Of a DNA stretch of 64,000 bases, positions 1 through 64,000 are shown piece by piece; within the stretch, counting starts at the first letter, position 1; each line of letters begins with the position of its first letter. The position numbers were made by a program, and so were the translations under genes. Below the pieces are notes generated by a model that was not told where the DNA came from, did no database searches, and was given only the letters and a program-made list of their open reading frames with translations. This stretch comes from an uncultured Acidobacteriota bacterium (GTDB lineage: Bacteria > Acidobacteriota > UBA6911), in the NCBI GenBank assembly GCA_964481255.1, contig CAYZTZ010000002.1, positions 39,131 to 103,130 on the forward strand. Direction: 5' to 3'.

Positions 1-1
1 C

Positions 2-607
2 GTTCGGCCGGTTCACAGCGGTGAAGAGCTGCGGATCGGCGGCCAGGTTTGCTCCGTCTCCAAGGAAGGAGATGTGTCCATCGATTTCCAGGCCTCCAAC
101 AATCAGGGGACGCCCTGCGGAATAGGCGTGGCGCAACTGCCTGTCCGCGCGCCCGCGCCCGAGCCTTGTCCCGGGGATTTCCCCGCCGGACGCGCGAGAC
201 TTCACCGTCCCATTTCCCTCGAGACGCTCGAGGTCGGTGAATGCCTGACTCCCATCTCCTCCGAATTCAACTGGAACGTGCATTGGCAGTACTGCCAGAA
301 ATCGATCCGGGACCATCACCCGCTCTACCGGAAAATCCTGCATCCCGGTTGGGTGGTGAACAGGGCAAGCCGCATCCTCGCAGCCAATTACGCGATTCAG
401 GCCTGGATCGACGTATCCTGCCAGGTGCAAAATTTCCACCTGCAGGAGGAGGAGTGCGTCGTCGAGACGCGGGGCCGCGTCCAGGATAAGTTCGAACGCG
501 GCGGAGACCATTTTATCGTGCTGGATCTGGCGGTTTTCACCCGGGCCTTCTGTCTTCAGACCATCCGCTACGCCGCGATCTTCCGCATCGCGCCGCGTGC
601 CGCGTGA
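2..607 (+). CDS. Tandem hotdog-fold (MaoC-like) hydratase/dehydratase, 3' portion; the gene continues upstream of the window
   Basis: The frame is stop-free from nt 2 to the TGA at 605-607. Two beta-rich hotdog-like segments (EELRIGGQVCSVSKEGDVSIDFQASNNQG and ILHPGWVVNRASRIL...ECVVETRGRVQDKFERGGDHFIVLDLAVF) are joined by a Pro/Ala-rich linker. The call rests on motif resemblance only. Confidence 0.4.
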   Translation, partial: VRPVHSGEELRIGGQVCSVSKEGDVSIDFQASNNQGTPCGIGVAQLPVRAPAPEPCPGDFPAGRARLHRPISLETLEVGECLTPISSEFNWNVHWQYCQKSIRDHHPLYRKILHPGWVVNRASRILAANYAIQAWIDVSCQVQNFHLQEEECVVETRGRVQDKFERGGDHFIVLDLAVFTRAFCLQTIRYAAIFRIAPRAA

Positions 608-616
608 CGTCGGTCC

Positions 617-906
617 AGCGGTTAGCGGTCAGCGGTTAGATAGGTATTTGGGGGGCAGGTAAATATGGTTGGCGCTGGAATCTGGAAGCCGGGATTGGAA
701 GTCAATCCAGGGGGTCCAAAATCGCCTCATGGCCTCGGGCTCCTGAATGCCGGCTGCCTGTATGCTGCCTCCTTCGCGCGGGATATTGAGAACGAAGCCC
801 TTGGTTTGTTTTTCGCGATAGTGTGAGGACAAAAAGGCTTCGCGATTCCTGCGCAGAACCCGCTTTCATCCAGCCGCTGACCGCTAACCGCTGACCGCTA
901 ACCGCT
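617..906. repeat. Inverted heptamer-repeat element, copy 1: 23-bp perfect arms made of AGCGGTY units flanking a 244-bp insert
   Basis: AGCGGTTAGCGGTCAGCGGTTAG at 617-639 is the exact reverse complement of 884-906. The right-hand array extends to 874-906. It sits between two convergent gene ends, and the right arm overlaps the TAG of the 905-2071 gene. Confidence 0.85.
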
Positions 907-2071
907 ATTTTATAAGCGCCCGCGTTCCGGAGCGCATGCCGGCAAGCGTGAGTTCATACATCGGGAAGATCTTCCGGATGAGCCGGGTCGAAGGGACCGA
1001 AGACCAACCTGGTTCAGGCTTCGGATTAAGCCATATCGCTTTGCGGAATCTCTTGCGGATATCCAGGAGCCATTCGATTCCCGGACGGTCGTTGCGGTAC
1101 CAGTAGTCGATCGCGCCGTCGGGGCTCAGCAGCTCGCTGAGAGCCATATAGGCGTCCCCGACGAGGATAACCTTGTAGTTCCGGTCGGTTTGATCCAGGA
1201 CTTTCCTGGTAGGCACGGACCGGAGCTGCCAGATATCGGTGTAGAGATCCTGGTAGACGCAGTTGTGGAAATAATAAAACTGCAGGTCCTTGACGACGTC
1301 CCGGGCCGCTGAAAACAAGCGGTTGACGAGCTCCGTGTGGGGCGCCATCGTCCCGCCCGCGTCCATCAGGAGCAGGAGCTTGATTCTTTTTTTCCTTCCC
1401 CGCTCCCATATGAATTCCAGTTCGCCCGCGTTGCGGCAGGTCGCGTCGATCGTCCGCTCCACGTCCAGGTTGTCCTTCGGCCCCTCGCGCACCACTTGCC
1501 GGATATAGCGGAGGACCGTCTTGATCGACCGCGTATCCAGCGTCACGTCGTCGCGGTAGTTCTTGAAATAGCGCCGTTCCGCGATTTGAACGGCGCTGTT
1601 CATCCGGCTCTGATGCTGTCCGATGCGGATGCCGGCCGGGTTGTACCCCCAGGCGCCGTGCGTGGAGCGTCCCCGCACGCCGATGGCGCGGTTCCCGCCG
1701 ATATGCGGCGCGCCGTCCTGTGTCCGCAGCTGCTCCATGAAATTCGACCGCACCTCCTCCAGGGAAAGCCTTTCCACCATGCGCTTCTCCTCCTCGGTCA
1801 GCTCAAGCGGCGGAAGGCGGAGCAGTTTGTCTTCAATGCTCAGGATCAGGTCGTCGTCGGATTCGATATGCCCGAAGCATTCCAGGAAAGCCTGGTCGTA
1901 TTTATCGAAGTGCGCTTCGGATTTGACGAGGATGGCGCGCGCCAGATAGTAAAAGCGCCGGAGCGAACTTTCCATCAGGTTTTCGGAAAGCGCGCTCTGC
2001 AGAAGCAGCCACTCGTTGAGCGTGACGGGGACCCCGTGCCTCCTCAACGCGAGGAACAGGTTGATGAACAT
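905..2071 (-). CDS. VWA domain protein, CoxE-like
   Basis: 388 aa. The N-terminus MFINLFLALRRHGVPVTLNEWLLL is typical of CoxE-type VWA proteins. A C-terminal VWA-like segment (LLLLMDAGGTM...) is present. It lies directly downstream of a MoxR-type ATPase gene. Confidence 0.8.
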   Translation of the reverse strand: MFINLFLALRRHGVPVTLNEWLLLQSALSENLMESSLRRFYYLARAILVKSEAHFDKYDQAFLECFGHIESDDDLILSIEDKLLRLPPLELTEEEKRMVERLSLEEVRSNFMEQLRTQDGAPHIGGNRAIGVRGRSTHGAWGYNPAGIRIGQHQSRMNSAVQIAERRYFKNYRDDVTLDTRSIKTVLRYIRQVVREGPKDNLDVERTIDATCRNAGELEFIWERGRKKRIKLLLLMDAGGTMAPHTELVNRLFSAARDVVKDLQFYYFHNCVYQDLYTDIWQLRSVPTRKVLDQTDRNYKVILVGDAYMALSELLSPDGAIDYWYRNDRPGIEWLLDIRKRFRKAIWLNPKPEPGWSSVPSTRLIRKIFPMYELTLAGMRSGTRALIK

Positions 2072-2091
2072 GCGATACCTCTCCGGCGCCG

Positions 2092-2937
2092 CTAATGCAG
2101 GGCGACTCGGGCCACGTCGTCTTCCGTCTTGAGAAGGATCCCGAGAAACGGGAGTTTCCGGTCCAGTTCCTCCTCCGTGATCCCCGCCGCCAGAATGGCC
2201 TGGGTCCAGTCCAGCAGCTCGCAGGTTGACGGCCGCTTTTTGAGGTCGTACTTCTGACGAATCATATAGAACTTGGCGACGATGTGCGACAGGAGCTTTT
2301 GCCTGAGATCCGGGAAATGGACGCGGCTGATTTTTTCCATCATGGGAGGATCGGGAAATTCAATGTAATGAAAGAGGCATCGCCGCAAAAAGGCATCCGG
2401 CAGTTCCTTCTCGCTGTTGCTGGTGATGACGACGATGGGGCGGTGCCTGGCCCGGAAATGCTCCCCCGTCTCGACGATGTCGAAGCTCATCTGATCCAGC
2501 TCGTACAGGAGATCATTCGGGAACTCCAGATCCGCCTTGTCGATCTCGTCGATGAGCAGAACCACCTGCTCCGGGGAACAGAGAGCTTCCCCCAGTTTCC
2601 CCAGTTTAATGTACTGGCGGATGTCCGACACGTCCTTGTCGTGGAACCGCGAATCATTCAGACGCTGTACCGTATCATAGACATAAAGGCCGTCGCTGGC
2701 TTTGGAAGTGGATTTGATATTCCAGCGGATCAGGCGCAGGCCGAGGTCTTCGGCGATGACCTGCGCCAATTCGGTTTTTCCCGTGCCGGGTTCCCCCTTG
2801 AGGAGCAATGGTCTCTGCAGAACGATGGCGGCATTGACAATATCGCGCAACGCGTCGCTGAGAATGTATTTATGTGTGCCCTTGAATCGCTTCATCGGAA
2901 TCGTCGAGGTCCTCCTGACCCGAAGGACGCGGCCCAC
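2092..2937 (-). CDS. MoxR/CoxD-like AAA+ ATPase
   Basis: Walker A LLLKGEPGTGKTELAQ and Walker B VVLLIDEIDKA, with a size typical of the MoxR family. The track start at 2937 is GTG. An ATG at 2895 (MKRFKGTHKYIL) is an equally plausible start. Confidence 0.85.
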   Translation of the reverse strand: MGRVLRVRRTSTIPMKRFKGTHKYILSDALRDIVNAAIVLQRPLLLKGEPGTGKTELAQVIAEDLGLRLIRWNIKSTSKASDGLYVYDTVQRLNDSRFHDKDVSDIRQYIKLGKLGEALCSPEQVVLLIDEIDKADLEFPNDLLYELDQMSFDIVETGEHFRARHRPIVVITSNSEKELPDAFLRRCLFHYIEFPDPPMMEKISRVHFPDLRQKLLSHIVAKFYMIRQKYDLKKRPSTCELLDWTQAILAAGITEEELDRKLPFLGILLKTEDDVARVALH

Positions 2938-3048
2938 GCGAAAGCACCCGGCTGCGCCGCATCGTCGCAGCCGGGCGTGCGTGAAAAGGCGCCCTGCATG
3001 TCAAAAAAAATTTAGTTTACCACGAGACGACCGCCATGCAGCCGGGAA

Positions 3049-3918
3049 TCAATGCAGCCGCCTTCGTCGAAGGATGCGCTCTGCGGCGGCCCGGTGAGGA
3101 GGCTCGATCAGTTTCCCGTCGAGCGTCGTCAGCGCTCTCCCGTCCCTTTCCGCCGCCTCCAGGCGGGCCAGAGTCTTTTCAGCCCAGGCGATTTCTTCCT
3201 CCGTGACTTCGAACTCCAGATTGATGATCGGGCATTGGTCGGGGTGCAGGGCGCTCTTGCCGTCATATCCGAGACGGCGGGCTTGGGACGCTTCCCTGCG
3301 CAGGAGCGCCTCATTGCGGACGTCAAAGCAGGGGGCGTCGATGGCATCGATTCCCCCGGATCGCGCGGAAGTGACAATCATTTGAAGCGCGAAGAGGAGT
3401 TCGGACCGGTCTTCTCCCGTTCGGCAGCGCACGTCTGCGGCATAGTCCGCCGATCCGAAGATCAGCGAGCGCATCCGGGGCGATGCGGCAGCGATTTCGC
3501 CGGCGCGCAAGACCCCGGCGGCCGATTCGATCATCGCATGCAGTCCAACGCATCCCTCGGGCAGGCCATGCGCGATCTCCATGTCCCGCACGGCGCGGTC
3601 CGCGGCCTGAATCTCCGAGGCCTTTTCGACCTTAGGCAGACAGACGCCGTCGGGACGCAAGGGAACGACGGCGGCGAGGTCCTGCAGCCCGATCTCCGTG
3701 TCCGGACTGTTCACGCGCACGACGACTTCGCGGCCCCCGAAATCCAGTTCCCTGAGGGCGCGCGCGACGTTGTCGCGGGCCGATGCCTTCGCCGAGAGCG
3801 CCACCCCGTCCTCGAGATTGAGAATCAGCATGTCCGCCGCCGTCAGGGCGGATCGCCGAAGCATTTTCTCGCTGTCGCCGGGAACATAGAGGGCGCTGCG
3901 TCGAACCCGCTCCTTCAT
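3049..3918 (-). CDS. citE: CitE-like citryl-/malyl-CoA lyase (HpcH/HpaI aldolase / citrate lyase beta family)
   Basis: 289 aa. Contains RSALYVPGDSEKML, LILNLEDGV, VVRVNS..., GVCLPKVE, FGSADYAADV and IDAPCFDVRNE..., which are hallmark CitE-family segments. Confidence 0.85.
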   Translation of the reverse strand: MKERVRRSALYVPGDSEKMLRRSALTAADMLILNLEDGVALSAKASARDNVARALRELDFGGREVVVRVNSPDTEIGLQDLAAVVPLRPDGVCLPKVEKASEIQAADRAVRDMEIAHGLPEGCVGLHAMIESAAGVLRAGEIAAASPRMRSLIFGSADYAADVRCRTGEDRSELLFALQMIVTSARSGGIDAIDAPCFDVRNEALLRREASQARRLGYDGKSALHPDQCPIINLEFEVTEEEIAWAEKTLARLEAAERDGRALTTLDGKLIEPPHRAAAERILRRRRLH

Positions 3919-4027
3919 AAACGCCTGCCTTTCATGTTGAGGACGGCACGGATGGATACTAGCACTCCGACCGGGAGGTCCTCAACAGGGCGACGATGGG
4001 TCCCGACAAACGCCCGGACAGCCGGAT

Positions 4028-4534
4028 TCATGCGCAGGGATGACTCCCGAAAGCGCGGAGCGTGAAGATCAGGTAAAAATGGTAGAGCGACACAAGAATA
4101 TACGACCAGAGACAGAGGCGGGCAGCGTATCGGCCGAGAGCCCATTCCTTGTGAAGCACGATGATGGCCATCGGCAGGATGGTCATGAGAGCCTTCAGAC
4201 CGAAAAAGGCGGTGAAGCCGCCCAGGCGCAGGACGGCGTTCATGACCGGATTCAGCTCCGCCGCGGATCCTCTGAGGAGGTGCAGTCCGGTCAGCAGCCC
4301 GTCCATGAGCGACAAGAGCAGGACGGCAACCGCGACCGCCCAGGTGCGGAAATCATAAATATCCACATATCCGCCGCTGTCCGTCCTGCGCCGCCCGGCG
4401 CTCTTTCTTCGGCGGGGCCCGCGTTGGAACAGAGCCGCAAGCAGAGATCTCTGACGGCGGTCGACGCCGGACCTCCTCTCGGCGAGCGGCCGACCCGTGG
4501 ATGAGTCCTGGAATAATTCTTCCTTCATCTTCAA
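4028..4534 (-). CDS. Small membrane protein, DUF5658-like, with an Arg-rich N-terminal tail
   Basis: 168 aa. The N-terminal tail reads ERRSGVDRRQRS...RRRKSAGRRR and is followed by 4 predicted hydrophobic helices. The family name is from memory. Confidence 0.55.
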   Translation of the reverse strand: MKMKEELFQDSSTGRPLAERRSGVDRRQRSLLAALFQRGPRRRKSAGRRRTDSGGYVDIYDFRTWAVAVAVLLLSLMDGLLTGLHLLRGSAAELNPVMNAVLRLGGFTAFFGLKALMTILPMAIIVLHKEWALGRYAARLCLWSYILVSLYHFYLIFTLRAFGSHPCA

Positions 4535-4678
4535 TCGAATATTATCGGCCGGTTCGGGCTCGGCATTACGCCCGATGCGCCCCGGTCGCGGAAGGAGCGG
4601 TTCCAGAGGGCCTTTTCTCCCTTCAGGACAAAGGGGAGCGGGGCGCGGAGGAAACGGGTCGACACGGCCAGCATGAAA

Positions 4679-5878
4679 TCATGGAGCGCCTTCAAGCGCG
4701 AGCCGGATCTCTTCAAGCACGGACGGATCGGATTCCATGAATTGAGCTCCTCGGAGAATCCGGAAAGACCGTTCCGATGCCAGCCGTCCCAGGGCCCACG
4801 CGGCATGCATTCTCACCAGCGCGCTCGGGTCCCGCATGGCGCCTTCCAAAGCGGGAACAGCCTCGCCGCGGCCCGAATTGCCCAGAGCCACCGCGACGTT
4901 TCGGACAAAGCCGTTGCGCGTCGCGCGAAGAATCGGGCTGCCTCGGAATCGTTCCCTGAATTCGCCCGGGGTCAGCCGGACCAGCGGCAGAAGTTCCGGC
5001 ATGAGGTTGCCCTCGACGGGACGGAAAGTCTTTTCGGACGTTTTAACGGCGAAACGGTTCCACGGGCACGCTTCCTGGCAATCGTCGCAGCCGAAGATGC
5101 GATTCCCCATCAAGGCCCGCAACGGTCGCGGGATAGGGCCGCGATGCTCGACCGTGATGCAGGAAACACAGAGCCTCGCGTCCAGCGAATAGGGCGCCAC
5201 GATGGCCCCGGTCGGGCATGCCCGAATGCAGTGATCGCAGCTTCCGCAGAGATTCCTCCCCGCGGGGTCGTCCTCCAGTTCAATGTCGAGAAGAAGAATC
5301 CCCAGGAACAACCACGAACCCAGGTCCCGGGAAATCAGGATCGTGTTTTTCCCCGTCCAGCCGAGGCCGGTTTCGGCGGCCCACGCTTTCTCCATGACGG
5401 GACCCGTATCGACGCAAATCGCTCCCCGAGCCGCCGGCCGCCGGCGTTGGACGAAGTCCAGCAGTTGTTTCAAGCGGTTCCGGATGAGTTCGTGGTAGTC
5501 GCCTCCCCACGCATAGCGGCTGATTCTCCCTTTCAGCGGCGCCTCGTCCGGCCGTCCGCCCGGGTAATAGTTCATCGCCACTGCGACGACGGACCTTGCG
5601 CCGGCAAGAACCATGTCCGGATTCAGTCGTTTGGGGAGGTCGCGCCGGAGATAATCCAGGGTCCCGTGCATTCCCTCCCCCAGCCATTTTCTAAAATAGG
5701 CAGCGCGGGGGAGAGGATGTATAGACGAGATCCCGACTCCGGAAAATCCGAGCCGGCGCGCTTCCCGTCGGATGCGACGGCCCAGCGCGTCCCCTTGCGT
5801 GGAACGGCCCGCATTCCCGATCCTGTCATCCTGAGATCTTGTTTCCATGGATCCCGAGTGCCGAATACGCCCGGACAA
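4679..5878 (-). CDS. queG: Epoxyqueuosine reductase
   Basis: Two 4Fe-4S cysteine clusters (CGSCDHCIRACP and FGCDDCQEACPWNRF), the segment CISCITVEHRGPIP, and C-terminal HEAT-like repeats. Confidence 0.9.
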   Translation of the reverse strand: MSGRIRHSGSMETRSQDDRIGNAGRSTQGDALGRRIRREARRLGFSGVGISSIHPLPRAAYFRKWLGEGMHGTLDYLRRDLPKRLNPDMVLAGARSVVAVAMNYYPGGRPDEAPLKGRISRYAWGGDYHELIRNRLKQLLDFVQRRRPAARGAICVDTGPVMEKAWAAETGLGWTGKNTILISRDLGSWLFLGILLLDIELEDDPAGRNLCGSCDHCIRACPTGAIVAPYSLDARLCVSCITVEHRGPIPRPLRALMGNRIFGCDDCQEACPWNRFAVKTSEKTFRPVEGNLMPELLPLVRLTPGEFRERFRGSPILRATRNGFVRNVAVALGNSGRGEAVPALEGAMRDPSALVRMHAAWALGRLASERSFRILRGAQFMESDPSVLEEIRLALEGAP

Positions 5879-5947
5879 AGCATCCCGCTTCGCGTCAGCC
5901 GTCCCTTTCCCGCTGCCGCCGGAGACCCTGCGGTTTCGGCCGCCGAC

Positions 5948-6286
5948 TCATGATTCCTTTTCCATATCGATTTCAATCCGGATGGAACCGCTCGGATCGG
6001 CGAGTTTGAGGTGGCGGATCATCCCGCGGATTGTGTCCCGAACGATGACCTTGGAGAATCCGCGGCTCATGTTCATATCCAGAGGATCTCCGTTGACCCG
6101 GATGCGCAGCTCTTCAGTCTCAAGCTCATATTCGAGGGTTCGAATAGGGAGAGGCGTTTTGAGAGAGGCCGCGATCCCGGCGCAGACATTGCCCAGAAAC
6201 CTCCCGATGAACGATGTCAGAGGGGCCTCGATGCCGTTGCTGTAAATCCGTATTCGCATGGAGCGTGATTGTATCACATCCGGCAT
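5948..6286 (-). CDS. Hypothetical protein, about 103-112 aa, co-oriented upstream of queG
   Basis: Clean ORF with GC3-rich codon usage. I recognise no family. The alternative start MRIRIY is at 6259. Confidence 0.45.
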   Translation of the reverse strand: MPDVIQSRSMRIRIYSNGIEAPLTSFIGRFLGNVCAGIAASLKTPLPIRTLEYELETEELRIRVNGDPLDMNMSRGFSKVIVRDTIRGMIRHLKLADPSGSIRIEIDMEKES

Positions 6287-6437
6287 CCCTGGCCGTGGGC
6301 GCGGGGCGCCGGATTCCGCCCTTTTCCGCGCCGGACAAACCCTGAAACCGGATTCGCGAATTGCGGCCGCCTGTTTTCTCTGATACCATCAGCCTGCCTC
6401 GGAGTATGGTGGAGAGCGCCCGGAGGAGAAGCATTCC

Positions 6438-7397
6438 GTGATGGACAAAATGGCTGTGACGGGAGGCGCCGGATTCATCGGTTCGAATCTGGCCGAGCAT
6501 CTTATCCGCCAGGGCTATTCGGTCGTGGTGATCGACAACCTCAGCACCGGGCGCAAACAGAATCTCTCCGGGTGGTCCCAAGAGGCTGGAGACCGGTTTC
6601 AGTTTCTGGAGGCGGATATCAACGACACCGATCGGCTCCGCGGGACGTTCCGCGGCGTCTCCTGTGTCTTTCACCTCGCAGCCATCCCATCCGTCGCTCG
6701 ATCGATTGAAAACCCCTGGGCCACCCAGTCCGCCAACATCAACGGAACGCTTTCGGTGCTCCTGGCGGCCCGCGACGCCGGGGTCCAGCGCGTCATCGCT
6801 GCGTCCTCCTCGTCTATTTACGGGGACGACCCGAACCTTCCTAAAAGCGAAGACCGGCTCGGGAAGGCTCTTTCCCCTTACGCTTTGAGCAAATTCGTGA
6901 CGGAGGGATACTGCAAGCTGTTCTACCAGCTTTACGGGCTTGAAACCGTCTGCCTGAGGTATTTCAACGTATTCGGGCCGCGCCAGGACCCGAAATCCGA
7001 ATACGCCGCCGTGATCCCGCGCTTCTGCACGCGCATGCTGGCCGGCATGCCTCCGATAGTTTTCGGCGACGGCGAGCAGAGCAGGGATTTCACTTTCGTG
7101 ACCAATGTGATCGACGCCAACTGCAAAGCGGCGACAAGTCCCGGCGCGGCCGGAGAGGCCTTCAACATCGGCTGCGGGTTCCGGACAAGCCTGAACCAGC
7201 TGATTCAGAAACTGGGGCTCCTTTTAAACAGCACGATCCAACCCGTGTATCAGCCCGCCCGGAAAGGGGATGTTCGGCACTCCGTGGCCGACATCAGCAA
7301 GGCGTCGAGGCTTCTGGGTTACACGCCCTCGGTCACCCTGGATGAGGGCCTGCGGCGCGTTCTGGACTGGTACCGGAGCGTCCCGGAGGCGCCCTGA
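6438..7397 (+). CDS. NAD-dependent nucleotide-sugar epimerase/dehydratase (extended SDR)
   Basis: Rossmann motif VTGGAGFIGSNL and the catalytic YxxxK (SPYALSK). The protein ends like UDP-sugar 4-epimerases of the WbpP/TviC type. Confidence 0.85.
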   Translation: MMDKMAVTGGAGFIGSNLAEHLIRQGYSVVVIDNLSTGRKQNLSGWSQEAGDRFQFLEADINDTDRLRGTFRGVSCVFHLAAIPSVARSIENPWATQSANINGTLSVLLAARDAGVQRVIAASSSSIYGDDPNLPKSEDRLGKALSPYALSKFVTEGYCKLFYQLYGLETVCLRYFNVFGPRQDPKSEYAAVIPRFCTRMLAGMPPIVFGDGEQSRDFTFVTNVIDANCKAATSPGAAGEAFNIGCGFRTSLNQLIQKLGLLLNSTIQPVYQPARKGDVRHSVADISKASRLLGYTPSVTLDEGLRRVLDWYRSVPEAP

Positions 7398-7509
7398 AAA
7401 ACCGCGGGGCTGAGCCGGAGATGGAACAGGAACGGCTTCGGATCGGCGTTGCCTCGCGGCCGGCGGCCGGGATATCCAGGCTGCCCTTGAACCGTGATGC
7501 CCGGGAATA

Positions 7510-8619
7510 ATGATCTCGTTTGTCTTTGTGGATACGGAACGCGTTTGGAGAGGGGGGCAGGATCAGCTCTTCGCCCTTCTTAAGGGGCTCCATCGGCGCG
7601 GCCATAAAGTGCACCTCATCTGCCAGCCCCGGACATTGCTGGAGGCGCGCTCCCGTGAATACGGACTCTTCGTGCATCCGGTCTCGATCCGCAGCGAGGT
7701 GGACCTCCTGTGTTTCCCGCGCCTGTTGTCCGTCCTTCGCCGCATCCACCCCGACATCCTCGCTTTCAACACGCCGCGAGCCGTCCTGCTCGGAAGTCTT
7801 GCCTCACGGATGACCCGCGTGGGGAGCCGCATTATCTTCCGCCGCGTCAATTTTCCTCCCAGAAAGGGATTCTTCACGCTGATGAAGTACACCTGGGGAG
7901 CGGACTGTATCGTCGCCATTTCCGAATCCATCCGAATGCAGCTGCAGCTCTGCGGGATCCCGTCCTCGAAAATCAGGACGATCTACGAGGGGATGGATTT
8001 GTCGCTCTATCCGAGACGCACGCAGGCCCGGCCGCGGCAGCCCGAGGAGCCTGCGGTGGTGGGGACGGTGGCGCACTTGAGCCCGGAAAAGGGACTCCAC
8101 TATCTCGTGGAGGCCGCCTCCATGATTCCCGGCGTAAGAGAAAAAATGCGCTTCCTGATCGTAGGTCACGGGCAGTGCCGTCAGGAGCTGGAGGATCTGG
8201 TCCGTCAGAAGGGGCTACAGGGCGTTTTCCATTTCGCCGGATTCCACGCCGATATATCCCCCTTCATGAAATCCTTTGATATCTTCGCCCTCCCGAGTCT
8301 TTCCGAAGGGCTTTCATCCGCGATTCTCGAGGCGATGGCGGCTTCTCTGCCCATCGTCGCTTCCGAAGTCGGCGGCATCCCTGAACTTGTCACAAGCGGC
8401 ATCAACGGGCTTCTTGTGGCACCCGCGGATCCCGGTGCGCTCGCGCGCGCGATCCAGCAATTGGCGGCGAACCCGGAGGAGGCCCTGCGGATGGGACACA
8501 GGAGCAGGGAGCGCATGGAGGCTCGATTCACCCTGGAACGGAAGATTCTGGAGACCGAACAGCTCTGCATGCAGTTGCTTCAGAAACAGGAGCGCGCGCC
8601 GCGATCCGCCCATGTTTAA
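7510..8619 (+). CDS. Glycosyltransferase family 4 (GT-B, Glycos_transf_1)
   Basis: 369 aa. The C-terminal EGLSSAILEAMAASLPIVASEVGGIPELV matches the E-x7-E type motif. Confidence 0.85.
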   Translation: MISFVFVDTERVWRGGQDQLFALLKGLHRRGHKVHLICQPRTLLEARSREYGLFVHPVSIRSEVDLLCFPRLLSVLRRIHPDILAFNTPRAVLLGSLASRMTRVGSRIIFRRVNFPPRKGFFTLMKYTWGADCIVAISESIRMQLQLCGIPSSKIRTIYEGMDLSLYPRRTQARPRQPEEPAVVGTVAHLSPEKGLHYLVEAASMIPGVREKMRFLIVGHGQCRQELEDLVRQKGLQGVFHFAGFHADISPFMKSFDIFALPSLSEGLSSAILEAMAASLPIVASEVGGIPELVTSGINGLLVAPADPGALARAIQQLAANPEEALRMGHRSRERMEARFTLERKILETEQLCMQLLQKQERAPRSAHV

Positions 8620-9856
8620 AGAGCCGGCAGGAAATCTCCCATCCTTACTGCGGAACAAGGCCGAAAGGGCCGCGTTTCTGGCGCTGGCGGGGTCTGTCGG
8701 CATGTCCCTGATTTCAATCGCGGCGTCCGAAATCCTGCTTTTCGCCGCGGCGTTGTTCTGCGCGTTCGTCTACGGGCAACAAGCGGGACCCGTGCCCCCC
8801 GGGAAAAAGATTCTCCTGCCGCTTTTCGCCTTTATGGCATGGACGCTTATCGCCGCGATGGCATCTTCGAACGTCCTGCCCGGACTGACCGCGGCCAAAA
8901 AATTCTATCTCCTTCTCCTTGTGCCGATGGTCCCGCTCATTTTGCGGAAGGAAGGCAGGGTCCTCCGGATCTACATGTCCGTTTTCGCCGCCGCCCTGAT
9001 CGCATCTCTCTACGGTCTGGTTCAGTTTGCAGCCGATCCTCACCGGGATTTGCTGCACCGCATTTCGGGCTTTTCGAGCCAGTGGATGACCTATTCCGGG
9101 CTGCTGATGCTCGCGCTCGCGATGCTTGCCTCCTATGCGCTGTGCCTCGGGGTGCGGCGCCGCCTCTGGATTGTCCCAACGGCCGCCGCCGTCCTTCTGG
9201 CTCTCTTATGCTCCCAGACCCGCAGCACCGCCATGGGCGCGATGGTGGGAGTCGCCGTTGTAATCCTCATCCGGAAGCCCCGGTCCATCGCCGCCCTGAT
9301 CGCAGCCCTCCTGATCTTCTATCTCCTGGCGCCGTCCGGGATCCAGGAAAGGTTCAAGTCCGGGCTCAATCCGGAGGACCCCAACACGCGCAACCGCATC
9401 GAGCTTTTCCAGACCGCCGTGCGGCTGATCCGGCATCATCCGTGGCTGGGTGTCGGTCCGCAGAACGTGAAGGTCGAGGCGCTGAAGTATCGCGGAAGCG
9501 ACAGCGCCCAATACCCGGATTGGATGTATCAGCATATGCATAACAACTTCCTCCAGATTGCATCGGCGACCGGATTGCCGGGCCTTGCGATCTGGCTCTG
9601 GTTCATGACCCGTCTTGCGTGGGACGCGCTTGGAACCTATCGTTCGGCCCTGCGGCGCACCCTGTATCCGACGGGCGAGGAGCACCGCAAAGAGGCTTTG
9701 ATGGCATCATCCGCCGCCCTGGGCGCCCTGGCGGCCCTGATGGTCGCGGGGCTCTTCGAGTATAATTTCGGCGATTCCGAGGTGCTCATCCTGTTCCTTT
9801 TCATCGTCAGCGCTCCCTACTCTTTCCCGACCTTCGAGCGCGGCCGGGTTCCCTAA
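8612..9856 (+). CDS. O-antigen ligase-like (Wzy_C / WaaL family) polytopic membrane protein
   Basis: The start ATG at 8612 overlaps the upstream stop (ATGTTTAA). There are more than 10 hydrophobic helices. The loop WMYQHMHNNFLQIASATGLPG is typical of the Wzy_C domain. The 526-aa track ORF is an N-terminal over-extension. Confidence 0.75.
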   Translation: MFKEPAGNLPSLLRNKAERAAFLALAGSVGMSLISIAASEILLFAAALFCAFVYGQQAGPVPPGKKILLPLFAFMAWTLIAAMASSNVLPGLTAAKKFYLLLLVPMVPLILRKEGRVLRIYMSVFAAALIASLYGLVQFAADPHRDLLHRISGFSSQWMTYSGLLMLALAMLASYALCLGVRRRLWIVPTAAAVLLALLCSQTRSTAMGAMVGVAVVILIRKPRSIAALIAALLIFYLLAPSGIQERFKSGLNPEDPNTRNRIELFQTAVRLIRHHPWLGVGPQNVKVEALKYRGSDSAQYPDWMYQHMHNNFLQIASATGLPGLAIWLWFMTRLAWDALGTYRSALRRTLYPTGEEHRKEALMASSAALGALAALMVAGLFEYNFGDSEVLILFLFIVSAPYSFPTFERGRVP

Positions 9857-10182
9857 GCCGGCGGATCGAGGTATAATCCCCTCCGGCCGCAGGGGGAGCG
9901 GTAGCTTCCGAAATCTCAGGCGTTTCGAACCTGTGATGCGATCCGGGAACCGGCCGCGCTTTCAAGGCAAACCGCAGAGACCCCCTAAAACAGAGATGCT
10001 TCAGGATACTGGAAGGCCTCGTAGTTGAAGAGGAAGCCGCACCGGCAGGCTGGGGATGCCCTCCGGACCGGCGCTTCCGACAATATGGGCTTTGGAAGCA
10101 GCCCCTGAAGGGTCTCACCAATGAGGCAAGGGGATGTCGCGCCGGCGTCAGGACGCACTCCCGTCTGCGGGAAGGGTTCCTA

Positions 10183-11316
10183 TTGAAAATCGCAATTCTT
10201 GGAACGCGAGGCATCCCGGCAAACTACGGCGGATTCGAAACGTTCGCCGAGGAATGCGCGGCCGGGCTTGTCGGGCGCGGTCACGAGGTTACCGTCTACG
10301 GCCGTTCCCATTATGTGCCGAAGGGGCTTCGCTCGCATCGCGGCGCCCGGCTTGTCGTGCTCCCGACCGTGAAGTCGAAATATACGGACACGGTGATTCA
10401 TTCCTTTCTGGCCGTGATCCATGCGCTCTTCCAGAAATACGACGTCATCCTTATGTGCAACGCCGCCAACAGCGTCTATGCCTGGCTGCCCAGGGTCTTC
10501 GGAACCCCGGTGGTGCTGAACGTGGACGGCATCGAAAGGCTCCGGCGGAAATGGAACCGTCTGGGTAAGGCCTACTACCGCCTGTGCGAGCGCCTCTCCA
10601 TCCGGTTCGCCAGCGTCATTGTCGCCGACGCGCGCGTGATCGAGCGCTACTACAGGGAGCAATACGGCGCGCCCTCGGTTTTCATCCCTTACGGCACGTC
10701 CACGGACAGGCCGCAAAGCCGGGAGGCTCTGGATCGATGGGGACTGGCGCCGGGGAACTATTTCCTCTACGTGGGCCGTTTCGAGCCGGAAAACAACGCC
10801 CTCCTGGTCGTCCGGGCTTTCGAGAAAGTGAAGACGTCGAAAAGCCTGGTCGTGGTGGGCGACGCCCCTTACGCCCAAGACTATATCCGGATGGTCCGCG
10901 CGACGCGCGACCCGCGGATCCTTTTTCCCGGAGCGGTTTATGGAGCGGCGTACCGGCAGCTGCAGGCGAACGCCTTTTGCTACGTGCACGCGACGGAGGT
11001 CGGGGGCTCGCACCCGGCTCTGATCGAAGCCATGGGATCGGGAAATATCATCATCGCGAACGCAACGCCTGAGAACGCGGAAGTCCTTGGCGGCGCCGGG
11101 ATTCTGTATCGGGAAAACGATGTTCACGACCTGGCGCGGCGGCTCCAGGAGGTGGCCGACAATCCTGACGGCTACGCCTCTTTGCGGTCCGCAGCCTTGG
11201 AACGCGCCCGCAGCGCCTATTCCTGGGACAGAGTGATCGGCCGTTACGAACAGCTGTTTATCGAGTTGACGTCGCCGCCGGGGGAAGAGGTGAAGCGCGG
11301 ATCCGCCCGGACATAA
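10183..11316 (+). CDS. Glycosyltransferase (DUF1972-type N-terminus plus GT1/GT4 C-terminus)
   Basis: MKIAILGTRGIPANYGGFETFAEE is the characteristic DUF1972 start. The C-terminal segment is GGSHPALIEAMGSG. The start codon is TTG. Confidence 0.8.
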   Translation: MKIAILGTRGIPANYGGFETFAEECAAGLVGRGHEVTVYGRSHYVPKGLRSHRGARLVVLPTVKSKYTDTVIHSFLAVIHALFQKYDVILMCNAANSVYAWLPRVFGTPVVLNVDGIERLRRKWNRLGKAYYRLCERLSIRFASVIVADARVIERYYREQYGAPSVFIPYGTSTDRPQSREALDRWGLAPGNYFLYVGRFEPENNALLVVRAFEKVKTSKSLVVVGDAPYAQDYIRMVRATRDPRILFPGAVYGAAYRQLQANAFCYVHATEVGGSHPALIEAMGSGNIIIANATPENAEVLGGAGILYRENDVHDLARRLQEVADNPDGYASLRSAALERARSAYSWDRVIGRYEQLFIELTSPPGEEVKRGSART

Positions 11317-11493
11317 GGGACGCGCCGAAACGATCTGTGCCAATCCGCCGCAATTCAGGCGGGGATTCTCCCGGGGCGGCGATTTTCGAATCCGGCGGCA
11401 GGCGCCGCGGATCCCCGGTCCGGCTGAACCGCGGCCGGCGTCCTGCCTTCGCGTAAGAAACGGCCGCGCTTGGGAGGTTCAGGGTCTTCGCTC

Positions 11494-11502
11494 TGGTATA
11501 AT
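11494..11502 (+). promoter_or_regulatory. Candidate extended -10 promoter element (TGgTATAAT) for the wzm-wzt operon
   Basis: TG at 11494-11495 and TATAAT at 11497-11502. GAGG at 11516-11519 and the ATG at 11526 follow at appropriate spacing. Confidence 0.35.
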
Positions 11503-11525
11503 GCGCGGCTTGCTTGAGGTTCGGC

Positions 11526-12368
11526 ATGCACGTCCAAAAAAGCGTTCATCCCGTCCTGGTTCCCTGGGTCATTCTCGCCAATTTCCTGCACAAGATCTAC
11601 ATCCAGCGCGGCCTGATACGCAATTTCGTCGCGAGGGATCTGAAGGCGCGCTACATCGGCTCTTTCATGGGCTTTTTCTGGAGCGTGATCCACCCGATCG
11701 TGCTTCTGGTCAGCTACACCTTCGTTTTTTCCATCATATTCGGATTGCGTCCCCTGCCCGACAGCGGCACGACCAGTTTTCCGCTCTTTCTCTTCTGCAG
11801 CATCCTGCCGTGGCTTTTTTTCCAGGAAACCCTCCAGCGGTCCAGCACGATCCTGATCGAGAATTCCAATCTCATCACCAGGACTCTATTCCCCAGCGAG
11901 ATCCTGCCTCTGGCCGTGATGCTCGCCGGACTGGTCAACCACTTGATCGGGTTCGCCATACTCCTTTGCATCCTCCTCTTCACGCTGGGGAAAGTGAGCC
12001 TTTTCATTTTGCTCGTCCCCGTGTATTTCCTGCTACTGATGCTCTTTACACTGGGGCTTTCGTGGTTTGTCTCGAGCCTCAACGTGTTCGTGCGCGACGT
12101 CTCGCAGGTTCTCAGCGTCGTCCTGACATTCTGGTTCTGGTTTACGCCGATCTTTTATTCCACCGAGCGCTTCCCCCCCAAGATGCTGTTTCTGGTGCGG
12201 CTGAATCCTTTGGCTCATGTGGTGGCCGGCTACCGCGACTGCCTTTTGCGCATGCGTATGCCGGACCTCGGCGTCCTCGCGATTCTGGCGGCGGTTTCGC
12301 TTCTGGTTTTCGCAGCCGGGGGATTGTTCTTCCGAAAAACGAAACGCGACTTTGTGGATGTCCTCTGA
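11526..12368 (+). CDS. wzm: Polysaccharide ABC exporter permease (ABC-2 type, Wzm-like)
   Basis: Six hydrophobic helices and the N-terminal RNFVARDLKARYIGSFMGFFWSVIHP signature of ABC-2 permeases. The ATG at 11526 has a GAGG 6 nt upstream. The track start at 11514 is TTG. Confidence 0.85.
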   Translation: MHVQKSVHPVLVPWVILANFLHKIYIQRGLIRNFVARDLKARYIGSFMGFFWSVIHPIVLLVSYTFVFSIIFGLRPLPDSGTTSFPLFLFCSILPWLFFQETLQRSSTILIENSNLITRTLFPSEILPLAVMLAGLVNHLIGFAILLCILLFTLGKVSLFILLVPVYFLLLMLFTLGLSWFVSSLNVFVRDVSQVLSVVLTFWFWFTPIFYSTERFPPKMLFLVRLNPLAHVVAGYRDCLLRMRMPDLGVLAILAAVSLLVFAAGGLFFRKTKRDFVDVL

Positions 12369-13714
12369 TGCCCGCGATCCAAGTCCGTCATCTGTCGAAG
12401 AAGTACCGAATCTATAAGCGTCCCTGGGACAAACTCCGCGAAGCCATGGGGCTGGCATCCGGGGAATATCATCGGGAGTTCTGGGCCCTGAAGGACGTCT
12501 CCTTCGATCTCGAATCGGGACGAACCCTCGGCGTCATTGGCGCCAACGGCTCCGGCAAGAGCACGCTCCTGCAGATCCTGGCCGGCATCATGCGCCAGAC
12601 CGCCGGCGACTGTCATGTGACGGGGAAGGTTTCGGCGCTGCTGGAACTCGGATCGGGATTCAACCCGGAATTTACAGGACGGGAAAACGTTTTCATGAAC
12701 GGAGCCATCCTGGGTCTCGACTCCCGGGAGATGGAAAAGCGCTTCGACGCGATCGCTGAATTCGCCGAGATCGGCGATTTCATGGACCAGCCCGTCAAGA
12801 CCTATTCCAGCGGCATGTTCATGCGCCTGGCGTTCGCCGTCTCCGTCAATGTGGACCCGGACATCCTTCTTGTGGACGAGGCCCTCTCGGTCGGAGACCT
12901 CATTTTTCAGCACCGGTGCATGCACCGCATGAACCGTTTGCGCGAGAGCGGAAAGACCATCGTTTTGGTGACTCACGATCTGGACGCGGTGATCAAATTC
13001 TGCGACAGCGCCCTTCTGCTGGACGCCGGCGTTGTCCTGGAACGAGGAAAACCGGACATGGTCGTTCAGAAGTACCGGGCGCTCACCTTCGAACGGGAAC
13101 GCCGCCGCGGTGGATACGAGGGCGCCCCGCGCCTCCCCGGCGAAGGGATCGTCGTCCGGCCGGAAGATGAAATGCCCGTGGCGCGATCCATTCCCAATAT
13201 CGACCATCGTTTCGGAAACGGCGAAGCCGCGGTGATAGGAGTGGCGTTGTTGGACGCGAGGGGCCGCGTCATATCGGAAGCCTCCGGCGGCGAAACGGTC
13301 GTCATCCGCATCTCCGCCCGCTTCCACAGGGATGTCGATCAGCCCATCCTGGGGTATACCCTTCGAGACCGCCTGGGAGTCGAAATGTCCGCCTGCAACA
13401 CGTCCTACGCGGGACGCCACCTGCCCCGGGCCCGGAAAGACCAGGTCGTCACCAGCGATTTTTATGTGACACTGCCCCGTCTCGCGCCCGGCAGTTACTC
13501 GATCTCCCCAGCGGTGGCCAAGGGCAGCCTCCTGCACCACGACATGTGCGACTGGATCGACAACGCACTGGTCTTTACCATTCATTCGCAGAATCTGGTT
13601 TACGGTATGATGCAGATGGACGTCGACGTGCGCAGCTATATGTCGCCTCTCGCGGATGACGAAGAAACGCCGGGCCGTCCGCCGAGCCCCGGCATCATCC
13701 GCCCGGGCGCCTAG
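12368..13714 (+). CDS. wzt: Polysaccharide ABC exporter ATP-binding protein with a C-terminal Wzt_C-type domain
   Basis: ATGA stop/start overlap with wzm. Walker A GANGSGKST, signature YSSGM, Walker B ILLVDEALSVGD. An extra tail of about 200 aa (DHRFGNGEAAVIGVALLDARGRV...GSYSISPAVA...DWIDNALVFTI) resembles Wzt C-terminal jelly-roll domains. Confidence 0.9.
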   Translation: MPAIQVRHLSKKYRIYKRPWDKLREAMGLASGEYHREFWALKDVSFDLESGRTLGVIGANGSGKSTLLQILAGIMRQTAGDCHVTGKVSALLELGSGFNPEFTGRENVFMNGAILGLDSREMEKRFDAIAEFAEIGDFMDQPVKTYSSGMFMRLAFAVSVNVDPDILLVDEALSVGDLIFQHRCMHRMNRLRESGKTIVLVTHDLDAVIKFCDSALLLDAGVVLERGKPDMVVQKYRALTFERERRRGGYEGAPRLPGEGIVVRPEDEMPVARSIPNIDHRFGNGEAAVIGVALLDARGRVISEASGGETVVIRISARFHRDVDQPILGYTLRDRLGVEMSACNTSYAGRHLPRARKDQVVTSDFYVTLPRLAPGSYSISPAVAKGSLLHHDMCDWIDNALVFTIHSQNLVYGMMQMDVDVRSYMSPLADDEETPGRPPSPGIIRPGA

Positions 13715-13740
13715 TACTCGAACTGCGGCGTTTCCAAACG

Positions 13741-16068
13741 GTGCGGCCGCCTGTGAGACCCTTGTTCCTGATTCTGATGACGGTGCTGTTTTCCCCGTTC
13801 CTGCTGGTCCTCTGGCTGATGCTGCTCGTCTGCAACCTGCTCGGCTCGCTCCGGAATCTCCGGCTGAAGCCCGCGCCGGCCGGCGACGCGCCCCCGTCGG
13901 GGCTCGCATCCATCGTGGTCCTGAATTGGAACGGCAGGGACCTCCTGGCCGAGGGGATTCCTTCGATTATGCAGGCTGTCAAAACCGACGGCCGTCCCCA
14001 CGAAATCCTCGTCGTCGATAACGGGAGCGCGGACGGATCCCGGGAATACCTCCGGCAGTTCCACCCGGATGTGCGCGTCCTCGCCCTGCCGCGAAACCTG
14101 GGCTTCGCCGAGGGCAACAACGAGGGAGTGCGCGCGGCGCGGCATGACGTGGTGATACTGCTCAACAACGACATGGTCGTGGACCCCGGTTTCATAAGGC
14201 CTCTTCTGGATGGGTTTCGTCCGGAGACCTTCGCCGTGTCAAGCCGGATTCTGATGCAGGATCGCTCCCTCGTCCGGCACGAGACGGGGAGGACGACGGC
14301 GGTTTTTCGCAGGGGAAGGATCGATCTCGGCCACCGCGACCTGGACGGCCCGCCCTTTCCCAGGGCTAACTATCCGGTATTTTGGGCGGGGGGCGGGGCT
14401 TCGGCCTTCCATCGTGAAAGATTCCTGGCTCTTGGAGGGTTCCGGAGGCTGTACTCCCCGGCCTACGTGGAGGACGCCGACCTGTCCTATCAGGCATGGA
14501 GCCTCGGCTGGGAAGTCACTCTGGCGCCCGAGTCCGTCGTCTATCACAAGCACCGCGCGAGCAGCCTGCGGCGCTTCAGCCCGTCCGAATTGCAGGTCCT
14601 CGTCTCGCGCAATCATTTTCTATTTCTATGGACGAACATATACGACTGGACCATGCTCCTGAGTCACGGGCTTTTTCTGCCGTGGAACTGCTACAGGCTC
14701 ACCAGGGACCACGGGGTTTTCCTCTGGAAAAGCGTTCTTCAGGCGGCGGGCTCCATACCGTCGGTTCTCGCGGCGCGTTTGCGGGTCCCTTTCCGCCGCC
14801 TCCTGGACGATCGGCGGATTTTCGAGCTCGCTTCAAAACCCGGATTGTTTTACGGCGCGCGCGAAAACGCAGGCCGGGGGAAAGGGGCTGCCGCCTGCGG
14901 CAAACCGCGCGTTCTCTGGCTCACGGCATATCTTCCGCACCTGGGACGCCACGCGGGGGCAGGACGGATGTTCCACTTGCTGAAGCGCCTCGCCGGCAAT
15001 TATTCCATCACCCTGATTACCTTTATGGAAACGGAGGACGAAAAGGAATTCCTTCCTGAGTTGGAAGCCTTATGCGAAAAAGTGATCGCCGTGAGGCGCG
15101 CGCCGCCGCGCCGCTGGCAGCCCTTCCCCTACGAGCCCTTCGAAGCCTTCCGCACACCGGAAATGGAGCAGGCGCTGGACCGCTGTCTGGAGGAAGCCGA
15201 CTATAAACTTGTTCAGATGGAGTACAACCAGATGGCGCGCTACGCCGACAGAATCGGGCGCATCCCCAAACTGCTGACCAAGCACGAGGTCGATTTCGCC
15301 GCGTGCGCGCGCCGGGCGAAACTGGAATCCAATCCGCTCGCAAAGGCCCGCTGGTTCTATAATTATCTCCAGGTACTGGACAGAGAAACGGAGCTGACCC
15401 GCAAGGCGGACGCCGTCATCTGCCTGACCGATGTCGACGCCGAGGCGCTCGGGAGATTCTGTCCTTCCGTGCCCGTGCATGTGATCCCCACAGGCGTCGA
15501 CCTTGAGTATTTCCGTCCCCCGGACCGGCCGCCCGAGGCACCCCGCCTTGTATTCGTGGGCGCCTTTCAGCATTGGCCCAACGTCGACGCGATGCATTAT
15601 TTCTGCAGGCAGGTGCTCCCTCTGGTCCGCGCGCAAAGGCCGGACGTTGAACTGCTCATCGTCGGCAGCCGCCCCACGCCTCGCGTCACCTCCCTTTCAG
15701 AGATCCCCGGCGTTACGGTCACCGGGTGGGTTCCCGACATCCGCCCGTTTATGGCCCGAAGTTCGGTGTATGTCGTGCCTGTCCGTCTCGGAATGGGACT
15801 CCGCGGGAAGGTGCTCGAGGCATGGAGCATGCGGATGCCGGTCGTGTCCACCTCGGTCGGCTGCGCCGGGCTGCGGCGCGAACACGGCGGGAATATTCTT
15901 GTGGCGGACTCGGCGGCCGAGTTCGCTTCTCATATCGTATCCCTGTTCGCGGACCCGTCTCTGCGGCAAAAGCTGGGGGAGGAAGGCAGGAAGACCGCCG
16001 AGCGTTACTACGGCTGGGAGCGGGCGGCGCAGCAGCTGGACGCTCTCTACCGGGATTATCTGGATTGA
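13741..16068 (+). CDS. Bifunctional glycosyltransferase: N-terminal TM helix, GT2 domain and GT4 domain
   Basis: GT2 segments: IVVLNWNGRDLL...VVDNGSADGS...NLGFAEGNN...EDADLS. GT4 C-terminus: GLRGKVLEAWSMRMPVVSTSVG. Confidence 0.85.
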   Translation: MRPPVRPLFLILMTVLFSPFLLVLWLMLLVCNLLGSLRNLRLKPAPAGDAPPSGLASIVVLNWNGRDLLAEGIPSIMQAVKTDGRPHEILVVDNGSADGSREYLRQFHPDVRVLALPRNLGFAEGNNEGVRAARHDVVILLNNDMVVDPGFIRPLLDGFRPETFAVSSRILMQDRSLVRHETGRTTAVFRRGRIDLGHRDLDGPPFPRANYPVFWAGGGASAFHRERFLALGGFRRLYSPAYVEDADLSYQAWSLGWEVTLAPESVVYHKHRASSLRRFSPSELQVLVSRNHFLFLWTNIYDWTMLLSHGLFLPWNCYRLTRDHGVFLWKSVLQAAGSIPSVLAARLRVPFRRLLDDRRIFELASKPGLFYGARENAGRGKGAAACGKPRVLWLTAYLPHLGRHAGAGRMFHLLKRLAGNYSITLITFMETEDEKEFLPELEALCEKVIAVRRAPPRRWQPFPYEPFEAFRTPEMEQALDRCLEEADYKLVQMEYNQMARYADRIGRIPKLLTKHEVDFAACARRAKLESNPLAKARWFYNYLQVLDRETELTRKADAVICLTDVDAEALGRFCPSVPVHVIPTGVDLEYFRPPDRPPEAPRLVFVGAFQHWPNVDAMHYFCRQVLPLVRAQRPDVELLIVGSRPTPRVTSLSEIPGVTVTGWVPDIRPFMARSSVYVVPVRLGMGLRGKVLEAWSMRMPVVSTSVGCAGLRREHGGNILVADSAAEFASHIVSLFADPSLRQKLGEEGRKTAERYYGWERAAQQLDALYRDYLD

Positions 16069-16421
16069 TGTTCGGAGACGTGAATATTTTCGGGCGGGCG
16101 TGAACGCCATGGCGCCGATGGGCTCAGCCCGTCCTTCCTTAGGGACAACCGGGCGTCCGCTGCGGCCGGATACGGGGTCCAAAGACATGATACGGAATTT
16201 GCTGTCCCTGGCCCTCAAAGCCGTTGTGCTTCCCTTCCGCTTCCTGTGGCTGCTCGGCGTCTGGCTTCGGCTTCGCTATAGCGGCCGGAGAGCATCCAGT
16301 TCCAAATGATCGAAAGTGGGCGGCGGACATGTTCCGTCTGCCGAGGTCCATCCTTAGGGAATACATGCCAAAGGGCCCGCGCACGGGATCCGGCCCGCCG
16401 CTTCGGATGCCGTTGTCATGG

Positions 16422-17105
16422 TCAGTCCATGAAGGCATATTTCAGGATGAAATAGATGGCGGCGACACCGTCCTTCCATCCGATCTTCTTGCCCTCGGAA
16501 TAGTCCCGGCCGCTGTAAGATATAGGCACTTCATAAACCCGGAACCGCGCCTTGCCGATCTTTGCGGTGAATTCCGGCTCGAAACCGAAGCGATTCTCCC
16601 TCAGAGATATCCTTTTCAGAACATCCGCGCGGAACGCCTTGTAACAGGTTTCCATATCCGTAAGGTTCAGACCGGTAAACATATTCGACAGCGTCGTCAA
16701 GACGTGATTCCCCACCGAATGCCAGAAGAAAAGGACGCGGTGCGGTCCTCCCAGAAAGCGCGAACCATAGACGACATCCGCCTTGTCGGCCAAAATCGGC
16801 CCGATGAGATTCGGGTATTCGGCCGGGTCATATTCGAGGTCGGCGTCCTGAATAACCACGATGTCCCCGGACACCGCGGCGAAACCTGCGCGAAGCGCCG
16901 CACCCTTCCCCCTGTTCCTCTCCTGGAAGACGATTTTCAGGTCATCGGACGGCGGGATGGACTTGAGGATCTCACGAGTCCCGTCCGTCGAGCCGTCATC
17001 CACCATGATTATTTCCTTCGGAAGTGGGACCTTGCGGACGCGGTCCAGCACCTGCAAAACCGTCCCTTTTTCGTTATACACGGGAATAACCACCGATAGT
17101 TTCAT
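16422..17105 (-). CDS. Glycosyltransferase family 2 (polyprenyl-phosphate sugar synthase-like)
   Basis: 227 aa. Contains MKLSVVIPVYNEKGTV, VDDGSTDGT and IQDADLEYDP. Confidence 0.85.
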   Translation of the reverse strand: MKLSVVIPVYNEKGTVLQVLDRVRKVPLPKEIIMVDDGSTDGTREILKSIPPSDDLKIVFQERNRGKGAALRAGFAAVSGDIVVIQDADLEYDPAEYPNLIGPILADKADVVYGSRFLGGPHRVLFFWHSVGNHVLTTLSNMFTGLNLTDMETCYKAFRADVLKRISLRENRFGFEPEFTAKIGKARFRVYEVPISYSGRDYSEGKKIGWKDGVAAIYFILKYAFMD

Positions 17106-17435
17106 ATCGCGCGCCCTGGAAAACAGCTATAATAGCCCAGGGGGGCGAGCATAGGAACAAGGATATTAAGGCTCCAACGCGATCGTCCGCAGTTCCCGAC
17201 CGTCCGGCCCATGCGGGCCCGCGGACGGCCGGTTCGAAGGCATGACCCGCGCCGATCCGGTTCCCGCGGGCGGATGGGATTTGTCGCAATAGCCGCCAAG
17301 GACATGAATCGGACGGTTCCCGCGAAGGGCGTTTCCAGGTGTGGAATTCGTGCAGTCATCGGCTTCCGTTTTTTCCACGGCCTCCCGGCTTTTCCGCGGT
17401 CGGCCCTTGATCCGGACTCGGCCTGAGGCTGCGTC

Positions 17436-18479
17436 ATGAGGTTCATGCAGAACTCCCCGAGGATTTCGATCATCATACCGAACCACAACGGCTGCGGATA
17501 TCTGGAGAATTGCCTCCGTTCCCTGCTGGCGCAGACCCATGCGCCGATGGAGATCGTGATCGTGGACAACGCCTCCTCCGACCGCTCGGTTGAGGTCGCC
17601 GCGGCGCTTGCGCCCCAGGCGATTTTGCTGCGGCAAAAGGAGAATCTGGGATTCGCCGGGGGCGCCAACGCCGGGATTCGAGCAGCGAGGGGAGATTGGG
17701 TGGCGATTCTCAACAACGACACCGAAGCGGCGGCCGATTGGCTGTCGGAATGCGCGCGGGCCGTCCAGGATCATCCGGACGCGTCGTTTCTGGCGTGCAA
17801 GATATTCGATTTCCGCGACCGCGGGCTTCTTTACAGCGCCGGGGATTGCTTTCTCCGGGCCGGCATAGGCTATCGGCGGGGGCAGGAACAGAGGGACCGC
17901 CCGGATTTAAGCATGGAATGCGAGATATTCTCCGCCTCGGGATGCGCGGCGCTATACAGCGCCCGCGCTCTCCGAGAAGCCGGGGGATTCGACGAGCGTT
18001 TTTTCGCGTACCTCGAGGACGTGGACCTGGGACTGAGGCTCCAGGCCGCGGGCCATCGCGGCTATTACGTACCCAGCGCGGAAGTGTATCACCACGGAGC
18101 GGCGACCAGCGGCGGCGAGTTCTCCCCTCTGGCGGTTCGCCTGCGGACCCGCAACGCATTGTTGCTTTTGCTCAAGAGCATGCCTGTTCCCATGCTGCTG
18201 CGATGGATGCCCCTGATACTTTTCGCCCAGGCGGCCTGGCTCATCCGCGCGGCGCGCCATGGACGGCTGGTTCCCTACATCCGGGGCCTGGCGGAAGCTT
18301 TCCGACTCGCCCCGGCGATGGTCCGCGCAAGGCGCAGCCTGCGGAGGCACTGGCGGGGTTTGCTGCCGCGGCTACGGCATAGGATCCTGCAGTCCGAGGC
18401 CATGGCGCGCCGGGATTTTCAGCCGCCGCAGGCGCAAGGCGCGTCCCTTTTCCTGAAGCTGTACTTCCGCCTGTTCTGA
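17436..18479 (+). CDS. Glycosyltransferase family 2
   Basis: Contains ISIIIPNHNG, VDNASSDRS, ENLGFAGGANAG and YLEDVDLGLR. Confidence 0.85.
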   Translation: MRFMQNSPRISIIIPNHNGCGYLENCLRSLLAQTHAPMEIVIVDNASSDRSVEVAAALAPQAILLRQKENLGFAGGANAGIRAARGDWVAILNNDTEAAADWLSECARAVQDHPDASFLACKIFDFRDRGLLYSAGDCFLRAGIGYRRGQEQRDRPDLSMECEIFSASGCAALYSARALREAGGFDERFFAYLEDVDLGLRLQAAGHRGYYVPSAEVYHHGAATSGGEFSPLAVRLRTRNALLLLLKSMPVPMLLRWMPLILFAQAAWLIRAARHGRLVPYIRGLAEAFRLAPAMVRARRSLRRHWRGLLPRLRHRILQSEAMARRDFQPPQAQGASLFLKLYFRLF

Positions 18480-18516
18480 AAAGGCGCGGCGGCGCCGTAA
18501 AGAAACGGAGTCCACG

Positions 18517-19446
18517 TTGATCTCGACAGTCATCGCGAACTGGAACAGCGGGCGTCTCCTCGAGAACTGCGTGCGCTCCCTGCTGCAAAACGCGGGGAAA
18601 TGCCAAATCGTCGTCGTGGATAACGCATCCGAGGACTCCAGCCTGCAGTTCGCCCGCGATACCGGGGCGGACCTGCTGATACTGCGAAACGAAAGGAACC
18701 TGGGTTTCGCCGCGGCCAACAACATCGGCTGGCGCGCCGCGCGCGGGACTTTCATCCTGTTCCTGAATCCGGACACGGAATGCCTCCCGGGTTCCGTCGA
18801 TTGTCTGCGCGGGACCCTGGCGGCGGACCGTCGCGTCTGGGCGGCGGGGGGGTGTCTTGTGAGCCTTTCCGGACAATCCCAGGCGGAGTTCAACGTAAGG
18901 GCCTTCCCGACCGTTGAGAGCGTGGCGGCGACGATGCTCTTTCTCGATAAAATATGGCCGAAGCATCCCTGGTCGGCCGGATGCGCTTCGCCCCCCGGCG
19001 GCGCCGCGGTGGACGTCGACCAGCCCGCAGGCGCCTGCCTGATGGTCTCGCGGGACGCGCTGGAGCTTCTCGGAGGCTTCGATGAAAGCTTCGCGCCCGC
19101 CTGGTTTGAGGACGTGGATCTCTGCCGCCGCATTTGGGATCGGGGCGGCCGGATCCAGTATCAGCCGGCCGCGCGCTTCCTGCACCACGGCGGCTATAGC
19201 CTCGGCCTCCTGTCCCAGCGGGATTTTCTCCGATTCTTTCATGCGAATCAGCTCCGGTATTTCCACAAGCACTTCGGCCCCGCGGCGGCGCGCCGCGTCC
19301 GGCGATGGATCGTGCTGGGCCTTTGTCTGCGCAGCGCACTCTCGCTGGCCTGCGCTTCCGAGCCCGGGAAATCAAGGCTGTCCTCGGCAAGGAGCTATCG
19401 GGCGGCGGCCCGGGACATTCTTCGGTCGGAGGAGGCGCAGGGATGA
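18517..19446 (+). CDS. Glycosyltransferase family 2
   Basis: TTG start. Contains VIANWNSG, VVDNASEDSS, RNLGFAAANN and WFEDVDLCRR. Confidence 0.8.
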   Translation: MISTVIANWNSGRLLENCVRSLLQNAGKCQIVVVDNASEDSSLQFARDTGADLLILRNERNLGFAAANNIGWRAARGTFILFLNPDTECLPGSVDCLRGTLAADRRVWAAGGCLVSLSGQSQAEFNVRAFPTVESVAATMLFLDKIWPKHPWSAGCASPPGGAAVDVDQPAGACLMVSRDALELLGGFDESFAPAWFEDVDLCRRIWDRGGRIQYQPAARFLHHGGYSLGLLSQRDFLRFFHANQLRYFHKHFGPAAARRVRRWIVLGLCLRSALSLACASEPGKSRLSSARSYRAAARDILRSEEAQG

Positions 19447-20495
19447 ACGACAGGCTGCTGGTCAGCATCGTGACTTTTAATTCCGGCCCTTATCTCAAGG
19501 CCTGCCTGCAGAGTCTGCAGGAGCAGACTTTCCGGGGCTTTAAAATCGTTCTCTGGGACAACGCTTCCACCGACAACAGCCGCGCCATAGTGTCGGAATG
19601 CCGCCATCTTCTGGCGTACACCCGTTTCTCGGAAGAGAATGTCGGATTCTGCGCGGCCCAGAACCGGCTGATTGCGGCGTCATCTTCCGATTACGTCCTG
19701 GTGCTGAATCCGGATGTCGTTCTTGACAAACGGTTCCTGGAAATCCTGATTCGCGAAATGGACGCCGATGAAAGCGCCGGGGCCGCGACCGGAAAGCTTT
19801 GGCGCCTGGAGCAGGATGCCTTCGACCCCGAAACCTCTGCTGAGCCGCGAGAGTCGCGCAGCAAGATCCTGGACAGCACCGGAATGTATCTGACCCCCGC
19901 ACAGCGTCATTTCGACAGGGGTTCGGGCGAGATCGATACAGGGCAGTACGACCGGCGCGCCTATGTCTTCGGGGCCACCGGTGCGGCGGCCCTGTACCGG
20001 CGGATCATGCTGGAGGACATCCGGAACGGGAGCCAGTATTTTGACGAGAGCTTTTTCTACTATCGCGAGGACGCGGATCTGGCATGGAGGTCCCAGTGGA
20101 TGGGGTGGCGCTGCCTTTATGTTCCCGAGGCAACGGGATATCACGCACGACGGGTGTTGCCCCAAAGACGCTCCTTGCTTCCCGGCGCGATCAACATGCA
20201 CTCCTTCAAGAACCGCTTTCTCCTGCGCATCAAAAACATGGACCTCGGCACCTATGCCCGCTTTTTCATCCCGATTACGCTGCGCGACGCCGGAAGCGTC
20301 GCGTATGTTTTAACGCGGGAATGGTCGTCGCTTCCCGGCATACGTCTCCTTATCCGCGCCTTGCCCGACGCGTGGGCCCAGCGAAAATCCCTGCAGCGCC
20401 GCCGGAGAGTTTCCCCGCGCGACGTGCGCTCCTGGATCTCGTATCGTCCCGTGGTGAAGGAAATCGCCATAAAGGACCGCGCCGACGGGCCTTGA
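19443..20495 (+). CDS. Glycosyltransferase family 2
   Basis: ATGA overlap with the upstream gene. Contains VSIVTFNSGPYL, WDNASTDNS, ENVGFCAAQN and YREDADLAWR. The 396-aa track ORF is over-extended. Confidence 0.8.
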   Translation: MNDRLLVSIVTFNSGPYLKACLQSLQEQTFRGFKIVLWDNASTDNSRAIVSECRHLLAYTRFSEENVGFCAAQNRLIAASSSDYVLVLNPDVVLDKRFLEILIREMDADESAGAATGKLWRLEQDAFDPETSAEPRESRSKILDSTGMYLTPAQRHFDRGSGEIDTGQYDRRAYVFGATGAAALYRRIMLEDIRNGSQYFDESFFYYREDADLAWRSQWMGWRCLYVPEATGYHARRVLPQRRSLLPGAINMHSFKNRFLLRIKNMDLGTYARFFIPITLRDAGSVAYVLTREWSSLPGIRLLIRALPDAWAQRKSLQRRRRVSPRDVRSWISYRPVVKEIAIKDRADGP

Positions 20496-20520
20496 AGCCC
20501 GGCGGCCCGCGGGGTCCGGT

Positions 20521-21567
20521 TCAGCAAAGCCTCAGATCCGCGCAGGCGTTCAGGGCAAGATCCGGGGGCCGGGGATTCAGCAGCTTCGGCGTGCCGGCGG
20601 CGGCTATCATGACCGCGTTATCCGTGGTCAGCATGGGGCTGGGATAGTAGACCCGCGCCGGGGGTGAGCCGTCTTCCTTGCGGCCTTTTCCCTCGAAGGT
20701 TTCCTTGAACGCCCGCCGCAGAAGGCTATTGCAGGCGACCCCCCCCACCAGCAGGATGGAACGCGGCGCGAGCCGGGACTGAGCCCTTCGGGTCTGCAGG
20801 ACGAGTGTGTCGACGATCGCCTTCTGATAGCTGGCCACAAGATCCAGGGTCCTTTGCGCGATCCTCCCGCCGGGGCGCCGCGGTCTGATGCCTGTCTGCT
20901 GAATGTGGCGCAGCGCCGCGGTCTTGAACCCGCTGAAACTGAAATCCAGGCTGCCGTCGCTGATCTTGGGTATGGAAAAGTGAAAACGGCCGGCGTCGCC
21001 GTGTCGTGAAAGCTTGTCGATGACCGGTCCTCCGGGGTAGCCCAGGCCGAGGAATTTGGCGATCTTATCCATAGCCTCGCCAGCGGCGTCGTCGCGCGTG
21101 CGCCCCACGGATTCGTATATGCCCGGTCCGGTCGAATAGACGAGAGAGGTGTGCCCCCCGGACACAATCAAAGCCAGCAATGGATATTCGATCTCAGGGT
21201 TTTCCACGAAAGCCGAAAAGATGTGCCCCTCCAGGTGATTCACCGGCACCAGAGGTTTTTGGAGGGAAAAGGCCATGGCCTTTGCGAAGGAGAGCCCCAC
21301 CAGAAGGGAACCGATAAGACCGGGGCCCTGGGTGACGGCGATCCCGTCGATGTCTCTGTAAGACTTGCCGGCATCCTCGAAGGCCCGCCGGACCACGTAC
21401 CCGATATTGCGCAGATGTTCGCGGCTGGCCAGTTCCGGGACCACTCCGCCGAAGCTGCGGTGCGTCGGGACTTGCGATGCCACAATCGTGGAAAGGACGC
21501 GGCGCCCGTCTTCAACGAGGGCGGCGGCCGTTTCATCGCACGACGATTCTATTCCCAGGACCAGCAT
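20521..21567 (-). CDS. tsaD: tRNA N6-adenosine threonylcarbamoyltransferase
   Basis: MLVLGIESSCDETAAALVEDGR, HLEGHIF and the GGVACN motifs of Kae1/TsaD. Confidence 0.95.
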   Translation of the reverse strand: MLVLGIESSCDETAAALVEDGRRVLSTIVASQVPTHRSFGGVVPELASREHLRNIGYVVRRAFEDAGKSYRDIDGIAVTQGPGLIGSLLVGLSFAKAMAFSLQKPLVPVNHLEGHIFSAFVENPEIEYPLLALIVSGGHTSLVYSTGPGIYESVGRTRDDAAGEAMDKIAKFLGLGYPGGPVIDKLSRHGDAGRFHFSIPKISDGSLDFSFSGFKTAALRHIQQTGIRPRRPGGRIAQRTLDLVASYQKAIVDTLVLQTRRAQSRLAPRSILLVGGVACNSLLRRAFKETFEGKGRKEDGSPPARVYYPSPMLTTDNAVMIAAAGTPKLLNPRPPDLALNACADLRLC

Positions 21568-21599
21568 GACAGCGGACTTCTTCCCTCACGGTGCGCGCC

Positions 21600-22649
21600 T
21601 CACGACCGCAGTTCCGCGAGAGACTCGCGGAAAGGCGGCCGGGCTATGCCCCGCTCGGTGATTATGGCGCGGACATAGCGATGCGGCGTGACATCGAAAG
21701 CCGGGTGGGCCGCCGGGACGCCCGGCGGCGTGATCAAAACGCCCTTGATCCTGCGGACCTCCTCGGGATCCCTCTCCTCAATGGGAATGCCGCCGCCGTC
21801 CGGGATCGCGGGGTCCAGGGTGGATAGCGGCGCGGCGACATAAAAGGGCACTCCGTTCTCCTTCGCGAGAACGGCCACGGAATAGGTCCCGATTTTGTTG
21901 GCGACGTCCCCGTTGGCCGCGATCCGGTCGGCGCCGACGACGACGCAGTCGATGACGCCCTTCTGCATAAAGTAGCCTGCCATATTGTCCGCGATGACCG
22001 TCACCGGGATGCCGTCCCTCTGCAGTTCCCACGCGGTCAGCCGCGCCCCCTGAAGGAAAGGCCGCGTCTCGTCGGCGAAGACATGTATCTTCCTCCCGGC
22101 CTCCACGGCAGCCCGGATCACGCCGAGCGCCGTCCCATAGCCGGCTGTGGCGAGAGCGCCGGCGTTGCAGTGCGTCAAAACATGACCTCTCTCCGGAATC
22201 AGTTCCCGCCCCAGGCGGCCGATTCTCCGGTTGATCTCGATATCCTCGGCATGCATCCCGCGCGCCTCGCGGATCAGGCCGGAGCGGACGGCCTGGATCC
22301 CCTGCGGGCGCCATCGTTCGTAAGCCCTCTTCATCCGCTCGACGGCCCAAAAAAGATTGACAGCCGTGGGACGCGTGGCCCGCATTTCCGAGCAGACCCG
22401 CTCGAAAAGCGCGTCCATCTCACGGGCGTCGGCGGGGCCGGCATCCTGCATTCCGAGGGCGATCCCCATCGCCGCGGCGATACCGATCGCGGGGGCTCCG
22501 CGGATCACCATGCTGCGGATCGCCTCGGCGACCTCCCCGTGCCGCGTGCAGGTGCGATAGATCTCCTCGTCCGGCAGCAGCCGCTGATCCAGCATCACCA
22601 CGCCGGAATCCGTCCACTCGATCGTTCGTATCATCGGGATCCTCGACAA
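21600..22649 (-). CDS. mtnA: S-methyl-5-thioribose-1-phosphate isomerase
   Basis: 349 aa. Contains [28 protein letters not shown] and [20 protein letters not shown]. Confidence 0.9.
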
Positions 22650-22761
22650 AGGCGAAGTCTAGCCCAACGGGCATGGTTTTGGAAGGGGCGCCGCGCCCTT
22701 CGGAAGCTGCCTCGCACCAGGACCAGCCGGACCGCGGATAAGATTCCTGCGGCGGATTTTA

Positions 22762-22791
22762 TTGACAGGAGCCGCGATCTGATGGTATAAA
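22762..22791 (+). promoter_or_regulatory. Near-consensus sigma70-type promoter: TTGACA, 18 nt spacer, TGgTATAAA
   Basis: TTGACA at 22762-22767, TG at 22783-22784, TATAAA at 22786-22791. It lies immediately upstream of the cobalamin riboswitch. Confidence 0.55.
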
Positions 22792-22809
22792 AATATTTTT
22801 ATGGATCTC

Positions 22810-23002
22810 TGAAAAGCGAACCGAGGTGCCCCGATCGGGGTTAAAAGGGAAGTGGGTGAAAATCCCACACGGTCCCGCCACTGTAATCGGAAAGCCCGGC
22901 GCCTGCGGCCCTTGATATCCGGAGGGCCCGCCACTCGTTTGAAATCCAGGACGGGGAAGGTGAGACGCCCGGCGACGACCCGTAAGTCAGGAAACCTGCC
23001 TC
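22810..23002 (+). promoter_or_regulatory. Cobalamin (B12) riboswitch
   Basis: Conserved core GGTGCC...TTAAAAGGGAAGTGGGTGAAAATCCCACACGGTCCCGCCACTGTAA, a GGGAAGG segment, and the B12 box AGTCAGGAAACCTGCC at 22985-23000. It sits in the leader of a btuF/C/D plus TonB-receptor operon. A 6-bp hairpin at 23020-23038 lies next to the start codon. Confidence 0.85.
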
Positions 23003-23044
23003 TTCGCCCGTTTCAGCCAACTCTTCGCGAGAAAGAGTCCTGAA

Positions 23045-24049
23045 ATGCAGTCTCAAATCCGCAGCACCCGCAAATCGCAAGCTCCCCGTGAAAGGCCGTC
23101 CGCCTCAAGCGCCGCGAGGCGTTTCCGCCTTATGATGTCTGCAATCCTGCTCTTGTCCTGCGCATCGGAGACAGGATGTCGAGACCCGCGCGGCGACGAT
23201 CGGACGGTTTCGCGGCTGAGCCCCGGCGAGGCGGGGCGGGCAATCTACACGGACGGCATCGGCAGGAAAGTGCAGATCCCCAGGCATCCGCGGCGCATCA
23301 TATCCCTGGCTCCGGATGTGACGGAGACCCTGTATCTCCTCGGGGCCGGCGACCGGCTCGTCGGCAACACCACCCAGTGCAACTGGCCCGAGGCGGCGAA
23401 ATCCAAACCTAAAGTGGGCGACCTGCTCAATCCCAACTATGAAGTCATTCTGGCCGCCAACCCCGACCTTGTGATTTCGTCCACTGCGGGCAACGACCGC
23501 GCGGCGGTGATGAAGCTTGTGGATCTGGGAGTCCCGGTTTACGTGGTCGCGCCGCGCACCGTGCAGAGGATCTTCCAATCCGTGGAGGACATCGGGCGCA
23601 TCACGGATTGCGCCGACCGCGGTTTTCAATTGGTCGCCGAGATGAAAGAGCGGCTGGAAAAAATCCGCAGCCGCATTAACGGTCTCCCCAGGGTTCGCGC
23701 CTTTTTCATTACGTGGTTCGACCCGCTGCTGGCCCCGGGGAAGGACACATTTGAAAACGACGTGCTGAGCCTCGCGGGCGTGACCTCGATTACGGCCGAT
23801 ATCCCGCAGTTTTACCCGCGGTACAGCCTCGAACAACTGCTGGTCCAGGATCCGGACGCCATTCTCACCGTCCGGCAGGAGGGTAATCCCATTCCCGATT
23901 TCAGAAGGATCGCCGGATGGAAAGATCTGCGGGCCGTTCGCGAAGGGAGAGTCTATATCTTAACCGAATTCCTTCAGCACCCCTCGCCCTTGTTCGTCGA
24001 CGGGGTGGAGGAACTCGCGCGAAAGCTTTACCCGGAGCGTTTCCCATGA
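23045..24049 (+). CDS. btuF: Periplasmic substrate-binding protein of a cobalamin/siderophore-type ABC importer (BtuF-like)
   Basis: RIISLAPDVTETLYLLGAGDRLVG...NYEVILAANPDLVI is the typical Peripla_BP_2 signature. An alternative start at 23132 (MMSAILLLSCAS) would give a lipoprotein signal. Confidence 0.8.
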   Translation: MQSQIRSTRKSQAPRERPSASSAARRFRLMMSAILLLSCASETGCRDPRGDDRTVSRLSPGEAGRAIYTDGIGRKVQIPRHPRRIISLAPDVTETLYLLGAGDRLVGNTTQCNWPEAAKSKPKVGDLLNPNYEVILAANPDLVISSTAGNDRAAVMKLVDLGVPVYVVAPRTVQRIFQSVEDIGRITDCADRGFQLVAEMKERLEKIRSRINGLPRVRAFFITWFDPLLAPGKDTFENDVLSLAGVTSITADIPQFYPRYSLEQLLVQDPDAILTVRQEGNPIPDFRRIAGWKDLRAVREGRVYILTEFLQHPSPLFVDGVEELARKLYPERFP

Positions 24050-25098
24050 ACCGTCTTTCGGGGATGAAAATCATCGTTGTGAACCTTTCGCTGCTGGGCG
24101 TCTGGTTCGCAGCGGCCGTGCTTTCCCTGAATGTCGGAAGCGTGTCCATCCCGGTCCGCACAACGCTGCGGCTCGCGCTCCTTTCCCTGACGGGGAGCGG
24201 CCCCGGCGGCGACCCTCTTGAATCCGTGCTTTTTTCCGTCCGGCTCCCCCGCGTTCTGCTGGGTTCCCTGGTCGGGGCCGGGCTGGCCGTCGCCGGAGCA
24301 GCCTTCCAATCCCTGCTGCGAAATCCTCTGGCGGATCCCTATGTACTCGGCGTGTCCACGGGGGCATCCATGGGCACGATCCTCTACTCCATTTTCGCCG
24401 GATGGATGGGAGTCGCTTCCGCCGGCGCGGGCTTCGTCTACGGGCGCCCGGTTGCCGCTTTCCTGGGAGCCGTCCTGACGATTGCTGCCGTGTACGCTGT
24501 GGCGGCGGGGTCGCGCCGCGGAGGGGAAAGTTCGCAAAACCTGCTGCTCGCGGGCATCATCCTGGCGTCCTTCCTCTCCTCCATCAACGTCTTCCTCCTA
24601 ACCAGCACCCATCAGGCCGACCTGCGGGGAATATTTTACTGGCTTATCGGCGACCTGAGCCGGCCGGTGGACGCGTCGATCTACCCGGTGACCATCCTGG
24701 TTTTCGCGGGCTTTGCGATCCTCTACCTTTTTTCACACAGTCTGAACCTGATCGGAATGGGGGAAAACGATGCCATGATCCTCGGCGTCGAGGTGACAAG
24801 GGTCAAGGCCTGCGTCTATGTCGTTGCCTCGCTCGTGACGGGGGCGGTCGTGTCGGTGAGCGGACCCATCGCCTACATCGGGCTGATATGCCCGCACATG
24901 GGCCGTTTGATATTCGGCGGCGACAACCGCATCCTGTTTCCGGCCGTGTTCCTTTTCGGGGCCGTCTTCACTCTCCTGGCCGACACCCTGGCGCGGACTC
25001 TTCTCTCGCCGGCGGAGCTCCCCGTCGGCATCGTCACCGCGCTGTGCGGGGCCCCTCTATTCATTTACCTATTGCGCCGCAAAGGAGGACGCCCATGA
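24046..25098 (+). CDS. btuC: FecCD-family ABC permease (BtuC-like)
   Basis: ATGA overlap with btuF. About 9-10 TM helices. Contains RLPRVLLGSLVGAGLAVAGAAFQSLLRNPLADPYVLGVS. Confidence 0.85.
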   Translation: MNRLSGMKIIVVNLSLLGVWFAAAVLSLNVGSVSIPVRTTLRLALLSLTGSGPGGDPLESVLFSVRLPRVLLGSLVGAGLAVAGAAFQSLLRNPLADPYVLGVSTGASMGTILYSIFAGWMGVASAGAGFVYGRPVAAFLGAVLTIAAVYAVAAGSRRGGESSQNLLLAGIILASFLSSINVFLLTSTHQADLRGIFYWLIGDLSRPVDASIYPVTILVFAGFAILYLFSHSLNLIGMGENDAMILGVEVTRVKACVYVVASLVTGAVVSVSGPIAYIGLICPHMGRLIFGGDNRILFPAVFLFGAVFTLLADTLARTLLSPAELPVGIVTALCGAPLFIYLLRRKGGRP

Positions 25099-25904
25099 GC
25101 CGGCAAGACATCCTGCTGGAGGCCCGCCGGGTGAGTTTCGATTACCGCAGGCCGGTACTCCGCGACATCTCCTTCAGCCTTCAGGCGGGAATCATGACGG
25201 GGATCATCGGGCCTAACGGCTCCGGCAAGACAACGGTCCTGCGGCTTCTCAACGGCATGCTTTCCCCGCGCACCGGAGACGTGATTCTGGAGGGGAAGCG
25301 GTCTATCTCGCAGTTGAAGCGAAAGGAGATCGCGCGGCATATCGCGATGGTTCCCCAGAACGGGGGTGTTTACTATTATCAGACGGTCTTTCAGTTCGCC
25401 ATACAGGGCCGGGCGCCGCATCTTTCGCTCCTGGGATTTGAAAGCCCCGGCGATGAGGCCATCGCCCTGCAAGCCCTCGAAATGACCCAGCTGACCCGCT
25501 ACATAAACTCGCGCGTGTCGGAAATCTCCGGCGGCGAGAAGCAGCGCCTGCTGCTCGCGCGAGCCCTGGCTCAGCAAACGGAGATCCTGCTCCTCGACGA
25601 ATTCACCGCCAACCTCGACATAAACTATCAGGTCGAACTGATGCGCCTTGTCCGCCGGATTACGCGCGAAAGGAACCTCGCGACGCTTGTCGTCTCGCAC
25701 GAAATCAATCTCCTGGGAAGCTTCTGCGATCGGATTCTCCTCATGGGCGAGGGAACAATCCGCCACCAGGGCGCCGTTGCGGAGGTATTGACCCGAGAAA
25801 ACCTGAAATCGATCTTCGGGTTGGACTTCTCGATCCGGGCGCTGCCCGGCGATAAAGTCGAAATTCTGCCCGTCATCAACCATCAACAAGGAGTTGTCAT
25901 ATGA
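25095..25904 (+). CDS. btuD: ABC ATP-binding protein (BtuD/FecE-like)
   Basis: ATGA overlap with the permease gene. Walker A GPNGSGKTT, signature ISGGEKQR, Walker B ILLLDEFTANLD. Confidence 0.85.
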   Translation: MSRQDILLEARRVSFDYRRPVLRDISFSLQAGIMTGIIGPNGSGKTTVLRLLNGMLSPRTGDVILEGKRSISQLKRKEIARHIAMVPQNGGVYYYQTVFQFAIQGRAPHLSLLGFESPGDEAIALQALEMTQLTRYINSRVSEISGGEKQRLLLARALAQQTEILLLDEFTANLDINYQVELMRLVRRITRERNLATLVVSHEINLLGSFCDRILLMGEGTIRHQGAVAEVLTRENLKSIFGLDFSIRALPGDKVEILPVINHQQGVVI

Positions 25905-28159
25905 GATTTAGCAGTCTGTTGAGAAGCCTCTTTGTCGGCGCAGCCCTTGGCGCCGCTCCAGCGTGGGTTCCAATCCTTCCCGGGTCTTCTCCCGCGGATG
26001 CGTCGCCCGCGGAGACCCACAGGGTTTGGGGGATGGTCGTCGATCCCAGTGGAGCGCCGCTCCCGCGCGCCCGGATCGAGGTCCGCGATGCCCGGGGCGG
26101 GATCGTCGCCACAGCCCTTACCAACAGCCGGGGAGAATACGCACTGCAGTTGCCGCCGGGAAAATACAATCTGTCTGCGGCAATGGCGGGATTCGTCCCC
26201 ATCGCCGACCGCATCGTGGAAGTGCCTCTCGACGCGTCCCCCATCCGCCTGACGCTCGAAATCCCCTCGCCCCGGGAACTGGTCGTGGTCACGGCGACGC
26301 GGACGGAAACGCCGATGTCGCAAATAGGCAACAGCACAACGGTGCTTTCAGGCGAGGAGCTGGCTCTTCGAGGCGCATCCTCTGTGGCGGACGCCCTGCG
26401 GGCATTGGCGGGCGTTACGCTCGTGCAGAGCGGCGGCAGCGGCAGCATGACATCGATTTTCATGCGCGGGGGCGAATCGGATTACACCAAAATCCTTGTC
26501 GACGGGATACCGATGAACGAGCCGGGGGGCAGTTACAACCTGGCCTACCTGTCCACTTCCGGCATCGACCGCATCGAAGTGGTGCGGGGGCCGCAGAGTG
26601 CGCTCTTCGGGTCGGACGCCATCAGCGGGGTCATTCAAGTCTTCACCAAACGCGGCCGAAGCGAGGGATTGTCGCCCAGACCTTCCGTAATGATCGAGGG
26701 CGGCACCTACGCGACTCTTCGTTACGGAGGCGGGCTGGAGGGGAGCAACGACCGGATGGACTACGCGGTTTCGTTCTTCCGCACCGACACCGACAACGAT
26801 GTCGCCAACGGCTCTTTCAATGAAACAACCTTCGCCGGGAACCTGGGGCTTCAGCTTTCCCGAAAAGCCGAGCTGAGAGCTGTTTTCCGGAGCGAAGCGG
26901 GCCGCTCCGGCGTCCCCGGCCCCTGGGCTTTTGAGCGTCCGGATCCCGATGCCTACTACCGCCGCAGAGACGTGTCCGGTTCGCTCACGCTGACCCATTT
27001 TCAGACGCCCGCCTGGACGCACAGAGTTTCGTACACGGTGAACGACTCGTACCAGCTTTCGGCCAACCCTCTGGATTCGGGGAGTTACACTCCGCAATAC
27101 CAGGGCCGCGTCGCGCCCTTCCCGTTTTCGGACTGGGTTTATGAAAGCCTCAACCAGACGCGCCGCCAGAAAGCGAACTATCAAAGCGACCTGGTCATGC
27201 CTTCGGGGCATCTGTTGACAGTGGGCGCGGACTACGAGCACGAGTCCGGCGTCGTCGGCGACCCGGCGCTGAACCCCGCTTCCGTGACGCGGGACAACTA
27301 CGGAGTGTACCTGCAGGATCAATGGTCGCTGAAAAACCGGTTTTTCGCAGCGGCCGGGGTCCGGCTGGACCATAACGAAAGCTTTGGGTTTTACGCCTCT
27401 CCCCGCGTTTCTCTCGCTCTGCTGGTGCGTCAGCCCGGCGCCGCTTCAGCCTGGGGAACGACCAAAATCAAGGCGAATTTCGGGCTGGGGATCAAGGAGC
27501 CGACCCTTCTTGAGTCCTACAGCACCTCCATATACTACCAAGGCAATCCGGACCTTCGCCCGGAAAAGACCGTCGGCTTCGACGCGGGCATCGAACAGCA
27601 GTTCCATTCCGGACGCGGCACACTGGAGCTGACTTATTTCCAGAACCAGTTCCGAGATCAGATCGGCTTCTCCATCACCGATTACTCGACGTTCGCGGGG
27701 TCCTTTTTCAACATCGGCAAATCGCGCGCCCGCGGGCTGGAGGTCTCGTTGCGCCGCGAGATGGGGTGGAACCTGGAAATGGGCGGCTCTTACACATTCC
27801 TGGATTCGGAAGTGCTGGAAGCCTCGATCACTTCCGATCCCGCGTTCGCCAAGGGACAGGAGCTTTTCCGCAGGCCGCGCCACTCCGGCAGTCTCGACCT
27901 GCGGTGGAGACCCGGACGCCTGACTCTGGGCGCCAACGCCCTGCTGGTCGGCTCGCGGGTCGATTCCGACTTCTCCGGGCTGAACATCACGCGCAATGAG
28001 GGATATTCCCTGCTCAACCTTATGGTGAATTTCAGGCTGATTGGCGGCACGTCCTTGTTCGCCGCCGTCAACAACGTCACCGACGAGTGGTACATGGAGG
28101 CTCTGGGCTATCCGGCGCTCGGCAGACATTTCCGGGCCGGTCTGCTCGCCGGATTCTAA
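25901..28159 (+). CDS. TonB-dependent receptor with an N-terminal carboxypeptidase-regulatory-like domain (BtuB-like role inferred)
   Basis: ATGA overlap with the ATPase gene. Signal peptide present. CarbopepD_reg-like segment VWGMVVDPSGAPLPRARIEVRD...NSRGEYALQLPPGKYNLSA. Plug domain ADALRALAGVTLVQSGG...FMRGGESDYTKILVDGIPMN. The protein ends in an aromatic residue (LLAGF). Confidence 0.9.
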   Translation: MRFSSLLRSLFVGAALGAAPAWVPILPGSSPADASPAETHRVWGMVVDPSGAPLPRARIEVRDARGGIVATALTNSRGEYALQLPPGKYNLSAAMAGFVPIADRIVEVPLDASPIRLTLEIPSPRELVVVTATRTETPMSQIGNSTTVLSGEELALRGASSVADALRALAGVTLVQSGGSGSMTSIFMRGGESDYTKILVDGIPMNEPGGSYNLAYLSTSGIDRIEVVRGPQSALFGSDAISGVIQVFTKRGRSEGLSPRPSVMIEGGTYATLRYGGGLEGSNDRMDYAVSFFRTDTDNDVANGSFNETTFAGNLGLQLSRKAELRAVFRSEAGRSGVPGPWAFERPDPDAYYRRRDVSGSLTLTHFQTPAWTHRVSYTVNDSYQLSANPLDSGSYTPQYQGRVAPFPFSDWVYESLNQTRRQKANYQSDLVMPSGHLLTVGADYEHESGVVGDPALNPASVTRDNYGVYLQDQWSLKNRFFAAAGVRLDHNESFGFYASPRVSLALLVRQPGAASAWGTTKIKANFGLGIKEPTLLESYSTSIYYQGNPDLRPEKTVGFDAGIEQQFHSGRGTLELTYFQNQFRDQIGFSITDYSTFAGSFFNIGKSRARGLEVSLRREMGWNLEMGGSYTFLDSEVLEASITSDPAFAKGQELFRRPRHSGSLDLRWRPGRLTLGANALLVGSRVDSDFSGLNITRNEGYSLLNLMVNFRLIGGTSLFAAVNNVTDEWYMEALGYPALGRHFRAGLLAGF

Positions 28160-28288
28160 CGACGGCGGTCCGCCCCTTGATGAAAAAAGCCGGCCGCTGA
28201 TCCGGAGTATTTCACGGGGGTATTCGCTCCAGGGATGCGCTGCGGCATGGCCTTCAAGGCCTATTTCTGATAGAAATAGATTCTGAAT

Positions 28289-31200
28289 TTGGAGGCCGAT
28301 GTGGATCCTTCGGGCGAGAGGTTTTGGCCGGAGTCCGCAGACCCGTACGACGAGACCGCCGCGGAACATCTCCAGCGCTACCACTCCGTTTTGGAGCTTG
28401 TCCGGGGCAAGGCCGTGATCGACGCCGGCAGCGGCGAAGGCTACGGGACACACCTGCTCGCAGGAACCTCCGCCTGTATCTTCGGCGTCGACGCCTCTGC
28501 GGAGGCGGTTCGCCACGCTTCCCTGAGGTATTTGCAGCCCAACCTGCGCTTCATTGCCGGCCTCATCGAAGCCCTCCCGTTTCGCGACGCGGCGTTCGAC
28601 GTGGTGGTTGCTTTCGAAGTGATCGAGCATGTCGTCGAGGGGCTGCAAACGGCCTTTCTGCGCGAAGCCCGGCGTGTGCTGCGCGCGGACGGCGTCCTGG
28701 TCATCTCAACCCCCAACAAGGCGGTTTACACGGACGCCGCGAACCAGCTCAATCCGTTTCACAAGCGGGAGTTCCACATCGGGGAGTTCGAGGAGTTCCT
28801 GAAGGACGTTTTTCCCCGCGTCGCTCTTTTCGGCCAGGGATGGCACCTGTCGTCCGTTATCGAGAAAGCCCCTGTCTCCAAACTGGCAAGCGTCCGTCTC
28901 GCCGACTCGAAGGAATTCTCTCCCAAGTACCTGGTCGCGGTCTGCGGCGCGACCGAGTCGGTCGACGCGGCCGATATCTCCTCGGTTCTGATCGACCGGC
29001 GAGGAAGGTTCGAAACCCTCTCCGGCCGTATCCTGAAACTGCAGGAGGAAGTCTCGGAAAAGAACTCCTGGGCCGCAGCCCTTCAGTCGGAACGCGACAG
29101 CCTCGAGCGCCGCGTCGTCGAACTGCAGGAGGAGGTCCGCCAGAGGAATTCCTGGGCCCTGGGCCTGGAACGCGAACTGGACGGAGTGAGGCAACGGGTC
29201 GTGGAACTGCAGAACGAGGTCGAGGACCGGAACGCCTGGGCGCTCTCTATCAACGCCGAACTGGAAAGTACCCGCGCGGAGCTCGAACGCACGCGGTCTG
29301 AACTGGACTCCATCCGCCAAAGCGATTTCTACAAACTGGCGACCCGTTATTGGCGCCTGCGCGACAGCCTGCTCCCGTACGGCAGCCGCAGGCGGAGGCT
29401 CATGCACGGCCTCTTTGCATTGCTGAAGCCGGCAAAAGTCAAGCCCCAAGAGGCTCCGACGAAGGCGGACGCCCTGAAACCGCGGCCTCCTGCCGCCAAG
29501 GAGTACCCGAGGATCGAGTTCCCGGAGTGCGCCGAGCCGCGCGTCTCGATCATCATACCCGCGTTCAATCAGTGGGATTTCACCTACAGGTGTCTCCAGA
29601 GCGTCCGCCGCACGACGGACGGACTGGCCTGCGAGGTCATCCTGGCCGACGACGGGTCGACGGACGAAACCGCGCGAGCCGATGAATTCCTCGGGGGCGT
29701 CCGCTGGCTGCGAGACGGCGTCAACCGCGGTTTTCTCCGCAACTGCAACCATGCCGCCGAGGCCGCGCGAGGGGAGTATCTCTATTTTCTGAACAACGAC
29801 GCCGAGCTGAAGCCCGGAGCGGTTCAGTCCCTCGCCGCCCTGCTCGATTCGGACGAGACAATCGGGATCGCGGGCTCGAAACTCGTGTATCCCGACGGCC
29901 GCCTCCAGGAGGCCGGCGGGATTTTATGGAAGGATGCCAGCGGCTGGAATTACGGCCGCGGGCAGGACCCTATGCTCCCTTCGTTCAACTATGTGAAGGA
30001 CGTCGACTACGTTTCCGGGGCAAGCCTGATGATCCGCAGGAAACTGTGGGAGGAAATCGGGGGATTCGATGACCGCTACGCGCCCGCCTATTGCGAGGAC
30101 TCCGATCTCGCGCTGGAGGCCCGCAGGCGAGGGTGGCGCATTGTGTATCAGCCCCGGTCGGTCGTAGTCCACCACGAGGGGGTGTCCCACGGGACGGATA
30201 TTTCCGACGGCGTTAAGGCACAGCAGATGCGGAATATGGAAATGCTCCGGGCCAAGTGGGCTTCCGAACTCGCCGCGCACTTCCCCAACGGGGAGAACGT
30301 CTTTCACGCGAGAGACCGCTCGGCGGCGAAAAGGACCATTCTGATCATCGATCACTATGTCCCGCATTTCGACCGAGACGCCGGCAGCCGGACGATGCAA
30401 TCGTTCATCGAGACATTCCTGGCCATGGGTCTGAACGTCAAATTCCTCGGAGATAATTTTTTCCCCCACCAGCCCTACACGGAGATGCTCGAACAGGCCG
30501 GAGTCGAAGTCCTGGTGGGCCCCTGGATCGCCGGCCGCTGGCGCGAGTGGATCCGCGAAAACGGATGCCGCCTGGACTACGCGCTCCTCAGCCGCCCTCA
30601 TATCGCCCCCAGGTACGTGGAGCCTCTGCGATCGCACGCGCGCGCCAGGCTGCTCTATTACGTCCACGATCTGCATTTTCTCCGCGAACGGGAATCGGCC
30701 CGTCTTCGCAACGACGCGCTCATGAAGGAGCGCGCCGAAAGGCTCAGGGCGGAGGAGACGCGTTTGATGAACCGCATGGATGCGATTCTTTCCTGCAGTG
30801 ACGCGGAGACGGAGATCTTGCGGGATCTTTGCCCGGGCGTGAAGGTTTTTTATGTCCCCCCGTACGCTGTCAGCGTGGATCGCGCGCGGGAGTTCAACGC
30901 CCCGGGGCGCAAGGATATCTTGTTTGTCGGCGGGTTTTCTCACCCGCCCAACACGGACGGCATCCTCTGGTTTGTGCGCGAGGTCTGGCCGTCCATTCGA
31001 GCGCGGCTTCCCGGGGTCGTATTCAACGTCGCCGGCGCCGATCCTCCCCCCGAGATCCGGGCGCTCGCCTCGGAATCCGTGCGTCTGCTGGGCTTCGTGA
31101 GCGACGACCGGCTGAAAAGGCTTTACGACAGCTCCCGGCTGGTCGTCATACCCCTGCGTTACGGCGCCGGCGTCAAGGGGAAAACGGTCGAGGCCATGGC

Positions 31201-31432
31201 CCACGGCGTGCCTTTTGTTACGACGCGCTGGGGCGTTGAAGGGATGCCGGGGATCCGCCAGATCCTCGATCCCGCTCAAGTCCCGGGGTCCCTGGCCGAT
31301 GGAGTCGTTGCTTTATACGAAGACGCCGCCCGCCTCGAGGAGATATCCCGGCGCGGGCGCGATTATGCAGCCGTGCGTTTCAATCGTGAGAACATTGCGT
31401 CCGCCTTTCAAAGCGTGTTTCAGGATCTTTGA
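28289..31432 (+). CDS. Multidomain glycan-assembly protein: class I SAM methyltransferase, coiled coil, GT2 and GT4
   Basis: Methyltransferase motif I VIDAGSGEGYG. Heptad-rich repeat region. GT2 segments VSIIIPAFNQ...ADDGSTDET...NRGFLRNCN...CEDSDLA. GT4-like C-terminus GAGVKGKTVEAMAHGVPFVTT. The likely true start is the GTG at 28301, which has GGAGG 5 nt upstream. Confidence 0.8.
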   Translation: MEADVDPSGERFWPESADPYDETAAEHLQRYHSVLELVRGKAVIDAGSGEGYGTHLLAGTSACIFGVDASAEAVRHASLRYLQPNLRFIAGLIEALPFRDAAFDVVVAFEVIEHVVEGLQTAFLREARRVLRADGVLVISTPNKAVYTDAANQLNPFHKREFHIGEFEEFLKDVFPRVALFGQGWHLSSVIEKAPVSKLASVRLADSKEFSPKYLVAVCGATESVDAADISSVLIDRRGRFETLSGRILKLQEEVSEKNSWAAALQSERDSLERRVVELQEEVRQRNSWALGLERELDGVRQRVVELQNEVEDRNAWALSINAELESTRAELERTRSELDSIRQSDFYKLATRYWRLRDSLLPYGSRRRRLMHGLFALLKPAKVKPQEAPTKADALKPRPPAAKEYPRIEFPECAEPRVSIIIPAFNQWDFTYRCLQSVRRTTDGLACEVILADDGSTDETARADEFLGGVRWLRDGVNRGFLRNCNHAAEAARGEYLYFLNNDAELKPGAVQSLAALLDSDETIGIAGSKLVYPDGRLQEAGGILWKDASGWNYGRGQDPMLPSFNYVKDVDYVSGASLMIRRKLWEEIGGFDDRYAPAYCEDSDLALEARRRGWRIVYQPRSVVVHHEGVSHGTDISDGVKAQQMRNMEMLRAKWASELAAHFPNGENVFHARDRSAAKRTILIIDHYVPHFDRDAGSRTMQSFIETFLAMGLNVKFLGDNFFPHQPYTEMLEQAGVEVLVGPWIAGRWREWIRENGCRLDYALLSRPHIAPRYVEPLRSHARARLLYYVHDLHFLRERESARLRNDALMKERAERLRAEETRLMNRMDAILSCSDAETEILRDLCPGVKVFYVPPYAVSVDRAREFNAPGRKDILFVGGFSHPPNTDGILWFVREVWPSIRARLPGVVFNVAGADPPPEIRALASESVRLLGFVSDDRLKRLYDSSRLVVIPLRYGAGVKGKTVEAMAHGVPFVTTRWGVEGMPGIRQILDPAQVPGSLADGVVALYEDAARLEEISRRGRDYAAVRFNRENIASAFQSVFQDL
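29039..29290 (+). repeat. In-frame tandem repeat, 3 x 84 bp (28 aa), encoding the coiled-coil segment
   Basis: Units start at 29039, 29123 and 29207, each with CTGCAG (LQ). The shared pattern is LQxEVxxRNxWAxxLxxELxxxRxxxxE. Confidence 0.85.
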
Positions 31433-31460
31433 GGGCGTTGATTTGGAATAAAGGAGGCCT

Positions 31461-32504
31461 GTGTCCATTCGAGCAAGGGCGCCGTTGCGGCTGGGATTGG
31501 CCGGAGGGGGGACCGATGTGTCGCCTTACTGCGACCTGTTCGGCGGAGCCGTGTTGAACGCGACGATCGACCGCTACGCGCACTGCACCATCGAGCCGCG
31601 CGACGACGGGCGGGTGACGATCGAGGCGCTCGACCTCGGCTTCCGCGAGGCGCTGCCGGCGGAACCAACGATCCCCGCCACCGGCCCGCTTCAGCTGCAG
31701 AAGAGCGTCTACAACCGGATCGCTCAGGATTATAACGGCGGCAAGCCGTTGTCCTTGGCCCTGACCACGTGGTCCGACGCCCCGCCGGGCTCGGGTCTCG
31801 GAGCTTCTTCAACCCTGGCGGTGGCCATGGTGGCCGCCTTCGCAGAATGGCTTCATCTGCCCATGGGCGAGTACGACATCGCCCGCTGCGCCTTTGTAAT
31901 CGAGCGCGTCGACCTGGGGCTGGCCGGCGGCAAACAGGACCAGTACGCCGCGGCTTTCGGCGGCGTAAACCTTATCGAGTTCTACGCCGGCGGACGGGTG
32001 ATCGTCAACCCGCTCCGCGTCAAGGATTGGATTCTCAGCGAACTCGAAGAATCGCTGGTCCTCTACTTCACCGGAGTCTCCCGAGACAGCGCCCGGATCA
32101 TCGACGAGCAGATCCGGAACGCCGAGACCCGTTCGGGCCCCTCGATAGAGGCCATGCACGCCATGAAGGCCGACGTGGCCCGCATGAAGGAGGCCATCCT
32201 CCTCGGCGACATCCGCCGCTTCGCGGAGATACTCGGGAACTCCTGGCAGGCGAAGAAAAAAATGGCCCGGGGCATTTCCAATGAGACTATCGAAAAAATC
32301 CATGACGGCGCGCTCCGGGCCGGGGCCATTGCCGGCAAGGTTACCGGCGCAGGCGGCGGAGGCTACATGATGTTCGTCGTGCCGCCGACGCGGAGGCATG
32401 CCCTGATGGATGCTCTGCGCCAAAACGGCGGCCAAGTCATGGATTTCCATTTCACCAGGGAAGGGGTCGCGTCGTGGAGAACGGGAAGCGGATCCCTGGA
32501 CTGA
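31461..32504 (+). CDS. GHMP-family sugar kinase, HddA-like (D-glycero-alpha-D-manno-heptose 7-phosphate kinase-type)
   Basis: GTG start with AAGGAGG 5 nt upstream. N-terminus RAPLRLGLAGGGTDVSPYCDLFGGAVLNATIDRY, GHMP motif PPGSGLGASS, and a C-terminal GAGGGG. Confidence 0.75.
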   Translation: MSIRARAPLRLGLAGGGTDVSPYCDLFGGAVLNATIDRYAHCTIEPRDDGRVTIEALDLGFREALPAEPTIPATGPLQLQKSVYNRIAQDYNGGKPLSLALTTWSDAPPGSGLGASSTLAVAMVAAFAEWLHLPMGEYDIARCAFVIERVDLGLAGGKQDQYAAAFGGVNLIEFYAGGRVIVNPLRVKDWILSELEESLVLYFTGVSRDSARIIDEQIRNAETRSGPSIEAMHAMKADVARMKEAILLGDIRRFAEILGNSWQAKKKMARGISNETIEKIHDGALRAGAIAGKVTGAGGGGYMMFVVPPTRRHALMDALRQNGGQVMDFHFTREGVASWRTGSGSLD

Positions 32505-33247
32505 TCGTGGCTGAGAGTGGACTTGAAGGCGTTTTCCTGGCGGGCGGTCTCGGGACTCGGATACGCGCCGTCGAGGCCGGGAAACCGAAGGTCATGATGG
32601 ACGTGGGCGGTCGCCCGTTCCTCGAAATCCTCCTGAAACACGCGATGGACCGGGGTCTGCGGCGGGCGATCCTGGCCACGGGATACAAGCACGAGTGCAT
32701 CGAATCCCATTTCGGGAATCGGTTCCAGGACGTCGAGATCCTCTACAGCCGGGAGTCCCGCCCGCTCGGGACCGGGGGGGCGGCGTGGAAAGCGCTGAAG
32801 ATCGCCCTGCAGGAAGACGTGTTCGTCTTCAACGGAGACAGCTTTTTCGACCTCGATCTCGCCGAGTTTTACGCCTTCCACAAATCCATCGGAGCGGACG
32901 CCAGCATGGCTCTCAAGCCGATGCTCGATTTCGACCGGTACGGCACGGTGCAGGCGGAAGGAGGCCGCATCACAGGCTTCCGCGAAAAACAGCGGGAAGC
33001 GCGCGGCCTGATCAACGGGGGGATATACCTGTTGAACCGATCCAGAATCGCAGCGCTTCCCATGCCGGAGACGTTCTCCATCGAGAGGGACTTCTTTGAA
33101 AGATACGCCGCTCGAATCCGTATGGGGGCGTTCGTCCGCGACGGCTACTTCATCGATATCGGGGTGCCCGAGGATTACGAAAGGGCGCGCAGGGAAATGA
33201 GGCCGACGGAATCGCATCCGGCGCCCGGCGGCGCCTCCACCAATTAA
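32474..33247 (+). CDS. Sugar-1-phosphate nucleotidyltransferase, HddC-like
   Basis: FLAGGLGTRIR...KPKVMMDVGGRPFLE is the nucleotidyltransferase signature. An alternative GTG start at 32507 lies 3 nt after the upstream stop. Confidence 0.75.
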   Translation: MENGKRIPGLIVAESGLEGVFLAGGLGTRIRAVEAGKPKVMMDVGGRPFLEILLKHAMDRGLRRAILATGYKHECIESHFGNRFQDVEILYSRESRPLGTGGAAWKALKIALQEDVFVFNGDSFFDLDLAEFYAFHKSIGADASMALKPMLDFDRYGTVQAEGGRITGFREKQREARGLINGGIYLLNRSRIAALPMPETFSIERDFFERYAARIRMGAFVRDGYFIDIGVPEDYERARREMRPTESHPAPGGASTN

Positions 33248-33297
33248 AAACACCGGGGTCGGACATCATCCGGCGAAAAGGCTGCGAGTCCCATCCC

Positions 33298-36200
33298 CTA
33301 AGGGCTCAGCTTAATTTGATAAACATCGAGGGTCCGCGCGAGCGAGCGATCCAGGTTGGCGAGAGCCTCTGCCAGGTTGGCTCGGGCGCGGACCTCGGCG
33401 CTGCGCGCGGCCACGTAGCCGCTTTGGCGCTCGAGGACCAGGAACATGATTGAAGTGCCCGACTGGAACTGGCGCTGCTCGCTCGCGTACTGTTCCAGCG
33501 CGGCCCCGGCGGCCATTTGGGCGGCCTCGTACATGACCCGCGCCGCGTTGACCTGCTCCAGGGCGTTGCGAACATCCGCCTCCACGTACATTTCCAGTTG
33601 TTTCCGGACAATCTCAAGCCTCCGGCTTTCAGCCAGCGCCGAAGCTACATTCGCTTCGGCTGTGCGGTTGTTGAGAGGAAGCGCGATCTGAACTCCGACT
33701 TTGAAGGCCGGGAAATTGCCGGCCCAGATATTGCTCAGAGACTGCCAGTTACCCCCTATCAGGGTTTCCGCCACCTGACCGGCGGGAAAACCCGGAAAGG
33801 GGGAGAATTCCTGGGGGGTCCCGGCCAGACCGGATGCGGTGACGGTCGCGATGAGATCGATCTGAGGCCTTTTCTGGTTCCGGTAATAGCGCACGTCAAG
33901 CCTGTTCATTTCCATCTGCAGGGAGTTGCCGGAAAGCTCGGGCCGGGAAGCCAGAGCCTGTTTCAATGCGTCCTCGAGGGCGGGCACGGTCCCGTCCAGC
34001 GACAGATGGGCGTCCGGGATCAGCGCTTCGCTCCACAGGGGATCCTCCCTGCCGCTCATTATCATCTGTTTCAGATTGTTTTCGGCCGTCGTGAGAATTT
34101 CCTGAGCCTGCGCCAGGGTCTGCCGGTAGGCGGCCACCTGCCTTTGCGCCGCCACGATTTCAATCGGCGCCAGAAGACCCTGCTCGACCTGCCTGCGGTT
34201 GCTCTCGTACTGCTCCGTGGCCAGCCGCAAGGCTTCGGTCTGCACCTCATGGTTCTGCCACGCGTAGACGAGTTCCCAGTAATACCGGACGGCCTGGGTG
34301 ACCCGCTCTATAACCCTCTGGCGCAGCTGCTCGGCGCTTAACTGCAGATTCTTGCGGGCCACCAGCAGCGAATGGCGCCCCGCGTCGATGCGCAGGTCCC
34401 GCCAGAGCGGCTGGGTGAAATTGAAGGACAGTGAGGAGGGATACTGGGGATTCAGGGTGGTAAACCTGCTGTCGTTCGTCTGTTTGGAATCGGAAAAGGT
34501 CAGGCTGTAGCCGGTCCCCAACCGCGGGGAAAGGCCGGTTATCTTGGGCGTGACGGTGAATTCTGTCGAGGTCAGTTTGCCGCTGGTGGACCCCATGATA
34601 ATTGTGGCGATGGGAGTGGCCGTGCGCGACCTGGATCCGTCCAGAGTGAAGACAGGGTCGAAATAGCCCTTCGCGCTCTCGATACCGTATCCGGCCTTTT
34701 CGATGGAGATGCGGGAAATGGCAAGCTCCGGATCGTTGGCCAGAACGCGCTCGATCGCCTCTCTGAGCGTGAGATTCGTTTTGCCCTTCACCCCGATTCT
34801 CGAAGGGAGTTCAAAAGCGCTCAGCGGCTGTAGCCGAACAGACGAAGGCATATCCGCCGTTCGCGATGCCGCGGGTGTCTGAGCGAAGGAAATGGGAACA
34901 AAAAGGAGCGGAATGGAGACAAGGGCCGCCGCTTTGGCCGCCTGTTTGGTCCTCCAGCGCATTACCCCTCGGGAGCGGATCCAGTGAGCCAGATCCTCCC
35001 ATAGAGAGTAGAACACCGGAACGGCCAGCAGCGTGAGCGCCAGACACAGCGTCTGTCCTCCGGCCACCATGAATCCGATGGAGTGGTTCGTGGCGGCCCC
35101 GGCGCCCCGCGACAACAGCAGAGGAATCATGCCGCAGACCAGGGCCATCGTCGTCATCAGGATGGGGCGAAGCCGGTCCCGATTCGCCTGAATGATGGCG
35201 TCGTAGCGGTTCATGCCCGCCGCCCTGAGTCCGTTCATGTGGTCGATCTGCAGGATCGCGTTCTTCTTCACGATGCCGAACAACAGCAGCAGCCCGAGAC
35301 CCGACATGATCGTAATCTGCTGGCCCGTGACCAGCATGGAAAAAATCCCGAAGGGCACGGCCAGCGGAAGCGAAATCAGGATCGTGATCGGGTGGATGAA
35401 GGATTCAAACTGAGCGGCCAGCGTGATGTACATGAAGATGAAGGCCAGCGCGAAGGCGACGGCGAAGTTGTAGCCGGCCTCGACCATCCTCCCGGTTATT
35501 CCGGTCGCACCGCCGTTGTATCCCGGATCCATATCCAGTTCATCGATGATACGCTCGAATTGACCCACCACCGCGGACTGCGATCCGCCTTCCATGAGGT
35601 TGCCCGTGATCTCGACGATCCGCTGCCGGTTGAGGCGCTCGATCGACGATGGTCCCGACCCCGACCGGACGCGCACGACTTCATTCAAGCCCACCGCGCC
35701 GATTCTGGTGGAAGCCACCGTCAGCTTCTCGAGGCCCTCCACCGAACCCCGGAACTGGTCCTCGGCCTGAACCACCACATCGTACTGATCATCCCCGGCA
35801 TTGAAGGTGCCGGCCGTTTGTCCCGCGACCAGAGTATTGATCGCCCGCTGCACGCTCTGCACGGATACGCCGAGGTCGGCAGCCCGTTCGCGGTCGATCT
35901 CCAGGCGCACTTCCGGCTTGCCGGCGCGCAGGGAGGTGTCAAGATCGCCCAAACCCGGGATGGTCCCGGCCTTCGCGACGAGTTTTTCCGAGTACTCCGC
36001 CAGCTTCCGGATATCGGGTCCCTGGAGATAATACTGGATATCGGACATCCCTCCCGGCCCCATGCCGGTGGCCGCGACCACGGAGAGAAAGATATTCGGG
36101 GGGTGGTCTTTCAGCATATCCCGGACCTTCGCCGCTATTTCATCCGAGGACAGGTCGCGCTCCCCGATATCGACCAGCTTGACATAAATGGAGGCTGCAT

Positions 36201-38019
36201 TGCCGGAACCGCTGGAATCCCCGCCCACGGTATTCAGAGTATGGGTGACGCCGTCGAGCGCGCGCACCCGCCGGGCTATATCCTCGGAAAACCTCGTCGT
36301 CTCGGCCAGCGAGCTCCCCTCCGGGAGGCGGATGCTGATATTGAACTGCGACTGGTCGTCCCTGACGAACATGTTCTTGCCGATCAGCATGAAGAGAGGA
36401 ACGATCGAGAGGATCACGACGACGCAACTCCACACGACGGTTTTCCTGTGCCCCATGGCCCATATCAGCGCCCTGGTGTAGGTCGTGTCGAGAATTCGGA
36501 AGAATCGGGCATCCTTGGATTTCCGCCCCGCGCCTTCCGCCGGCGGATGGACAAAACGCGAACACAACATAGGGGTCAGGGTAAAGGACACGAGCATCGA
36601 CACGACTACGGCGCCGGCGCAGGTGAATCCGAAGGCGCTCATGAAACGCCCCGTCATGCCGCCCATGAACCCGACCGGGACGAAAACCGCCAGGAGGGAG
36701 ATGGTCGTGGCCAGCACCGCAAGGCCGATCTCCTTGGTGCCTTTCTCGGCCGCTTCGAAAGGCCCCATCTTCTTCTCTTCCATGTGCCGGTAGATGTTCT
36801 CCAGCACGATGATGGCGTCATCGACCACGACGCCCACCATCAGGGTCAGAGCCAGCATCGTGATCTGGTTCATGGTGTATCCGAAAATCGCCATGACCGA
36901 AAAAGCGGACACGAGGGATACCGGGATGGCGATGGCGGCGATGACCGTCGTGCGCCAGTTGGCGAGGAAGAAAAACAAGACGACGGCCGCAAGCAGGCTC
37001 CCCTCGAACAGGTGGTTCCGGATATTGTCGATGGCGGCCTTGATGAAGATCGACTGGTCGCTGATGATCTGCACGCGGACGTCTTTGGGCAGAGTCTCCT
37101 GAACCTCCGCCAGGCGCGCCTTCACGGCGTCTGCGACCTCCACGGTGTTCGTGCCCGACTGCTTGTAAACGGCCAGCTGCACGGCCGGTTCGCCGTTGAG
37201 CCGCACCGTCGTCGTGGGCTCTTCGGCCGCGTCCTCGGCGCGCCCGATGTCGCGGACCTTGACCGTGTAACCGTTCCGGTTTGCGATGGCGACGTCGTTG
37301 AAGTCCGCGGGCTCCTGGATCTTGCCGGAGGTTCGGATGGTGTAATCCCTGTCCCCCGCCTTGATGCTGCCGCCCGGCATCTCCATATTCTGGGTCTGCA
37401 GCGCCGCGAAAACATCCGTCACCGTCAGGTTGTAGGCGCGCAGGCGTTCCGGGTTCACGATGACATGGATCTCGCGCTCGGCGCCGCCCAGAATCTGGAC
37501 CTGGCCGACCCCGTTGCAGTTTTCAAGCTTCTGCTTGATCAGCTTGTCCGCGATCATGGTCACGTCGCGGGTGGAGCGGGACGCGGACACGGCGATCTGC
37601 AGAATGGCCGTGGCGTCCGGGTCCATCTTCGAGACCACGGGGACCTCGGCGCTGGAAGGCAGCTCGTTGACGATCTGGTTGATCTTGTTCTGGACCTCCT
37701 GGGCGGCCACGTTGCCGTCCTTGGAAAGGTCGAATTCGATCCGGATAAGCGCCATCCCCTCCGCCGAAGTGGAGGTTATTTCGTCCAGGCCGCTGATGCT
37801 GTTGACGGCATCCTCGATTTTCCGGGTGATTTCGGTCTCGACCTCTTCGGGAGACGCGCCCGGATTGACGACGGTCACCGTCACGAACGGGGCGTCGATC
37901 TTGGGCATCCGGTCCACGCCGAGAGAGAAATAGGTGAAGATTCCCGAAACGATGAACGCCAGGATCAGCATTGTCGCGAAGACCGGGCGCCGGATACAAA
38001 GTTTTGCTAAGCCGTGCAT
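33298..38019 (-). CDS. Single ORF joining an RND (AcrB/HAE1-like) permease (38019-34963, 1019 aa) to a TolC-like outer-membrane factor (34962-33298, 554 aa)
   Basis: The N-terminal MHGLAKLCIRRPVFATMLILAFIV...VDRMPKIDAPFVTVTV and 12 TM segments are typical of RND pumps. From codon 1020 the sequence reads MRWRTKQAAKAAALVSIPLLFVPISFA|QT (a signal peptide), then LTLREAIERVLANDPELA and two OEP-type repeats. There is no stop codon between the two parts. Confidence 0.85.
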   Translation of the reverse strand: MHGLAKLCIRRPVFATMLILAFIVSGIFTYFSLGVDRMPKIDAPFVTVTVVNPGASPEEVETEITRKIEDAVNSISGLDEITSTSAEGMALIRIEFDLSKDGNVAAQEVQNKINQIVNELPSSAEVPVVSKMDPDATAILQIAVSASRSTRDVTMIADKLIKQKLENCNGVGQVQILGGAEREIHVIVNPERLRAYNLTVTDVFAALQTQNMEMPGGSIKAGDRDYTIRTSGKIQEPADFNDVAIANRNGYTVKVRDIGRAEDAAEEPTTTVRLNGEPAVQLAVYKQSGTNTVEVADAVKARLAEVQETLPKDVRVQIISDQSIFIKAAIDNIRNHLFEGSLLAAVVLFFFLANWRTTVIAAIAIPVSLVSAFSVMAIFGYTMNQITMLALTLMVGVVVDDAIIVLENIYRHMEEKKMGPFEAAEKGTKEIGLAVLATTISLLAVFVPVGFMGGMTGRFMSAFGFTCAGAVVVSMLVSFTLTPMLCSRFVHPPAEGAGRKSKDARFFRILDTTYTRALIWAMGHRKTVVWSCVVVILSIVPLFMLIGKNMFVRDDQSQFNISIRLPEGSSLAETTRFSEDIARRVRALDGVTHTLNTVGGDSSGSGNAASIYVKLVDIGERDLSSDEIAAKVRDMLKDHPPNIFLSVVAATGMGPGGMSDIQYYLQGPDIRKLAEYSEKLVAKAGTIPGLGDLDTSLRAGKPEVRLEIDRERAADLGVSVQSVQRAINTLVAGQTAGTFNAGDDQYDVVVQAEDQFRGSVEGLEKLTVASTRIGAVGLNEVVRVRSGSGPSSIERLNRQRIVEITGNLMEGGSQSAVVGQFERIIDELDMDPGYNGGATGITGRMVEAGYNFAVAFALAFIFMYITLAAQFESFIHPITILISLPLAVPFGIFSMLVTGQQITIMSGLGLLLLFGIVKKNAILQIDHMNGLRAAGMNRYDAIIQANRDRLRPILMTTMALVCGMIPLLLSRGAGAATNHSIGFMVAGGQTLCLALTLLAVPVFYSLWEDLAHWIRSRGVMRWRTKQAAKAAALVSIPLLFVPISFAQTPAASRTADMPSSVRLQPLSAFELPSRIGVKGKTNLTLREAIERVLANDPELAISRISIEKAGYGIESAKGYFDPVFTLDGSRSRTATPIATIIMGSTSGKLTSTEFTVTPKITGLSPRLGTGYSLTFSDSKQTNDSRFTTLNPQYPSSLSFNFTQPLWRDLRIDAGRHSLLVARKNLQLSAEQLRQRVIERVTQAVRYYWELVYAWQNHEVQTEALRLATEQYESNRRQVEQGLLAPIEIVAAQRQVAAYRQTLAQAQEILTTAENNLKQMIMSGREDPLWSEALIPDAHLSLDGTVPALEDALKQALASRPELSGNSLQMEMNRLDVRYYRNQKRPQIDLIATVTASGLAGTPQEFSPFPGFPAGQVAETLIGGNWQSLSNIWAGNFPAFKVGVQIALPLNNRTAEANVASALAESRRLEIVRKQLEMYVEADVRNALEQVNAARVMYEAAQMAAGAALEQYASEQRQFQSGTSIMFLVLERQSGYVAARSAEVRARANLAEALANLDRSLARTLDVYQIKLSP

Positions 38020-38037
38020 GACACAAATCCCTCTCGG

Positions 38038-39342
38038 TTAGGAACGAGCCTCGACGGCCGCGCCGTCGTAAAGATCCGCCAGATGATCGACGGCGATCGT
38101 CTCACCGCCTTTGAGGCCGGAAAGAATCCGCACCTCGCCGCCTTCCGAGTCTCCCTTGAGCACCACATTCAGGCGGGCGAACCCGCCGACGATGCTGTAC
38201 ACGTGATAGGCGTCCGTCGTGTTGTCGTAGAAAACAGCCTGCGCGGGAACGAAAACCGCCTCCTCCTTTTCCGGCAACATCAGTTTTGCCCGGGCGAACA
38301 TCCCGGGCCGGAGCTCGCCTCTGGGGTTTTCGAACCGCGCTTCGACCATGAAGGCGCGCGAGCTGGAATCCACCGAGGGCACAACCGCATGCACCGTGCC
38401 GCTGAAATCGCGGTCGGAGTACGCGGCCACGCGCGCCGTCACCGGCATGCCCGTCCGGACCTCGGCGGCGCGCTTTTCGGGAACCTGCAGCTGCAACCTT
38501 AACGTCGCGATACGGACCAGCGTCACCACGCTGTTATTGGTCCCCACCCATTGCCCGACCGACACCGGACGCGCGGTGACATACCCGTCAAACGGGGCCC
38601 GAATGGTCATGTCCTGAAGGTTTTTTTCGGCCTGCGCCAGCTGGGACTCGGCGGCCGCCAGCGAAGCCTGGGCGGCCTCGATCGCGCGGAAATTCTGGCG
38701 CGCCGCGTTGACCTGAGCCTCGTACTGCCTCCGCGCCGATTCCGCGGCCGCTTCCGCCGTCTGCTGCTGGGTTTTATACTTCTCGTAGTTGCTCTCGGAA
38801 ACATCCCCGCTGCGAACCAGGTTCTCGTAACGCCGTGCGTCCGCGGCCGCAAGCTTGGCCGAGGCGAGGGCGGATTCGTAGGCGGACCGGGCCGCCGCCA
38901 CTTCCGGGACCAGGTCCGGATTGAATTCCGCGCCGTCGCCGCTCCAGCCCACTCTGGATTGCGCCTGGTTCAGAACGAACCGGGCCTGCTCCCGCACCGC
39001 CCTCGCCTGATCCACTCTGAGCTGCGCGTCGCGCTGTTCCAGGACGCAGAGCGGTTGCCCCTTGCGCACGAAGTCGCCGACCTCCACCGGCGTCGCCGCC
39101 ACGCGCCCTGCGATGGACGGAGCCACATCGGACGATTCTTCCGCTATAAACGACCCTGTCGCCTCGAGGTACCGGGAAACCGTCCGCACCGCGGCCTTCG
39201 CCGTGGCCACGACAGGCTTTTCGCCGGGACCCTCCTTCCGTGCGGCGGACCCGGTCTGGCCCCCGGGGCCCGGACCCCGACAGCCGGTCGTGAAACAAAG
39301 AATCAGTAGCGCTGCGCAATAAACTCGTAGCATTGTCTTCAA
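38038..39342 (-). CDS. RND efflux periplasmic adaptor (membrane fusion protein), lipoprotein
   Basis: Lipobox LILCFTTGC. Coiled-coil hairpin segment, a beta-barrel, and a C-terminal GETIAVDHLADLYDGAAV typical of the HlyD_D23 family. Confidence 0.9.
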   Translation of the reverse strand: MKTMLRVYCAALLILCFTTGCRGPGPGGQTGSAARKEGPGEKPVVATAKAAVRTVSRYLEATGSFIAEESSDVAPSIAGRVAATPVEVGDFVRKGQPLCVLEQRDAQLRVDQARAVREQARFVLNQAQSRVGWSGDGAEFNPDLVPEVAAARSAYESALASAKLAAADARRYENLVRSGDVSESNYEKYKTQQQTAEAAAESARRQYEAQVNAARQNFRAIEAAQASLAAAESQLAQAEKNLQDMTIRAPFDGYVTARPVSVGQWVGTNNSVVTLVRIATLRLQLQVPEKRAAEVRTGMPVTARVAAYSDRDFSGTVHAVVPSVDSSSRAFMVEARFENPRGELRPGMFARAKLMLPEKEEAVFVPAQAVFYDNTTDAYHVYSIVGGFARLNVVLKGDSEGGEVRILSGLKGGETIAVDHLADLYDGAAVEARS

Positions 39343-39346
39343 GGTT

Positions 39347-40084
39347 CTACCTTTCTGCCGATGTGTCGGACTTTGACCGGGACGGAGCGCAGGGCAATGC
39401 TCCCCGCCGGCCTTCCGCCTTGCCGGACGTTTTCAACCCCCACAGGACAAGCCGCGTAAAACTCTCCGCGAGGCTGCGTTCCGGAAGTTTGAGCAGATCC
39501 ATTCCAAAAATCCCCTTCGCCAACCCGTAATGGCTTGGCATGCTCACGATGGCGTGCACGGCCACATTGGGGTTGCATTTCACAAACGCCCCCTTTTTCT
39601 GCCGCTTGATGATGTAGTCGCAGAGGAACTTGTGCAGCGGCAGGATGCGCTGCGCCATGACCCTGGGCAGGGGATGCCCCGTGAGGACCGCCTGAAACAT
39701 CAGCCTCTGGAATTGAGGGTCCTTCCGGTCCGATTGCAGAATCCTCTCCACAATGGAGCGGACCAAAGCCTGGTCATCCTCGCGCTCGGCGTAACAGCGC
39801 AATTGCTCCTCCCATGCCTCGATGCCCGATTCCTTGGCTGTATGGTCGAGGATGCTCGCATAGAGGTCCTCCTTGGTCGCGAAGTGCCGGAAAATGAGGC
39901 CTTCGCTTACACCGGCGGCGGCTGCGATGGCCTTTGTGGTCGTGCCTTCAAATCCCCGCCGCGCGAACAATTCGACAGCGATCCGCAGCAATTGGGCGCG
40001 GCGTTTTTCCGCCGGGAACCGTTTCCGGGACGGAGAAGATCCCCGTCCTTCCGTCCGCTGTGCGTGCATGGGCCTCCTCATCAC
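39347..40084 (-). CDS. TetR/AcrR-family transcriptional regulator
   Basis: HTH segment RAQLLRIAVELFARRGFEGTTTKAIAAAAGVSEGLIFRHFATKEDLY. It is the first gene of the efflux operon. The start is ambiguous: GTG at 40084, ATG at 40081, or ATG at 40069 preceded by AGGAGG. Confidence 0.9.
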   Translation of the reverse strand: MMRRPMHAQRTEGRGSSPSRKRFPAEKRRAQLLRIAVELFARRGFEGTTTKAIAAAAGVSEGLIFRHFATKEDLYASILDHTAKESGIEAWEEQLRCYAEREDDQALVRSIVERILQSDRKDPQFQRLMFQAVLTGHPLPRVMAQRILPLHKFLCDYIIKRQKKGAFVKCNPNVAVHAIVSMPSHYGLAKGIFGMDLLKLPERSLAESFTRLVLWGLKTSGKAEGRRGALPCAPSRSKSDTSAER

Positions 40085-40085
40085 A

Positions 40086-40107
40086 AATAAGTGAGCGCAT
40101 ACTTATT
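40086..40107. promoter_or_regulatory. Candidate TetR operator: inverted repeat AATAAGT-N8-ACTTATT
   Basis: 7-bp perfect arms at 40086-40092 and 40101-40107, AT-rich, abutting the tetR start in the tetR/pgsA divergent region. Confidence 0.3.
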
Positions 40108-40261
40108 ATCGGACGGGGCGCAGCCCGTCAAGAGGGAAATGGGGCGTCCCCGCCGCAAGAGCCGTCCGGAAGCGCCTTCACCGGCGGCGGCCGCGGCGCC
40201 GGGCCAAAGGGATTTACAAATCAGAACAAAAAGTATATGGAATAGGACAAAGGAGCGGCCC

Positions 40262-40837
40262 TTGGTATTGACGTACGCCAACCAGCTGACGATTCTGCGG
40301 ATGGCCTTTGTGCCTTGTTTCGTTCTCCTCCTTGTCTACGGATACCCCAAATCCGCCACCTTCCTGTTTCTGATCGCGGCGGTCACGGACGGTCTCGACG
40401 GCCTGCTGGCCCGCAAATTGCAGCAGAAAACGGTCCTGGGGTCCTTCCTCGACCCTATGGCGGACAAAATTCTATTGACGGCGGCCTTCATCACGCTGAC
40501 GGTTCCCTCTCTGCCTCTGGCCCTGCACATCCCGACGTGGCTCACCATTTTGACGATAAGCCGCGATCTCATCATCGCCCTGTCGGTGCTCATCATCCAT
40601 CTACAGACCCGGCACTCCCATTTTCCCCCGAGTCTGCTGGGAAAATGCACCACGGCAATCCAGCTCCTGACCGTGGGTCTCTGCCTGGCGGCCAACTTCG
40701 AGATCCGCCTGGCCGTCACGCTGTTCCCTTATGTCGTTTACGGCACCCTGGCTCTGACTCTGGCCTCCGGAACGCACTACGCCTACAGGTCGTTCAAGAT
40801 CATCGCGTCCTACCAGGTAGCGGGAAATGTCCAATAA
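40262..40837 (+). CDS. pgsA: CDP-diacylglycerol--glycerol-3-phosphate 3-phosphatidyltransferase (CDP-alcohol phosphatidyltransferase family)
   Basis: Contains the DG(x2)AR(x8)G(x3)D(x3)D motif (AAVTDGLDGLLARKLQQKTVLGSFLDPMADK). AGGAG at 40251-40255 precedes the TTG at 40262. The longer track ORF from 40091 would extend into the tetR promoter region. Confidence 0.8.
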   Translation: MVLTYANQLTILRMAFVPCFVLLLVYGYPKSATFLFLIAAVTDGLDGLLARKLQQKTVLGSFLDPMADKILLTAAFITLTVPSLPLALHIPTWLTILTISRDLIIALSVLIIHLQTRHSHFPPSLLGKCTTAIQLLTVGLCLAANFEIRLAVTLFPYVVYGTLALTLASGTHYAYRSFKIIASYQVAGNVQ

Positions 40838-42128
40838 GGGGATACGGATTCTTGACGTCCGAAGGGGATCCAGGGCGGAGAAGATCGGGCTCGCTCCGGG
40901 GGACCGGATCCTGAATGTCAACGGCCGCGACGTCCCCGACGAAATCGCTCTGCGATTCCTTTTATCGGAGGGTATCGTCGATCTTCACGTCCGCCATCCG
41001 GACGGAACCGATGAGCATTATCGCGCGCGCCTGTCCGAGGATCCCGACTGGGGGGTCACCGTCGAGGAATTCAGGACGAAGACGTGCAATAACTCTTGCC
41101 TGTTCTGTTTCGTGGACCAGCTTCCGCCCGGCGTGCGGCCCGCCCTCAGGGTCAAGGACGACGATTACCGTCTCTCCTTCCTGCACGGCAACTATATCAC
41201 CCTGACGAACCTGTCCGCCGAAGAAATAGACCGGATCGTGGAACAGAGGCTCTCGCCCCTGTACGTCTCCGTGCACGCGACGGATCCGCTCTTGCGCGCC
41301 CGTATTCTCGGGAGGAAGAAGCCCGATGATCTCGACGGCAAGCTCCGCAGGCTGGTAAAAGGAGGCGTCAGCCTGCATACCCAGATCGTGCTGATGCCCG
41401 GCCTCAACGACGGGAAACAGCTGGAAAAAACGGTTTTCGACCTCTACAGCCTGCACCCCGGGGTGCAATCGGTCGCCATCGTGCCCGTCGGACTATCCGA
41501 TCACGGAATGCCCAGGAACCTCCTGGAGCCTGTCACGCCGGCTTTCAGCCGCCAGGTTATCCGCCGCACGGCCCCATGGCAGGCCCGGTTCCGCAGGCAA
41601 AGCGGCCGCACGTTCGCATATCTGGCGGACGAGTTTTATGTCCTGGGAGGCCTGGAGGTCCCCCCCAAGGCGCTCTACGACGATTTCGCACAGATTGAAA
41701 ACGGGGTCGGGATGGTTCGGCTGTTTTTGGACGGTTTTGAGAAGGAGCTCCGAAGACACAGACGGAGCCTCGCCGCCTTGCGCGGCACGCTGGTGACCGG
41801 ACGGCTCTTTTATCCGATCCTGCGCGAATGCGTCCGGAGGTTCAACGCGAAGTTCGGCTCGCGCCTTCAAGTCTGCGGCGTGGAAAACCGTTTCCTGGGG
41901 AGGAGAATTACGGTGGCGGGCCTGCTCGCGGGCAGGGACATCGTTCATGCTTTGAAGGGCAAAAGGACGGGTGATTGTATCATCCTCCCCCAGGACGCCG
42001 TCTCGCAGGCGGGCGGCGTCCTGCTGGACGATGTCTCGCTTGAAGATCTTTCGCGGACCCTCGGCAGACCGGTCCGTCTTGGAGGACCGGACCCGGCCGC
42101 GTTGTTCCGCATGCTTTTTAGCGGTTAG
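40827..42128 (+). CDS. DUF512 protein (PDZ domain plus radical-SAM-like domain)
   Basis: N-terminal PDZ segment GLAPGDRILNVNGRDV, then CNNSCLFCFV and DDDYRLSFLHGNYITLTN, typical of DUF512/TIGR03279-type proteins. Confidence 0.8.
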   Translation: MSNKGIRILDVRRGSRAEKIGLAPGDRILNVNGRDVPDEIALRFLLSEGIVDLHVRHPDGTDEHYRARLSEDPDWGVTVEEFRTKTCNNSCLFCFVDQLPPGVRPALRVKDDDYRLSFLHGNYITLTNLSAEEIDRIVEQRLSPLYVSVHATDPLLRARILGRKKPDDLDGKLRRLVKGGVSLHTQIVLMPGLNDGKQLEKTVFDLYSLHPGVQSVAIVPVGLSDHGMPRNLLEPVTPAFSRQVIRRTAPWQARFRRQSGRTFAYLADEFYVLGGLEVPPKALYDDFAQIENGVGMVRLFLDGFEKELRRHRRSLAALRGTLVTGRLFYPILRECVRRFNAKFGSRLQVCGVENRFLGRRITVAGLLAGRDIVHALKGKRTGDCIILPQDAVSQAGGVLLDDVSLEDLSRTLGRPVRLGGPDPAALFRMLFSG

Positions 42129-42277
42129 CGGCTAGCGGTCAGCGGTCAGCGGTCAGCGGATAGCGGTTAGAGATGTGTTTTGGGGGAGAGGGGATGAGAT
42201 ATAGGAAAAATGATGGGCTGGTTTCCGCAGATTAACAGTCTGCCTCGCCGCACTGGCCGCTGACCGCCAGCCGCTAA
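42120..42277. repeat. Inverted heptamer-repeat element, copy 2: 7 tandem AGCGGNN units facing 3 inverted units
   Basis: 42120-42168 reads AGCGGTT AGCGGCT AGCGGTC x3 AGCGGAT AGCGGTT. 42257-42277 reads CCGCTGA CCGCCAG CCGCTAA. Positions 42125-42145 pair with 42257-42277 at 20 of 21 bases. The array supplies the last codons and the TAG of the DUF512 gene. Confidence 0.85.
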
Positions 42278-42394
42278 AGGATTCGCTTGTAATGCGTCTC
42301 TCTCTCTTGCAGAATTTATCTCCACGGCCCCAGCTGACGCCGCCCCGATGGGGACGAGCGCGGGATGGGGGTGGAGAAACGGGAGATAACGGCC

Positions 42395-42859
42395 ATGGCC
42401 AGAGTCATTCAAGGGAAACTGGACGCGAAGGGCGGTCGTTTCGCCATTGTCATCAGCCGGTTCAACTCATTCATCAGCGACAGGCTCCTTTCCGGCGCCC
42501 TGGACGCCCTGGAAAGGCAGGGGGCTTCGTCCGAGGACATCAGCATCGTCTGGGTGCCGGGAAGTTTCGAAATCCCCCCGGTCGCCAAGAAACTGGCTCT
42601 ATCAAAGAAATACGACGCCGTGATTTGTCTCGGCGCTCTGCTGCGCGGCGAAACGCCTCATTTTGACTATCTCTCCTCGACCGTCACACGGGAGATCGGC
42701 GCGATCGCCCTTGAAGCGGGAATCCCGGTCATCAACGGCGTCCTGACATGCAACACCATGGAGCAGGCCGTCGATCGGGCCGGACTCAAAACCGGCAACA
42801 AAGGGTTCGACGCCGCCGCGACCGCGATCGAGATGGTTCAGCTGATGAAGCAGCTTTGA
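42395..42859 (+). CDS. ribH: 6,7-dimethyl-8-ribityllumazine synthase
   Basis: Contains [40 protein letters not shown] and [11 protein letters not shown]. The start at MARVIQG gives the typical length of about 154 aa. Confidence 0.9.
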
Positions 42860-42901
42860 TGGGCCGCCGCTTGGTTCCATGTTTCCGGGCCGGTCAAAAC
42901 C

Positions 42902-43339
42902 ATGGGTCTCCGAAGAGCCGCGCGCGAATGCGCTCTCCAGATGCTTTATGAAATGGACGTGGGGAGGCACTCCAAGGACGAAATCCTGCGCACATTCTGG
43001 CAGATGAACGAGCACCCTGAAAAGGTCCGACGGTTCGCGGAGCACCTGTTTGAGGGGACGACGGAGCGTCTGAAGGAAATCGACCGGATCATTCAGCGCC
43101 ACGCCAAGAACTGGCGGCTCGCCCGAATGGCGGCCGTCGACCGCAACATCATGAGGATCGCTGTCTTCGAGTTCCTATCCCCGGGCGGGACACCTGAAAC
43201 CGTCGTCATCAACGAAGCGCTCGAAATCGCCAAAAAGTTTTCAACGCAGGAATCGGCTCAGTTTGTGAACGGAATACTGGACAGCATTAAAAACGAATTC
43301 ACGCAGACAAGGCCAGCCGCCGATGGAAAAACAGACTAA
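42902..43339 (+). CDS. nusB: Transcription antitermination factor NusB
   Basis: [16 protein letters not shown]...[12 protein letters not shown]...[16 protein letters not shown]. The conserved ribH-nusB gene order is present. Confidence 0.9.
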
Positions 43340-44828
43340 CCTTCTGGAGCAGCGCCGTTTCAAGCTGGAAGAACTCAAGCGCCTGGGCTACAACCCCTAT
43401 CCGAACCGCTTCGATTACACCCACACGCTGGGCCAGGTGCGGGAAATGCTCGGTGCGGCCGGCGCGGCCGAACTCGAGGAACGGAAGGAATATGTGCGGG
43501 TGTGCGGCCGCATCCTCGCCCTGCGCCTGCAGGGGAAAGCCGGGTTCATGGATCTTTCCGACGGCGAACACAGGCTTCAGGTTTACGTGCGCCGCGATTT
43601 TGTGGGCCCCGAGGACTTCGCTCTCTTCCAGCTGTTTGATCTCGGCGACATCATCGGCGCGGAGGGTACGGTTTTCCGGACGCGCACGAACGAACTCACC
43701 GTCTCGGCCTCCCGGGTCTATCACCTCTCCAAGAACCTCCTGCCGCTTCCGGAAAAATGGCACGGGCTGACCGATGTGGAGACAAGGTACCGCCAGAGAT
43801 ACGTGGATCTGATCGTCAATCCGGAGGTCCGGTCCGTCTTTGTCAAACGCAGCCGAATCATCCGCGAAATCCGCGCCTTTCTCGACGCGCGGGGCTACCT
43901 CGAGGTCGAAACCCCCGTCCTGCAGGCGATCGCCGGAGGAGCCCTCGCCCGGCCCTTCCGAACGCATCACAACACCCTGGACATCGATCTGTACATGCGC
44001 ATCGCGCTGGAGCTGCATCTCAAGCGCCTCATCGTGGGCGGCATCCCGAGAGTCTACGAGCTCAGCCGGATCTTCCGCAATGAAGGCATCTCCACCCAGC
44101 ACAACCCCGAGTTCACCATGGTGGAGTTCTACCAGGCCTATAGCGATTACATGGACCTGATGGATCTGACGCAGACCATGATCACGCAGGTGGCCGAATC
44201 GGTGACCGGCGCGCGCCGGGTGCCCTACCGGGAGCACATCCTCGATTTCAACAACTGGCACCGTCTCACGGTCCGGGAGGCCGTTCTGCGGTTCTGGCCC
44301 GATTCGCCTCCGGCTCCCTCCGAAGAGGATCTGCGGTCGCTGGAGAGGCTGCGCTCCCTGGCCCGGTCCCTGGACATCCATTTCGAAACGTCCGACGGCG
44401 CCGGCAAGCTGCTCGTCGCCCTTTTCGAGTCGGTCGCGGAGAAGCATCTCATCCAACCCACCATCGTCTATGACTACCCGGCGGAAGTATCGCCTCTGTC
44501 GAAGACCAAGGAAGAGGACCCCGGGACGGCGGAGAGATTCGAGCTGTATATCGCGGGGATGGAAATAGCCAACGCGTATTCGGAGTTGAACGACCCGTCG
44601 GAACAAAGGGCGCGGTTTGAAGAGCAGCTCCGCGCCCGGAGCCGCGGCGACGAGGAGGCCCACGCCATGGACGCCGACTACATCCGCGCCCTCCGTTACG
44701 GCATGCCGCCGACGGCCGGCGAGGGCATCGGCATCGACCGCCTGACCATGATCCTGACGAACTCCCCGTCGATCCGGGACGTCATACTGTTCCCGCTGCT
44801 CCGGCCGGAACACTCGATGGACGATTGA
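43323..44828 (+). CDS. lysS: Lysine--tRNA ligase, class II
   Basis: OB-fold N-terminus, class II motifs ([30 protein letters not shown]), 501 aa. Confidence 0.95.
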
Positions 44829-44895
44829 CGGCTTTCGACGGACGGTTGCCCGAAGCCGCCCTCCGTCAGCTGTTGACGGCCATCCGCAGGCGTCT

Positions 44896-46152
44896 ATGAA
44901 ATTTGAACTCCAGATCGCCCTCCGCTATCTCCGGGCGAAACGCAAGCAGACCATGGTCTCGGTCATCTCCGCCATTTCGGTTCTGGGAATCACGGCCGGC
45001 GTCATGGCCCTCGTGATCGCCCTGGCTCTTTCCACGGGTTTTAAAGAGGACGTTCAGAGCAAGATCATCGGGGCAACGTCGGCGATCAACCTGTTCCGGA
45101 TCGACAGCGCCCCCGTGAAAAATTACGAGGCCCTTCTTGGCAGGATCGGAAGCGTAAGCCGCGTGACCGGGAGCGCCCCCGCGATCCTGAACCAGGTTTT
45201 CATCGCAAGTTCAACCCGCAACCAGGGGGCCGCTCTCAAGGGCGTTCTGCCCGAGCGTGAACGGCAGGTATCGGACTTCTTCTCGCACATCGTCGCGGGA
45301 GATCCGCGGGCTTTGGACGGACGGACGGCGTCTCGCTCGGAGGATGCCCCCTTCCCTCTTGAAAGCATTATCATCGGCAGGCAAATGGCGAGGTCGATGG
45401 GCGTGGGACCGGGCGACACGCTGAAAATCTTTTACCCCATGGGACGGTTGACACCCCTGGGGATGACTTACTCCGAAAAGACAATGCGCGTCGCCGCCAT
45501 TTTCGAATCCGGCTTGTGGGACATCGACTCGAACTGGGCTTACGTCCACATCGATTCCGCCCGGCGCCTGTTTGCCCTCCCTCCGGACTCCGCTTCCTTC
45601 ATCCAGTTCAGGACCGACGATCTGGAGAACGCCGAGGCGATCGCCGCCGTCCTCCGCGACAAAGCCGGGCCGGGCTACACGACGACCACGTGGATCGAGA
45701 CCAACAAGCCCCTCTTCTCCGCTCTCAAGCTCGAGAGGCTGGTTCTCTTCCTCACCATCGGCCTGATTGTTCTCGTTGCTTCTCTTAACATCGTGACCAC
45801 GCTCATCATGATGGTTCTGGAAAAACAGGGGGATATCGCCATTCTCTCCGCGATGGGCGCCAACGAAAAGACCATTCAAAGAATCTTCATGCTTCAGGGC
45901 CTGATCATCGGCTTCATGGGAACGGCGCTGGGGGACGTGCTGGGCGTCGGTATCAGCTGGATTCTCGACACGCATCAACTGATCCGCCTGGAAGCTGAGA
46001 TTTACAGCATTCCCTATGTTCCTTTCCATGTCCGGACAATCGACGTTCTTCTGGTTTCGGCCACCTCGATGCTGATCAGTTACCTGGCCACCCTTTATCC
46101 CTCGCGGCGCGCCGCGAAGCTGGATCCGGTGGAGGTCCTGCGCTATGAGTAG
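44896..46152 (+). CDS. lolC: Lipoprotein-release ABC permease (LolC/E family)
   Basis: MKFELQIALRYLRAKRKQTMVSVISAISVLGI, a periplasmic MacB-like domain, and a C-terminal FtsX domain ending DPVEVLRYE. Confidence 0.85.
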   Translation: MKFELQIALRYLRAKRKQTMVSVISAISVLGITAGVMALVIALALSTGFKEDVQSKIIGATSAINLFRIDSAPVKNYEALLGRIGSVSRVTGSAPAILNQVFIASSTRNQGAALKGVLPERERQVSDFFSHIVAGDPRALDGRTASRSEDAPFPLESIIIGRQMARSMGVGPGDTLKIFYPMGRLTPLGMTYSEKTMRVAAIFESGLWDIDSNWAYVHIDSARRLFALPPDSASFIQFRTDDLENAEAIAAVLRDKAGPGYTTTTWIETNKPLFSALKLERLVLFLTIGLIVLVASLNIVTTLIMMVLEKQGDIAILSAMGANEKTIQRIFMLQGLIIGFMGTALGDVLGVGISWILDTHQLIRLEAEIYSIPYVPFHVRTIDVLLVSATSMLISYLATLYPSRRAAKLDPVEVLRYE

Positions 46153-46828
46153 GCTCCTGGATGCGCGCGAACTCCATAAAAGCTATGTTTCCGGAAACGA
46201 GCGTCTGGAAATCCTGACCGGACTTTCTCTGGCGGTGGATGAAGGGGACATGATCGGTATCACCGGCGTTTCGGGCTCCGGCAAGAGCACGCTCCTGCAT
46301 CTGCTGGGGGGGATGGACCGGCCGGACCGTGGATCCATCAGGATTCTGGACCGGGAGCTCGGCGCCATGACGCCTCCGGAGCTTTCGGAGTTCCGCAACA
46401 GGACGATCGGGTTCGTCTTCCAGTTCCATCACCTGCTTCCCGAATTCACGGCCCTTGAAAACGTCATGATGCCGCTGCTCATCCGGGGAGCGCCGCCGGA
46501 GGAGGCGTGCGCGCCGGCGCGGGCCTTGCTGGCGGAAGTGGGGCTGGATCAGCGCAGCCGCCACCGTCCCGGCGAATTATCCGGCGGCGAGCAGCAGAGG
46601 GTGGCTCTGGCCCGCGCCCTGATCGGCCGGCCGCGTCTCCTGCTGGCCGATGAGCCCACCGGCAACGTGGATCCTCAAACCGGGCGGGCCATCGGCGAAC
46701 TTCTGCGCGGGCTTCACGCGCGCCACAACCTTACTTCCGTCATCGTCACTCACAACGAAAGGCTTGCCCGCGTCTGTTCCCGCATTTACCGGCTGGAGGA
46801 CGGCAGACTGAAGACGAATAACGGTTGA
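46145..46828 (+). CDS. lolD: Lipoprotein-release ABC ATP-binding protein
   Basis: Overlaps lolC by 8 nt. Walker [10 protein letters not shown], signature LSGGEQQR, Walker [13 protein letters not shown]. Confidence 0.85.
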
Positions 46829-47058
46829 AGCCCTTGCCTTCCCTTCGCTTCCGTTTGCGGCGCCCGCCGGATCGTTCCGCGGACAGCCCGGCCCTGGCGC
46901 CGAGCAGGCCCCGTCCAGCTTCCTGCGAGCGCTTCAGTGAAAAGGCGGATTGTTCCCGCATCACCTCAAAGGCCCTTTCAGCCCGCGACCCGGCCATTTG
47001 CCGAAACCATCCGAAGCGAATCATGTTCCATGCGCCATTGCTGTTCCCGCGGATGGCT

Positions 47059-47087
47059 TTGCACTCCTGCGCGTCTGTCCGTATAAT
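47059..47087 (+). promoter_or_regulatory. Candidate sigma70-type promoter for clpC: TTGCAC, 17 nt spacer, TATAAT
   Basis: TTGCAC at 47059-47064 and TATAAT at 47082-47087, 33 nt upstream of the clpC ATG. Confidence 0.4.
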
Positions 47088-47119
47088 AAAGGACGGCAGA
47101 GGGAGTCGAAAAACCGGCC

Positions 47120-49558
47120 ATGTTCGAGAAATACACCGAGAGAGCCCGAAGAGTGCTGTTTTTCGCGCGCTATGAGGCGAACCAGTTCGGCAGCCCCTGC
47201 ATCGAGACCGAGCACCTTCTGCTCGGCCTCATTCGGGAGGAAAAGAATCTGACGGCGCGTTTTCTCCCGGGTTCCCATACCTCCTTCCAGGATATCCGGA
47301 GAGAAATCGAGGGCCGCGCGCCGGCGCGGCAGAGAGTGTCCGCGTCCCTCGAAATGCCGTTTTCGGACGAGGTCAAGCGGGTCTTGAACAGCGCGGCCGA
47401 AGAAGCGGAAAGCCTGTCCCACAGGCATATCGGGATGGAACATCTCCTGCTGGCCCTGCTGAAGGAAGAAAAATCTTTGGCCTCCTCCATTTTGAGAGAG
47501 CATGGGCTCCACCCGGCAATGGTGCGCGAGGAATTAAAGCGCGGGGGGGCGGACGCGCAGCCCCAAAGCCGGTCCAGGGACCCGCTGAGCCTGGCCGAGT
47601 TTTCGAGAGACCTCACGGAAGCGGCGGAGCGGGACGATCTGGACCCGCTGGTAGGTAGAGAGAGGGAGATCGAGCGCGTCATCCAGATCCTTTGCCGCCG
47701 CACCAAAAACAATCCCGTCCTGATAGGCGAGCCCGGAGTCGGCAAGACTGCGATCGTCGAGGGTCTGGCGCAGCGGATCGTCCGGGGGCAGGTCCCGCCC
47801 CAGCTCATGGACAAGAGAATACTTGCGCTTGACCTGTCGCTCATCGTGGCGGGAACGAAATACCGCGGCCAGTTCGAAGAACGGCTGAAGACGATCCTGA
47901 AGGAGCTCATGGAAAACCGGGACCTGATTCTTTTCGTGGACGAGCTCCACACCATCGTGGGCGCCGGTTCCGCCGAGGGCTCCCTGGACGCCGCCAACAT
48001 CCTGAAGCCGTCCCTTTCCCGCGGAGAGATTCAATGCATCGGCTCCTCCACGCCCCAGGAATATCGACGCTCGATTGAAAAGGACCGTTCGCTGGAGCGA
48101 AGGTTTCAGGCAGTCAAGGTAGCGCCTCCTTCCGAAGCCGAAAGCATCGCCATCCTGCACGGCATCAAACACAAATACGAGAGCTTTCACCAGGTGCGGT
48201 ACACGGACGAGGCGCTGGAAGCCGCCGTCGGCCTCTCCGCGCGCTACATCCCGGATCGATTCCTGCCGGACAAGGCCATTGATTGCATGGACGAAGCGGG
48301 CGCGCGCGTTAAGCTGCGGGGCTCGACCCTGCCGGAGGAGGTCGTGAACGCGCAGCGGAGAATACGGCTGATAAGCGGCCGGATCGACAGCGCCATCTCC
48401 GCACGGGAATTCGAGAAAGCCGCGAGCTACCGCCTTGAGGAGGAGAAGGAACAGGATCATCTGCGCGTCATCCGGGAGCGCTGGAAATTAAGGACCGCCT
48501 CGCCCGCCAAGGTGACCCGCGAGGACATCGAGGAAGTGATCGCCAGGTGGACCGGTATTCCGATATCCTCTCTGCAGGAAGAGGAAATGTCCAAGCTCCT
48601 CCGGATGGAAGAGGAGCTGCACAAGCGGCTGGTAAGCCAGGACAGGGCCATCCGGGCTCTCTGCCACGCCATCCGGAGGTCCCGCGCGGGTCTCAAGTCC
48701 CCCAAACGGCCGGTCGGCTCCTTCCTTTTTCTGGGGCCCACGGGAGTGGGCAAAACCGAAACGGCGCGGGCGCTGGCAGAATTCCTGTTCAACAGCGAGA
48801 ACGCCATGATCCGTCTGGACATGTCGGAGTATATGGAGAAGCACTCGGTCTCCAGGTTGATCGGCTCCCCTCCGGGCTACGTGGGCCACGAGGAGGGCGG
48901 CCAATTGACCGAGAAGGTGAAGCGGCAGCCTTATTCCGTGGTGCTTCTGGATGAAATCGAGAAGGCGCATCCGGATGTCTTCAATATTCTGCTGCAGGTA
49001 TTCGAGGACGGCCAGCTCACGGACTCGCTCGGCAACACGATCGATTTCAAGAACACCATCCTCATCATGACGTCCAATATCGGCGCCCGTTTTCTTGAAA
49101 AGCGCGGAGCCATGGGTTTTCAGGGCGGCGTCGGCAGCGATTCCGGGGGCATGGAGGCGCTCATCCACGGCGAAGTCAAGCGGATTTTCAATCCTGAGTT
49201 CCTCAACCGCCTCGACGAGATCATCCTTTTCCAATCCCTCACGGATCCGGACCTCGAAAGGATCGTGGATCTGCTCATCGGCGAGGTAAACGCCGTCATG
49301 AAAACGAAGAAACTCTCCATCGAGCTGACTCCCGAGGCGAGGCGATGGATCGTGTCCAAGACCTGCAGGGATCGCTCCTACGGGGCGCGGCCTCTGCGCC
49401 GGGCGATTCAAAAATACATCGAAGACCCGCTTTCGGTGGAAATCATCCGGAACCGGATCGAGCCGGAGTCCGAGCTTGAAATCTATCTTCAGCAGGACGC
49501 TCTTTACTACCGTCCCTGCGGGAACAGGGCCGTTTCGGGCAGCAGACTTTCCGATTAG
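47120..49558 (+). CDS. clpC: ATP-dependent Clp protease ATP-binding subunit ClpC
   Basis: Double Clp_N repeat, two AAA+ modules (GEPGVGKTA and GPTGVGKTE), and a UVR-like linker ([16 protein letters not shown]). 812 aa. Confidence 0.9.
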
Positions 49559-49807
49559 CAGCCGCCGCCCGGCGAGAAAAGGAACGCGCGGCTTCGATCG
49601 AAAGTCCATGGGAAGAGCGCGACGGGCCCGCGGCGGATGGGATCCGGTACTTCGCATGGGATATGCGCTGCGGGGAACGTCTTCACGGGAAGCCTCGTCA
49701 TACCGGGCACGATGCCAAATCATGGACACGCTCCTTCTGGATTTCACGGGCCGATTTATCTAAGATAAAGCGTCCGTTTCAATGAGCGCCGACCGGCTGG
49801 AGGACAG

Positions 49808-52393
49808 ATGGTCAAATCAGCGAGACTGGGAATCTGGATAATTGGGATCCTGCTGGCGGGTTCCGCGGTTTTTGCGCAGCAGCCCAAGCAGACCATCATC
49901 GAGCGGGTGGACATCCGGGGCAACCGGCGCATTCCGGAGGAGACGATCCGCTTTTACATCCAATCCAGACCGGGAGAACCCTACGACGAGCGGCGCCTCG
50001 AATTCGACCTCCGGGCCCTTTTCAAGGCGAACTGGTTCGAAAACATCGAGATCGAGGAAAGGGACGGCGATACGGGCAAGATCATCACGTTCGTTTTAAA
50101 GGAAAAGCCTCTCATCCGATCCATCGAATACTCAGGGAACAAGTCCTTTACGGAATCCGACATTCTGGATGAGTTCAAAGAGAAGAAGGTGGGGCTCACG
50201 GTCGACAGCCAATATGATCCCGCCAAGATCCGCGCCGCCGAGCGCACGCTCAAGGATCTGATGACCCAGAACGGGAAGCCTCTTGGGACCGTGGAGACAA
50301 TCATCGAGAACATCCCTCCCTCCAGCGTCAAAGTGCGCTTCGTCATGGACGAGGGCCCCAAAGTGCGCATCGGGCAGATACGGTTCGTCGGCGAGAAGGT
50401 CTTCAGCGACGGCACGTTGAAAAAGGCCCTGAAGCTCAACAAAGAGCGGGGCATGGTCTCCATGTTCAAGGGGACCGACAAGTATCACCGGGACAAGCTC
50501 GACGCGGATATCGAGATGAACCTGAAGGCCTTCTATAAGGAACACGGCTACATGCAGGTCCAGGTTGGGGAACCCGTAACCCGGATTTTCGAGGGGCCGC
50601 GAGGCTCGATTCCCTTCATGAGGAAAACCAGACAGCAGTTTTATGTCGAGATACCGATTGTCGCGGGCGATCAGTTCCGTCTGGGGAAACTGGAACTGCA
50701 AAACTGCGGCATGTTCGACTGCGAGAAACTGGCCACTCTTTTCGGCCTGAAAAAGGGGGATGTCGTCAACTTCAAGCAGATCAAGGACACTCTCGAACAG
50801 ATGAAAAAACTTTACGGCAACGCCGGCTATATCAACTGGTCCTATCTGCCGGAACAGAATATGAACCCCCAAAACAAGACCATGGACCTGATCTTCCGAT
50901 TCGAGCCGGATAAGCAGTTCCTTGTCCGGCGCATCGACTTCCAGGGGAACACCAAGACGCGGGACAAGGTCATGCGGCGCGAGTTCGTCCTGGAGGAAGG
51001 GAGAATCTTCAGCAGCGCACTTTTGGACGCTTCCGTTCTGCGTCTCAACCAGCTCGGATTCTTCGACAAGATCGAGGAGAAGGACTACGAGGTGAAACCG
51101 GACGACAAGACCGGACTTGTGGACGTCGTCGTCAACGTGAAGGAAAAGAGCCAGCGCTCCATCGGATTTACGGGCGGCGTCAGCGGCATCTCGGGCAGTT
51201 TCCTGGGACTAAACTATTCGGACAACAACTTCCTCGGCCGGGGGGAATCGCTGGAGGTCAGCATTTCGGGCGGCACCCGCACCGCCAACTTCCTGGTCGC
51301 GTTCACCGAACCCTATCTCATGGATACGCGATGGAGCTTGGGGCTTTCCGTCTTCAACACCCGGTATCGCTATGACACCTACAGCGCCTACGGGATCACG
51401 GATATCTACACGGGCGAGCCCGTAGAGCTGTTCACCCAGAAAACAACCGGGACGACTCTCAATCTGAGTCGCCGCATCGGGTACACTCCCTGGACATTCG
51501 GAGGCAGTTACAGCTATCAGAGCATCAGCATCACCAACATCGCCCCGGGGTTTGAGCCTTACGCCCTGGGCCAGTTCACCGGGTTCACGCCCGGCCAAGA
51601 TCCGAAGGCCGCCCTGCAGGGGATCATCCGCAGCGAAGTAACCCCCATGCTGAGTTACAACACGACGAACAGCTACTTCAACGCGACCCGGGGGAGCAGC
51701 ATCCACATATCCGCCGCCGTCACGGGCGGAATTCTCGGCGGCGATTTCAGCATGATACGGCCCTCCGTCGTCTATCGCCGTTTTTTCCCCGACCGATGGT
51801 TGAGCGGCGGACGCAACACCTTCGGCATCAATCTGCAGGGACAATACATCCAGGCCTACAACAACTCGAGCGTCCCTTTCTTCGAACGCTTTTTCATCGG
51901 GGGCGAAAACACGATCCGGGGATTCGACATCCGGTCCATCAGCCCGCTGGCCCTTGTCTCGACCCGGCAGTTCGACTCCAAGGGCGTCCCCATCATCGAC
52001 CTGAAGACGGGGCTGCCCGCCGTGACTCAAAGCCTCATTTCCGTGGGCGGCGACACCGTCGCCATATGCAATTTCGAATATCGCATACCAATCGCCGGCC
52101 CCTTGTCCCTGGCGGCCTTTTACGATATCGGGATCGCACGCGTGAGCCGGACGGCATCCCTTGGGGATTTCGGCTCCAGCCAGGTGGAAATGATCGACGC
52201 GTCCAACAACAAGCCGCACAGTTCGACGGGCATCGAGATCCAGTTCGTTCTCCCCGTAGTGAGCGCCCCCTTCCGCCTCATCTTCGCTTACAACCCGCAG
52301 AGGCTCAACGAAGACATCACGCTGGGAACTCAGACCATCCGTCTGCGTGAGCCGAGCGGCGACATCAAGTTCACTGTCGGACGCAGCTTCTGA
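49808..52393 (+). CDS. bamA: Outer-membrane protein assembly factor BamA
   Basis: Signal peptide, five POTRA-like repeats (VDIRGNRRIPEETIRFYI..., IEYSGNKSFTESDI..., IRFVGEKVFSD..., IDFQGNTKTRDKVMRREF...), and a C-terminal beta-barrel ending in F. Confidence 0.9.
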   Translation: MVKSARLGIWIIGILLAGSAVFAQQPKQTIIERVDIRGNRRIPEETIRFYIQSRPGEPYDERRLEFDLRALFKANWFENIEIEERDGDTGKIITFVLKEKPLIRSIEYSGNKSFTESDILDEFKEKKVGLTVDSQYDPAKIRAAERTLKDLMTQNGKPLGTVETIIENIPPSSVKVRFVMDEGPKVRIGQIRFVGEKVFSDGTLKKALKLNKERGMVSMFKGTDKYHRDKLDADIEMNLKAFYKEHGYMQVQVGEPVTRIFEGPRGSIPFMRKTRQQFYVEIPIVAGDQFRLGKLELQNCGMFDCEKLATLFGLKKGDVVNFKQIKDTLEQMKKLYGNAGYINWSYLPEQNMNPQNKTMDLIFRFEPDKQFLVRRIDFQGNTKTRDKVMRREFVLEEGRIFSSALLDASVLRLNQLGFFDKIEEKDYEVKPDDKTGLVDVVVNVKEKSQRSIGFTGGVSGISGSFLGLNYSDNNFLGRGESLEVSISGGTRTANFLVAFTEPYLMDTRWSLGLSVFNTRYRYDTYSAYGITDIYTGEPVELFTQKTTGTTLNLSRRIGYTPWTFGGSYSYQSISITNIAPGFEPYALGQFTGFTPGQDPKAALQGIIRSEVTPMLSYNTTNSYFNATRGSSIHISAAVTGGILGGDFSMIRPSVVYRRFFPDRWLSGGRNTFGINLQGQYIQAYNNSSVPFFERFFIGGENTIRGFDIRSISPLALVSTRQFDSKGVPIIDLKTGLPAVTQSLISVGGDTVAICNFEYRIPIAGPLSLAAFYDIGIARVSRTASLGDFGSSQVEMIDASNNKPHSSTGIEIQFVLPVVSAPFRLIFAYNPQRLNEDITLGTQTIRLREPSGDIKFTVGRSF

Positions 52394-52527
52394 TTCCTCT
52401 TGGCCGGGATCCAAAACTATAGTATCGTGGGACATTTCACGCGAGCCTCAGGGTTTTGGCGGGGCCGTGCGAATTGCCCAAGAGGGGTTTGCCTGATCTT
52501 GAAATTGCAAAGGAGAACAGAGTGCCC

Positions 52528-53136
52528 ATGAGTCGAAGAACGTTTCACGCTCTTATTGCCGTTTTCTGGATGCCTCTATTGGGCATCGCGCAGACGGACG
52601 CCCAGGCACCGGCGGCTCCGCTTTCCGCGGCCGTCCCAGCACCGAAACTGGCATGGATCAACCTCGAAGCGGTCATCTTCAGCTGCGACGAGGGGAAACG
52701 GGAGTTCACGGAAATCCAGAAGTTTGTGGACGGCAAGAACAGCGAGCTCGAAGCCATGAAGAAAGAGCTTGAAAGCCTCAGAAACAAGCTGAGCGTGCAG
52801 GGTTCCAAGCTCACCGACGAGGCCCGGGAGGATCTGGAAAATGAGATTGAGGCCAAGAACACGAGCCTTCAGCGATTCCAGGAGGACACCCAGAAGGAAA
52901 TCGACAACCGGCGCGTGCGGGCCACAAACTTCATCGGCCGGAGAATGCTTCCCGTCATCGAGAAGATTTCCAAGGAAAAGGGACTCGCGGCCGTCTTCTA
53001 CTTCAATTCATCCCGGGACGCATGGGTAGATCCATCGCTCAACCTGACGGAGGAAATCGTCAAAGCCTATAATCAGGCATACCCGGTCGGCACGGCCAAA
53101 GCCCCCGCAGCTCCTGCGCCCGCTTCCAAGCCTTGA
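52528..53136 (+). CDS. skp: OmpH/Skp-family periplasmic chaperone
   Basis: Signal peptide, then a long coiled-coil region (ELEAMKKELESLRNKLSVQGSKLTDEAREDLENEIEAKNTSLQRFQED). It occupies the conserved position after bamA. A GTG at 52522 is an alternative start. Confidence 0.75.
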   Translation: MSRRTFHALIAVFWMPLLGIAQTDAQAPAAPLSAAVPAPKLAWINLEAVIFSCDEGKREFTEIQKFVDGKNSELEAMKKELESLRNKLSVQGSKLTDEAREDLENEIEAKNTSLQRFQEDTQKEIDNRRVRATNFIGRRMLPVIEKISKEKGLAAVFYFNSSRDAWVDPSLNLTEEIVKAYNQAYPVGTAKAPAAPAPASKP

Positions 53137-53254
53137 AATTCCGCCGCTCTGCAACGGCAAAGCCCGGGCCTTCCCGGAAGCCCGGAGCGGAGGACGGGAA
53201 ACACGGGGAAACGGGATCGGGAGCCCTTTCCCCGGCAGACACGGGGATAGCCAC

Positions 53255-53722
53255 TTGGCACGCAACATTCACGACATTCTCAACGTCCTTCCCCAGCGGT
53301 ATCCGTTTCTTCTGGTCGACCGCATTATCGAGACCGACGGCGCCACCCGAATGGTGGGTATCAAGAATGTCACCATCAACGAACCTTTTTTTCAGGGTCA
53401 TTTCCCGGACCATCCCGTTATGCCCGGCGTGCTGCTGGTTGAGGCGCTCGCCCAGGTCGGCGTCCTGCTCCTGTTGAACTCCGACGAAGACAGGGCATCG
53501 AAACTGGTCTATTTTTCCGCTATCGACAGGTGCCGATTCCGGCAGCCCGTCTTCCCCGGAGATCAGCTTCGACTGGAAGTGACGGTACTGAAAAGGCGGG
53601 ACCATTACTTTAAAATGAGCGGCCGGGCGCTCGTTGAAGGCGGCGTCGCCGTGGAAGCAGAACTAGCCTGCTCCGTGGTGGATCGTCCTCCCGCGGAGCA
53701 TCCCGGAGGGCCCCATCGATAA
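53255..53722 (+). CDS. fabZ: 3-hydroxyacyl-ACP dehydratase FabZ
   Basis: LPQRYPFLLVDRIIE...NEPFFQGHFPDHPVMPGVLLVEALAQ. The start codon is TTG. Confidence 0.95.
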   Translation: MARNIHDILNVLPQRYPFLLVDRIIETDGATRMVGIKNVTINEPFFQGHFPDHPVMPGVLLVEALAQVGVLLLLNSDEDRASKLVYFSAIDRCRFRQPVFPGDQLRLEVTVLKRRDHYFKMSGRALVEGGVAVEAELACSVVDRPPAEHPGGPHR

Positions 53723-53755
53723 AGGAGACGACCGCCGCCGCTTTTCAGGATTGCC

Positions 53756-54535
53756 ATGTCCATACACCCGACTGCCATCGTGCAGGAACCCTGCGATATT
53801 TCCCCGGAGGCCCGCATCGGGCCCTATTGCGTCATCGGCCCGCACACCCGCATAGGGGCGGGGACGGTACTGGATTCCCACGTCACCGTCCACGGCTGGA
53901 CCACCATCGGCGAGCGCTGCCGCTTCTACAGCCACAGCTCGGTCGGGACCGATCCGCAGGACCTTAAGTACAAGGGCGAGCCGACTTACCTGAGAATCGG
54001 CAACGACAACGTCTTCCGGGAATTCGTGAGCCTGAACCGCGGGACCCGGGGAGGAAGGGGCATAACCGTCATCGGAGACGGCAATTTTCTGATGGCCTAC
54101 AGCCATGTCGCGCACGACTGTGTCGTCGGCAACCATGTCATCATGGCGAACGCGGCGACGCTCGCCGGACACGTGGCCGTCGGCGATCATGCCACGATCG
54201 GAGCCTTTTCGGCCGTGCACCAGTTCTGCAGGGTGGGCCCCCATGCCTTCATCGGCGGCTTTTCCGTCATCACGCGGGACTCGCTCCCTTTCATCAAGAC
54301 CGTAGGCCAGCGCAACGAGGCCAGGATATACGGCATCAACTCCATCGGGTTGCGCCGCAAAGGTTTTACGGAACAGTCCATCCTGGAGTTGAAACAGGCC
54401 TATCGGATCTTCTTCCGTTCCGGCAAAAACACGGAGGAGGCGCTGGCGGAGGCGCGCGCAAGACAATGGACGGCGCCTGAAGTGACGACCCTGATCGATT
54501 TTATGGAGAGTTCGGAGCGCGGCTTCATCCGCTGA
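53756..54535 (+). CDS. lpxA: Acyl-ACP--UDP-N-acetylglucosamine O-acyltransferase
   Basis: IHPTAIV start, hexapeptide repeats, and a C-terminal helical domain (GINSIGLRRKGF...LKQAYRIFFRS). Confidence 0.95.
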   Translation: MSIHPTAIVQEPCDISPEARIGPYCVIGPHTRIGAGTVLDSHVTVHGWTTIGERCRFYSHSSVGTDPQDLKYKGEPTYLRIGNDNVFREFVSLNRGTRGGRGITVIGDGNFLMAYSHVAHDCVVGNHVIMANAATLAGHVAVGDHATIGAFSAVHQFCRVGPHAFIGGFSVITRDSLPFIKTVGQRNEARIYGINSIGLRRKGFTEQSILELKQAYRIFFRSGKNTEEALAEARARQWTAPEVTTLIDFMESSERGFIR

Positions 54536-54598
54536 TCACGGCGCCTGCCGCCGATATCTTGAAAAGCCGCCTTCAAATCTCGATCCCCGAATCCTTGT

Positions 54599-55429
54599 AT
54601 GGCTGAACCGAAGGAAAAATACGGCCTCATCGCCGGAAACGGCCAGTTCCCCTTCGCGGTGCTTCAGTCCGCCCGGGAGCAGGCCCTGGATGTCGTGGTC
54701 GCCGCGATCAAGGAGGAGACCCTCCCCGAAATAGAATCCTGCGGATACCCCGTTCACTGGCTTGGGCTCGGCGAATTGGGTACGCTGATCCGCCTGTTCC
54801 GGAAAGAGGGAGTCCGAAAGGCGATCATGGCGGGACAGGTCAAGCATGTGCAGATTTTCGGCTCCTCATTCCCGGACCTGACCATGATCCGAATGCTGGC
54901 CGGCCTCAAACGCAGGAATACCGACTCGCTGATCGGGGGCGTGGCCCGCGTTCTTGAAGAGTCCGGGATCTCCCTCGTCGACTCCACGATGCTGCTGAAG
55001 CCGCACCTCGCTCCGGAGGGCGCTCTAACGCGCCGGGGTCTCGACGCATCCGAGCAGGCGGATGTGGACTTCGGACGCCCCATCGCCCGGCGGATCGCCG
55101 CGATGGATATCGGGCAGACGATTGTTGTAAGGGACCGGGCTGTCGTGGCCGTGGAAGCCATGGAAGGAACCGATGCCGTCATCCGGCGCGCGGGGGAGCT
55201 GGCCCACAGGGAAAACCTGACCGTCATCAAGGTCAGCAAGCCGAAACAGGACATGCGCTTTGATATTCCCGTCATCGGACAGACGACTGTCCAGAATATG
55301 ATCGACTCGGGCGCCACCGCGCTCGTGATCGATGCCGGGCGAACCATCGTGTTCGACCGGGAAAAGCTTGTGGAGGAAGCCGACCGCCATAATATCGCCG
55401 TTGTGGGCCTGCCCCCGGAGGAGGATTGA
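54599..55429 (+). CDS. lpxI: UDP-2,3-diacylglucosamine diphosphatase LpxI (DUF1009)
   Basis: Contains GLIAGNGQFPF, DIGQTIVVRDRAVVAVEAMEGTDAVIRRAG and DMRFDIPVIG. Confidence 0.85.
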   Translation: MAEPKEKYGLIAGNGQFPFAVLQSAREQALDVVVAAIKEETLPEIESCGYPVHWLGLGELGTLIRLFRKEGVRKAIMAGQVKHVQIFGSSFPDLTMIRMLAGLKRRNTDSLIGGVARVLEESGISLVDSTMLLKPHLAPEGALTRRGLDASEQADVDFGRPIARRIAAMDIGQTIVVRDRAVVAVEAMEGTDAVIRRAGELAHRENLTVIKVSKPKQDMRFDIPVIGQTTVQNMIDSGATALVIDAGRTIVFDREKLVEEADRHNIAVVGLPPEED

Positions 55430-55507
55430 TGCTGCAACCCTTGCGCGAATCTCTCGTCCGCTCCCCTTTGTCCGCCGCCGGCCCTCAACCGCTTAGGGGA
55501 GAGGTGA

Positions 55508-56467
55508 ATGAATAAGGTTCGAGTTGGGGTCGTAGGGGTGGGCGCTTTGGGCCGGCATCACGCGCGGGTCTACGCCGCCCTGCCGGAAGTCACCCTGGAA
55601 GGCGTCGTCGACATCTTCCCCGGAAGAGCCGAGGAGATCGCCGCGTCATCCGGGACAAGGGCCTTTTCGAATTACGCCGAACTCTTCGGAAAGGTCGATG
55701 CCGTCAGCATCGCGTGTCCGACGACTCTTCACGCGGAAATCGGGGAAGAGTTCCTCAAGCGGGGCGTTCATGTGCTGGTCGAAAAACCGATCGCCCGTTC
55801 CCTGGAGGACGCGGACCGACTGATCCGGGCGGCTGAGGAGAACGGACGCGTTCTGCAGGTCGGACACCTCGAGCGCTTTAATCCCGCGGTGGTCGAGCTG
55901 CGCGGCATCGTGCGCAGACCCCGTTTCTTCGAGGCGCACCGCATGGGCCTTTTCTCTCCGCGAAGCCTCGACATCGACGTCATCCTCGACCTGATGATCC
56001 ATGACCTGGACATCATCGGCCTGCTGGTGCCGTCTCCCGTGGAGCGCCTCACGGCCGTGGGGATCGCCATCCTGACGGACCGCATCGACATCGCCAATAC
56101 ACGGATCCAGTTCGCGGACGGGTGCGTGGCCAACGTCACCGCCAGCCGGGTGTCCATGGAAAAAATACGCAAGCTGCGTCTGTTTCAGAAGCAGGAGTAT
56201 ATTTCGCTCGACTACACAAGACAGGATGTGGCGATTTTCAGTCTGAACCGCAAACCGGGCGGGGGCATCCCGGACATTGTCAGCCGCAAATTAGCGCCTG
56301 AAAAAAAGGAACCGCTCCATGAGGAATTGCGTTCCTTTATCAAAGCCGTTCGAGGGGTGGGGCCGGTGGAATGCACCGGCGGGGACGGACGGAAGGCCTT
56401 AGCTCTGGCCCTGCAGATACTGGAGCAGGCCGAAATGGCTCAGGCCGCTGAATTTGACAGATCTTAG
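55508..56467 (+). CDS. Gfo/Idh/MocA-family NAD(P)-dependent oxidoreductase
   Basis: N-terminal Rossmann fold VRVGVVGVGALGRHHARVY and EKPIA motif VLVEKPIARS. Confidence 0.85.
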   Translation: MNKVRVGVVGVGALGRHHARVYAALPEVTLEGVVDIFPGRAEEIAASSGTRAFSNYAELFGKVDAVSIACPTTLHAEIGEEFLKRGVHVLVEKPIARSLEDADRLIRAAEENGRVLQVGHLERFNPAVVELRGIVRRPRFFEAHRMGLFSPRSLDIDVILDLMIHDLDIIGLLVPSPVERLTAVGIAILTDRIDIANTRIQFADGCVANVTASRVSMEKIRKLRLFQKQEYISLDYTRQDVAIFSLNRKPGGGIPDIVSRKLAPEKKEPLHEELRSFIKAVRGVGPVECTGGDGRKALALALQILEQAEMAQAAEFDRS

Positions 56468-56511
56468 AGCCCTTTTCTATACTTAATTGGATTTCGCGGC
56501 GGAGCGGTCGG

Positions 56512-57498
56512 ATGCTGGATTTCGCCATATCCCAAAACCAGAGGAAGCCCCTGACGGGGCGCATCGTCGCCTCCTGGTTCGCCAGCTTCATTTGCCACGC
56601 GATGATGCTGCTCGTGCTTATCGAGTATCCGGAACTGCTTCGAGGCGGCATGTACCATCGATTCCACGGCATAGGGTCGGCCCCGGACCCGGATCTGGGA
56701 AACGATAAGAACTGGCGCACCGTAGCTGTTCTGAAGGATCCGTCCCGCATGATGGCCCCTTCGGCGGCCACACTCCGAAAATATGCTTACGATTGGAACC
56801 GCAAGGAGCCTGAGGCGCCGCCCATACGCATCCGCTGGGGGGATGAGCCGAAGGCGACCGTGCTGGAGGATGCCGAGTCCATAGCCAGGGCGAGATCGCT
56901 TCAGCAGCCGGCGCCCGCGCCTGTTGCGGCCCAACCCCTGCCGCCGGCCGGCGCGGATTCCGCCCCCGCGCCTTCCGCAGGAGACGCCCGGGCCGCTTCA
57001 AACGCCAAGGCCGGGGGGTTTTTGCCGCCGCCGGGAGCTGAAGTGAAACCTTCTTCGGACACGGCTGCGCTTGCCGCTCCGGGATCTATTCCGGCGACGG
57101 AAGCAGGGACCGGCGCAAAGAGCCCGGGCAAGCCTGAACCTCCTGTCAGGATTTTTGATAATGAACAGCAGGCCCTTCGCAGCCCCGAGGGGGGCTTGTT
57201 CGACACCAAGGGATACCCGCTTGGGGAATACGCGAATCTTATTATCGAACGAATCAAGGGGAAATGGTTCATACCGTCAAACCTCCGCAATTCCCAGGGG
57301 CACACGACCATCGTATTTTTTATAGACAAGAACGGCCAGTTTACCGATGCCCGCATCGTCATGCCTTCCGGAAACGATTCCCTGGATCTCGCCGCCCTGA
57401 ACGCGGTGATGTCCTCCAACCCTTTTCCGCCTTTGCCGAAAGGCTTCCCCGGAGATCGTGTGGGCGCCAAGTTTGTTTTTTCCTATAACGAACCTTAA
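56512..57498 (+). CDS. TonB-family protein (N-terminal TM anchor, Pro/Ala-rich linker, TonB_C domain)
   Basis: TM segment IVASWFASFICHAMMLLVLI, a Pro/Ala-rich spacer, and a C-terminal KGKWFIPSNLRNSQGHTTIVFFIDKNGQFTDARIVMPSGNDSLDLAALNAVMSSNPFPPLP. Confidence 0.7.
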   Translation: MLDFAISQNQRKPLTGRIVASWFASFICHAMMLLVLIEYPELLRGGMYHRFHGIGSAPDPDLGNDKNWRTVAVLKDPSRMMAPSAATLRKYAYDWNRKEPEAPPIRIRWGDEPKATVLEDAESIARARSLQQPAPAPVAAQPLPPAGADSAPAPSAGDARAASNAKAGGFLPPPGAEVKPSSDTAALAAPGSIPATEAGTGAKSPGKPEPPVRIFDNEQQALRSPEGGLFDTKGYPLGEYANLIIERIKGKWFIPSNLRNSQGHTTIVFFIDKNGQFTDARIVMPSGNDSLDLAALNAVMSSNPFPPLPKGFPGDRVGAKFVFSYNEP

Positions 57499-57525
57499 CG
57501 AGAGACGAGGGACTGAGGAAGCCCG

Positions 57526-60027
57526 TTGTTGAATTCTGCGAGTCGCCAAGCCCTTGATTCGTTCCGGCGCCGGCCTTGCGGGGGCGGCATCTTCGGTTTG
57601 CTGGATCCGCGGGTTCACAGCACCCGCTTGCTTGCTTTGGGAATCCTGATCTGCCTGGCAGCCTGTTCGTCCGCATGCGGAAGACACAAGGCGCAGGCTA
57701 AGCCCCCGGCGCCGCCTCCTTCCGCAACTCAACGAACGGAACCTCCCAAAAAAAAGATGCCTCCGGTTTCTCCGGCGCCCCCCGCGGCGGATAAATCAAA
57801 GCGCCCCGCTGTTGCGAGGCCTGCCGCAAAGGCTGTGGAAACCGGCGTCCCGGAGGCCGGGACTTCGCCCGGTCCCGAGATCCGGATCGGTCTGCTCACG
57901 GCCGCGAAGGAAATCCGCGTGTCATCTCCGGGTCCCTACTATCTGTCCGACAGGACGGCCGAATCCATGCCGCTCCTCCTGCAGGGTGATGTGAATGTCC
58001 GCCAGGGGCAGGAGGTCGAGGAATCCATCGAGATTTTCCGCGTCCAGGCGGCCTCCTTCTCCAGGGCGGAAGCGGCTGAAAGCCAGAGAAACGTTTTGGC
58101 CGGCCTGTTCACCGTCCCCATCGTCGTGCACGAAAATTCCGCGGCGGGCCTGTATCAGGTCAGGCTGGGGGAATTTTCAAAAAAAGAGGACGCGCAGGCT
58201 CTTCTCAAGAATCTCGCGGAGGCAGGCTATCCCGACGCCTTCGTGGTCCGGGAATCCGTGTCGGCCGGAGGCGGCAAAGCCACCTTCGTCCTGCGCGGCC
58301 AGGACGGGTTCGAACGGAGGAGTTCGACGGGCTTTCTTCTCCAGCCGGCCTCGCCGCGGGATCTTCTTTCCTTGAATGGGAAGCCCTATCGGGGCGCTCT
58401 GGACATTATGCCGGACGCGAACGGGCGCATGACGGTCGTCAACCAGCTGGCGATGGAGGACTACCTGCTCGGCGTCGTCCCCGCCGAGATCAGCCCGACC
58501 CAATACCCGGAATTCGCGGCGCTGGCGGCCCAGGCCATCGCCGCAAGGACTTACGCCCTCAAGAACATGGGGCGTTACCGCTCCATGGGCTTCGATTTGA
58601 GCGCCGACACAAGGACACAGGTGTACGACGGGGCCGCCGCGGAAAAGGAGGCCACCAACGAGGCGGTGCGCCGGACATCCGGCCTGGCGATCTATTACGG
58701 GGATCAGCTTATCGACGCCATGTATATGTCCACATGCGGGGGCCGCACCGAGGATTACTCCCTTGTCTTCGACGCACCGCCGGTTCCGTATCTGAAGAGC
58801 GTCTTTTGCGCCGTCGAAGGAGGCGTTGAAAACAGTGAAATGATCCTGGAGGGAGAACACGCTCTGGAACAGGTGATCCTATCGGACGAGGGAACGGTCG
58901 CCAATCGCAACATCGAGCTGGCCCGTCTTCTCGGATTAATCGATGCCGGCACCGAAATGTCCGCGGAGTTTCTCGCGGGCGCCATCGGGAAAGGCGAAGC
59001 CGAACAATGGATCCGCGACGCGTCGAGGATCGGCCCGAGGCCCGATCCGGGCGATTATTCTTCAAGCGCGCAGTCAGGCACGCGGGCCGGCTTTCTCGTG
59101 CTTGCGGCGCAAGCATTCTTCGGCGCGGACGAGATTGAGAGAAGGACGTCCGCCAGGGACGTGGACTATTACATGGGCAACCTCCGGGACGGGGATGCGG
59201 TGCAGGGACAGGCCCGATCCGTTCTCGCCTACCTGATGCAAAGAGGACTGTGGCATCCTCATCCGGACAATACCGCCCGGCCGGACGCGCCGATGAGCCG
59301 GGGCGAGGCGCTTTTCCTTCTTCAGCGCTGGGTGGAGTCCGCCAGGCCCGACATCCTGCGCCGGGGGACGTTCGTCGACGCCGTTCCTCCGCAAGCGAAT
59401 TCCGGTCCCGAGCGCGCGATCCGCATCAAAGGGGGCAGCCGCACGCAGGAATTTCCCGTTTCCCCGAAGCCGCGCCTGTTCAGGCTGGACCGGGGACGGG
59501 TGACGCCCGTGAGCAGCCTGCGGCTGATAGGAAATGAGAAGCTGTCCTTCCACGTCGACGCGCTCGGGAAGATCGATTTCATCGAGGCGGAACTGAATCC
59601 GACCGGGGCCTCCAGCGACCGTTATTCCCCCGTGGCCACGTGGGACATGATTCTCACGCGCTCGGCGGTGGCGGAAAAACTGCGTCCCCTGGCCGGCGAT
59701 ATCGGAGAGTTCCGAGACCTGCAGCCGGCGCGCCTGGGCAATTCCGGGCGGGCGGTCCAGATTCAGGTCGTCGGCAGCCGCGGTTCGGCGGTCCTGAACG
59801 GCTACAAGGTCCGGAACGCCCTCGGACTGCGCGACACGCTGTTCACGATCACGCGCGAGCTTCACCCCGACGGCAGCATCGCCAGTTTTCGATTTCACGG
59901 ACGGGGATGGGGACACGGCGTCGGGTTGTGCCAGGTCGGAGCCTTCGGCATGGCGCGCGCCGGACGCAGCTATGAGGAAATACTCAAAGCCTACTATCAG
60001 GGCGTGGAGATCCGCAGGGCCTATTAG
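57526..60027 (+). CDS. SpoIID/LytB-domain protein with an internal SPOR domain, lipoprotein-like signal
   Basis: LLALGILICLAAC signal, SPOR-like segment FRVQAASFSRAEAAES...YQVRLGEFSKKEDAQALL, SpoIID core EDYLLGVVPAEISP...ALAAQAIAARTYAL...TQVYDG...STCGGRTED, and a terminal GRGWGHGVGLCQVGA. Confidence 0.8.
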   Translation: MLNSASRQALDSFRRRPCGGGIFGLLDPRVHSTRLLALGILICLAACSSACGRHKAQAKPPAPPPSATQRTEPPKKKMPPVSPAPPAADKSKRPAVARPAAKAVETGVPEAGTSPGPEIRIGLLTAAKEIRVSSPGPYYLSDRTAESMPLLLQGDVNVRQGQEVEESIEIFRVQAASFSRAEAAESQRNVLAGLFTVPIVVHENSAAGLYQVRLGEFSKKEDAQALLKNLAEAGYPDAFVVRESVSAGGGKATFVLRGQDGFERRSSTGFLLQPASPRDLLSLNGKPYRGALDIMPDANGRMTVVNQLAMEDYLLGVVPAEISPTQYPEFAALAAQAIAARTYALKNMGRYRSMGFDLSADTRTQVYDGAAAEKEATNEAVRRTSGLAIYYGDQLIDAMYMSTCGGRTEDYSLVFDAPPVPYLKSVFCAVEGGVENSEMILEGEHALEQVILSDEGTVANRNIELARLLGLIDAGTEMSAEFLAGAIGKGEAEQWIRDASRIGPRPDPGDYSSSAQSGTRAGFLVLAAQAFFGADEIERRTSARDVDYYMGNLRDGDAVQGQARSVLAYLMQRGLWHPHPDNTARPDAPMSRGEALFLLQRWVESARPDILRRGTFVDAVPPQANSGPERAIRIKGGSRTQEFPVSPKPRLFRLDRGRVTPVSSLRLIGNEKLSFHVDALGKIDFIEAELNPTGASSDRYSPVATWDMILTRSAVAEKLRPLAGDIGEFRDLQPARLGNSGRAVQIQVVGSRGSAVLNGYKVRNALGLRDTLFTITRELHPDGSIASFRFHGRGWGHGVGLCQVGAFGMARAGRSYEEILKAYYQGVEIRRAY

Positions 60028-60067
60028 AACAGGATTGGAGATCCAGCCGAGGGGCTTCTCCCCTTGA

Positions 60068-60125
60068 AATCCCCGCGCGCAGGACAGGATGGTAAATTCG
60101 AGACTTTGGGTCGCGCGCGGGGATT
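60068..60125. repeat. Perfect 13-bp inverted repeat (AATCCCCGCGCGC / GCGCGCGGGGATT) with a 32-nt loop
   Basis: Arms at 60068-60080 and 60113-60125, in the intergenic region after the SpoIID-like gene. Directly followed by the direct repeat GAAGTCAGGAG at 60129-60139 and 60143-60153. Confidence 0.7.
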
Positions 60126-60428
60126 CAAGAAGTCAGGAGTCGGAAGTCAGGAGAGGAATACGGAAGAAAGAAGCAATTCCACATCCGCTTTCCCTTCTGT
60201 TGAAGCACCGGGAGGCCAGCGCTGAACCGGGAACTTCATTTCTTGAACTATTGGAGCCTGAGATTTTTCGAGTAAGCATCCAGGATTCGAGACGGAGACC
60301 CGGGGAGAGGCAGTCCGCCGTCGAATCCCGAATTGTTTCCATGGATCGCCGCCGTTCCCAATTGCTCGGAATCATCCTCCTGGCAGCGCTTTTGCTGCTG
60401 ATCGCCTGCATCCGCTATTATTTCAGAC

Positions 60429-61376
60429 TTGGGTGAGAGCGTGTCGAACGAATATCCCGGAATCGTTATCCTAGGCCCCACGGCCTCGGGGAAAACCCGC
60501 CTGGCCCTCGCCCTGGCTCCTCTCTTCCAAGGCGAAATCGTGAGTTGCGACGCGCTCCAGGTTTACAGGCACATGGATATAGGCACGGCCAAGGCCTCTG
60601 CGTCCGAGCGTCGATCCATCCGTCATCACATGCTGGACATCCGGAATCCCGACGAGGATTTTTCATCAGGGGACTACCAGAGAACGGCAAGACGCGCCCT
60701 GCAGGAGATCCGCAACCGCGGCGCCGTCCCCTTTGTGGTGGGGGGGTCCGGTTTCTACCTCCGGTCGCTGATCGACGGGCTGTTCGAAGGCCCTTCGCGC
60801 TCGGAGGAACTGAGGGCCCGAATGCGGCGGATCGTGAACCGCAGAGGCCCCGTAACCCTGCATCGGGCTCTCGGCCGCGTGGATACCGCGTCGGCCCGCC
60901 GGATCGCAGAGACCGACACGGCGCGCATCATCCGCGCCTATGAAGTCTATCTTGTCAGCGGGAAACCCATGAGCTGGTGGCAACAGCAGCCGAGAGACGC
61001 TCTCCGGGAATACCGTTGGCTGAAGCTCGGCATACAGCTGCCGCGCGAAGATCTGTACGCGAGAATCAACCGGCGCGTCGAAGAGATGTTCCGCGGCGGT
61101 TTGCTCGAGGAGGTCCGATGGCTGCTCGCGACGTACCCAAGGACCTGCCAGGCCTTCAAGGCTATCGGGTACCGCCAGGCGGCCGGATACATCGAAGGGA
61201 GACTTTCCCTGGAAGAAGCGATTGAGGAAACCAAAATGGAAAGCCGGCGTTACGCCAAAAGGCAGCGGACCTGGTTCCGCTCGGACCCGTCCGTCGTGTG
61301 GCTGGACGGCCGTCTGGAATTCCACGAGCTCATGGAAAAGGCATCGAGTCTGATAGCAGAGTTTGTGAAAACCTAG
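60429..61376 (+). CDS. miaA: tRNA dimethylallyltransferase
   Basis: P-loop GPTASGKT, then SCDALQVYRHMDIGTAK. About 310 aa. A GTG at 60441 is an alternative start. Confidence 0.9.
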   Translation: MGESVSNEYPGIVILGPTASGKTRLALALAPLFQGEIVSCDALQVYRHMDIGTAKASASERRSIRHHMLDIRNPDEDFSSGDYQRTARRALQEIRNRGAVPFVVGGSGFYLRSLIDGLFEGPSRSEELRARMRRIVNRRGPVTLHRALGRVDTASARRIAETDTARIIRAYEVYLVSGKPMSWWQQQPRDALREYRWLKLGIQLPREDLYARINRRVEEMFRGGLLEEVRWLLATYPRTCQAFKAIGYRQAAGYIEGRLSLEEAIEETKMESRRYAKRQRTWFRSDPSVVWLDGRLEFHELMEKASSLIAEFVKT

Positions 61377-61744
61377 AGACGCCATGTCCGCAGTCGGAGC
61401 GATTCGGGCATGCCGTCGAGGCGCTGCCGCCGGTCCTTGGCCGGATATCCCTCGAATCCAAGGCCCCAGCACCGGCAGGACCCGAGGCAGCGCCCTCCGG
61501 AATTCTGCGAGCGCACTTTCCGTGCCACCGCCCGGCGGGCAATCGCGTCTCGGGGAATTCGTTGAATGCGCGGCCTTTAGAGACGATTGCCGGAATCGGC
61601 GCGCGGATAAAAATGATTAAGGATGCTCACTTGAGCAAACCCAAATGAAGCCCGCCGCGCCAAACGCGAACACCGTACGGCTCTGGAGCAGCCGCACTCA
61701 CAAAGACCCCAGACGTCGCGGAATTTCCGTTCTATAATGATCGT

Positions 61745-63226
61745 ATGAGATATGATGCTGTGATAGGGCTCGAAGTGCACGCGCAGCTGCTTACGCGCAG
61801 CAAGCTTTTCTGCGGCTGCAGCACGCAATTCGGGGCTCCGCCCAATTCCAACACATGCCCCGTCTGTTTGGGCCTTCCCGGAGCTCTCCCCGTCCTAAAC
61901 CGGGAAGCCGTCGCCATGGCGGTCAAGACCGCCCTGGCATTGGGCTGCCGGATCAACACCGTATCCGTTTTCGCGCGGAAGAATTACTTTTACCCGGACC
62001 TGCCCAAAGGTTACCAGATCTCGCAATTCGACCGCCCCCTGGGAGAGCACGGGCGCGTGACCGTTTTTTCCGGCCAAAGGTCGGAGACAGGAAAAATCAC
62101 GGGCTGGAAGGAAAAAACCTTCGGCATCACCCGCCTCCACCTGGAGGATGACGCCGGGAAATCGATTCACGAAGGGATGCCCGAAGCCGCTGCAAAATCC
62201 TACGTCAATCTGAACCGATGCGGCGTTCCGCTGGTGGAAATCGTCAGCGAGCCCGACTTCCGAACCAGCCAGGAAGCTTACGATTTCCTGACGCACCTGC
62301 GCAGGACCCTTCTCTATCTGGGCGTGTGCGACGGCAATATGGAAGAGGGGAGCCTGCGGTGCGACGCGAACGTCTCCGTCCGGCCCGCGGGCTCGGAACG
62401 TTTCGGCACCAAGGTCGAGATCAAGAACCTCAATTCCTTCCGGTTCCTGCAGAGAGCCCTGGATTATGAAATCGAGCGTCAGACGCGCCTTGTGTCCGAA
62501 GGCGGCGAAATCGTTCAGGAAACGCGCCTATGGGACGAGTCGGAGGGGCGCACCTGCCCGATGCGCAGCAAGGAGGAGGCCCACGATTATCGCTATTTCC
62601 CGGAACCGGACCTGCCGCCGTTAAGATTGGATCCCGGGTGGATCGAGGGCGTGAGACAAGGGCTCCCGGAGCTCCCCGCCGCCAGAATGAAACGGATGAT
62701 GGAACAATACGGCCTTGCAGCGGACGACGCCCTGCTTCTGACCGCCACCTCCTCTATGGCGGACTATTATGAAGAGTGCGCGAAGCAATCCGGGAATCCC
62801 CGCTCGTCCGCCAATTGGATCATGGGGGACCTTGCCTATGTCCTCAAGAGTTCCGGCGTGGATATACGCGATTGCCCCGTCCCGCCGGGACATTTGGCCG
62901 CATTGATCCGGGCCGTGGATTCAGGGGAAATCTCGGGGAAGATCGCGAAAACGGTCTTTGAGGAAATGGTCCGAAGCGCGGAGGAGCCGGCAACCGTCAT
63001 CCGGCGCCTGGGACTCGTTCAAATGAGTGACGCCTCCAGTCTGGGGGCCGTCATCGACGCGGTCCTGGCCTCCAACCCGAAACAGGTGGCCGAATACCGA
63101 GCCGGGAAGGCAAAGGTTTTCGGTTATTTCGTCGGCCTGGTGATGAAGGAAACGAAGGGGAGGGCCAATCCGCAAATCGTCAACGATTTGCTCCAAAGCA
63201 AGCTCGGCGGCGGACCCGATCCATAG
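61745..63226 (+). CDS. gatB: Asp-tRNA(Asn)/Glu-tRNA(Gln) amidotransferase subunit B
   Basis: VIGLEVHAQL, KLFCGCS...NSNTCPVCLGLPGALPVLN, and a C-terminal YqeY/GatB tail (ANPQIVNDLL). Confidence 0.95.
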   Translation: MRYDAVIGLEVHAQLLTRSKLFCGCSTQFGAPPNSNTCPVCLGLPGALPVLNREAVAMAVKTALALGCRINTVSVFARKNYFYPDLPKGYQISQFDRPLGEHGRVTVFSGQRSETGKITGWKEKTFGITRLHLEDDAGKSIHEGMPEAAAKSYVNLNRCGVPLVEIVSEPDFRTSQEAYDFLTHLRRTLLYLGVCDGNMEEGSLRCDANVSVRPAGSERFGTKVEIKNLNSFRFLQRALDYEIERQTRLVSEGGEIVQETRLWDESEGRTCPMRSKEEAHDYRYFPEPDLPPLRLDPGWIEGVRQGLPELPAARMKRMMEQYGLAADDALLLTATSSMADYYEECAKQSGNPRSSANWIMGDLAYVLKSSGVDIRDCPVPPGHLAALIRAVDSGEISGKIAKTVFEEMVRSAEEPATVIRRLGLVQMSDASSLGAVIDAVLASNPKQVAEYRAGKAKVFGYFVGLVMKETKGRANPQIVNDLLQSKLGGGPDP

Positions 63227-63228
63227 AA

Positions 63229-63837
63229 ATGGGAGCTCGTGTTTTTATGGCTCAGGATGCAAGCGGGACCGGCAGGACGGGCCGTTCCGAAAAAAGAACG
63301 AAAGCGACCGATCTGCGCCGGGAGCAGATCCGGTCCAAGCTCGCACGGCCGATGCGGAACGGCGGAGAACATCCGCGTTTTGTCGCGGACGTGATGCTGG
63401 GCCGCCTGGCGAAATGGCTCCGCATCGCCGGGTTCGACGTCCTGTACTCCAACCGGTTTTCCGACGACGAGCTTGTCGCGATTTCCAACCGCGAACGGCG
63501 CATATTGCTGTCCCGCGACACCGGGCTCCTCGTCCGGAAGGCTGTCCAGGATTTCATCTTTCTGGAAAGCGAGGATATCGGGGAACAGATCCGGCAGGTC
63601 CTCGACACCCTTCGGGCCCGCCGCCTCCCCCTTATGTTCACGCGGTGCCTCGAGTGCAACGAAACCCTCGTGGAAGCGCCGCGCAAGAGCGTCAGGGACC
63701 GAATCCCGGTATTTGTCTACAGAACGCAAGATCGATTTATGTCGTGTCCCAAGTGCGGAAAGGTTTTCTGGGCCGGGACGCACCGCCGATCTGCGGTGCG
63801 GACTCTGGGAAACCTCTTGCCGCGTTCCTTCTCCTGA
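63229..63837 (+). CDS. Mut7-C RNase-domain (DUF82-type, PIN-like plus zinc ribbon) protein
   Basis: RFVADVMLGRLAKWLRIAGFDVLY, then two Cys pairs (CLECN and CPKCGKVFWAGTH). The true start may be the internal Met at 63352. Confidence 0.7.
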   Translation: MGARVFMAQDASGTGRTGRSEKRTKATDLRREQIRSKLARPMRNGGEHPRFVADVMLGRLAKWLRIAGFDVLYSNRFSDDELVAISNRERRILLSRDTGLLVRKAVQDFIFLESEDIGEQIRQVLDTLRARRLPLMFTRCLECNETLVEAPRKSVRDRIPVFVYRTQDRFMSCPKCGKVFWAGTHRRSAVRTLGNLLPRSFS

Positions 63838-63846
63838 ACGGAGGTT

Positions 63847-64000
63847 ATGGTGCAAACGCTTATATATGGCGCATGGGTGGCGGCCTGTCTCGCATGGGCC
63901 GCGGTGGGCTCAAGGGCGGCGGATGCGCCGGGATCGTCGCCGACGTCTCCCGCGCGCGCCGGCGTCACGGTGTCCGGTATCCTGGAGTGCGGTGAAGGCT
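63847..64000 (+). CDS. 5' end of a secreted or exported protein; the gene runs off the window
   Basis: ATG at 63847 preceded by GGAGG at 63840-63844. The translation MVQTLIYGAWVAACLAWAAVGSRAADA looks like a signal peptide. The frame is open to nt 64000. Confidence 0.3.
   Translation, partial: MVQTLIYGAWVAACLAWAAVGSRAADAPGSSPTSPARAGVTVSGILECGEG

Follow-up and report, generated by a model that had tools for sequence, protein, structure and literature searches.

The window analyzed here, a 64,000-nucleotide (nt) stretch of DNA from an uncultured Acidobacteriota bacterium, contains on its + strand a TTG-initiated open reading frame of 1047 aa (28289..31432) whose codon-position GC content is gene-like (GC3 0.78). 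An in-frame GTG at 28301 follows a GGAGG box (28291-28295) by 5 nt, the protein is 1043 aa long in the database gene call, and the starts of homologues align with the residue equivalent to this GTG. Based on these three observations, the true start is most likely GTG 28301, which gives a target gene of 28301..31432 (+ strand) and a product of 1043 aa. An earlier note on this DNA had described a 1047-aa chain; the coordinates of its reading frame stand, but its length probably does not.

Pfam searches and a single-chain AlphaFold2 model (mean pLDDT 85.7) agree on the layout of the protein: a class I S-adenosylmethionine (SAM) methyltransferase is followed by a 103-residue heptad helix, a GT2 (GT-A) glycosyltransferase (GT) module, and a GT4-like GT-B module. 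All four parts that the earlier note had read on one polypeptide were thereby recovered, and Pfam detected no kinase and no domain beyond the methyltransferase, the coil, and the two GT modules. The protein has at least 574 relatives spread across phyla, and residue conservation was computed over 42 homologues of 31-86% identity.

The methyltransferase module spans aa 22-234 (28352..28990, + strand), is modeled with pLDDT of >90, and is matched at aa 35-156 by the Pfam families Methyltransf_11/25/31/23 (E values of 1e-18 to 4e-12). It has the Rossmann-like fold, the glycine-rich motif I, and the acidic residue after strand 2 that define class I SAM methyltransferases. Motif I, VIDAGSGEGYG, lies at aa 43-53 (nt 28415-28447), and its residues D45, G49, E50, G51, and G53 are invariant in the 42 homologues, as are E110, E113, and H114; the acidic D68 is kept in at least 90% of them. 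PDB matches of the module are to 3l8d, with a target-normalized TM of 0.70 in Foldseek, and to the sugar O-methyltransferase 6uv6. WbdD is missing from the 40 phmmer matches, the best 60 profile matches, and the best 50 Foldseek matches against the PDB; this is a generic class I enzyme without specific similarity to WbdD. By analogy with characterized terminators, we propose that it is a chain-capping O-methyltransferase, although internal residues of the glycan could also be its substrate.

A short linker in the model connects this module to the coiled-coil spacer, a single continuous helix of 103 residues (aa 240-342; 29006..29314, + strand) between well-folded modules. If straight, the helix would be ~15 nm long; its pLDDT of 70-79 indicates moderate confidence only. 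An a/d heptad pattern runs without a break over aa 236-345, where two registers 3/4 apart hold 62-67% L/I/V/M and four other registers hold 0%, a pattern far from chance. Coiled-coil families alone (Fez1 and ATG14) match aa 240-388 in Pfam. Within the helix are three 28-residue (4-heptad) repeats (aa 248-331; nt 29030-29281), and the repeat spacing in homologues is exactly 28 residues. The coils of homologues are 124 to 488 aa long and vary in steps of 28 residues, and among close orthologues whose catalytic parts are 86-93% identical coil length differs by +14, -63, -14, -77, and +7 aa, all whole heptads. Such changes are expected of a spacer in which length, rather than sequence, varies.

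Downstream of the coil lies a basic/aromatic segment (aa 345-380; 29321..29428, + strand), SDFYKLATRYWRLRDSLLPYGSRRRRLMHGLFALLK, that is conserved across phyla with the consensus SxxWKxxxxYxRxRDxxLPxGSRRRR (alignment A1). AlphaFold2 models it as two short helices of low pLDDT (H346-361 and H367-377), followed by a disordered linker that reaches aa 416. This segment may serve as an anchor near the membrane or as a site of interaction.

The GT2 module (aa 417-662; 29537..30274, + strand) is matched by Glycos_transf_2 (PF00535) at aa 420-585 (6e-26) and by Glyco_tranf_2_3 (PF13641) at aa 417-631, and its fold resembles K4CP chondroitin polymerase and ppGalNAc-T in Foldseek. Invariant or near-invariant positions in the 42 homologues (D454 D455, N502 N503 D504, E541-G544, and D604 D606) include the DxD-type motif and the catalytic acidic residue of a GT-A enzyme. 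The GT4-like module (aa 683-1045; 30335..31423, + strand) has the two-Rossmann GT-B fold and the GT4 C-lobe signature, with Pfam matches to Glyco_trans_1_4 (PF13692) at aa 875-1012 (1e-24), to PF00534, and, weakly, to the Glyco_transf_4 N-lobe (PF13439) at aa 743-854. H885, P887, N888, D890, K963, and K965 are invariant in the same homologues. Its fold matches retaining GT4 enzymes (BshA, PglA, MshA, and PimA/B') with a TM of ~0.7, and the module is presumably retaining as well.

Only 28 nt separate the target stop codon from the start of an hddA-like gene (31461..32504, + strand), which is probably in the same operon. Its product best matches D-glycero-D-manno-heptose 7-phosphate kinase (NCBIfam NF049969, 7e-130), with a score of 433 bits, yet under the equivalog cutoff of 600. 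Overlapping it is an hddC-like gene (32474..33247, + strand) for a D-glycero-D-manno-heptose 1-phosphate guanylyltransferase (NF049965, 2e-59), whose 201 bits likewise lie under the cutoff of 300. The presence of HddA and HddC next to the target points to GDP-D-glycero-alpha-D-manno-heptose as a donor. No gmhA, gmhB, or rml genes were found in the window.

The window has a single wzm/wzt pair, which encodes an ABC-2 permease (Wzm; 11514..12368, + strand; PF01061) and an ATPase (Wzt; 12368..13714, + strand; PF00005). As the earlier note had claimed, this Wzt bears a C-terminal domain of the cap-recognizing type, the carbohydrate-binding Wzt_C (PF14524, 2e-31); the protein is matched best in the PDB by 8dku and 7k2t, both full-length Wzt chains. 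Directly beyond wzt is a gene (13741..16068, + strand) for a 775-aa GT2-GT4 fusion (Pfam) with an N-terminal hydrophobic segment. This protein is a paralogue of the target, with 29-30% identity to its two GT modules, and is likely a second polymerase or an adaptor component; it could also be the main polymerase. Upstream of wzm, all on the + strand and assigned by Pfam and NCBIfam, are genes for a TviC-like epimerase (6438-7397), a GT4 (7510-8619), a Wzy_C ligase-like protein (PF04932; ORF 8276-9856, whose translation probably begins near 8612), and a DUF1972/Cps2T-like GT4 (10183-11316).

Four GT2 genes identified with Pfam (16422-17105, - strand; 17436-18479, 18517-19446, and 19305-20495, + strand) stretch this glycan locus to ~20.5 kb. 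The target lies 14.6 kb from wzt, with unrelated genes in between: TsaD, an IF-2B/MtnA-family (PF01008) gene, and a cobalamin-riboswitch-controlled uptake operon. The distance of ~14 kb given in the earlier note thus holds; the separation by unrelated genes had been overstated, as the glycan genes reaching ~20.5 kb leave a nonglycan stretch of only ~7.8 kb between the two halves. LpxA, LpxI, BamA, and Skp are also encoded in the window, which indicates a diderm, lipopolysaccharide (LPS)-producing organism.

Gene order in relatives supports a partnership between the target and the exporter 14 kb away, as the earlier note had proposed. In four more distant Acidobacteriota relatives (L001, L002, L088, and L089), a block ordered epimerase-GT4-Wzy_C-GT4-Wzm-Wzt(-GT2-GT4) divergently adjoins a homologue-HddA-HddC unit. 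The block at 6.4-16 kb of the window is its counterpart: the epimerase-to-GT4 genes at 6438..11316 have the same order in all four, and L002 and L088 have an equivalent of the 775-aa protein next to wzt. Because this block adjoins the homologue in these relatives, the split in the present genome is secondary and a functional link is credible. The closest relative (85% identical) has the same split junction, and its catalytic modules and those of the target are 86-87% identical. Contiguous clusters of a homologue with wzm/wzt occur in L001, L002, L003, L005, and L088. In Paenibacillus alba (L003) the order is wzm-wzt-homologue-hddA...gmhA-hddC-gmhB, L005 has wzm-wzt-homologue, and the latter order is also found in Firmicutes for many homologues.

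Across a wider sample, the predicted co-occurrence with Wzm/Wzt proved strong. A Wzt-type ATPase is encoded within 10 kb at 61/80 related loci and a Wzt_C-like domain at 44/80; where the homologue is full length and contains a methyltransferase, wzm-wzt lies within 10 kb in 12 of 17 loci, usually directly upstream. The heptose genes are conserved neighbors in L001, L002, L003, L087, L088, and L089. They accompany the homologue less widely, with hddA at only 21/80 loci, so that heptose is not the donor for the whole family. The N-terminal module also varies, as relatives carry a sulfotransferase, a pyruvyl transferase, or other methyltransferases on the same chassis, and an exchangeable module of this kind would fit a cap-adding role.

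Taken together, these data make it likely that one polypeptide, the target, polymerizes, measures, and terminates a surface glycan that depends on an ABC transporter; this glycan is most likely an LPS O antigen. This reading had been put forward in the earlier note along with three checks set beforehand (an extended coiled coil, SAM-binding residues, and co-occurrence with Wzm/Wzt), and all three came out in its favor: the model has a 103-residue unbroken helix with a/d heptads, motif I is invariant in the 42 homologues, and the exporter genes accompany the family. On the established features of the protein (domain architecture, conserved catalytic motifs, an extended heptad helix, a coil of variable length, and, in relatives, genetic linkage with wzm/wzt and hddA/hddC) we build a mechanism in which termination by methylation, the ruler role, oligomerization, membrane association, and the identities of the sugars are inferred by analogy with WbdD, WbbB, Klebsiella pneumoniae O7 ORF6, and WsaE. 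To our knowledge, no methyltransferase-GT-GT protein of exactly this type has ever been demonstrated to act as a ruler.

In the proposed mechanism, the GT modules would extend an undecaprenyl-linked chain, probably jointly with the 775-aa GT2-GT4 paralogue, and at least one sugar would come from GDP-D-glycero-alpha-D-manno-heptose supplied by the probably co-transcribed HddA and HddC. The basic/aromatic segment after the coil may help to keep the GT modules in place. A parallel 103-residue coiled coil would hold the N-terminal methyltransferase ~15 nm away, and we propose that its reach is therefore limited to chains that have grown long enough. The methyltransferase would O-methylate the nonreducing end, which would stop elongation and form a cap. 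This cap would be recognized by the Wzt_C domain of the exporter encoded at 11.5-13.7 kb, the chain would then be exported, and the Wzy_C protein would ligate it after export.

Whether the coil measures chain length at all is the point at which a different reading departs from this mechanism. In that case the target would polymerize or decorate the glycan without measuring it: the methyltransferase would methylate internal residues, the coil would only oligomerize or scaffold the GTs, and other factors, such as the kinetics of export or the stoichiometry of the enzymes, would determine chain length. Methylation by WsaE in vitro is independent of chain length (PMC2943079), the target methyltransferase is generic rather than specifically WbdD-like, and the related clusters L004 and L005 carry extra stand-alone methyltransferases, which suggests that methyl decoration is common in such clusters. 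We nevertheless consider an enzyme of this kind decidedly unlikely, given that the order of cap enzyme, coil, and GTs is kept across phyla while the coil shifts by whole heptads, that other end-modifying enzymes replace the N-terminal module in relatives, that the family is tightly linked to a Wzt bearing the cap-reading Wzt_C, and that a coiled-coil protein is the mark of the terminator in characterized systems (PMC11231755). A rather doubtful, though less remote, division of labor would make the target mainly a terminator complex: the 775-aa GT2-GT4 protein would polymerize the repeat, and the target GTs would add only a terminal or adaptor disaccharide before the methyl cap. The position of this paralogue immediately after wzt, which is kept in relatives, would suit such a division, and polymerase modules are variably distributed among proteins in characterized systems (PMC11231755). 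In Paenibacillus alba and L005, however, the genes called within 10 kb of wzm-wzt-homologue include no other GT2-GT4 fusion, which leaves the homologue as the obvious polymerase, and the GT modules of both WsaE and K. pneumoniae O7 ORF6 polymerize (PMC2943079, PMC11231755).

The acceptor of the glycan raises a separate question. Wzy_C (PF04932) spans WaaL ligases as well as O-oligosaccharyltransferases of the PglL/WsaB type (PMC2943079), and homologues from Firmicutes such as Paenibacillus must serve non-LPS glycans. The product here might thus be attached to protein, through S-layer or general O-glycosylation, with Wzy_C acting as an O-oligosaccharyltransferase instead of a WaaL ligase, or a capsule-like polymer. 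Set against LPS synthesis, as indicated by LpxA, LpxI, BamA, and Skp, and a cluster with the makeup of a classic wzm/wzt O-antigen locus, this is possible but unlikely, and it would alter the acceptor rather than the mechanism of the target protein. It is far less probable that rearrangement has uncoupled the target from Wzm/Wzt and left it in another pathway or as a relic. The 14.6 kb and the unrelated genes that lie between target and wzt would allow for this; yet the open reading frame is intact, its catalytic motifs are all conserved, the hddA-hddC partners are retained, and the window holds just one wzm/wzt pair. Moreover, the identical split junction is kept in the 85%-identical relative with catalytic modules that are 86-87% identical, which indicates purifying selection.

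The terminator, ruler, and polymerase layout that we favor is not itself new. Characterized precedents are WbbB, WsaE, and K. pneumoniae O7 ORF6, and experimental work on ORF6 (PMC11231755) and WsaE (PMC2943079) has already described a methyl terminator within a single-chain layout. WsaE, from the S-layer glycan system of Geobacillus stearothermophilus NRS 2004/3a, resembles the target in having an N-terminal methyltransferase, which makes a 2-O-methyl cap, and two chain-extending GT domains (PMC2943079, PMC3898925). Its gene lies directly after wzm-wzt, as in Paenibacillus, L005, and many Firmicute homologues; the target, too, pairs an N-terminal methyltransferase and two GTs with wzm/wzt. 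The donor for WsaE is dTDP-L-rhamnose, from which it forms two alpha-rhamnosyl linkages, whereas the window has hddA/hddC in place of rml genes. No coiled-coil ruler is reported for WsaE in PMC2943079 or PMC3898925, and the likeness to the target described here is one of architecture.

The architecture of K. pneumoniae O7 ORF6 parallels that of the target: its terminator, which includes a methyltransferase, is N-terminal, a coiled coil occupies the center, and two polymerizing GTs form the C-terminal part. ORF6 likewise belongs to an ABC-transporter-dependent system, and its termination and polymerization have been shown experimentally (PMC11231755). Unlike the target, ORF6 (1414 aa) has a kinase and a CBM-like domain, forms a methyl-phosphate cap, and transfers rhamnose with two GT2 modules instead of a GT2 and a GT4 (PMC11231755). 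WbbB of Klebsiella pneumoniae O12/Raoultella terrigena likewise places a terminator, a coiled-coil ruler, and two polymerizing GTs on one chain, but its terminator is a beta-Kdo glycosyltransferase (PMC11231755). As in WbbB and ORF6, the target has an N-terminal module distal to the GTs, an extended coil, and C-terminal GTs, with terminator and polymerase activities predicted from sequence, and it is associated with wzm/wzt and a cap-binding Wzt. WbbB is absent, by sequence or fold, from the best PDB matches of the target, and a terminator of the WbbB (O12) type is ruled out by an N-terminal module that is a SAM methyltransferase rather than a beta-Kdo transferase.

In WbdD of E. coli O9a/O8 and K. 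pneumoniae O3/O5, the coil carries a methyltransferase terminator at its end away from the membrane, as proposed for the target; the modal length of the O antigen is set by how long that coil is, and the C-terminal domain of Wzt reads the cap (PMC5082667, PMC11231755). The WbdD coil is ~20 nm long (~200 A, PMC5082667) versus ~15 nm predicted for the target. It is followed by a helix that binds the membrane and a site that recruits WbdA, whereas the coil of the target leads into fused GT modules, and O9a WbdD also has a kinase, which Pfam does not detect in the target. With no kinase in the Pfam searches, two fused GTs, and no WbdD among the best PDB matches, the target is excluded from the WbdD type.

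A counterpart for the heptose genes is found in the O antigen of E. coli O52, which is ABC-transporter dependent. The O52 cluster directs a heptose-containing O antigen and has hddA, hddC, gmhA, and gmhB for the GDP-heptose donor (PMC7685785). Its sugar is 6-deoxy-D-manno-heptose, which needs dmhA/dmhB (not seen here), and no fused terminator-polymerase is described in the text considered. Against this background, the target family offers two modestly new features: a coil built of 28-residue repeats whose length shifts by whole heptads among close orthologues, and an N-terminal module that is exchangeable on one chassis.

The gene at 28289-31432 of the window (here, the target) has exactly the coordinates that the earlier note gave it, lies on the + strand, reads as 1047 amino acids (aa) from a TTG codon, and has gene-like GC content by codon position. 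A GGAGG Shine-Dalgarno box at 28291-28295 is followed 5 nt later by an in-frame GTG at 28301. This spacing, the database gene call of 1043 aa, and the starts of homologues, which align with the equivalent residue, all argue for initiation at the GTG; the real protein is thus probably 1043 aa long, with the TTG at 28289 lying four codons too early. A scan of 27.9-33.6 kb revealed no promoter-like sites, terminator-like sites at or below chance, and a hairpin at 28249-28261 between the upstream TonB receptor gene and the target.

In Pfam searches, aa 35-156 matched class I methyltransferase models (Methyltransf_11, 1e-18, and related ones), aa 420-585 matched Glycos_transf_2 (6e-26), and aa 875-1012 matched Glyco_trans_1_4 (1e-24); a weak GT4 N-lobe match covered aa 743-854. 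The only Pfam matches within aa 240-388 were to coiled-coil families. An AlphaFold2 model built on a 42-sequence alignment (mean pLDDT 85.7) contains a methyltransferase module (aa 22-234), a GT-A module (aa 417-662), and a GT-B module (aa 683-1045), each with pLDDT above 90. Between the first two run a single continuous helix of 103 residues (aa 240-342; pLDDT 70-79; about 15 nm if straight), two short helices (aa 346-377), and a disordered linker up to aa 416. An extended helix of the kind on which the ruler idea had been made to depend is therefore present in the model, and its a/d heptads are unbroken: two registers are 62-67% L/I/V/M and four others 0%. Domain matches, heptad pattern, and model together bear out the proposed layout of methyltransferase, heptad segment, GT2, and GT-B on one polypeptide.

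The catalytic modules retain their expected residues. Within SAM motif I, whose loss would have counted against the earlier reading, D45, G49, E50, G51, and G53 are invariant in the 42-sequence alignment; conservation of D68 is 90% or more. The same alignment shows conservation of D454/D455, N502-N503-D504, E541-G544, and D604/D606 in the GT2 and of D695, D697, H885, P887, N888, D890, K963, and K965 in the GT-B. In Foldseek searches of the PDB, the methyltransferase matched 3l8d, the GT-A part matched K4CP chondroitin polymerase and ppGalNAc-T enzymes, and the GT-B part matched the retaining GT4 enzymes BshA, PglA, MshA, and PimA/B' (TM about 0.7); the sugar O-methyltransferase 6uv6 was among the sequence matches of the target in the PDB. 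The protein has no transmembrane segment. The coil is followed by SDFYKLATRYWRLRDSLLPYGSRRRRLMHGLFALLK, a segment that has many basic and aromatic residues and is conserved across phyla; likened to the membrane-binding region of WbdD, it is a candidate anchor close to the membrane.

An HddA-like kinase gene (7e-130) starts 28 nt after the target stop and is overlapped by an HddC-like guanylyltransferase gene (2e-59); HddA and HddC are the respective best matches, both below the equivalog cutoffs. A second glycan locus comprises a TviC-like epimerase (from 6438), a GT4 (from 7510), a Wzy_C ligase-like protein (listed as an open reading frame from 8276), a DUF1972/Cps2T-like GT4 (from 10183), Wzm (from 11514), Wzt with a Wzt_C domain (12368-13714; PF14524, 2e-31), a 775-aa GT2-GT4 fusion (13741-16068), and four more GT2 genes up to 20.5 kb. 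As listed, the Wzy_C frame overlaps the preceding GT4 by about 340 nt (8276-8619). The corresponding overlap in relatives is just 8 nt, with a Wzy_C protein of about 400 aa, and that comparison places the real start probably near 8612. The best PDB matches of Wzt were the full-length Wzt chains 8dku and 7k2t, which belong to Aquifex Wzm-Wzt with its carbohydrate-binding domain. The frame at 4673-5953 (+) was discarded, having no Pfam match; the real gene there is QueG-like and on the minus strand.

The distance of about 14 kb between the target and wzt was correctly noted, but only about 7.8 kb of it is nonglycan. This stretch holds TsaD and IF-2B/MtnA-family (PF01008) genes, both on the minus strand, and then a cobalamin riboswitch at 22807-23017 (+; RF00174, 101.7 bits) directly upstream of genes for a periplasmic binding protein, FecCD permease, ABC ATPase, and TonB-dependent receptor (23045-28159), which confirms the intervening B12 uptake operon. 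A BamA, Skp/OmpH, LpxA, and LpxI cluster at 49808-55429 (+) indicates that the organism is a diderm making LPS. By tblastn, the window contains no gmhA, gmhB, or UDP-sugar dehydrogenase gene, and a Pfam survey of the window found no rml genes or initiating phosphoglycosyl transferase.

Two other regions of the window drew our attention. RND pumps and outer-membrane efflux proteins are normally separate proteins; the 1573-aa frame at 33298-38019 (-) combines a complete AcrB-type RND pump (PF00873, 6e-282, aa 5-1006) with an OEP region (PF02321, aa ~1348-1560) and is adjoined by HlyD and TetR genes. It could be a real fusion, a frameshift, or an assembly join. At 40827-42128 (+) lies a gene for a PDZ/radical-SAM-like/DUF512 protein, adjacent to a CDP-alcohol phosphatidyltransferase gene.

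Scanning a single genome for each species, we identified at least 574 relatives of the target. Acidobacteriota metagenome bins contain full-length homologues at 53-85% identity, and Rufibacter and several Paenibacillus species contain whole-length ones at about 41%; among the relatives listed, full-length copies are found in Firmicutes, Bacteroidota, Proteobacteria, Actinobacteria, and Acidobacteriota. In four acidobacterial loci (L001, L002, L088, and L089, whose contig ends before wzm), an epimerase-GT4-Wzy_C-GT4-Wzm-Wzt(Wzt_C)-GT2-GT4 block divergently adjoins homologue-HddA-HddC; in L088, where the two halves lie nearest, just 300 bp separate them. The window's junction, running from TonB receptor to the homologue, HddA, and HddC, recurs in the closest relative (L087; 85% identity). 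The contiguity of the block in four loci and the split common to L087 show that the separation in the window arose when a single ancestral cluster was rearranged in this lineage. Toxin-antitoxin-like genes (PIN, AbiEii, and HEPN/nucleotidyltransferase) lie between or beside the cluster halves in L089 (4555-8227) and L088 (15695-20268), which suggests a junction prone to insertions and rearrangements.

Beyond these loci, the order in Paenibacillus alba is wzm-wzt-homologue-hddA-acyltransferase-gmhA-hddC-gmhB, that in L005 is wzm-wzt-homologue, and in Rufibacter wzm together with an ABC ATPase lies 9 kb downstream. A Wzt-type ATPase lies within 10 kb in 61 of 80 species loci, a Wzt_C-like domain is present in 44 of the 80 (tblastn, sensitivity limited), and hddA is present in 21; wzm-wzt accompanies 12 of the 17 full-length homologues that contain the methyltransferase. 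Gene context in relatives thus supports both the proposed partnership with the distant Wzm/Wzt and its co-occurrence across related genomes. The P. alba cluster also carries a sulfotransferase and APS kinase just upstream of wzm-wzt-homologue (L003:5794-7708) and an 840-aa Wzy_C protein, possibly a WsaB-like O-oligosaccharyltransferase.

The target helix contains three 28-residue (four-heptad) repeats at aa 248, 276, and 304 (29030-29281) of the form VVELQEEVxxRNxWAxxLxxELxxxRxR. The number of repeats in homologue linkers (e.g., those of proteins P0003, P0004, P0008, and P0009) runs from 1 to at least 13, at a spacing of exactly 28 residues. Measured from the methyltransferase end to a conserved SDFWK motif, the shortest linker seen is that of the target (124 aa), whereas that of P0003 reaches 488 aa, a span of roughly 18 to 70 nm if fully helical. 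In comparisons of close orthologues, whose catalytic parts are 86-93% identical, linkers differ by +14, -63, -14, -77, and +7 residues, all whole heptads, which is the behavior of a spacer kept in coiled-coil register with its length free to vary. Recent slippage in this genome does not account for the repeats, as TRF detected no period-84 tandem repeat in the DNA and the three copies have diverged.

Other relatives match only from the coil onward and carry different N-terminal modules on the same coil-GT2-GT4 chassis: a sulfotransferase (L059:8285-10300 and L068:8348-10300), a pyruvyl transferase with FrhB/ferredoxin-like (4Fe-4S) domains (L026:5209-8427), a different methyltransferase (L036:8219-10300), an extra GT2 (L075), or domains without family assignment (L034, L028, and L057). 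The first two suggest sulfate or pyruvate chain caps in these relatives. Such swapping on one chassis supports the reading of the target's N-terminal module as a putative end-capping enzyme. We propose, tentatively and at somewhat less than even confidence, that across the family the ruler is naturally tunable by 28-residue repeats and the chassis accepts methyl, sulfate, and pyruvyl cap enzymes. If so, lineages would set very different O-chain lengths through repeat gain and loss, and sulfate- or pyruvate-capped glycans would exist, read by matching Wzt_C domains. We found neither repeat-based ruler tuning nor exchange of cap modules described in the literature consulted. With putative ruler lengths that step in 28-residue quanta and with interchangeable cap modules, the family offers a natural series in which the coiled-coil ruler model could be tested beyond Enterobacteriaceae and from which glycan chain length could be engineered.

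We rejected direct membership of the WbdD or WbbB families while keeping the analogy: in the PDB, searches with phmmer, with a 42-sequence profile, and by fold hit nothing but generic class I methyltransferases, GT-A enzymes, and GT4 enzymes. Much of the polymerization may be carried out by the GT2-GT4 paralogue encoded next to wzt, which shares 29-30% identity with both GT modules of the target. The computations establish the domain layout, the catalytic motifs, the long heptad helix, the linkage to wzm/wzt(Wzt_C) and hddA/hddC, and length variation in whole heptads. By analogy, we propose that the target acts as terminator, ruler, and polymerase; methyl capping, ruler effect, oligomerization, membrane binding, and donor sugars are putative, and the acceptor may be lipid A-core or a protein. 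This reading allows a large multidomain gene of an uncultured Acidobacteriota-type genome to be functionally annotated with confidence and joins two separated loci into one O-antigen-like pathway, whose product is likely heptose containing and methyl capped. Escherichia coli O52 is a precedent for an O antigen fed by GDP-heptose (PMC7685785).

WbdD keeps its terminator at a distance from the polymerase by means of a trimeric coiled coil about 200 Å long, and insertions or deletions in the coil alter modal chain length (PMC5082667); the target methyltransferase, in contrast, is generic, without specific similarity to WbdD. WbbB (O12) places a terminator, a coil, and two GTs on one chain, and Klebsiella pneumoniae O7 ORF6 has a methyltransferase(-kinase) at its N terminus, followed by a coiled coil and a pair of GT2 modules, with both polymerizing and terminating activity demonstrated; a coiled-coil protein is, according to the authors, a marker of this strategy, which is widespread (PMC11231755). 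WsaE of Geobacillus stearothermophilus joins a methyltransferase to two rhamnosyltransferase domains, and its methylation in vitro is independent of length (PMC2943079); this result, the generic nature of the target methyltransferase, and the paralogous GT2-GT4 protein all count against the full reading. The earlier reading of a methyl terminator in a single-chain layout stands, but not as a novelty, the combination having been established experimentally and the family being very common. With its mechanism already established in model systems, the target adds breadth rather than a new principle.

What the first reader, a model, noticed from the sequence alone, without database searches (positions are those of the whole stretch)
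33298..38019. RND pump and TolC-like outer-membrane factor share one uninterrupted 1573-codon frame
Seen in sequence:
- Codons 1-1019 (38019-34963) are a complete AcrB-type RND permease. It ends about 12 residues after the last TM helix (...VPVFYSLWEDLAHWIRSRGV).
- Codon 1020 (ATG at 34962-34960) begins MRWRTKQAAKAAALVSIPLLFVPISFA|QTP. This is a textbook Sec signal peptide with an AXA-like cleavage site, followed by a full-length outer-membrane efflux protein.
- No stop codon separates the two parts.
- The junction on the coding strand is CGA GGG GTA ATG, that is GGGG followed by TAATG. Removing one G from the run at 34965-34968 gives ...SRG-TAA with the classic TAATG stop/start overlap, and GAGG then sits at Shine-Dalgarno distance from the ATG.

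Three readings are possible:
- A sequencing or assembly homopolymer error has fused two ordinary genes.
- It is a real fusion. The RND C-terminus is cytoplasmic (established for 12-TM RND pumps), so the signal-like helix would act as a 13th TM segment that exports the OMF moiety. Signal-peptidase cleavage could then release it. This would enforce 1:1 stoichiometry between two proteins that both work as trimers.
- G-run slippage switches between fused and separate states.

I am not aware of RND-OMF polyproteins having been described.
Basis: partly seen in the sequence, partly recalled or inferred. Interest (0 to 1): 0.75.

Follow-up and report, generated by a model that had tools for sequence, protein, structure and literature searches.

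The report
Pump and outer channel, one gene
In this soil bacterium (phylum Acidobacteriota) and hundreds of its relatives, the inner-membrane drug-efflux pump and its outer-membrane exit channel are encoded as one 1,570-residue protein joined through a buried export signal, an arrangement that is real and conserved and that I could not find described in the literature.

Summary
Window 33298-38019 (-) is one 1573-codon frame: a full-length RND pump, then a signal-peptide-like segment, then a full-length TolC-type channel (OMF).

It is not a homopolymer artefact.
- An independent metagenome contig (99.9% identical) has the same G4 junction.
- At least 117 full-length fused homologues (58-81% identity) exist, including one from cultured Solibacter usitatus.
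- Two further fused families carry names from Vicinamibacteria and Blastocatellia.
- The junction ATG/TAATG is peculiar to this strain and not conserved.

What is conserved is a basic stretch, 13-22 uncharged residues, then small residue|Gln, which is a signal peptidase I pattern.

More distant Bryobacterales relatives keep two genes with an NTGA stop/start overlap. Their OMF signal peptide ends in the same A/G|Q site. The fused and split states switched at least 6-8 times in the gene tree.

Best reading: this is a polyprotein precursor. The internal signal inserts after TM12 and exports the OMF, and signal peptidase releases it. Cleavage is inferred, not shown.

I rate it a new variant of a known system, and it can be tested in a cultured strain.

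The parts
39347..40084 (-). TetR-family regulator, first gene of the efflux operon
   Evidence: Pfam TetR_N, E 4.7e-17. The same TetR-MFP-RND::OMF gene order is seen in L001, a 6.9-Mb Acidobacteriota chromosome.
38038..39342 (-). Periplasmic adaptor / membrane-fusion protein (434 aa)
   Evidence: Pfam HlyD_D23 (E 3.8e-31), HlyD_3 and Biotin_lipoyl_2. It ends 18 nt upstream of the fused gene's ATG.
33298..38019 (-). Single 1573-codon ORF encoding the RND::OMF precursor (stop codon at 33298-33300)
   Evidence: It has 117 full-length fused homologues of 1549-1586 aa.
34990..38019 (-). RND (HAE1-type) permease moiety, residues 1-1010, ending just after TM12 (...LAVPVFYSLWEDL)
   Evidence: Pfam ACR_tran over 5-1006. 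End-to-end alignment to E. coli MdtB (9lyq_B), residues 3-1017 against 11-1032 of 1040, E 1.7e-152. The TM4 'VVDDAI', TM10 'GIVKKNA' and TM11 'RLRPILMTT' motifs are aligned.
34882..34989 (-). Internal signal-peptide-like segment, residues 1011-1046. It has a basic n-region (AHWIRSRGVMRWRTKQAAK) and an uncharged h/c-region (AAALVSIPLLFVPISFA). The predicted signal peptidase I site lies between A1046 and Q1047.
   Evidence: Across 53 fused loci the n-region has mean net charge +3.6 (minimum +2). The uncharged stretch is 13-21 aa. Position -1 is G/A and position +1 is Q in 45/53 by the automatic rule; the other 8 were cut at an Arg, and most read ...R-A-Q, so the A|Q site lies two residues on. 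The same pattern holds in two more fused families. The AF2 model gives a short helix at model residues 65-80 (protein residues 1024-1039) with low confidence.
34960..34968 (-). GGGG run plus TAATG (Met1020 codon). This is a strain-specific coincidence or remnant, not a conserved feature.
   Evidence: Met is absent at this column in all 117 homologues. L001 reads CGA TCA ATT CGA GGC GCG at the junction. ATG plus a Shine-Dalgarno-like motif occurs in 1 of 53 fused loci, which is this one.
34774..34881 (-). Variable, probably unstructured N-terminal linker of the OMF moiety, residues 1047-1082. It contains the conserved QPL..(E)....PR.G[IV] motif.
   Evidence: alignment. One search shows 4-30 residues from the cleavage site to the PRxG motif across loci. 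The AF2 model is coil here, with pLDDT <50 for model residues 58-103.
33301..34773 (-). TolC-family outer-membrane factor core, residues 1083-1573. The predicted mature OMF would be residues 1047-1573 (527 aa).
   Evidence: Pfam OEP, E 1.3e-38. The AF2 secondary structure repeats twice as helix, strands, then long helices. The 38 Foldseek hits with E <= 0.001 are all OMF channels (CmeC, TolC, OprM, CusC, OprN, SilC, VceC, MtrE) at probability 1.00, aligned over 480-550 columns. No Cys follows the predicted cleavage site, so it is not a lipoprotein-type OMF.

Best explanation
This is a genuine, evolutionarily conserved gene fusion. The last gene of a TetR-MFP-RND efflux operon encodes the inner-membrane RND pump and its outer-membrane TolC-type channel as one precursor.

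Proposed mechanism, with shown and inferred steps marked:
1. The 12 TM helices of the RND moiety insert co-translationally, leaving the C-terminus in the cytoplasm. This is established for AcrB-type pumps.
2. The next segment is a basic stretch followed by about 13-17 uncharged residues ending in small-x-small|Gln. It is the former OMF signal peptide, and it engages SecYEG with N-in/C-out orientation and starts translocation of the 527-residue OMF moiety into the periplasm. This step is inferred from the sequence features.
3. Signal peptidase I cuts after A1046. This step is inferred. It releases a normal soluble OMF precursor, which goes to the BAM machinery and the outer membrane. A BamA gene is in the same window. 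The RND pump is left carrying the uncleaved signal peptide as a 13th membrane segment.
4. The two trimers then assemble with the adaptor into an ordinary tripartite pump.

The fusion arose from a translationally coupled RND-OMF gene pair with an NTGA stop/start overlap. A deletion removed the distal RND tail, the stop codon and the start codon. This has happened, or been reversed, repeatedly in Acidobacteriota.
For: Real, not an artefact:
- An independent JGI contig, L082, is 99.913% identical over 6891 bp (6 mismatches) and carries the same junction.
- 117 full-length fused homologues at 58-81% identity come from many assemblies. They include Solibacter usitatus Ellin6076 (P0072) and Mb-scale contigs.
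- L001 has a different junction DNA with the frame open and the same operon order.
- 53 of 74 scorable GTDB species loci are fused, nearly all of them Acidobacteriota.
- There are two further fused families. All 120 listed hits for P0224 are 1538-1646 aa and carry both domains, and the named ones are Vicinamibacterales/Vicinamibacteraceae. About 85 Blastocatellia-type proteins of 1580-1814 aa head the P0127 list, with names Blastocatellales and Pyrinomonadaceae.

The internal segment behaves like a selected signal peptide:
- In all three families it has a positive n-region (mean net charge +4.2, +4.5 and +6.8).
- It has a short uncharged stretch, mean 16-20 residues.
- A or G at -1 and Q at +1 predominate.
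- Short h-regions are what distinguish cleaved signals from signal anchors (abstract of PMC2120157).

Homology to a true N-terminal signal peptide:
- The 20 unfused relatives with readable OMF frames have separate genes, mostly with an NTGA overlap and a GGAGG-like Shine-Dalgarno motif.
- Their OMF signal peptides end in the same site, for example MKRISILALAAVSAFA|Q and ..CCAFG|Q. The same Q.EPL.EV...PR.GI motif follows.

The OMF cannot be made separately in many members:
- 22 of 53 fused loci have no in-frame ATG, GTG or TTG in the n-region. Only 6 of 53 have any start codon with a Shine-Dalgarno-like motif.

Both moieties look functional:
- The RND part aligns end to end with MdtB, with proton-relay motifs present.
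- The OMF part has a full-length OMF fold.

Other points:
- The host is a diderm with BamA at 49808-52393.
- Geometry (inference from established knowledge of pump dimensions) argues for cleavage. Only 4-30 residues separate the predicted site from the PRxG motif, which sits about 12 residues before the first OMF helix. That is too short to reach from the inner membrane to the upper half of a roughly 100-angstrom OMF alpha-barrel sitting above a roughly 70-angstrom RND headpiece.
Against: - No experimental or proteomic evidence for cleavage was available, and no dedicated signal-peptide predictor could be run.
- In some family members the heuristic -1/+1 call is not A/G|Q. Examples are P, T or H at -1 in a minority, and longer uncharged stretches of up to 30 residues in the Vicinamibacteria-type family. 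Cleavage may therefore not be universal.
- The AF2 model is of modest quality (mean pLDDT 68.9, junction <50) and is uninformative about topology.
- Whether the fusion is selected (for stoichiometry or local assembly) or merely tolerated is not resolved. Frequent switching is compatible with near-neutrality.
Confidence: 0.72

Rival explanations
1. Sequencing or assembly homopolymer error: the true sequence has GGG, giving ...SRG-TAA and a TAATG stop/start overlap between two ordinary genes.
For: Deleting one G would produce a textbook TAATG overlap with GAGG upstream. Unfused relatives with overlapping stop/start codons exist.
Against: An independently assembled, non-identical contig has the same G4 junction. 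The closest homologues (81%, 78% and 77% identity, and so on) are fused, with no Met, no G-run and no TAATG. After such a stop the RND tail would be only about 10 residues past PVFYSLWED, whereas genuinely unfused relatives have 20-50.
Confidence: 0.01
2. The fusion is real but is not cleaved. The hydrophobic segment is a permanent 13th TM helix, and the OMF moiety stays covalently tethered to the pump. It either forms a covalent trans-envelope assembly or acts only in the periplasm.
For: Nothing here directly demonstrates cleavage. Some members have longer uncharged stretches (up to 30 residues) or atypical -1 residues.
Against: The uncharged stretch is mostly 13-17 residues with helix-breaking P/G/S and a small residue|Q at its end. 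That is signal-peptide-like rather than anchor-like (PMC2120157 abstract). Linkers as short as 4-15 residues before the conserved PRxG motif cannot span the distance to an outer-membrane barrel (plus geometry as inference). Fused and unfused states interchange freely in evolution, which is easiest if the mature products are the same. The segment is homologous to cleavable N-terminal signal peptides of unfused orthologues.
Confidence: 0.1
3. Two products arise from internal translation initiation. The OMF is made mainly from the internal ATG (Met1020, with GAGG upstream), and the full-length fusion is a minor or irrelevant read-through product.
For: In this window alone there is an in-frame ATG 10 codons before the h-region with a Shine-Dalgarno-like GAGG upstream.
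Against: There is no stop codon, so every ribosome translating the RND part continues into the OMF. Met is not conserved at this position in any of the 117 homologues. 22 of 53 fused loci have no possible start codon in the n-region, and only 1 of 53 has ATG plus a Shine-Dalgarno-like motif. Internal initiation could at most be a strain-specific supplement.
Confidence: 0.1
4. G-run slippage, transcriptional or translational, acts as a phase-variable switch between fused and separate expression.
For: A GGGG run sits exactly at the junction, and a -1 change would create a TAA stop overlapping the ATG.
Against: Four G is too short for efficient slippage (general knowledge). The two independent assemblies agree on G4. 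No relative has a homopolymer at this site. The evolutionary switches between states involve different junction lengths and NTGA overlaps, not G-runs.
Confidence: 0.02

Closest known systems
Canonical tripartite RND efflux systems encoded by separate genes (E. coli AcrAB-TolC, MdtABC-TolC; P. aeruginosa MexAB-OprM)
   Same: The three components are the same: adaptor (HlyD-type), HAE1-type RND permease and TolC-family OMF, under a TetR regulator. The RND part aligns end to end with MdtB, CmeB, MexB and AcrB. The OMF fold matches TolC, CmeC and OprM. The mature machine is expected to be the same.
   Different: Here the RND and OMF are a single polypeptide with the OMF signal peptide buried at residue ~1011-1046. 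A comprehensive review of tripartite pumps (PMC8277102) mentions no natural RND-OMF fusion in the held part of its text, which is the first 300,000 characters. The OMF is very divergent in sequence: phmmer finds no PDB hit at E<=1e-3.
Unfused orthologous RND-OMF gene pairs in Bryobacterales/Bryobacteraceae MAGs (e.g. loci L042, L047, L052, L065, L078)
   Same: These are homologous proteins, with 46-56% identity over the C-terminal 614 residues. They share the A/G|Q cleavage motif and the downstream Q.EPL.EV...PR.GI motif.
   Different: They are two genes with an NTGA stop/start overlap and a GGAGG-like Shine-Dalgarno motif. The RND tail is 20-50 residues longer, and the OMF has its own Met and a short n-region. 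They represent the alternative, probably ancestral, state.
Bradyrhizobium japonicum FbcH, the cytochrome b-c1 polyprotein (Thony-Meyer, Hennecke and co-workers, about 1989-1991; recalled from memory, not retrievable in the paper library)
   Same: A polytopic inner-membrane protein with a cytoplasmic C-terminus is followed in one ORF by an internal signal peptide and a periplasm-exposed partner. The precursor is processed into two subunits of one complex.
   Different: The proteins are unrelated. In FbcH both products stay at the inner membrane. Here the released product must cross the periplasm and insert into the outer membrane. Processing is experimentally shown for FbcH but not here.
Viral envelope polyproteins processed by host signal peptidase at internal signal sequences (bunyavirus/phlebovirus glycoprotein precursors, pestiviruses; PMC4974537, PMC7926653, PMC8274601 listed)
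   Same: The principle is the same: an internal hydrophobic signal following a membrane segment re-initiates translocation and is cut by signal peptidase, yielding separate membrane or luminal proteins from one ORF.
   Different: That is a eukaryotic ER system acting on viral proteins. The resemblance is one of mechanism only, with no homology.
SecDF single-chain fusion (Thermus thermophilus), another fusion within the RND superfamily (PMC8277102)
   Same: It is a natural fusion of two genes that are separate in other bacteria, and it involves an RND-superfamily membrane protein.
   Different: SecD and SecF are two halves of the same inner-membrane protein and stay fused. No second membrane and no internal cleavable signal are involved.

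Membership tests
RND superfamily, HAE1-type permease (AcrB/MdtB-like) | Full-length match to the ACR_tran model / end-to-end homology to solved RND pumps | tested here: met
   PF00873 E 6e-282, model positions 2-1019 of 1021. MdtB 9lyq_B E 1.7e-152, query residues 3-1017 against 11-1032 of 1040.
RND superfamily, HAE1-type permease (AcrB/MdtB-like) | Proton-relay residues: TM4 Asp-Asp, TM10 Lys, TM11 Arg (AcrB D407/D408/K940/R971) | tested here: met
   'VVDDAIIVLEN', 'GIVKKNAIL' and 'RLRPILMTT' align with the MdtB motifs 'VVDDAIVVIEN', 'GIVKKNAIM' and 'RFRPILMTT'. Equivalence to AcrB numbering is from general knowledge.
RND superfamily, HAE1-type permease (AcrB/MdtB-like) | 12-TM topology with cytoplasmic N- and C-termini | not tested
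   Inferred from end-to-end homology to solved pumps. No topology predictor was available. The extra hydrophobic segment after TM12 departs from the family norm.
Outer-membrane factor (TolC/OEP family) | Two tandem OEP repeats forming the strand and long-helix fold of TolC | tested here: met
   PF02321 E 1.3e-38, three stretches. The AF2 secondary structure shows the duplicated helix-strand-long-helix pattern. The 38 Foldseek hits at E <= 0.001 are all OMFs at probability 1.00, although TM-scores are only 0.24-0.45 (normalised by query or target length) for this monomer model.
Outer-membrane factor (TolC/OEP family) | N-terminal Sec signal peptide on a separately translated protein | tested here: not met
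   The signal-like segment is internal (residues 1011-1046) in a 1573-aa ORF. Unfused relatives do meet this feature.
Outer-membrane factor, lipoprotein subclass (OprM/NodT type) | Lipobox with Cys at +1 of the cleavage site | tested here: not met
   The site reads ISFA|QTP, with Gln at +1 and no Cys. Q at +1 predominates family-wide. It is therefore TolC-like and not lipidated.
Sec-type signal peptide cleaved by signal peptidase I | Positively charged n-region, short hydrophobic h-region, small residues at -1 (and -3) | tested here: met
   Window: n-region net charge +6 counting Arg/Lys (AHWIRSRGVMRWRTKQAAK), 17 uncharged residues, S at -3, A at -1, Q at +1. These are my own heuristics, not a trained predictor.
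Sec-type signal peptide cleaved by signal peptidase I | Actual proteolytic cleavage and export of the downstream domain | not testable with these tools
   This needs N-terminal sequencing, mass spectrometry or a western blot. No proteomic data were accessible.
Bacterial membrane-protein polyproteins with an internal signal peptide (FbcH type) | The upstream moiety ends in the cytoplasm, an internal signal follows, and two mature subunits of one complex are released | tested here: inconclusive
   The architecture fits. Release of two products is inferred only. There is no homology to FbcH, so this is a mechanistic class rather than a sequence family.

The most novel reading that the evidence does not exclude
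The fusion is not just tolerated but functional. An outer-membrane channel precursor would be obligatorily exported co-translationally through the same translocon that has just inserted its RND partner. After signal-peptidase cleavage the signal peptide would stay covalently attached as a permanent 13th transmembrane helix of the pump. It could, for example, pack against the RND transmembrane domain as the small protein AcrZ does on AcrB. The result would be strict 1:1 synthesis and spatially coupled assembly of the inner- and outer-membrane trimers.

An even more radical variant is an uncleaved, covalently linked trans-envelope machine. It is not strictly excluded, but it is disfavoured by linker lengths.
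Probability: 0.25. Interest if true: 0.8.

Novelty: new variant of a known kind. Interest (0 to 1): 0.62.

Why it matters
Tripartite RND pumps are the main intrinsic multidrug-efflux machines of diderm bacteria. Textbook descriptions and a comprehensive review treat the pump and the outer-membrane channel as separate gene products.

A natural, phylum-wide RND::OMF precursor would be a rare bacterial case in which one ORF yields an inner-membrane protein and an outer-membrane protein.

It offers a natural experiment on three questions:
- Can an outer-membrane protein precursor be delivered co-translationally from the C-terminus of a polytopic, presumably SRP-targeted, membrane protein, rather than by the usual post-translational route?
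- How is pump-to-channel stoichiometry (3:3) controlled?
- What happens to a signal peptide that cannot be released, and that would leave a 13-TM RND pump?

It also matters practically. These roughly 1,570-aa proteins are annotated simply as 'efflux RND transporter permease subunit' or 'TolC'. OMF genes are therefore under-counted in Acidobacteriota genomes and resistome surveys. A cultured carrier, Solibacter usitatus Ellin6076, makes the prediction directly testable.

Tried and rejected
- Homopolymer artefact and slippage switch: rejected on the independent contig L082 and on junction diversity in relatives.
- Internal initiation as a family feature: rejected.
- Exact look-up of the window's own 1573-aa protein found nothing on record. 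The 100%-identical partial protein P0002 was used instead.
- phmmer of the mature OMF against PDB sequences gave no hit at E<=1e-3. The fold search was needed to place it.
- The promoter/terminator consensus scan of 33000-40900 gave no more sites than shuffles and added nothing.
- Eight literature searches for a described natural RND-OMF fusion, or for the FbcH precedent, found no relevant paper. A term search within the Chem Rev review also found nothing. One search call failed on syntax. The FbcH comparison therefore rests on memory.
- L027 is labelled Verrucomicrobiia, but it is a 4.6-kb contig nested among Solibacter-type sequences in the tree. I treat it as probable mis-binning, not as evidence for spread outside Acidobacteriota.
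- L011 and L049 have frameshifted OMF frames and were excluded from the tree statistics.
- The AF2 model of residues 960-1573 is too uncertain at the junction (pLDDT <50) to say anything about topology or cleavage.
Full report
**1. Observation**

The window has a single ORF at 33298-38019 on the minus strand, 1573 codons from ATG to stop. Its translation has no internal stop. Pfam finds a complete AcrB-type RND permease (ACR_tran, residues 5-1006, E 6e-282). It also finds outer-membrane efflux protein repeats (OEP, three stretches to residue 1560, E 1.3e-38) in the same polypeptide.

The junction on the coding strand is ...CGA GGG GTA ATG CGC TGG..., with the G-run at 34965-34968 and Met1020 at 34960-34962.

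**2. Context**

Upstream on the same strand lie two genes:
- a HlyD-type periplasmic adaptor (38038-39342);
- a TetR regulator (39347-40084).

Downstream genes converge from the other strand: a GHMP kinase, and a nucleotidyl-transferase named in the annotation of the near-identical contig L082. The fused gene is therefore the last gene of a TetR-MFP-RND::OMF operon.

The window also encodes BamA (five POTRA domains plus Omp85, 49808-52393). The organism is thus a diderm with the machinery that inserts outer-membrane proteins.

**3. Artefact or real?**

Three lines of evidence show that the fusion is real.

- **Independent assembly.** A JGI metagenome contig (L082, 22 kb) is 99.913% identical to the window over 6891 bp, with 6 mismatches. 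It is therefore an independent assembly of a near-identical strain. It carries the same CGAGGGGTAATG junction.
- **Many fused homologues.**
  - A search of 5.8 billion proteins returned 117 full-length homologues of 1549-1586 aa at 58-81% identity, each carrying both Pfam domains.
  - They come from NCBI, JGI, ENA and Logan assemblies.
  - They include the protein of the cultured isolate Solibacter usitatus Ellin6076 (P0072) and proteins on 6.2-6.9-Mb contigs.
- **Same operon, different junction DNA.** In one of those chromosomes (L001) the operon order is the same (TetR, adaptor, fused gene). The junction DNA is unrelated (CGA TCA ATT CGA GGC GCG...), with no G-run, no TAATG and no stop.

The homopolymer-error and G-run-switch readings can be dismissed.

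**4. What is and is not conserved at the junction**

Met1020 is found only in the window's sequence among the 118 aligned sequences. The others have V, F, L, S or P at that column.

Among 53 fused loci from GTDB species representatives:
- 22 have no in-frame ATG, GTG or TTG anywhere in the basic stretch;
- only 6 have a start codon preceded by a Shine-Dalgarno-like motif;
- only the window has ATG plus such a motif.

Internal initiation is therefore not how the family makes its OMF. The TAATG is a peculiarity of this strain.

What is conserved is the physico-chemical layout of a Sec signal peptide:
- the basic region has a net charge of at least +2 (mean +3.6);
- the uncharged stretch is 13-21 residues (mean 15.7) and often contains P, G or S near its end;
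- in 45 of 53 loci by the automatic rule, G or A sits at -1 and Gln at +1;
- the other 8 were cut at an Arg, and most read ...R-A-Q, so the A|Q site lies two residues on.

A variable linker follows, 4-30 residues up to a conserved Q.EPL.EV...PR.G[IV] motif. After it comes the first OMF helix, L.E.IERVLANDPEL.

Short h-regions are what separate cleaved signal peptides from uncleaved signal anchors (abstract of PMC2120157).

**5. Distribution**

A scan of one genome per GTDB species found 469 stretches encoding a relative of residues 960-1573. The best 80 are all labelled Acidobacteriota: Bryobacterales, Solibacteraceae, Sulfopaludibacter and Terriglobia. The single exception is a 4.6-kb 'Verrucomicrobiia' contig, which is probably mis-binned.

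An exhaustive search of 1.84 billion cluster representatives showed further, much more divergent fused proteins at 30-42% identity (P0127, P0194, P0224, P0189, P0231, P0202). Each has an internal hydrophobic segment ending ...A|Q or ...S|Q.

Follow-up searches gave these results:
- P0224 leads to 120 listed hits, all fused (1538-1646 aa). The named ones are Vicinamibacterales, Vicinamibacteraceae and an 'Acidobacteria bacterium' MAG.
- P0127 leads to about 85 fused clusters of 1580-1814 aa, with names Blastocatellales and Pyrinomonadaceae.
- The cluster of P0189 holds a 1579-aa Bryobacteraceae protein, so fused paralogues coexist in one order.

The same junction layout holds in all three families, with mean net n-region charge of +4.2, +4.5 and +6.8 and mean uncharged stretches of 16-20 residues.

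The architecture is thus a widespread trait of at least three classes of Acidobacteriota. I found no evidence for it outside that phylum, but I could not survey all phyla.

**6. Origin**

Of the 74 loci where both the RND tail and the OMF frame could be read, 53 are fused and 21 are not.

The unfused ones are genuine two-gene arrangements. The OMF start codon overlaps the RND stop as ATGA (11 loci), or as GTGA or TTGA. A few have adjacent TAAATG or TAGATG. Most have a GGAGG-like motif 6-12 nt upstream.

Their OMFs begin with ordinary signal peptides: MKRISILALAAVSAFA|QEGPQ, MKLIRSVTVAAQLFAFG|QAVQ and MKRVLWFTLAACCAFG|QAVQ. These end in the same A/G|Q site and are followed by the same motif as in the fused proteins.

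Their RND tails are 20-50 residues long after PVFYSLWED, against 11-24 in fused genes. The proximal part of the tail resembles the fused n-region: DLGEWVSSRRWRR... compared with DLAHWIRSRGVMRWR..., and DLGESFSTGRAARFF... compared with DLGDSFATGRVARFF....

The simplest history is a deletion that removed the distal RND tail, the stop codon, the start codon and the short n-region. This left the basic RND tail to serve as the n-region of the now-internal signal peptide.

On a neighbour-joining tree of the OMF moiety, fused and unfused genes interleave. Fitch parsimony needs 7 state changes, and 6-8 over 100 bootstrap replicates, among 73 loci. Clade-specific junction lengths agree with several independent events.

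The polarity of each event was not determined, and the tree method is crude.

**7. Are both halves functional?**

- **RND part.** It aligns end to end with solved pumps. The best match is E. coli MdtB (E 1.7e-152), followed by CmeB, MexB, AcrB and others. The alignment includes the TM4 Asp-Asp, TM10 Lys and TM11 Arg motifs.
- **OMF part.**
  - It has no sequence-level hit in the PDB at E<=1e-3.
  - An AlphaFold2 model of residues 960-1573 (mean pLDDT 68.9) shows the duplicated helix, beta-hairpin and long-helix pattern.
  - All 38 Foldseek hits at E <= 0.001 are OMF channels: CmeC, TolC, OprM, CusC, OprN, SilC, VceC and MtrE. Probability is 1.00 over 480-550 aligned columns.
  - TM-scores are low, at 0.24-0.45, as expected for a monomer model of an obligate trimer.
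- **Junction.** The junction and linker are low-confidence coil (pLDDT <50 for model residues 58-103), with a short helix over the hydrophobic segment.
- **Lipidation.** There is no Cys at +1, so this is a TolC-like, non-lipoprotein OMF.

**8. Mechanism**

The following points are shown:
- one ORF, with conservation of the fusion;
- signal-peptide-like features of the internal segment;
- homology of that segment to N-terminal signal peptides of unfused orthologues;
- absence of internal start codons in many members.

The following steps are inferred:
- After TM12 leaves the chain in the cytoplasm (established for AcrB-type pumps), the internal signal inserts N-in/C-out.
- Sec then translocates the OMF moiety.
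- Signal peptidase I cuts after A1046.
- The free OMF follows the normal route to BAM and the outer membrane.
- The RND pump keeps the signal peptide as a 13th membrane segment with a periplasmic C-terminus.

Geometry supports cleavage, using dimensions recalled from established structural work. The AcrB headpiece is about 70 angstroms. The TolC alpha-barrel is about 100 angstroms, and its N-terminus is in the upper half. A fully extended chain covers about 3.5 angstroms per residue. The window's 36-residue linker, at about 125 angstroms or less, is too short to let an uncleaved OMF reach the outer membrane. The 4-15-residue linkers of many relatives are shorter still.

I put the fusion being real at more than 0.97. 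I put signal-peptidase release at about 0.7.

**9. Comparison with what is known**

The mature machine should be an ordinary tripartite RND pump. The new element is its biogenesis as a polyprotein.

The closest mechanistic precedent I know is the cytochrome b-c1 polyprotein FbcH of Bradyrhizobium japonicum. I recall this from memory and could not retrieve the papers. By analogy, viral envelope polyproteins are cut by signal peptidase at internal signals (papers listed).

No description of a natural RND-OMF fusion turned up. Eight full-text searches and a term search inside the large Chem Rev review of tripartite pumps all came back empty. Only the first 300,000 characters of that review are held.

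The proteins are in public databases, annotated only as 'efflux RND transporter permease subunit', 'HAE1 family exporter' or even 'TolC'. The domain architecture is therefore visible to anyone who looks. Curated resources that I cannot query, such as TCDB or InterPro architectures, may already list it.

**10. Verdict**

This is a real, conserved and apparently undescribed variant of a well-known system. The emphasis on the G-run and TAATG was a red herring.

Interest is moderate to high. The end product is probably conventional. The route to it is unusual: an outer-membrane channel born as the C-terminal half of an inner-membrane pump, repeatedly fused and split during evolution. It can be tested in a cultured organism.

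Noticed in passing
window 22807-28159 (+): A cobalamin riboswitch (RF00174, 101.7 bits, 22807-23017) is followed by three genes: a Peripla_BP_2 binding protein (23045-24049), an ABC ATPase (24402-25904) and a TonB-dependent receptor with an N-terminal CarboxypepD_reg domain (25901-28159). This is a typical B12-uptake locus.
   Followed up: partly
window 49808-52393 (+): BamA homologue (five POTRA repeats plus an Omp85 barrel). It shows that the host is a diderm with the BAM pathway that an OMF would need.
   Followed up: partly
window 11501-13714 (+): A Wzt-type ABC ATPase with a C-terminal Wzt_C carbohydrate-binding domain is 737 aa long. The ABC_tran domain starts only at residue 330. The N-terminal ~330 residues are unassigned and could be another gene fusion, for example with a permease.
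   Followed up: no
window 28289-31432 (+) and 13741-16068 (+): Two large multi-domain glycan-synthesis proteins: methyltransferase-GT2-GT1 (1047 aa) and GT2-GT4-GT1 (775 aa). They suggest an O-antigen or exopolysaccharide cluster around the efflux operon.
   Followed up: no
window 35083-38010 (+): A 975-codon open frame lies antisense to the RND gene. It is most likely a high-GC shadow ORF, not a gene.
   Followed up: no
L027 (DATJYJ010000032.1, 4.6 kb): A fused RND::OMF gene sits on a contig binned as 'Verrucomicrobiia'. In the OMF tree it nests among Solibacter-type sequences. This is probably a binning error rather than spread to another phylum.
   Followed up: partly
L011 and L049 (genome-contig loci): In these two long-read MAG loci the OMF reading frame is broken by frameshifts (match lengths are not multiples of 3; the open frames are 28 and 428 codons). 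These are either assembly indels or pseudogenes. Both were excluded from the statistics.
   Followed up: no
P0428, P0435, P0438, P0405: Some Blastocatellia-type fused proteins are 1710-1814 aa long and align to only 63-64% of the query in one segment. This suggests extra inserted sequence, possibly a much longer linker, in that family.
   Followed up: no
window 57526-60027 (+) and 47120-49558 (+): A SpoIID plus SPOR domain protein (833 aa) and a ClpA/ClpB-type AAA+ chaperone (812 aa). These are ordinary housekeeping genes, noted only for context.
   Followed up: no
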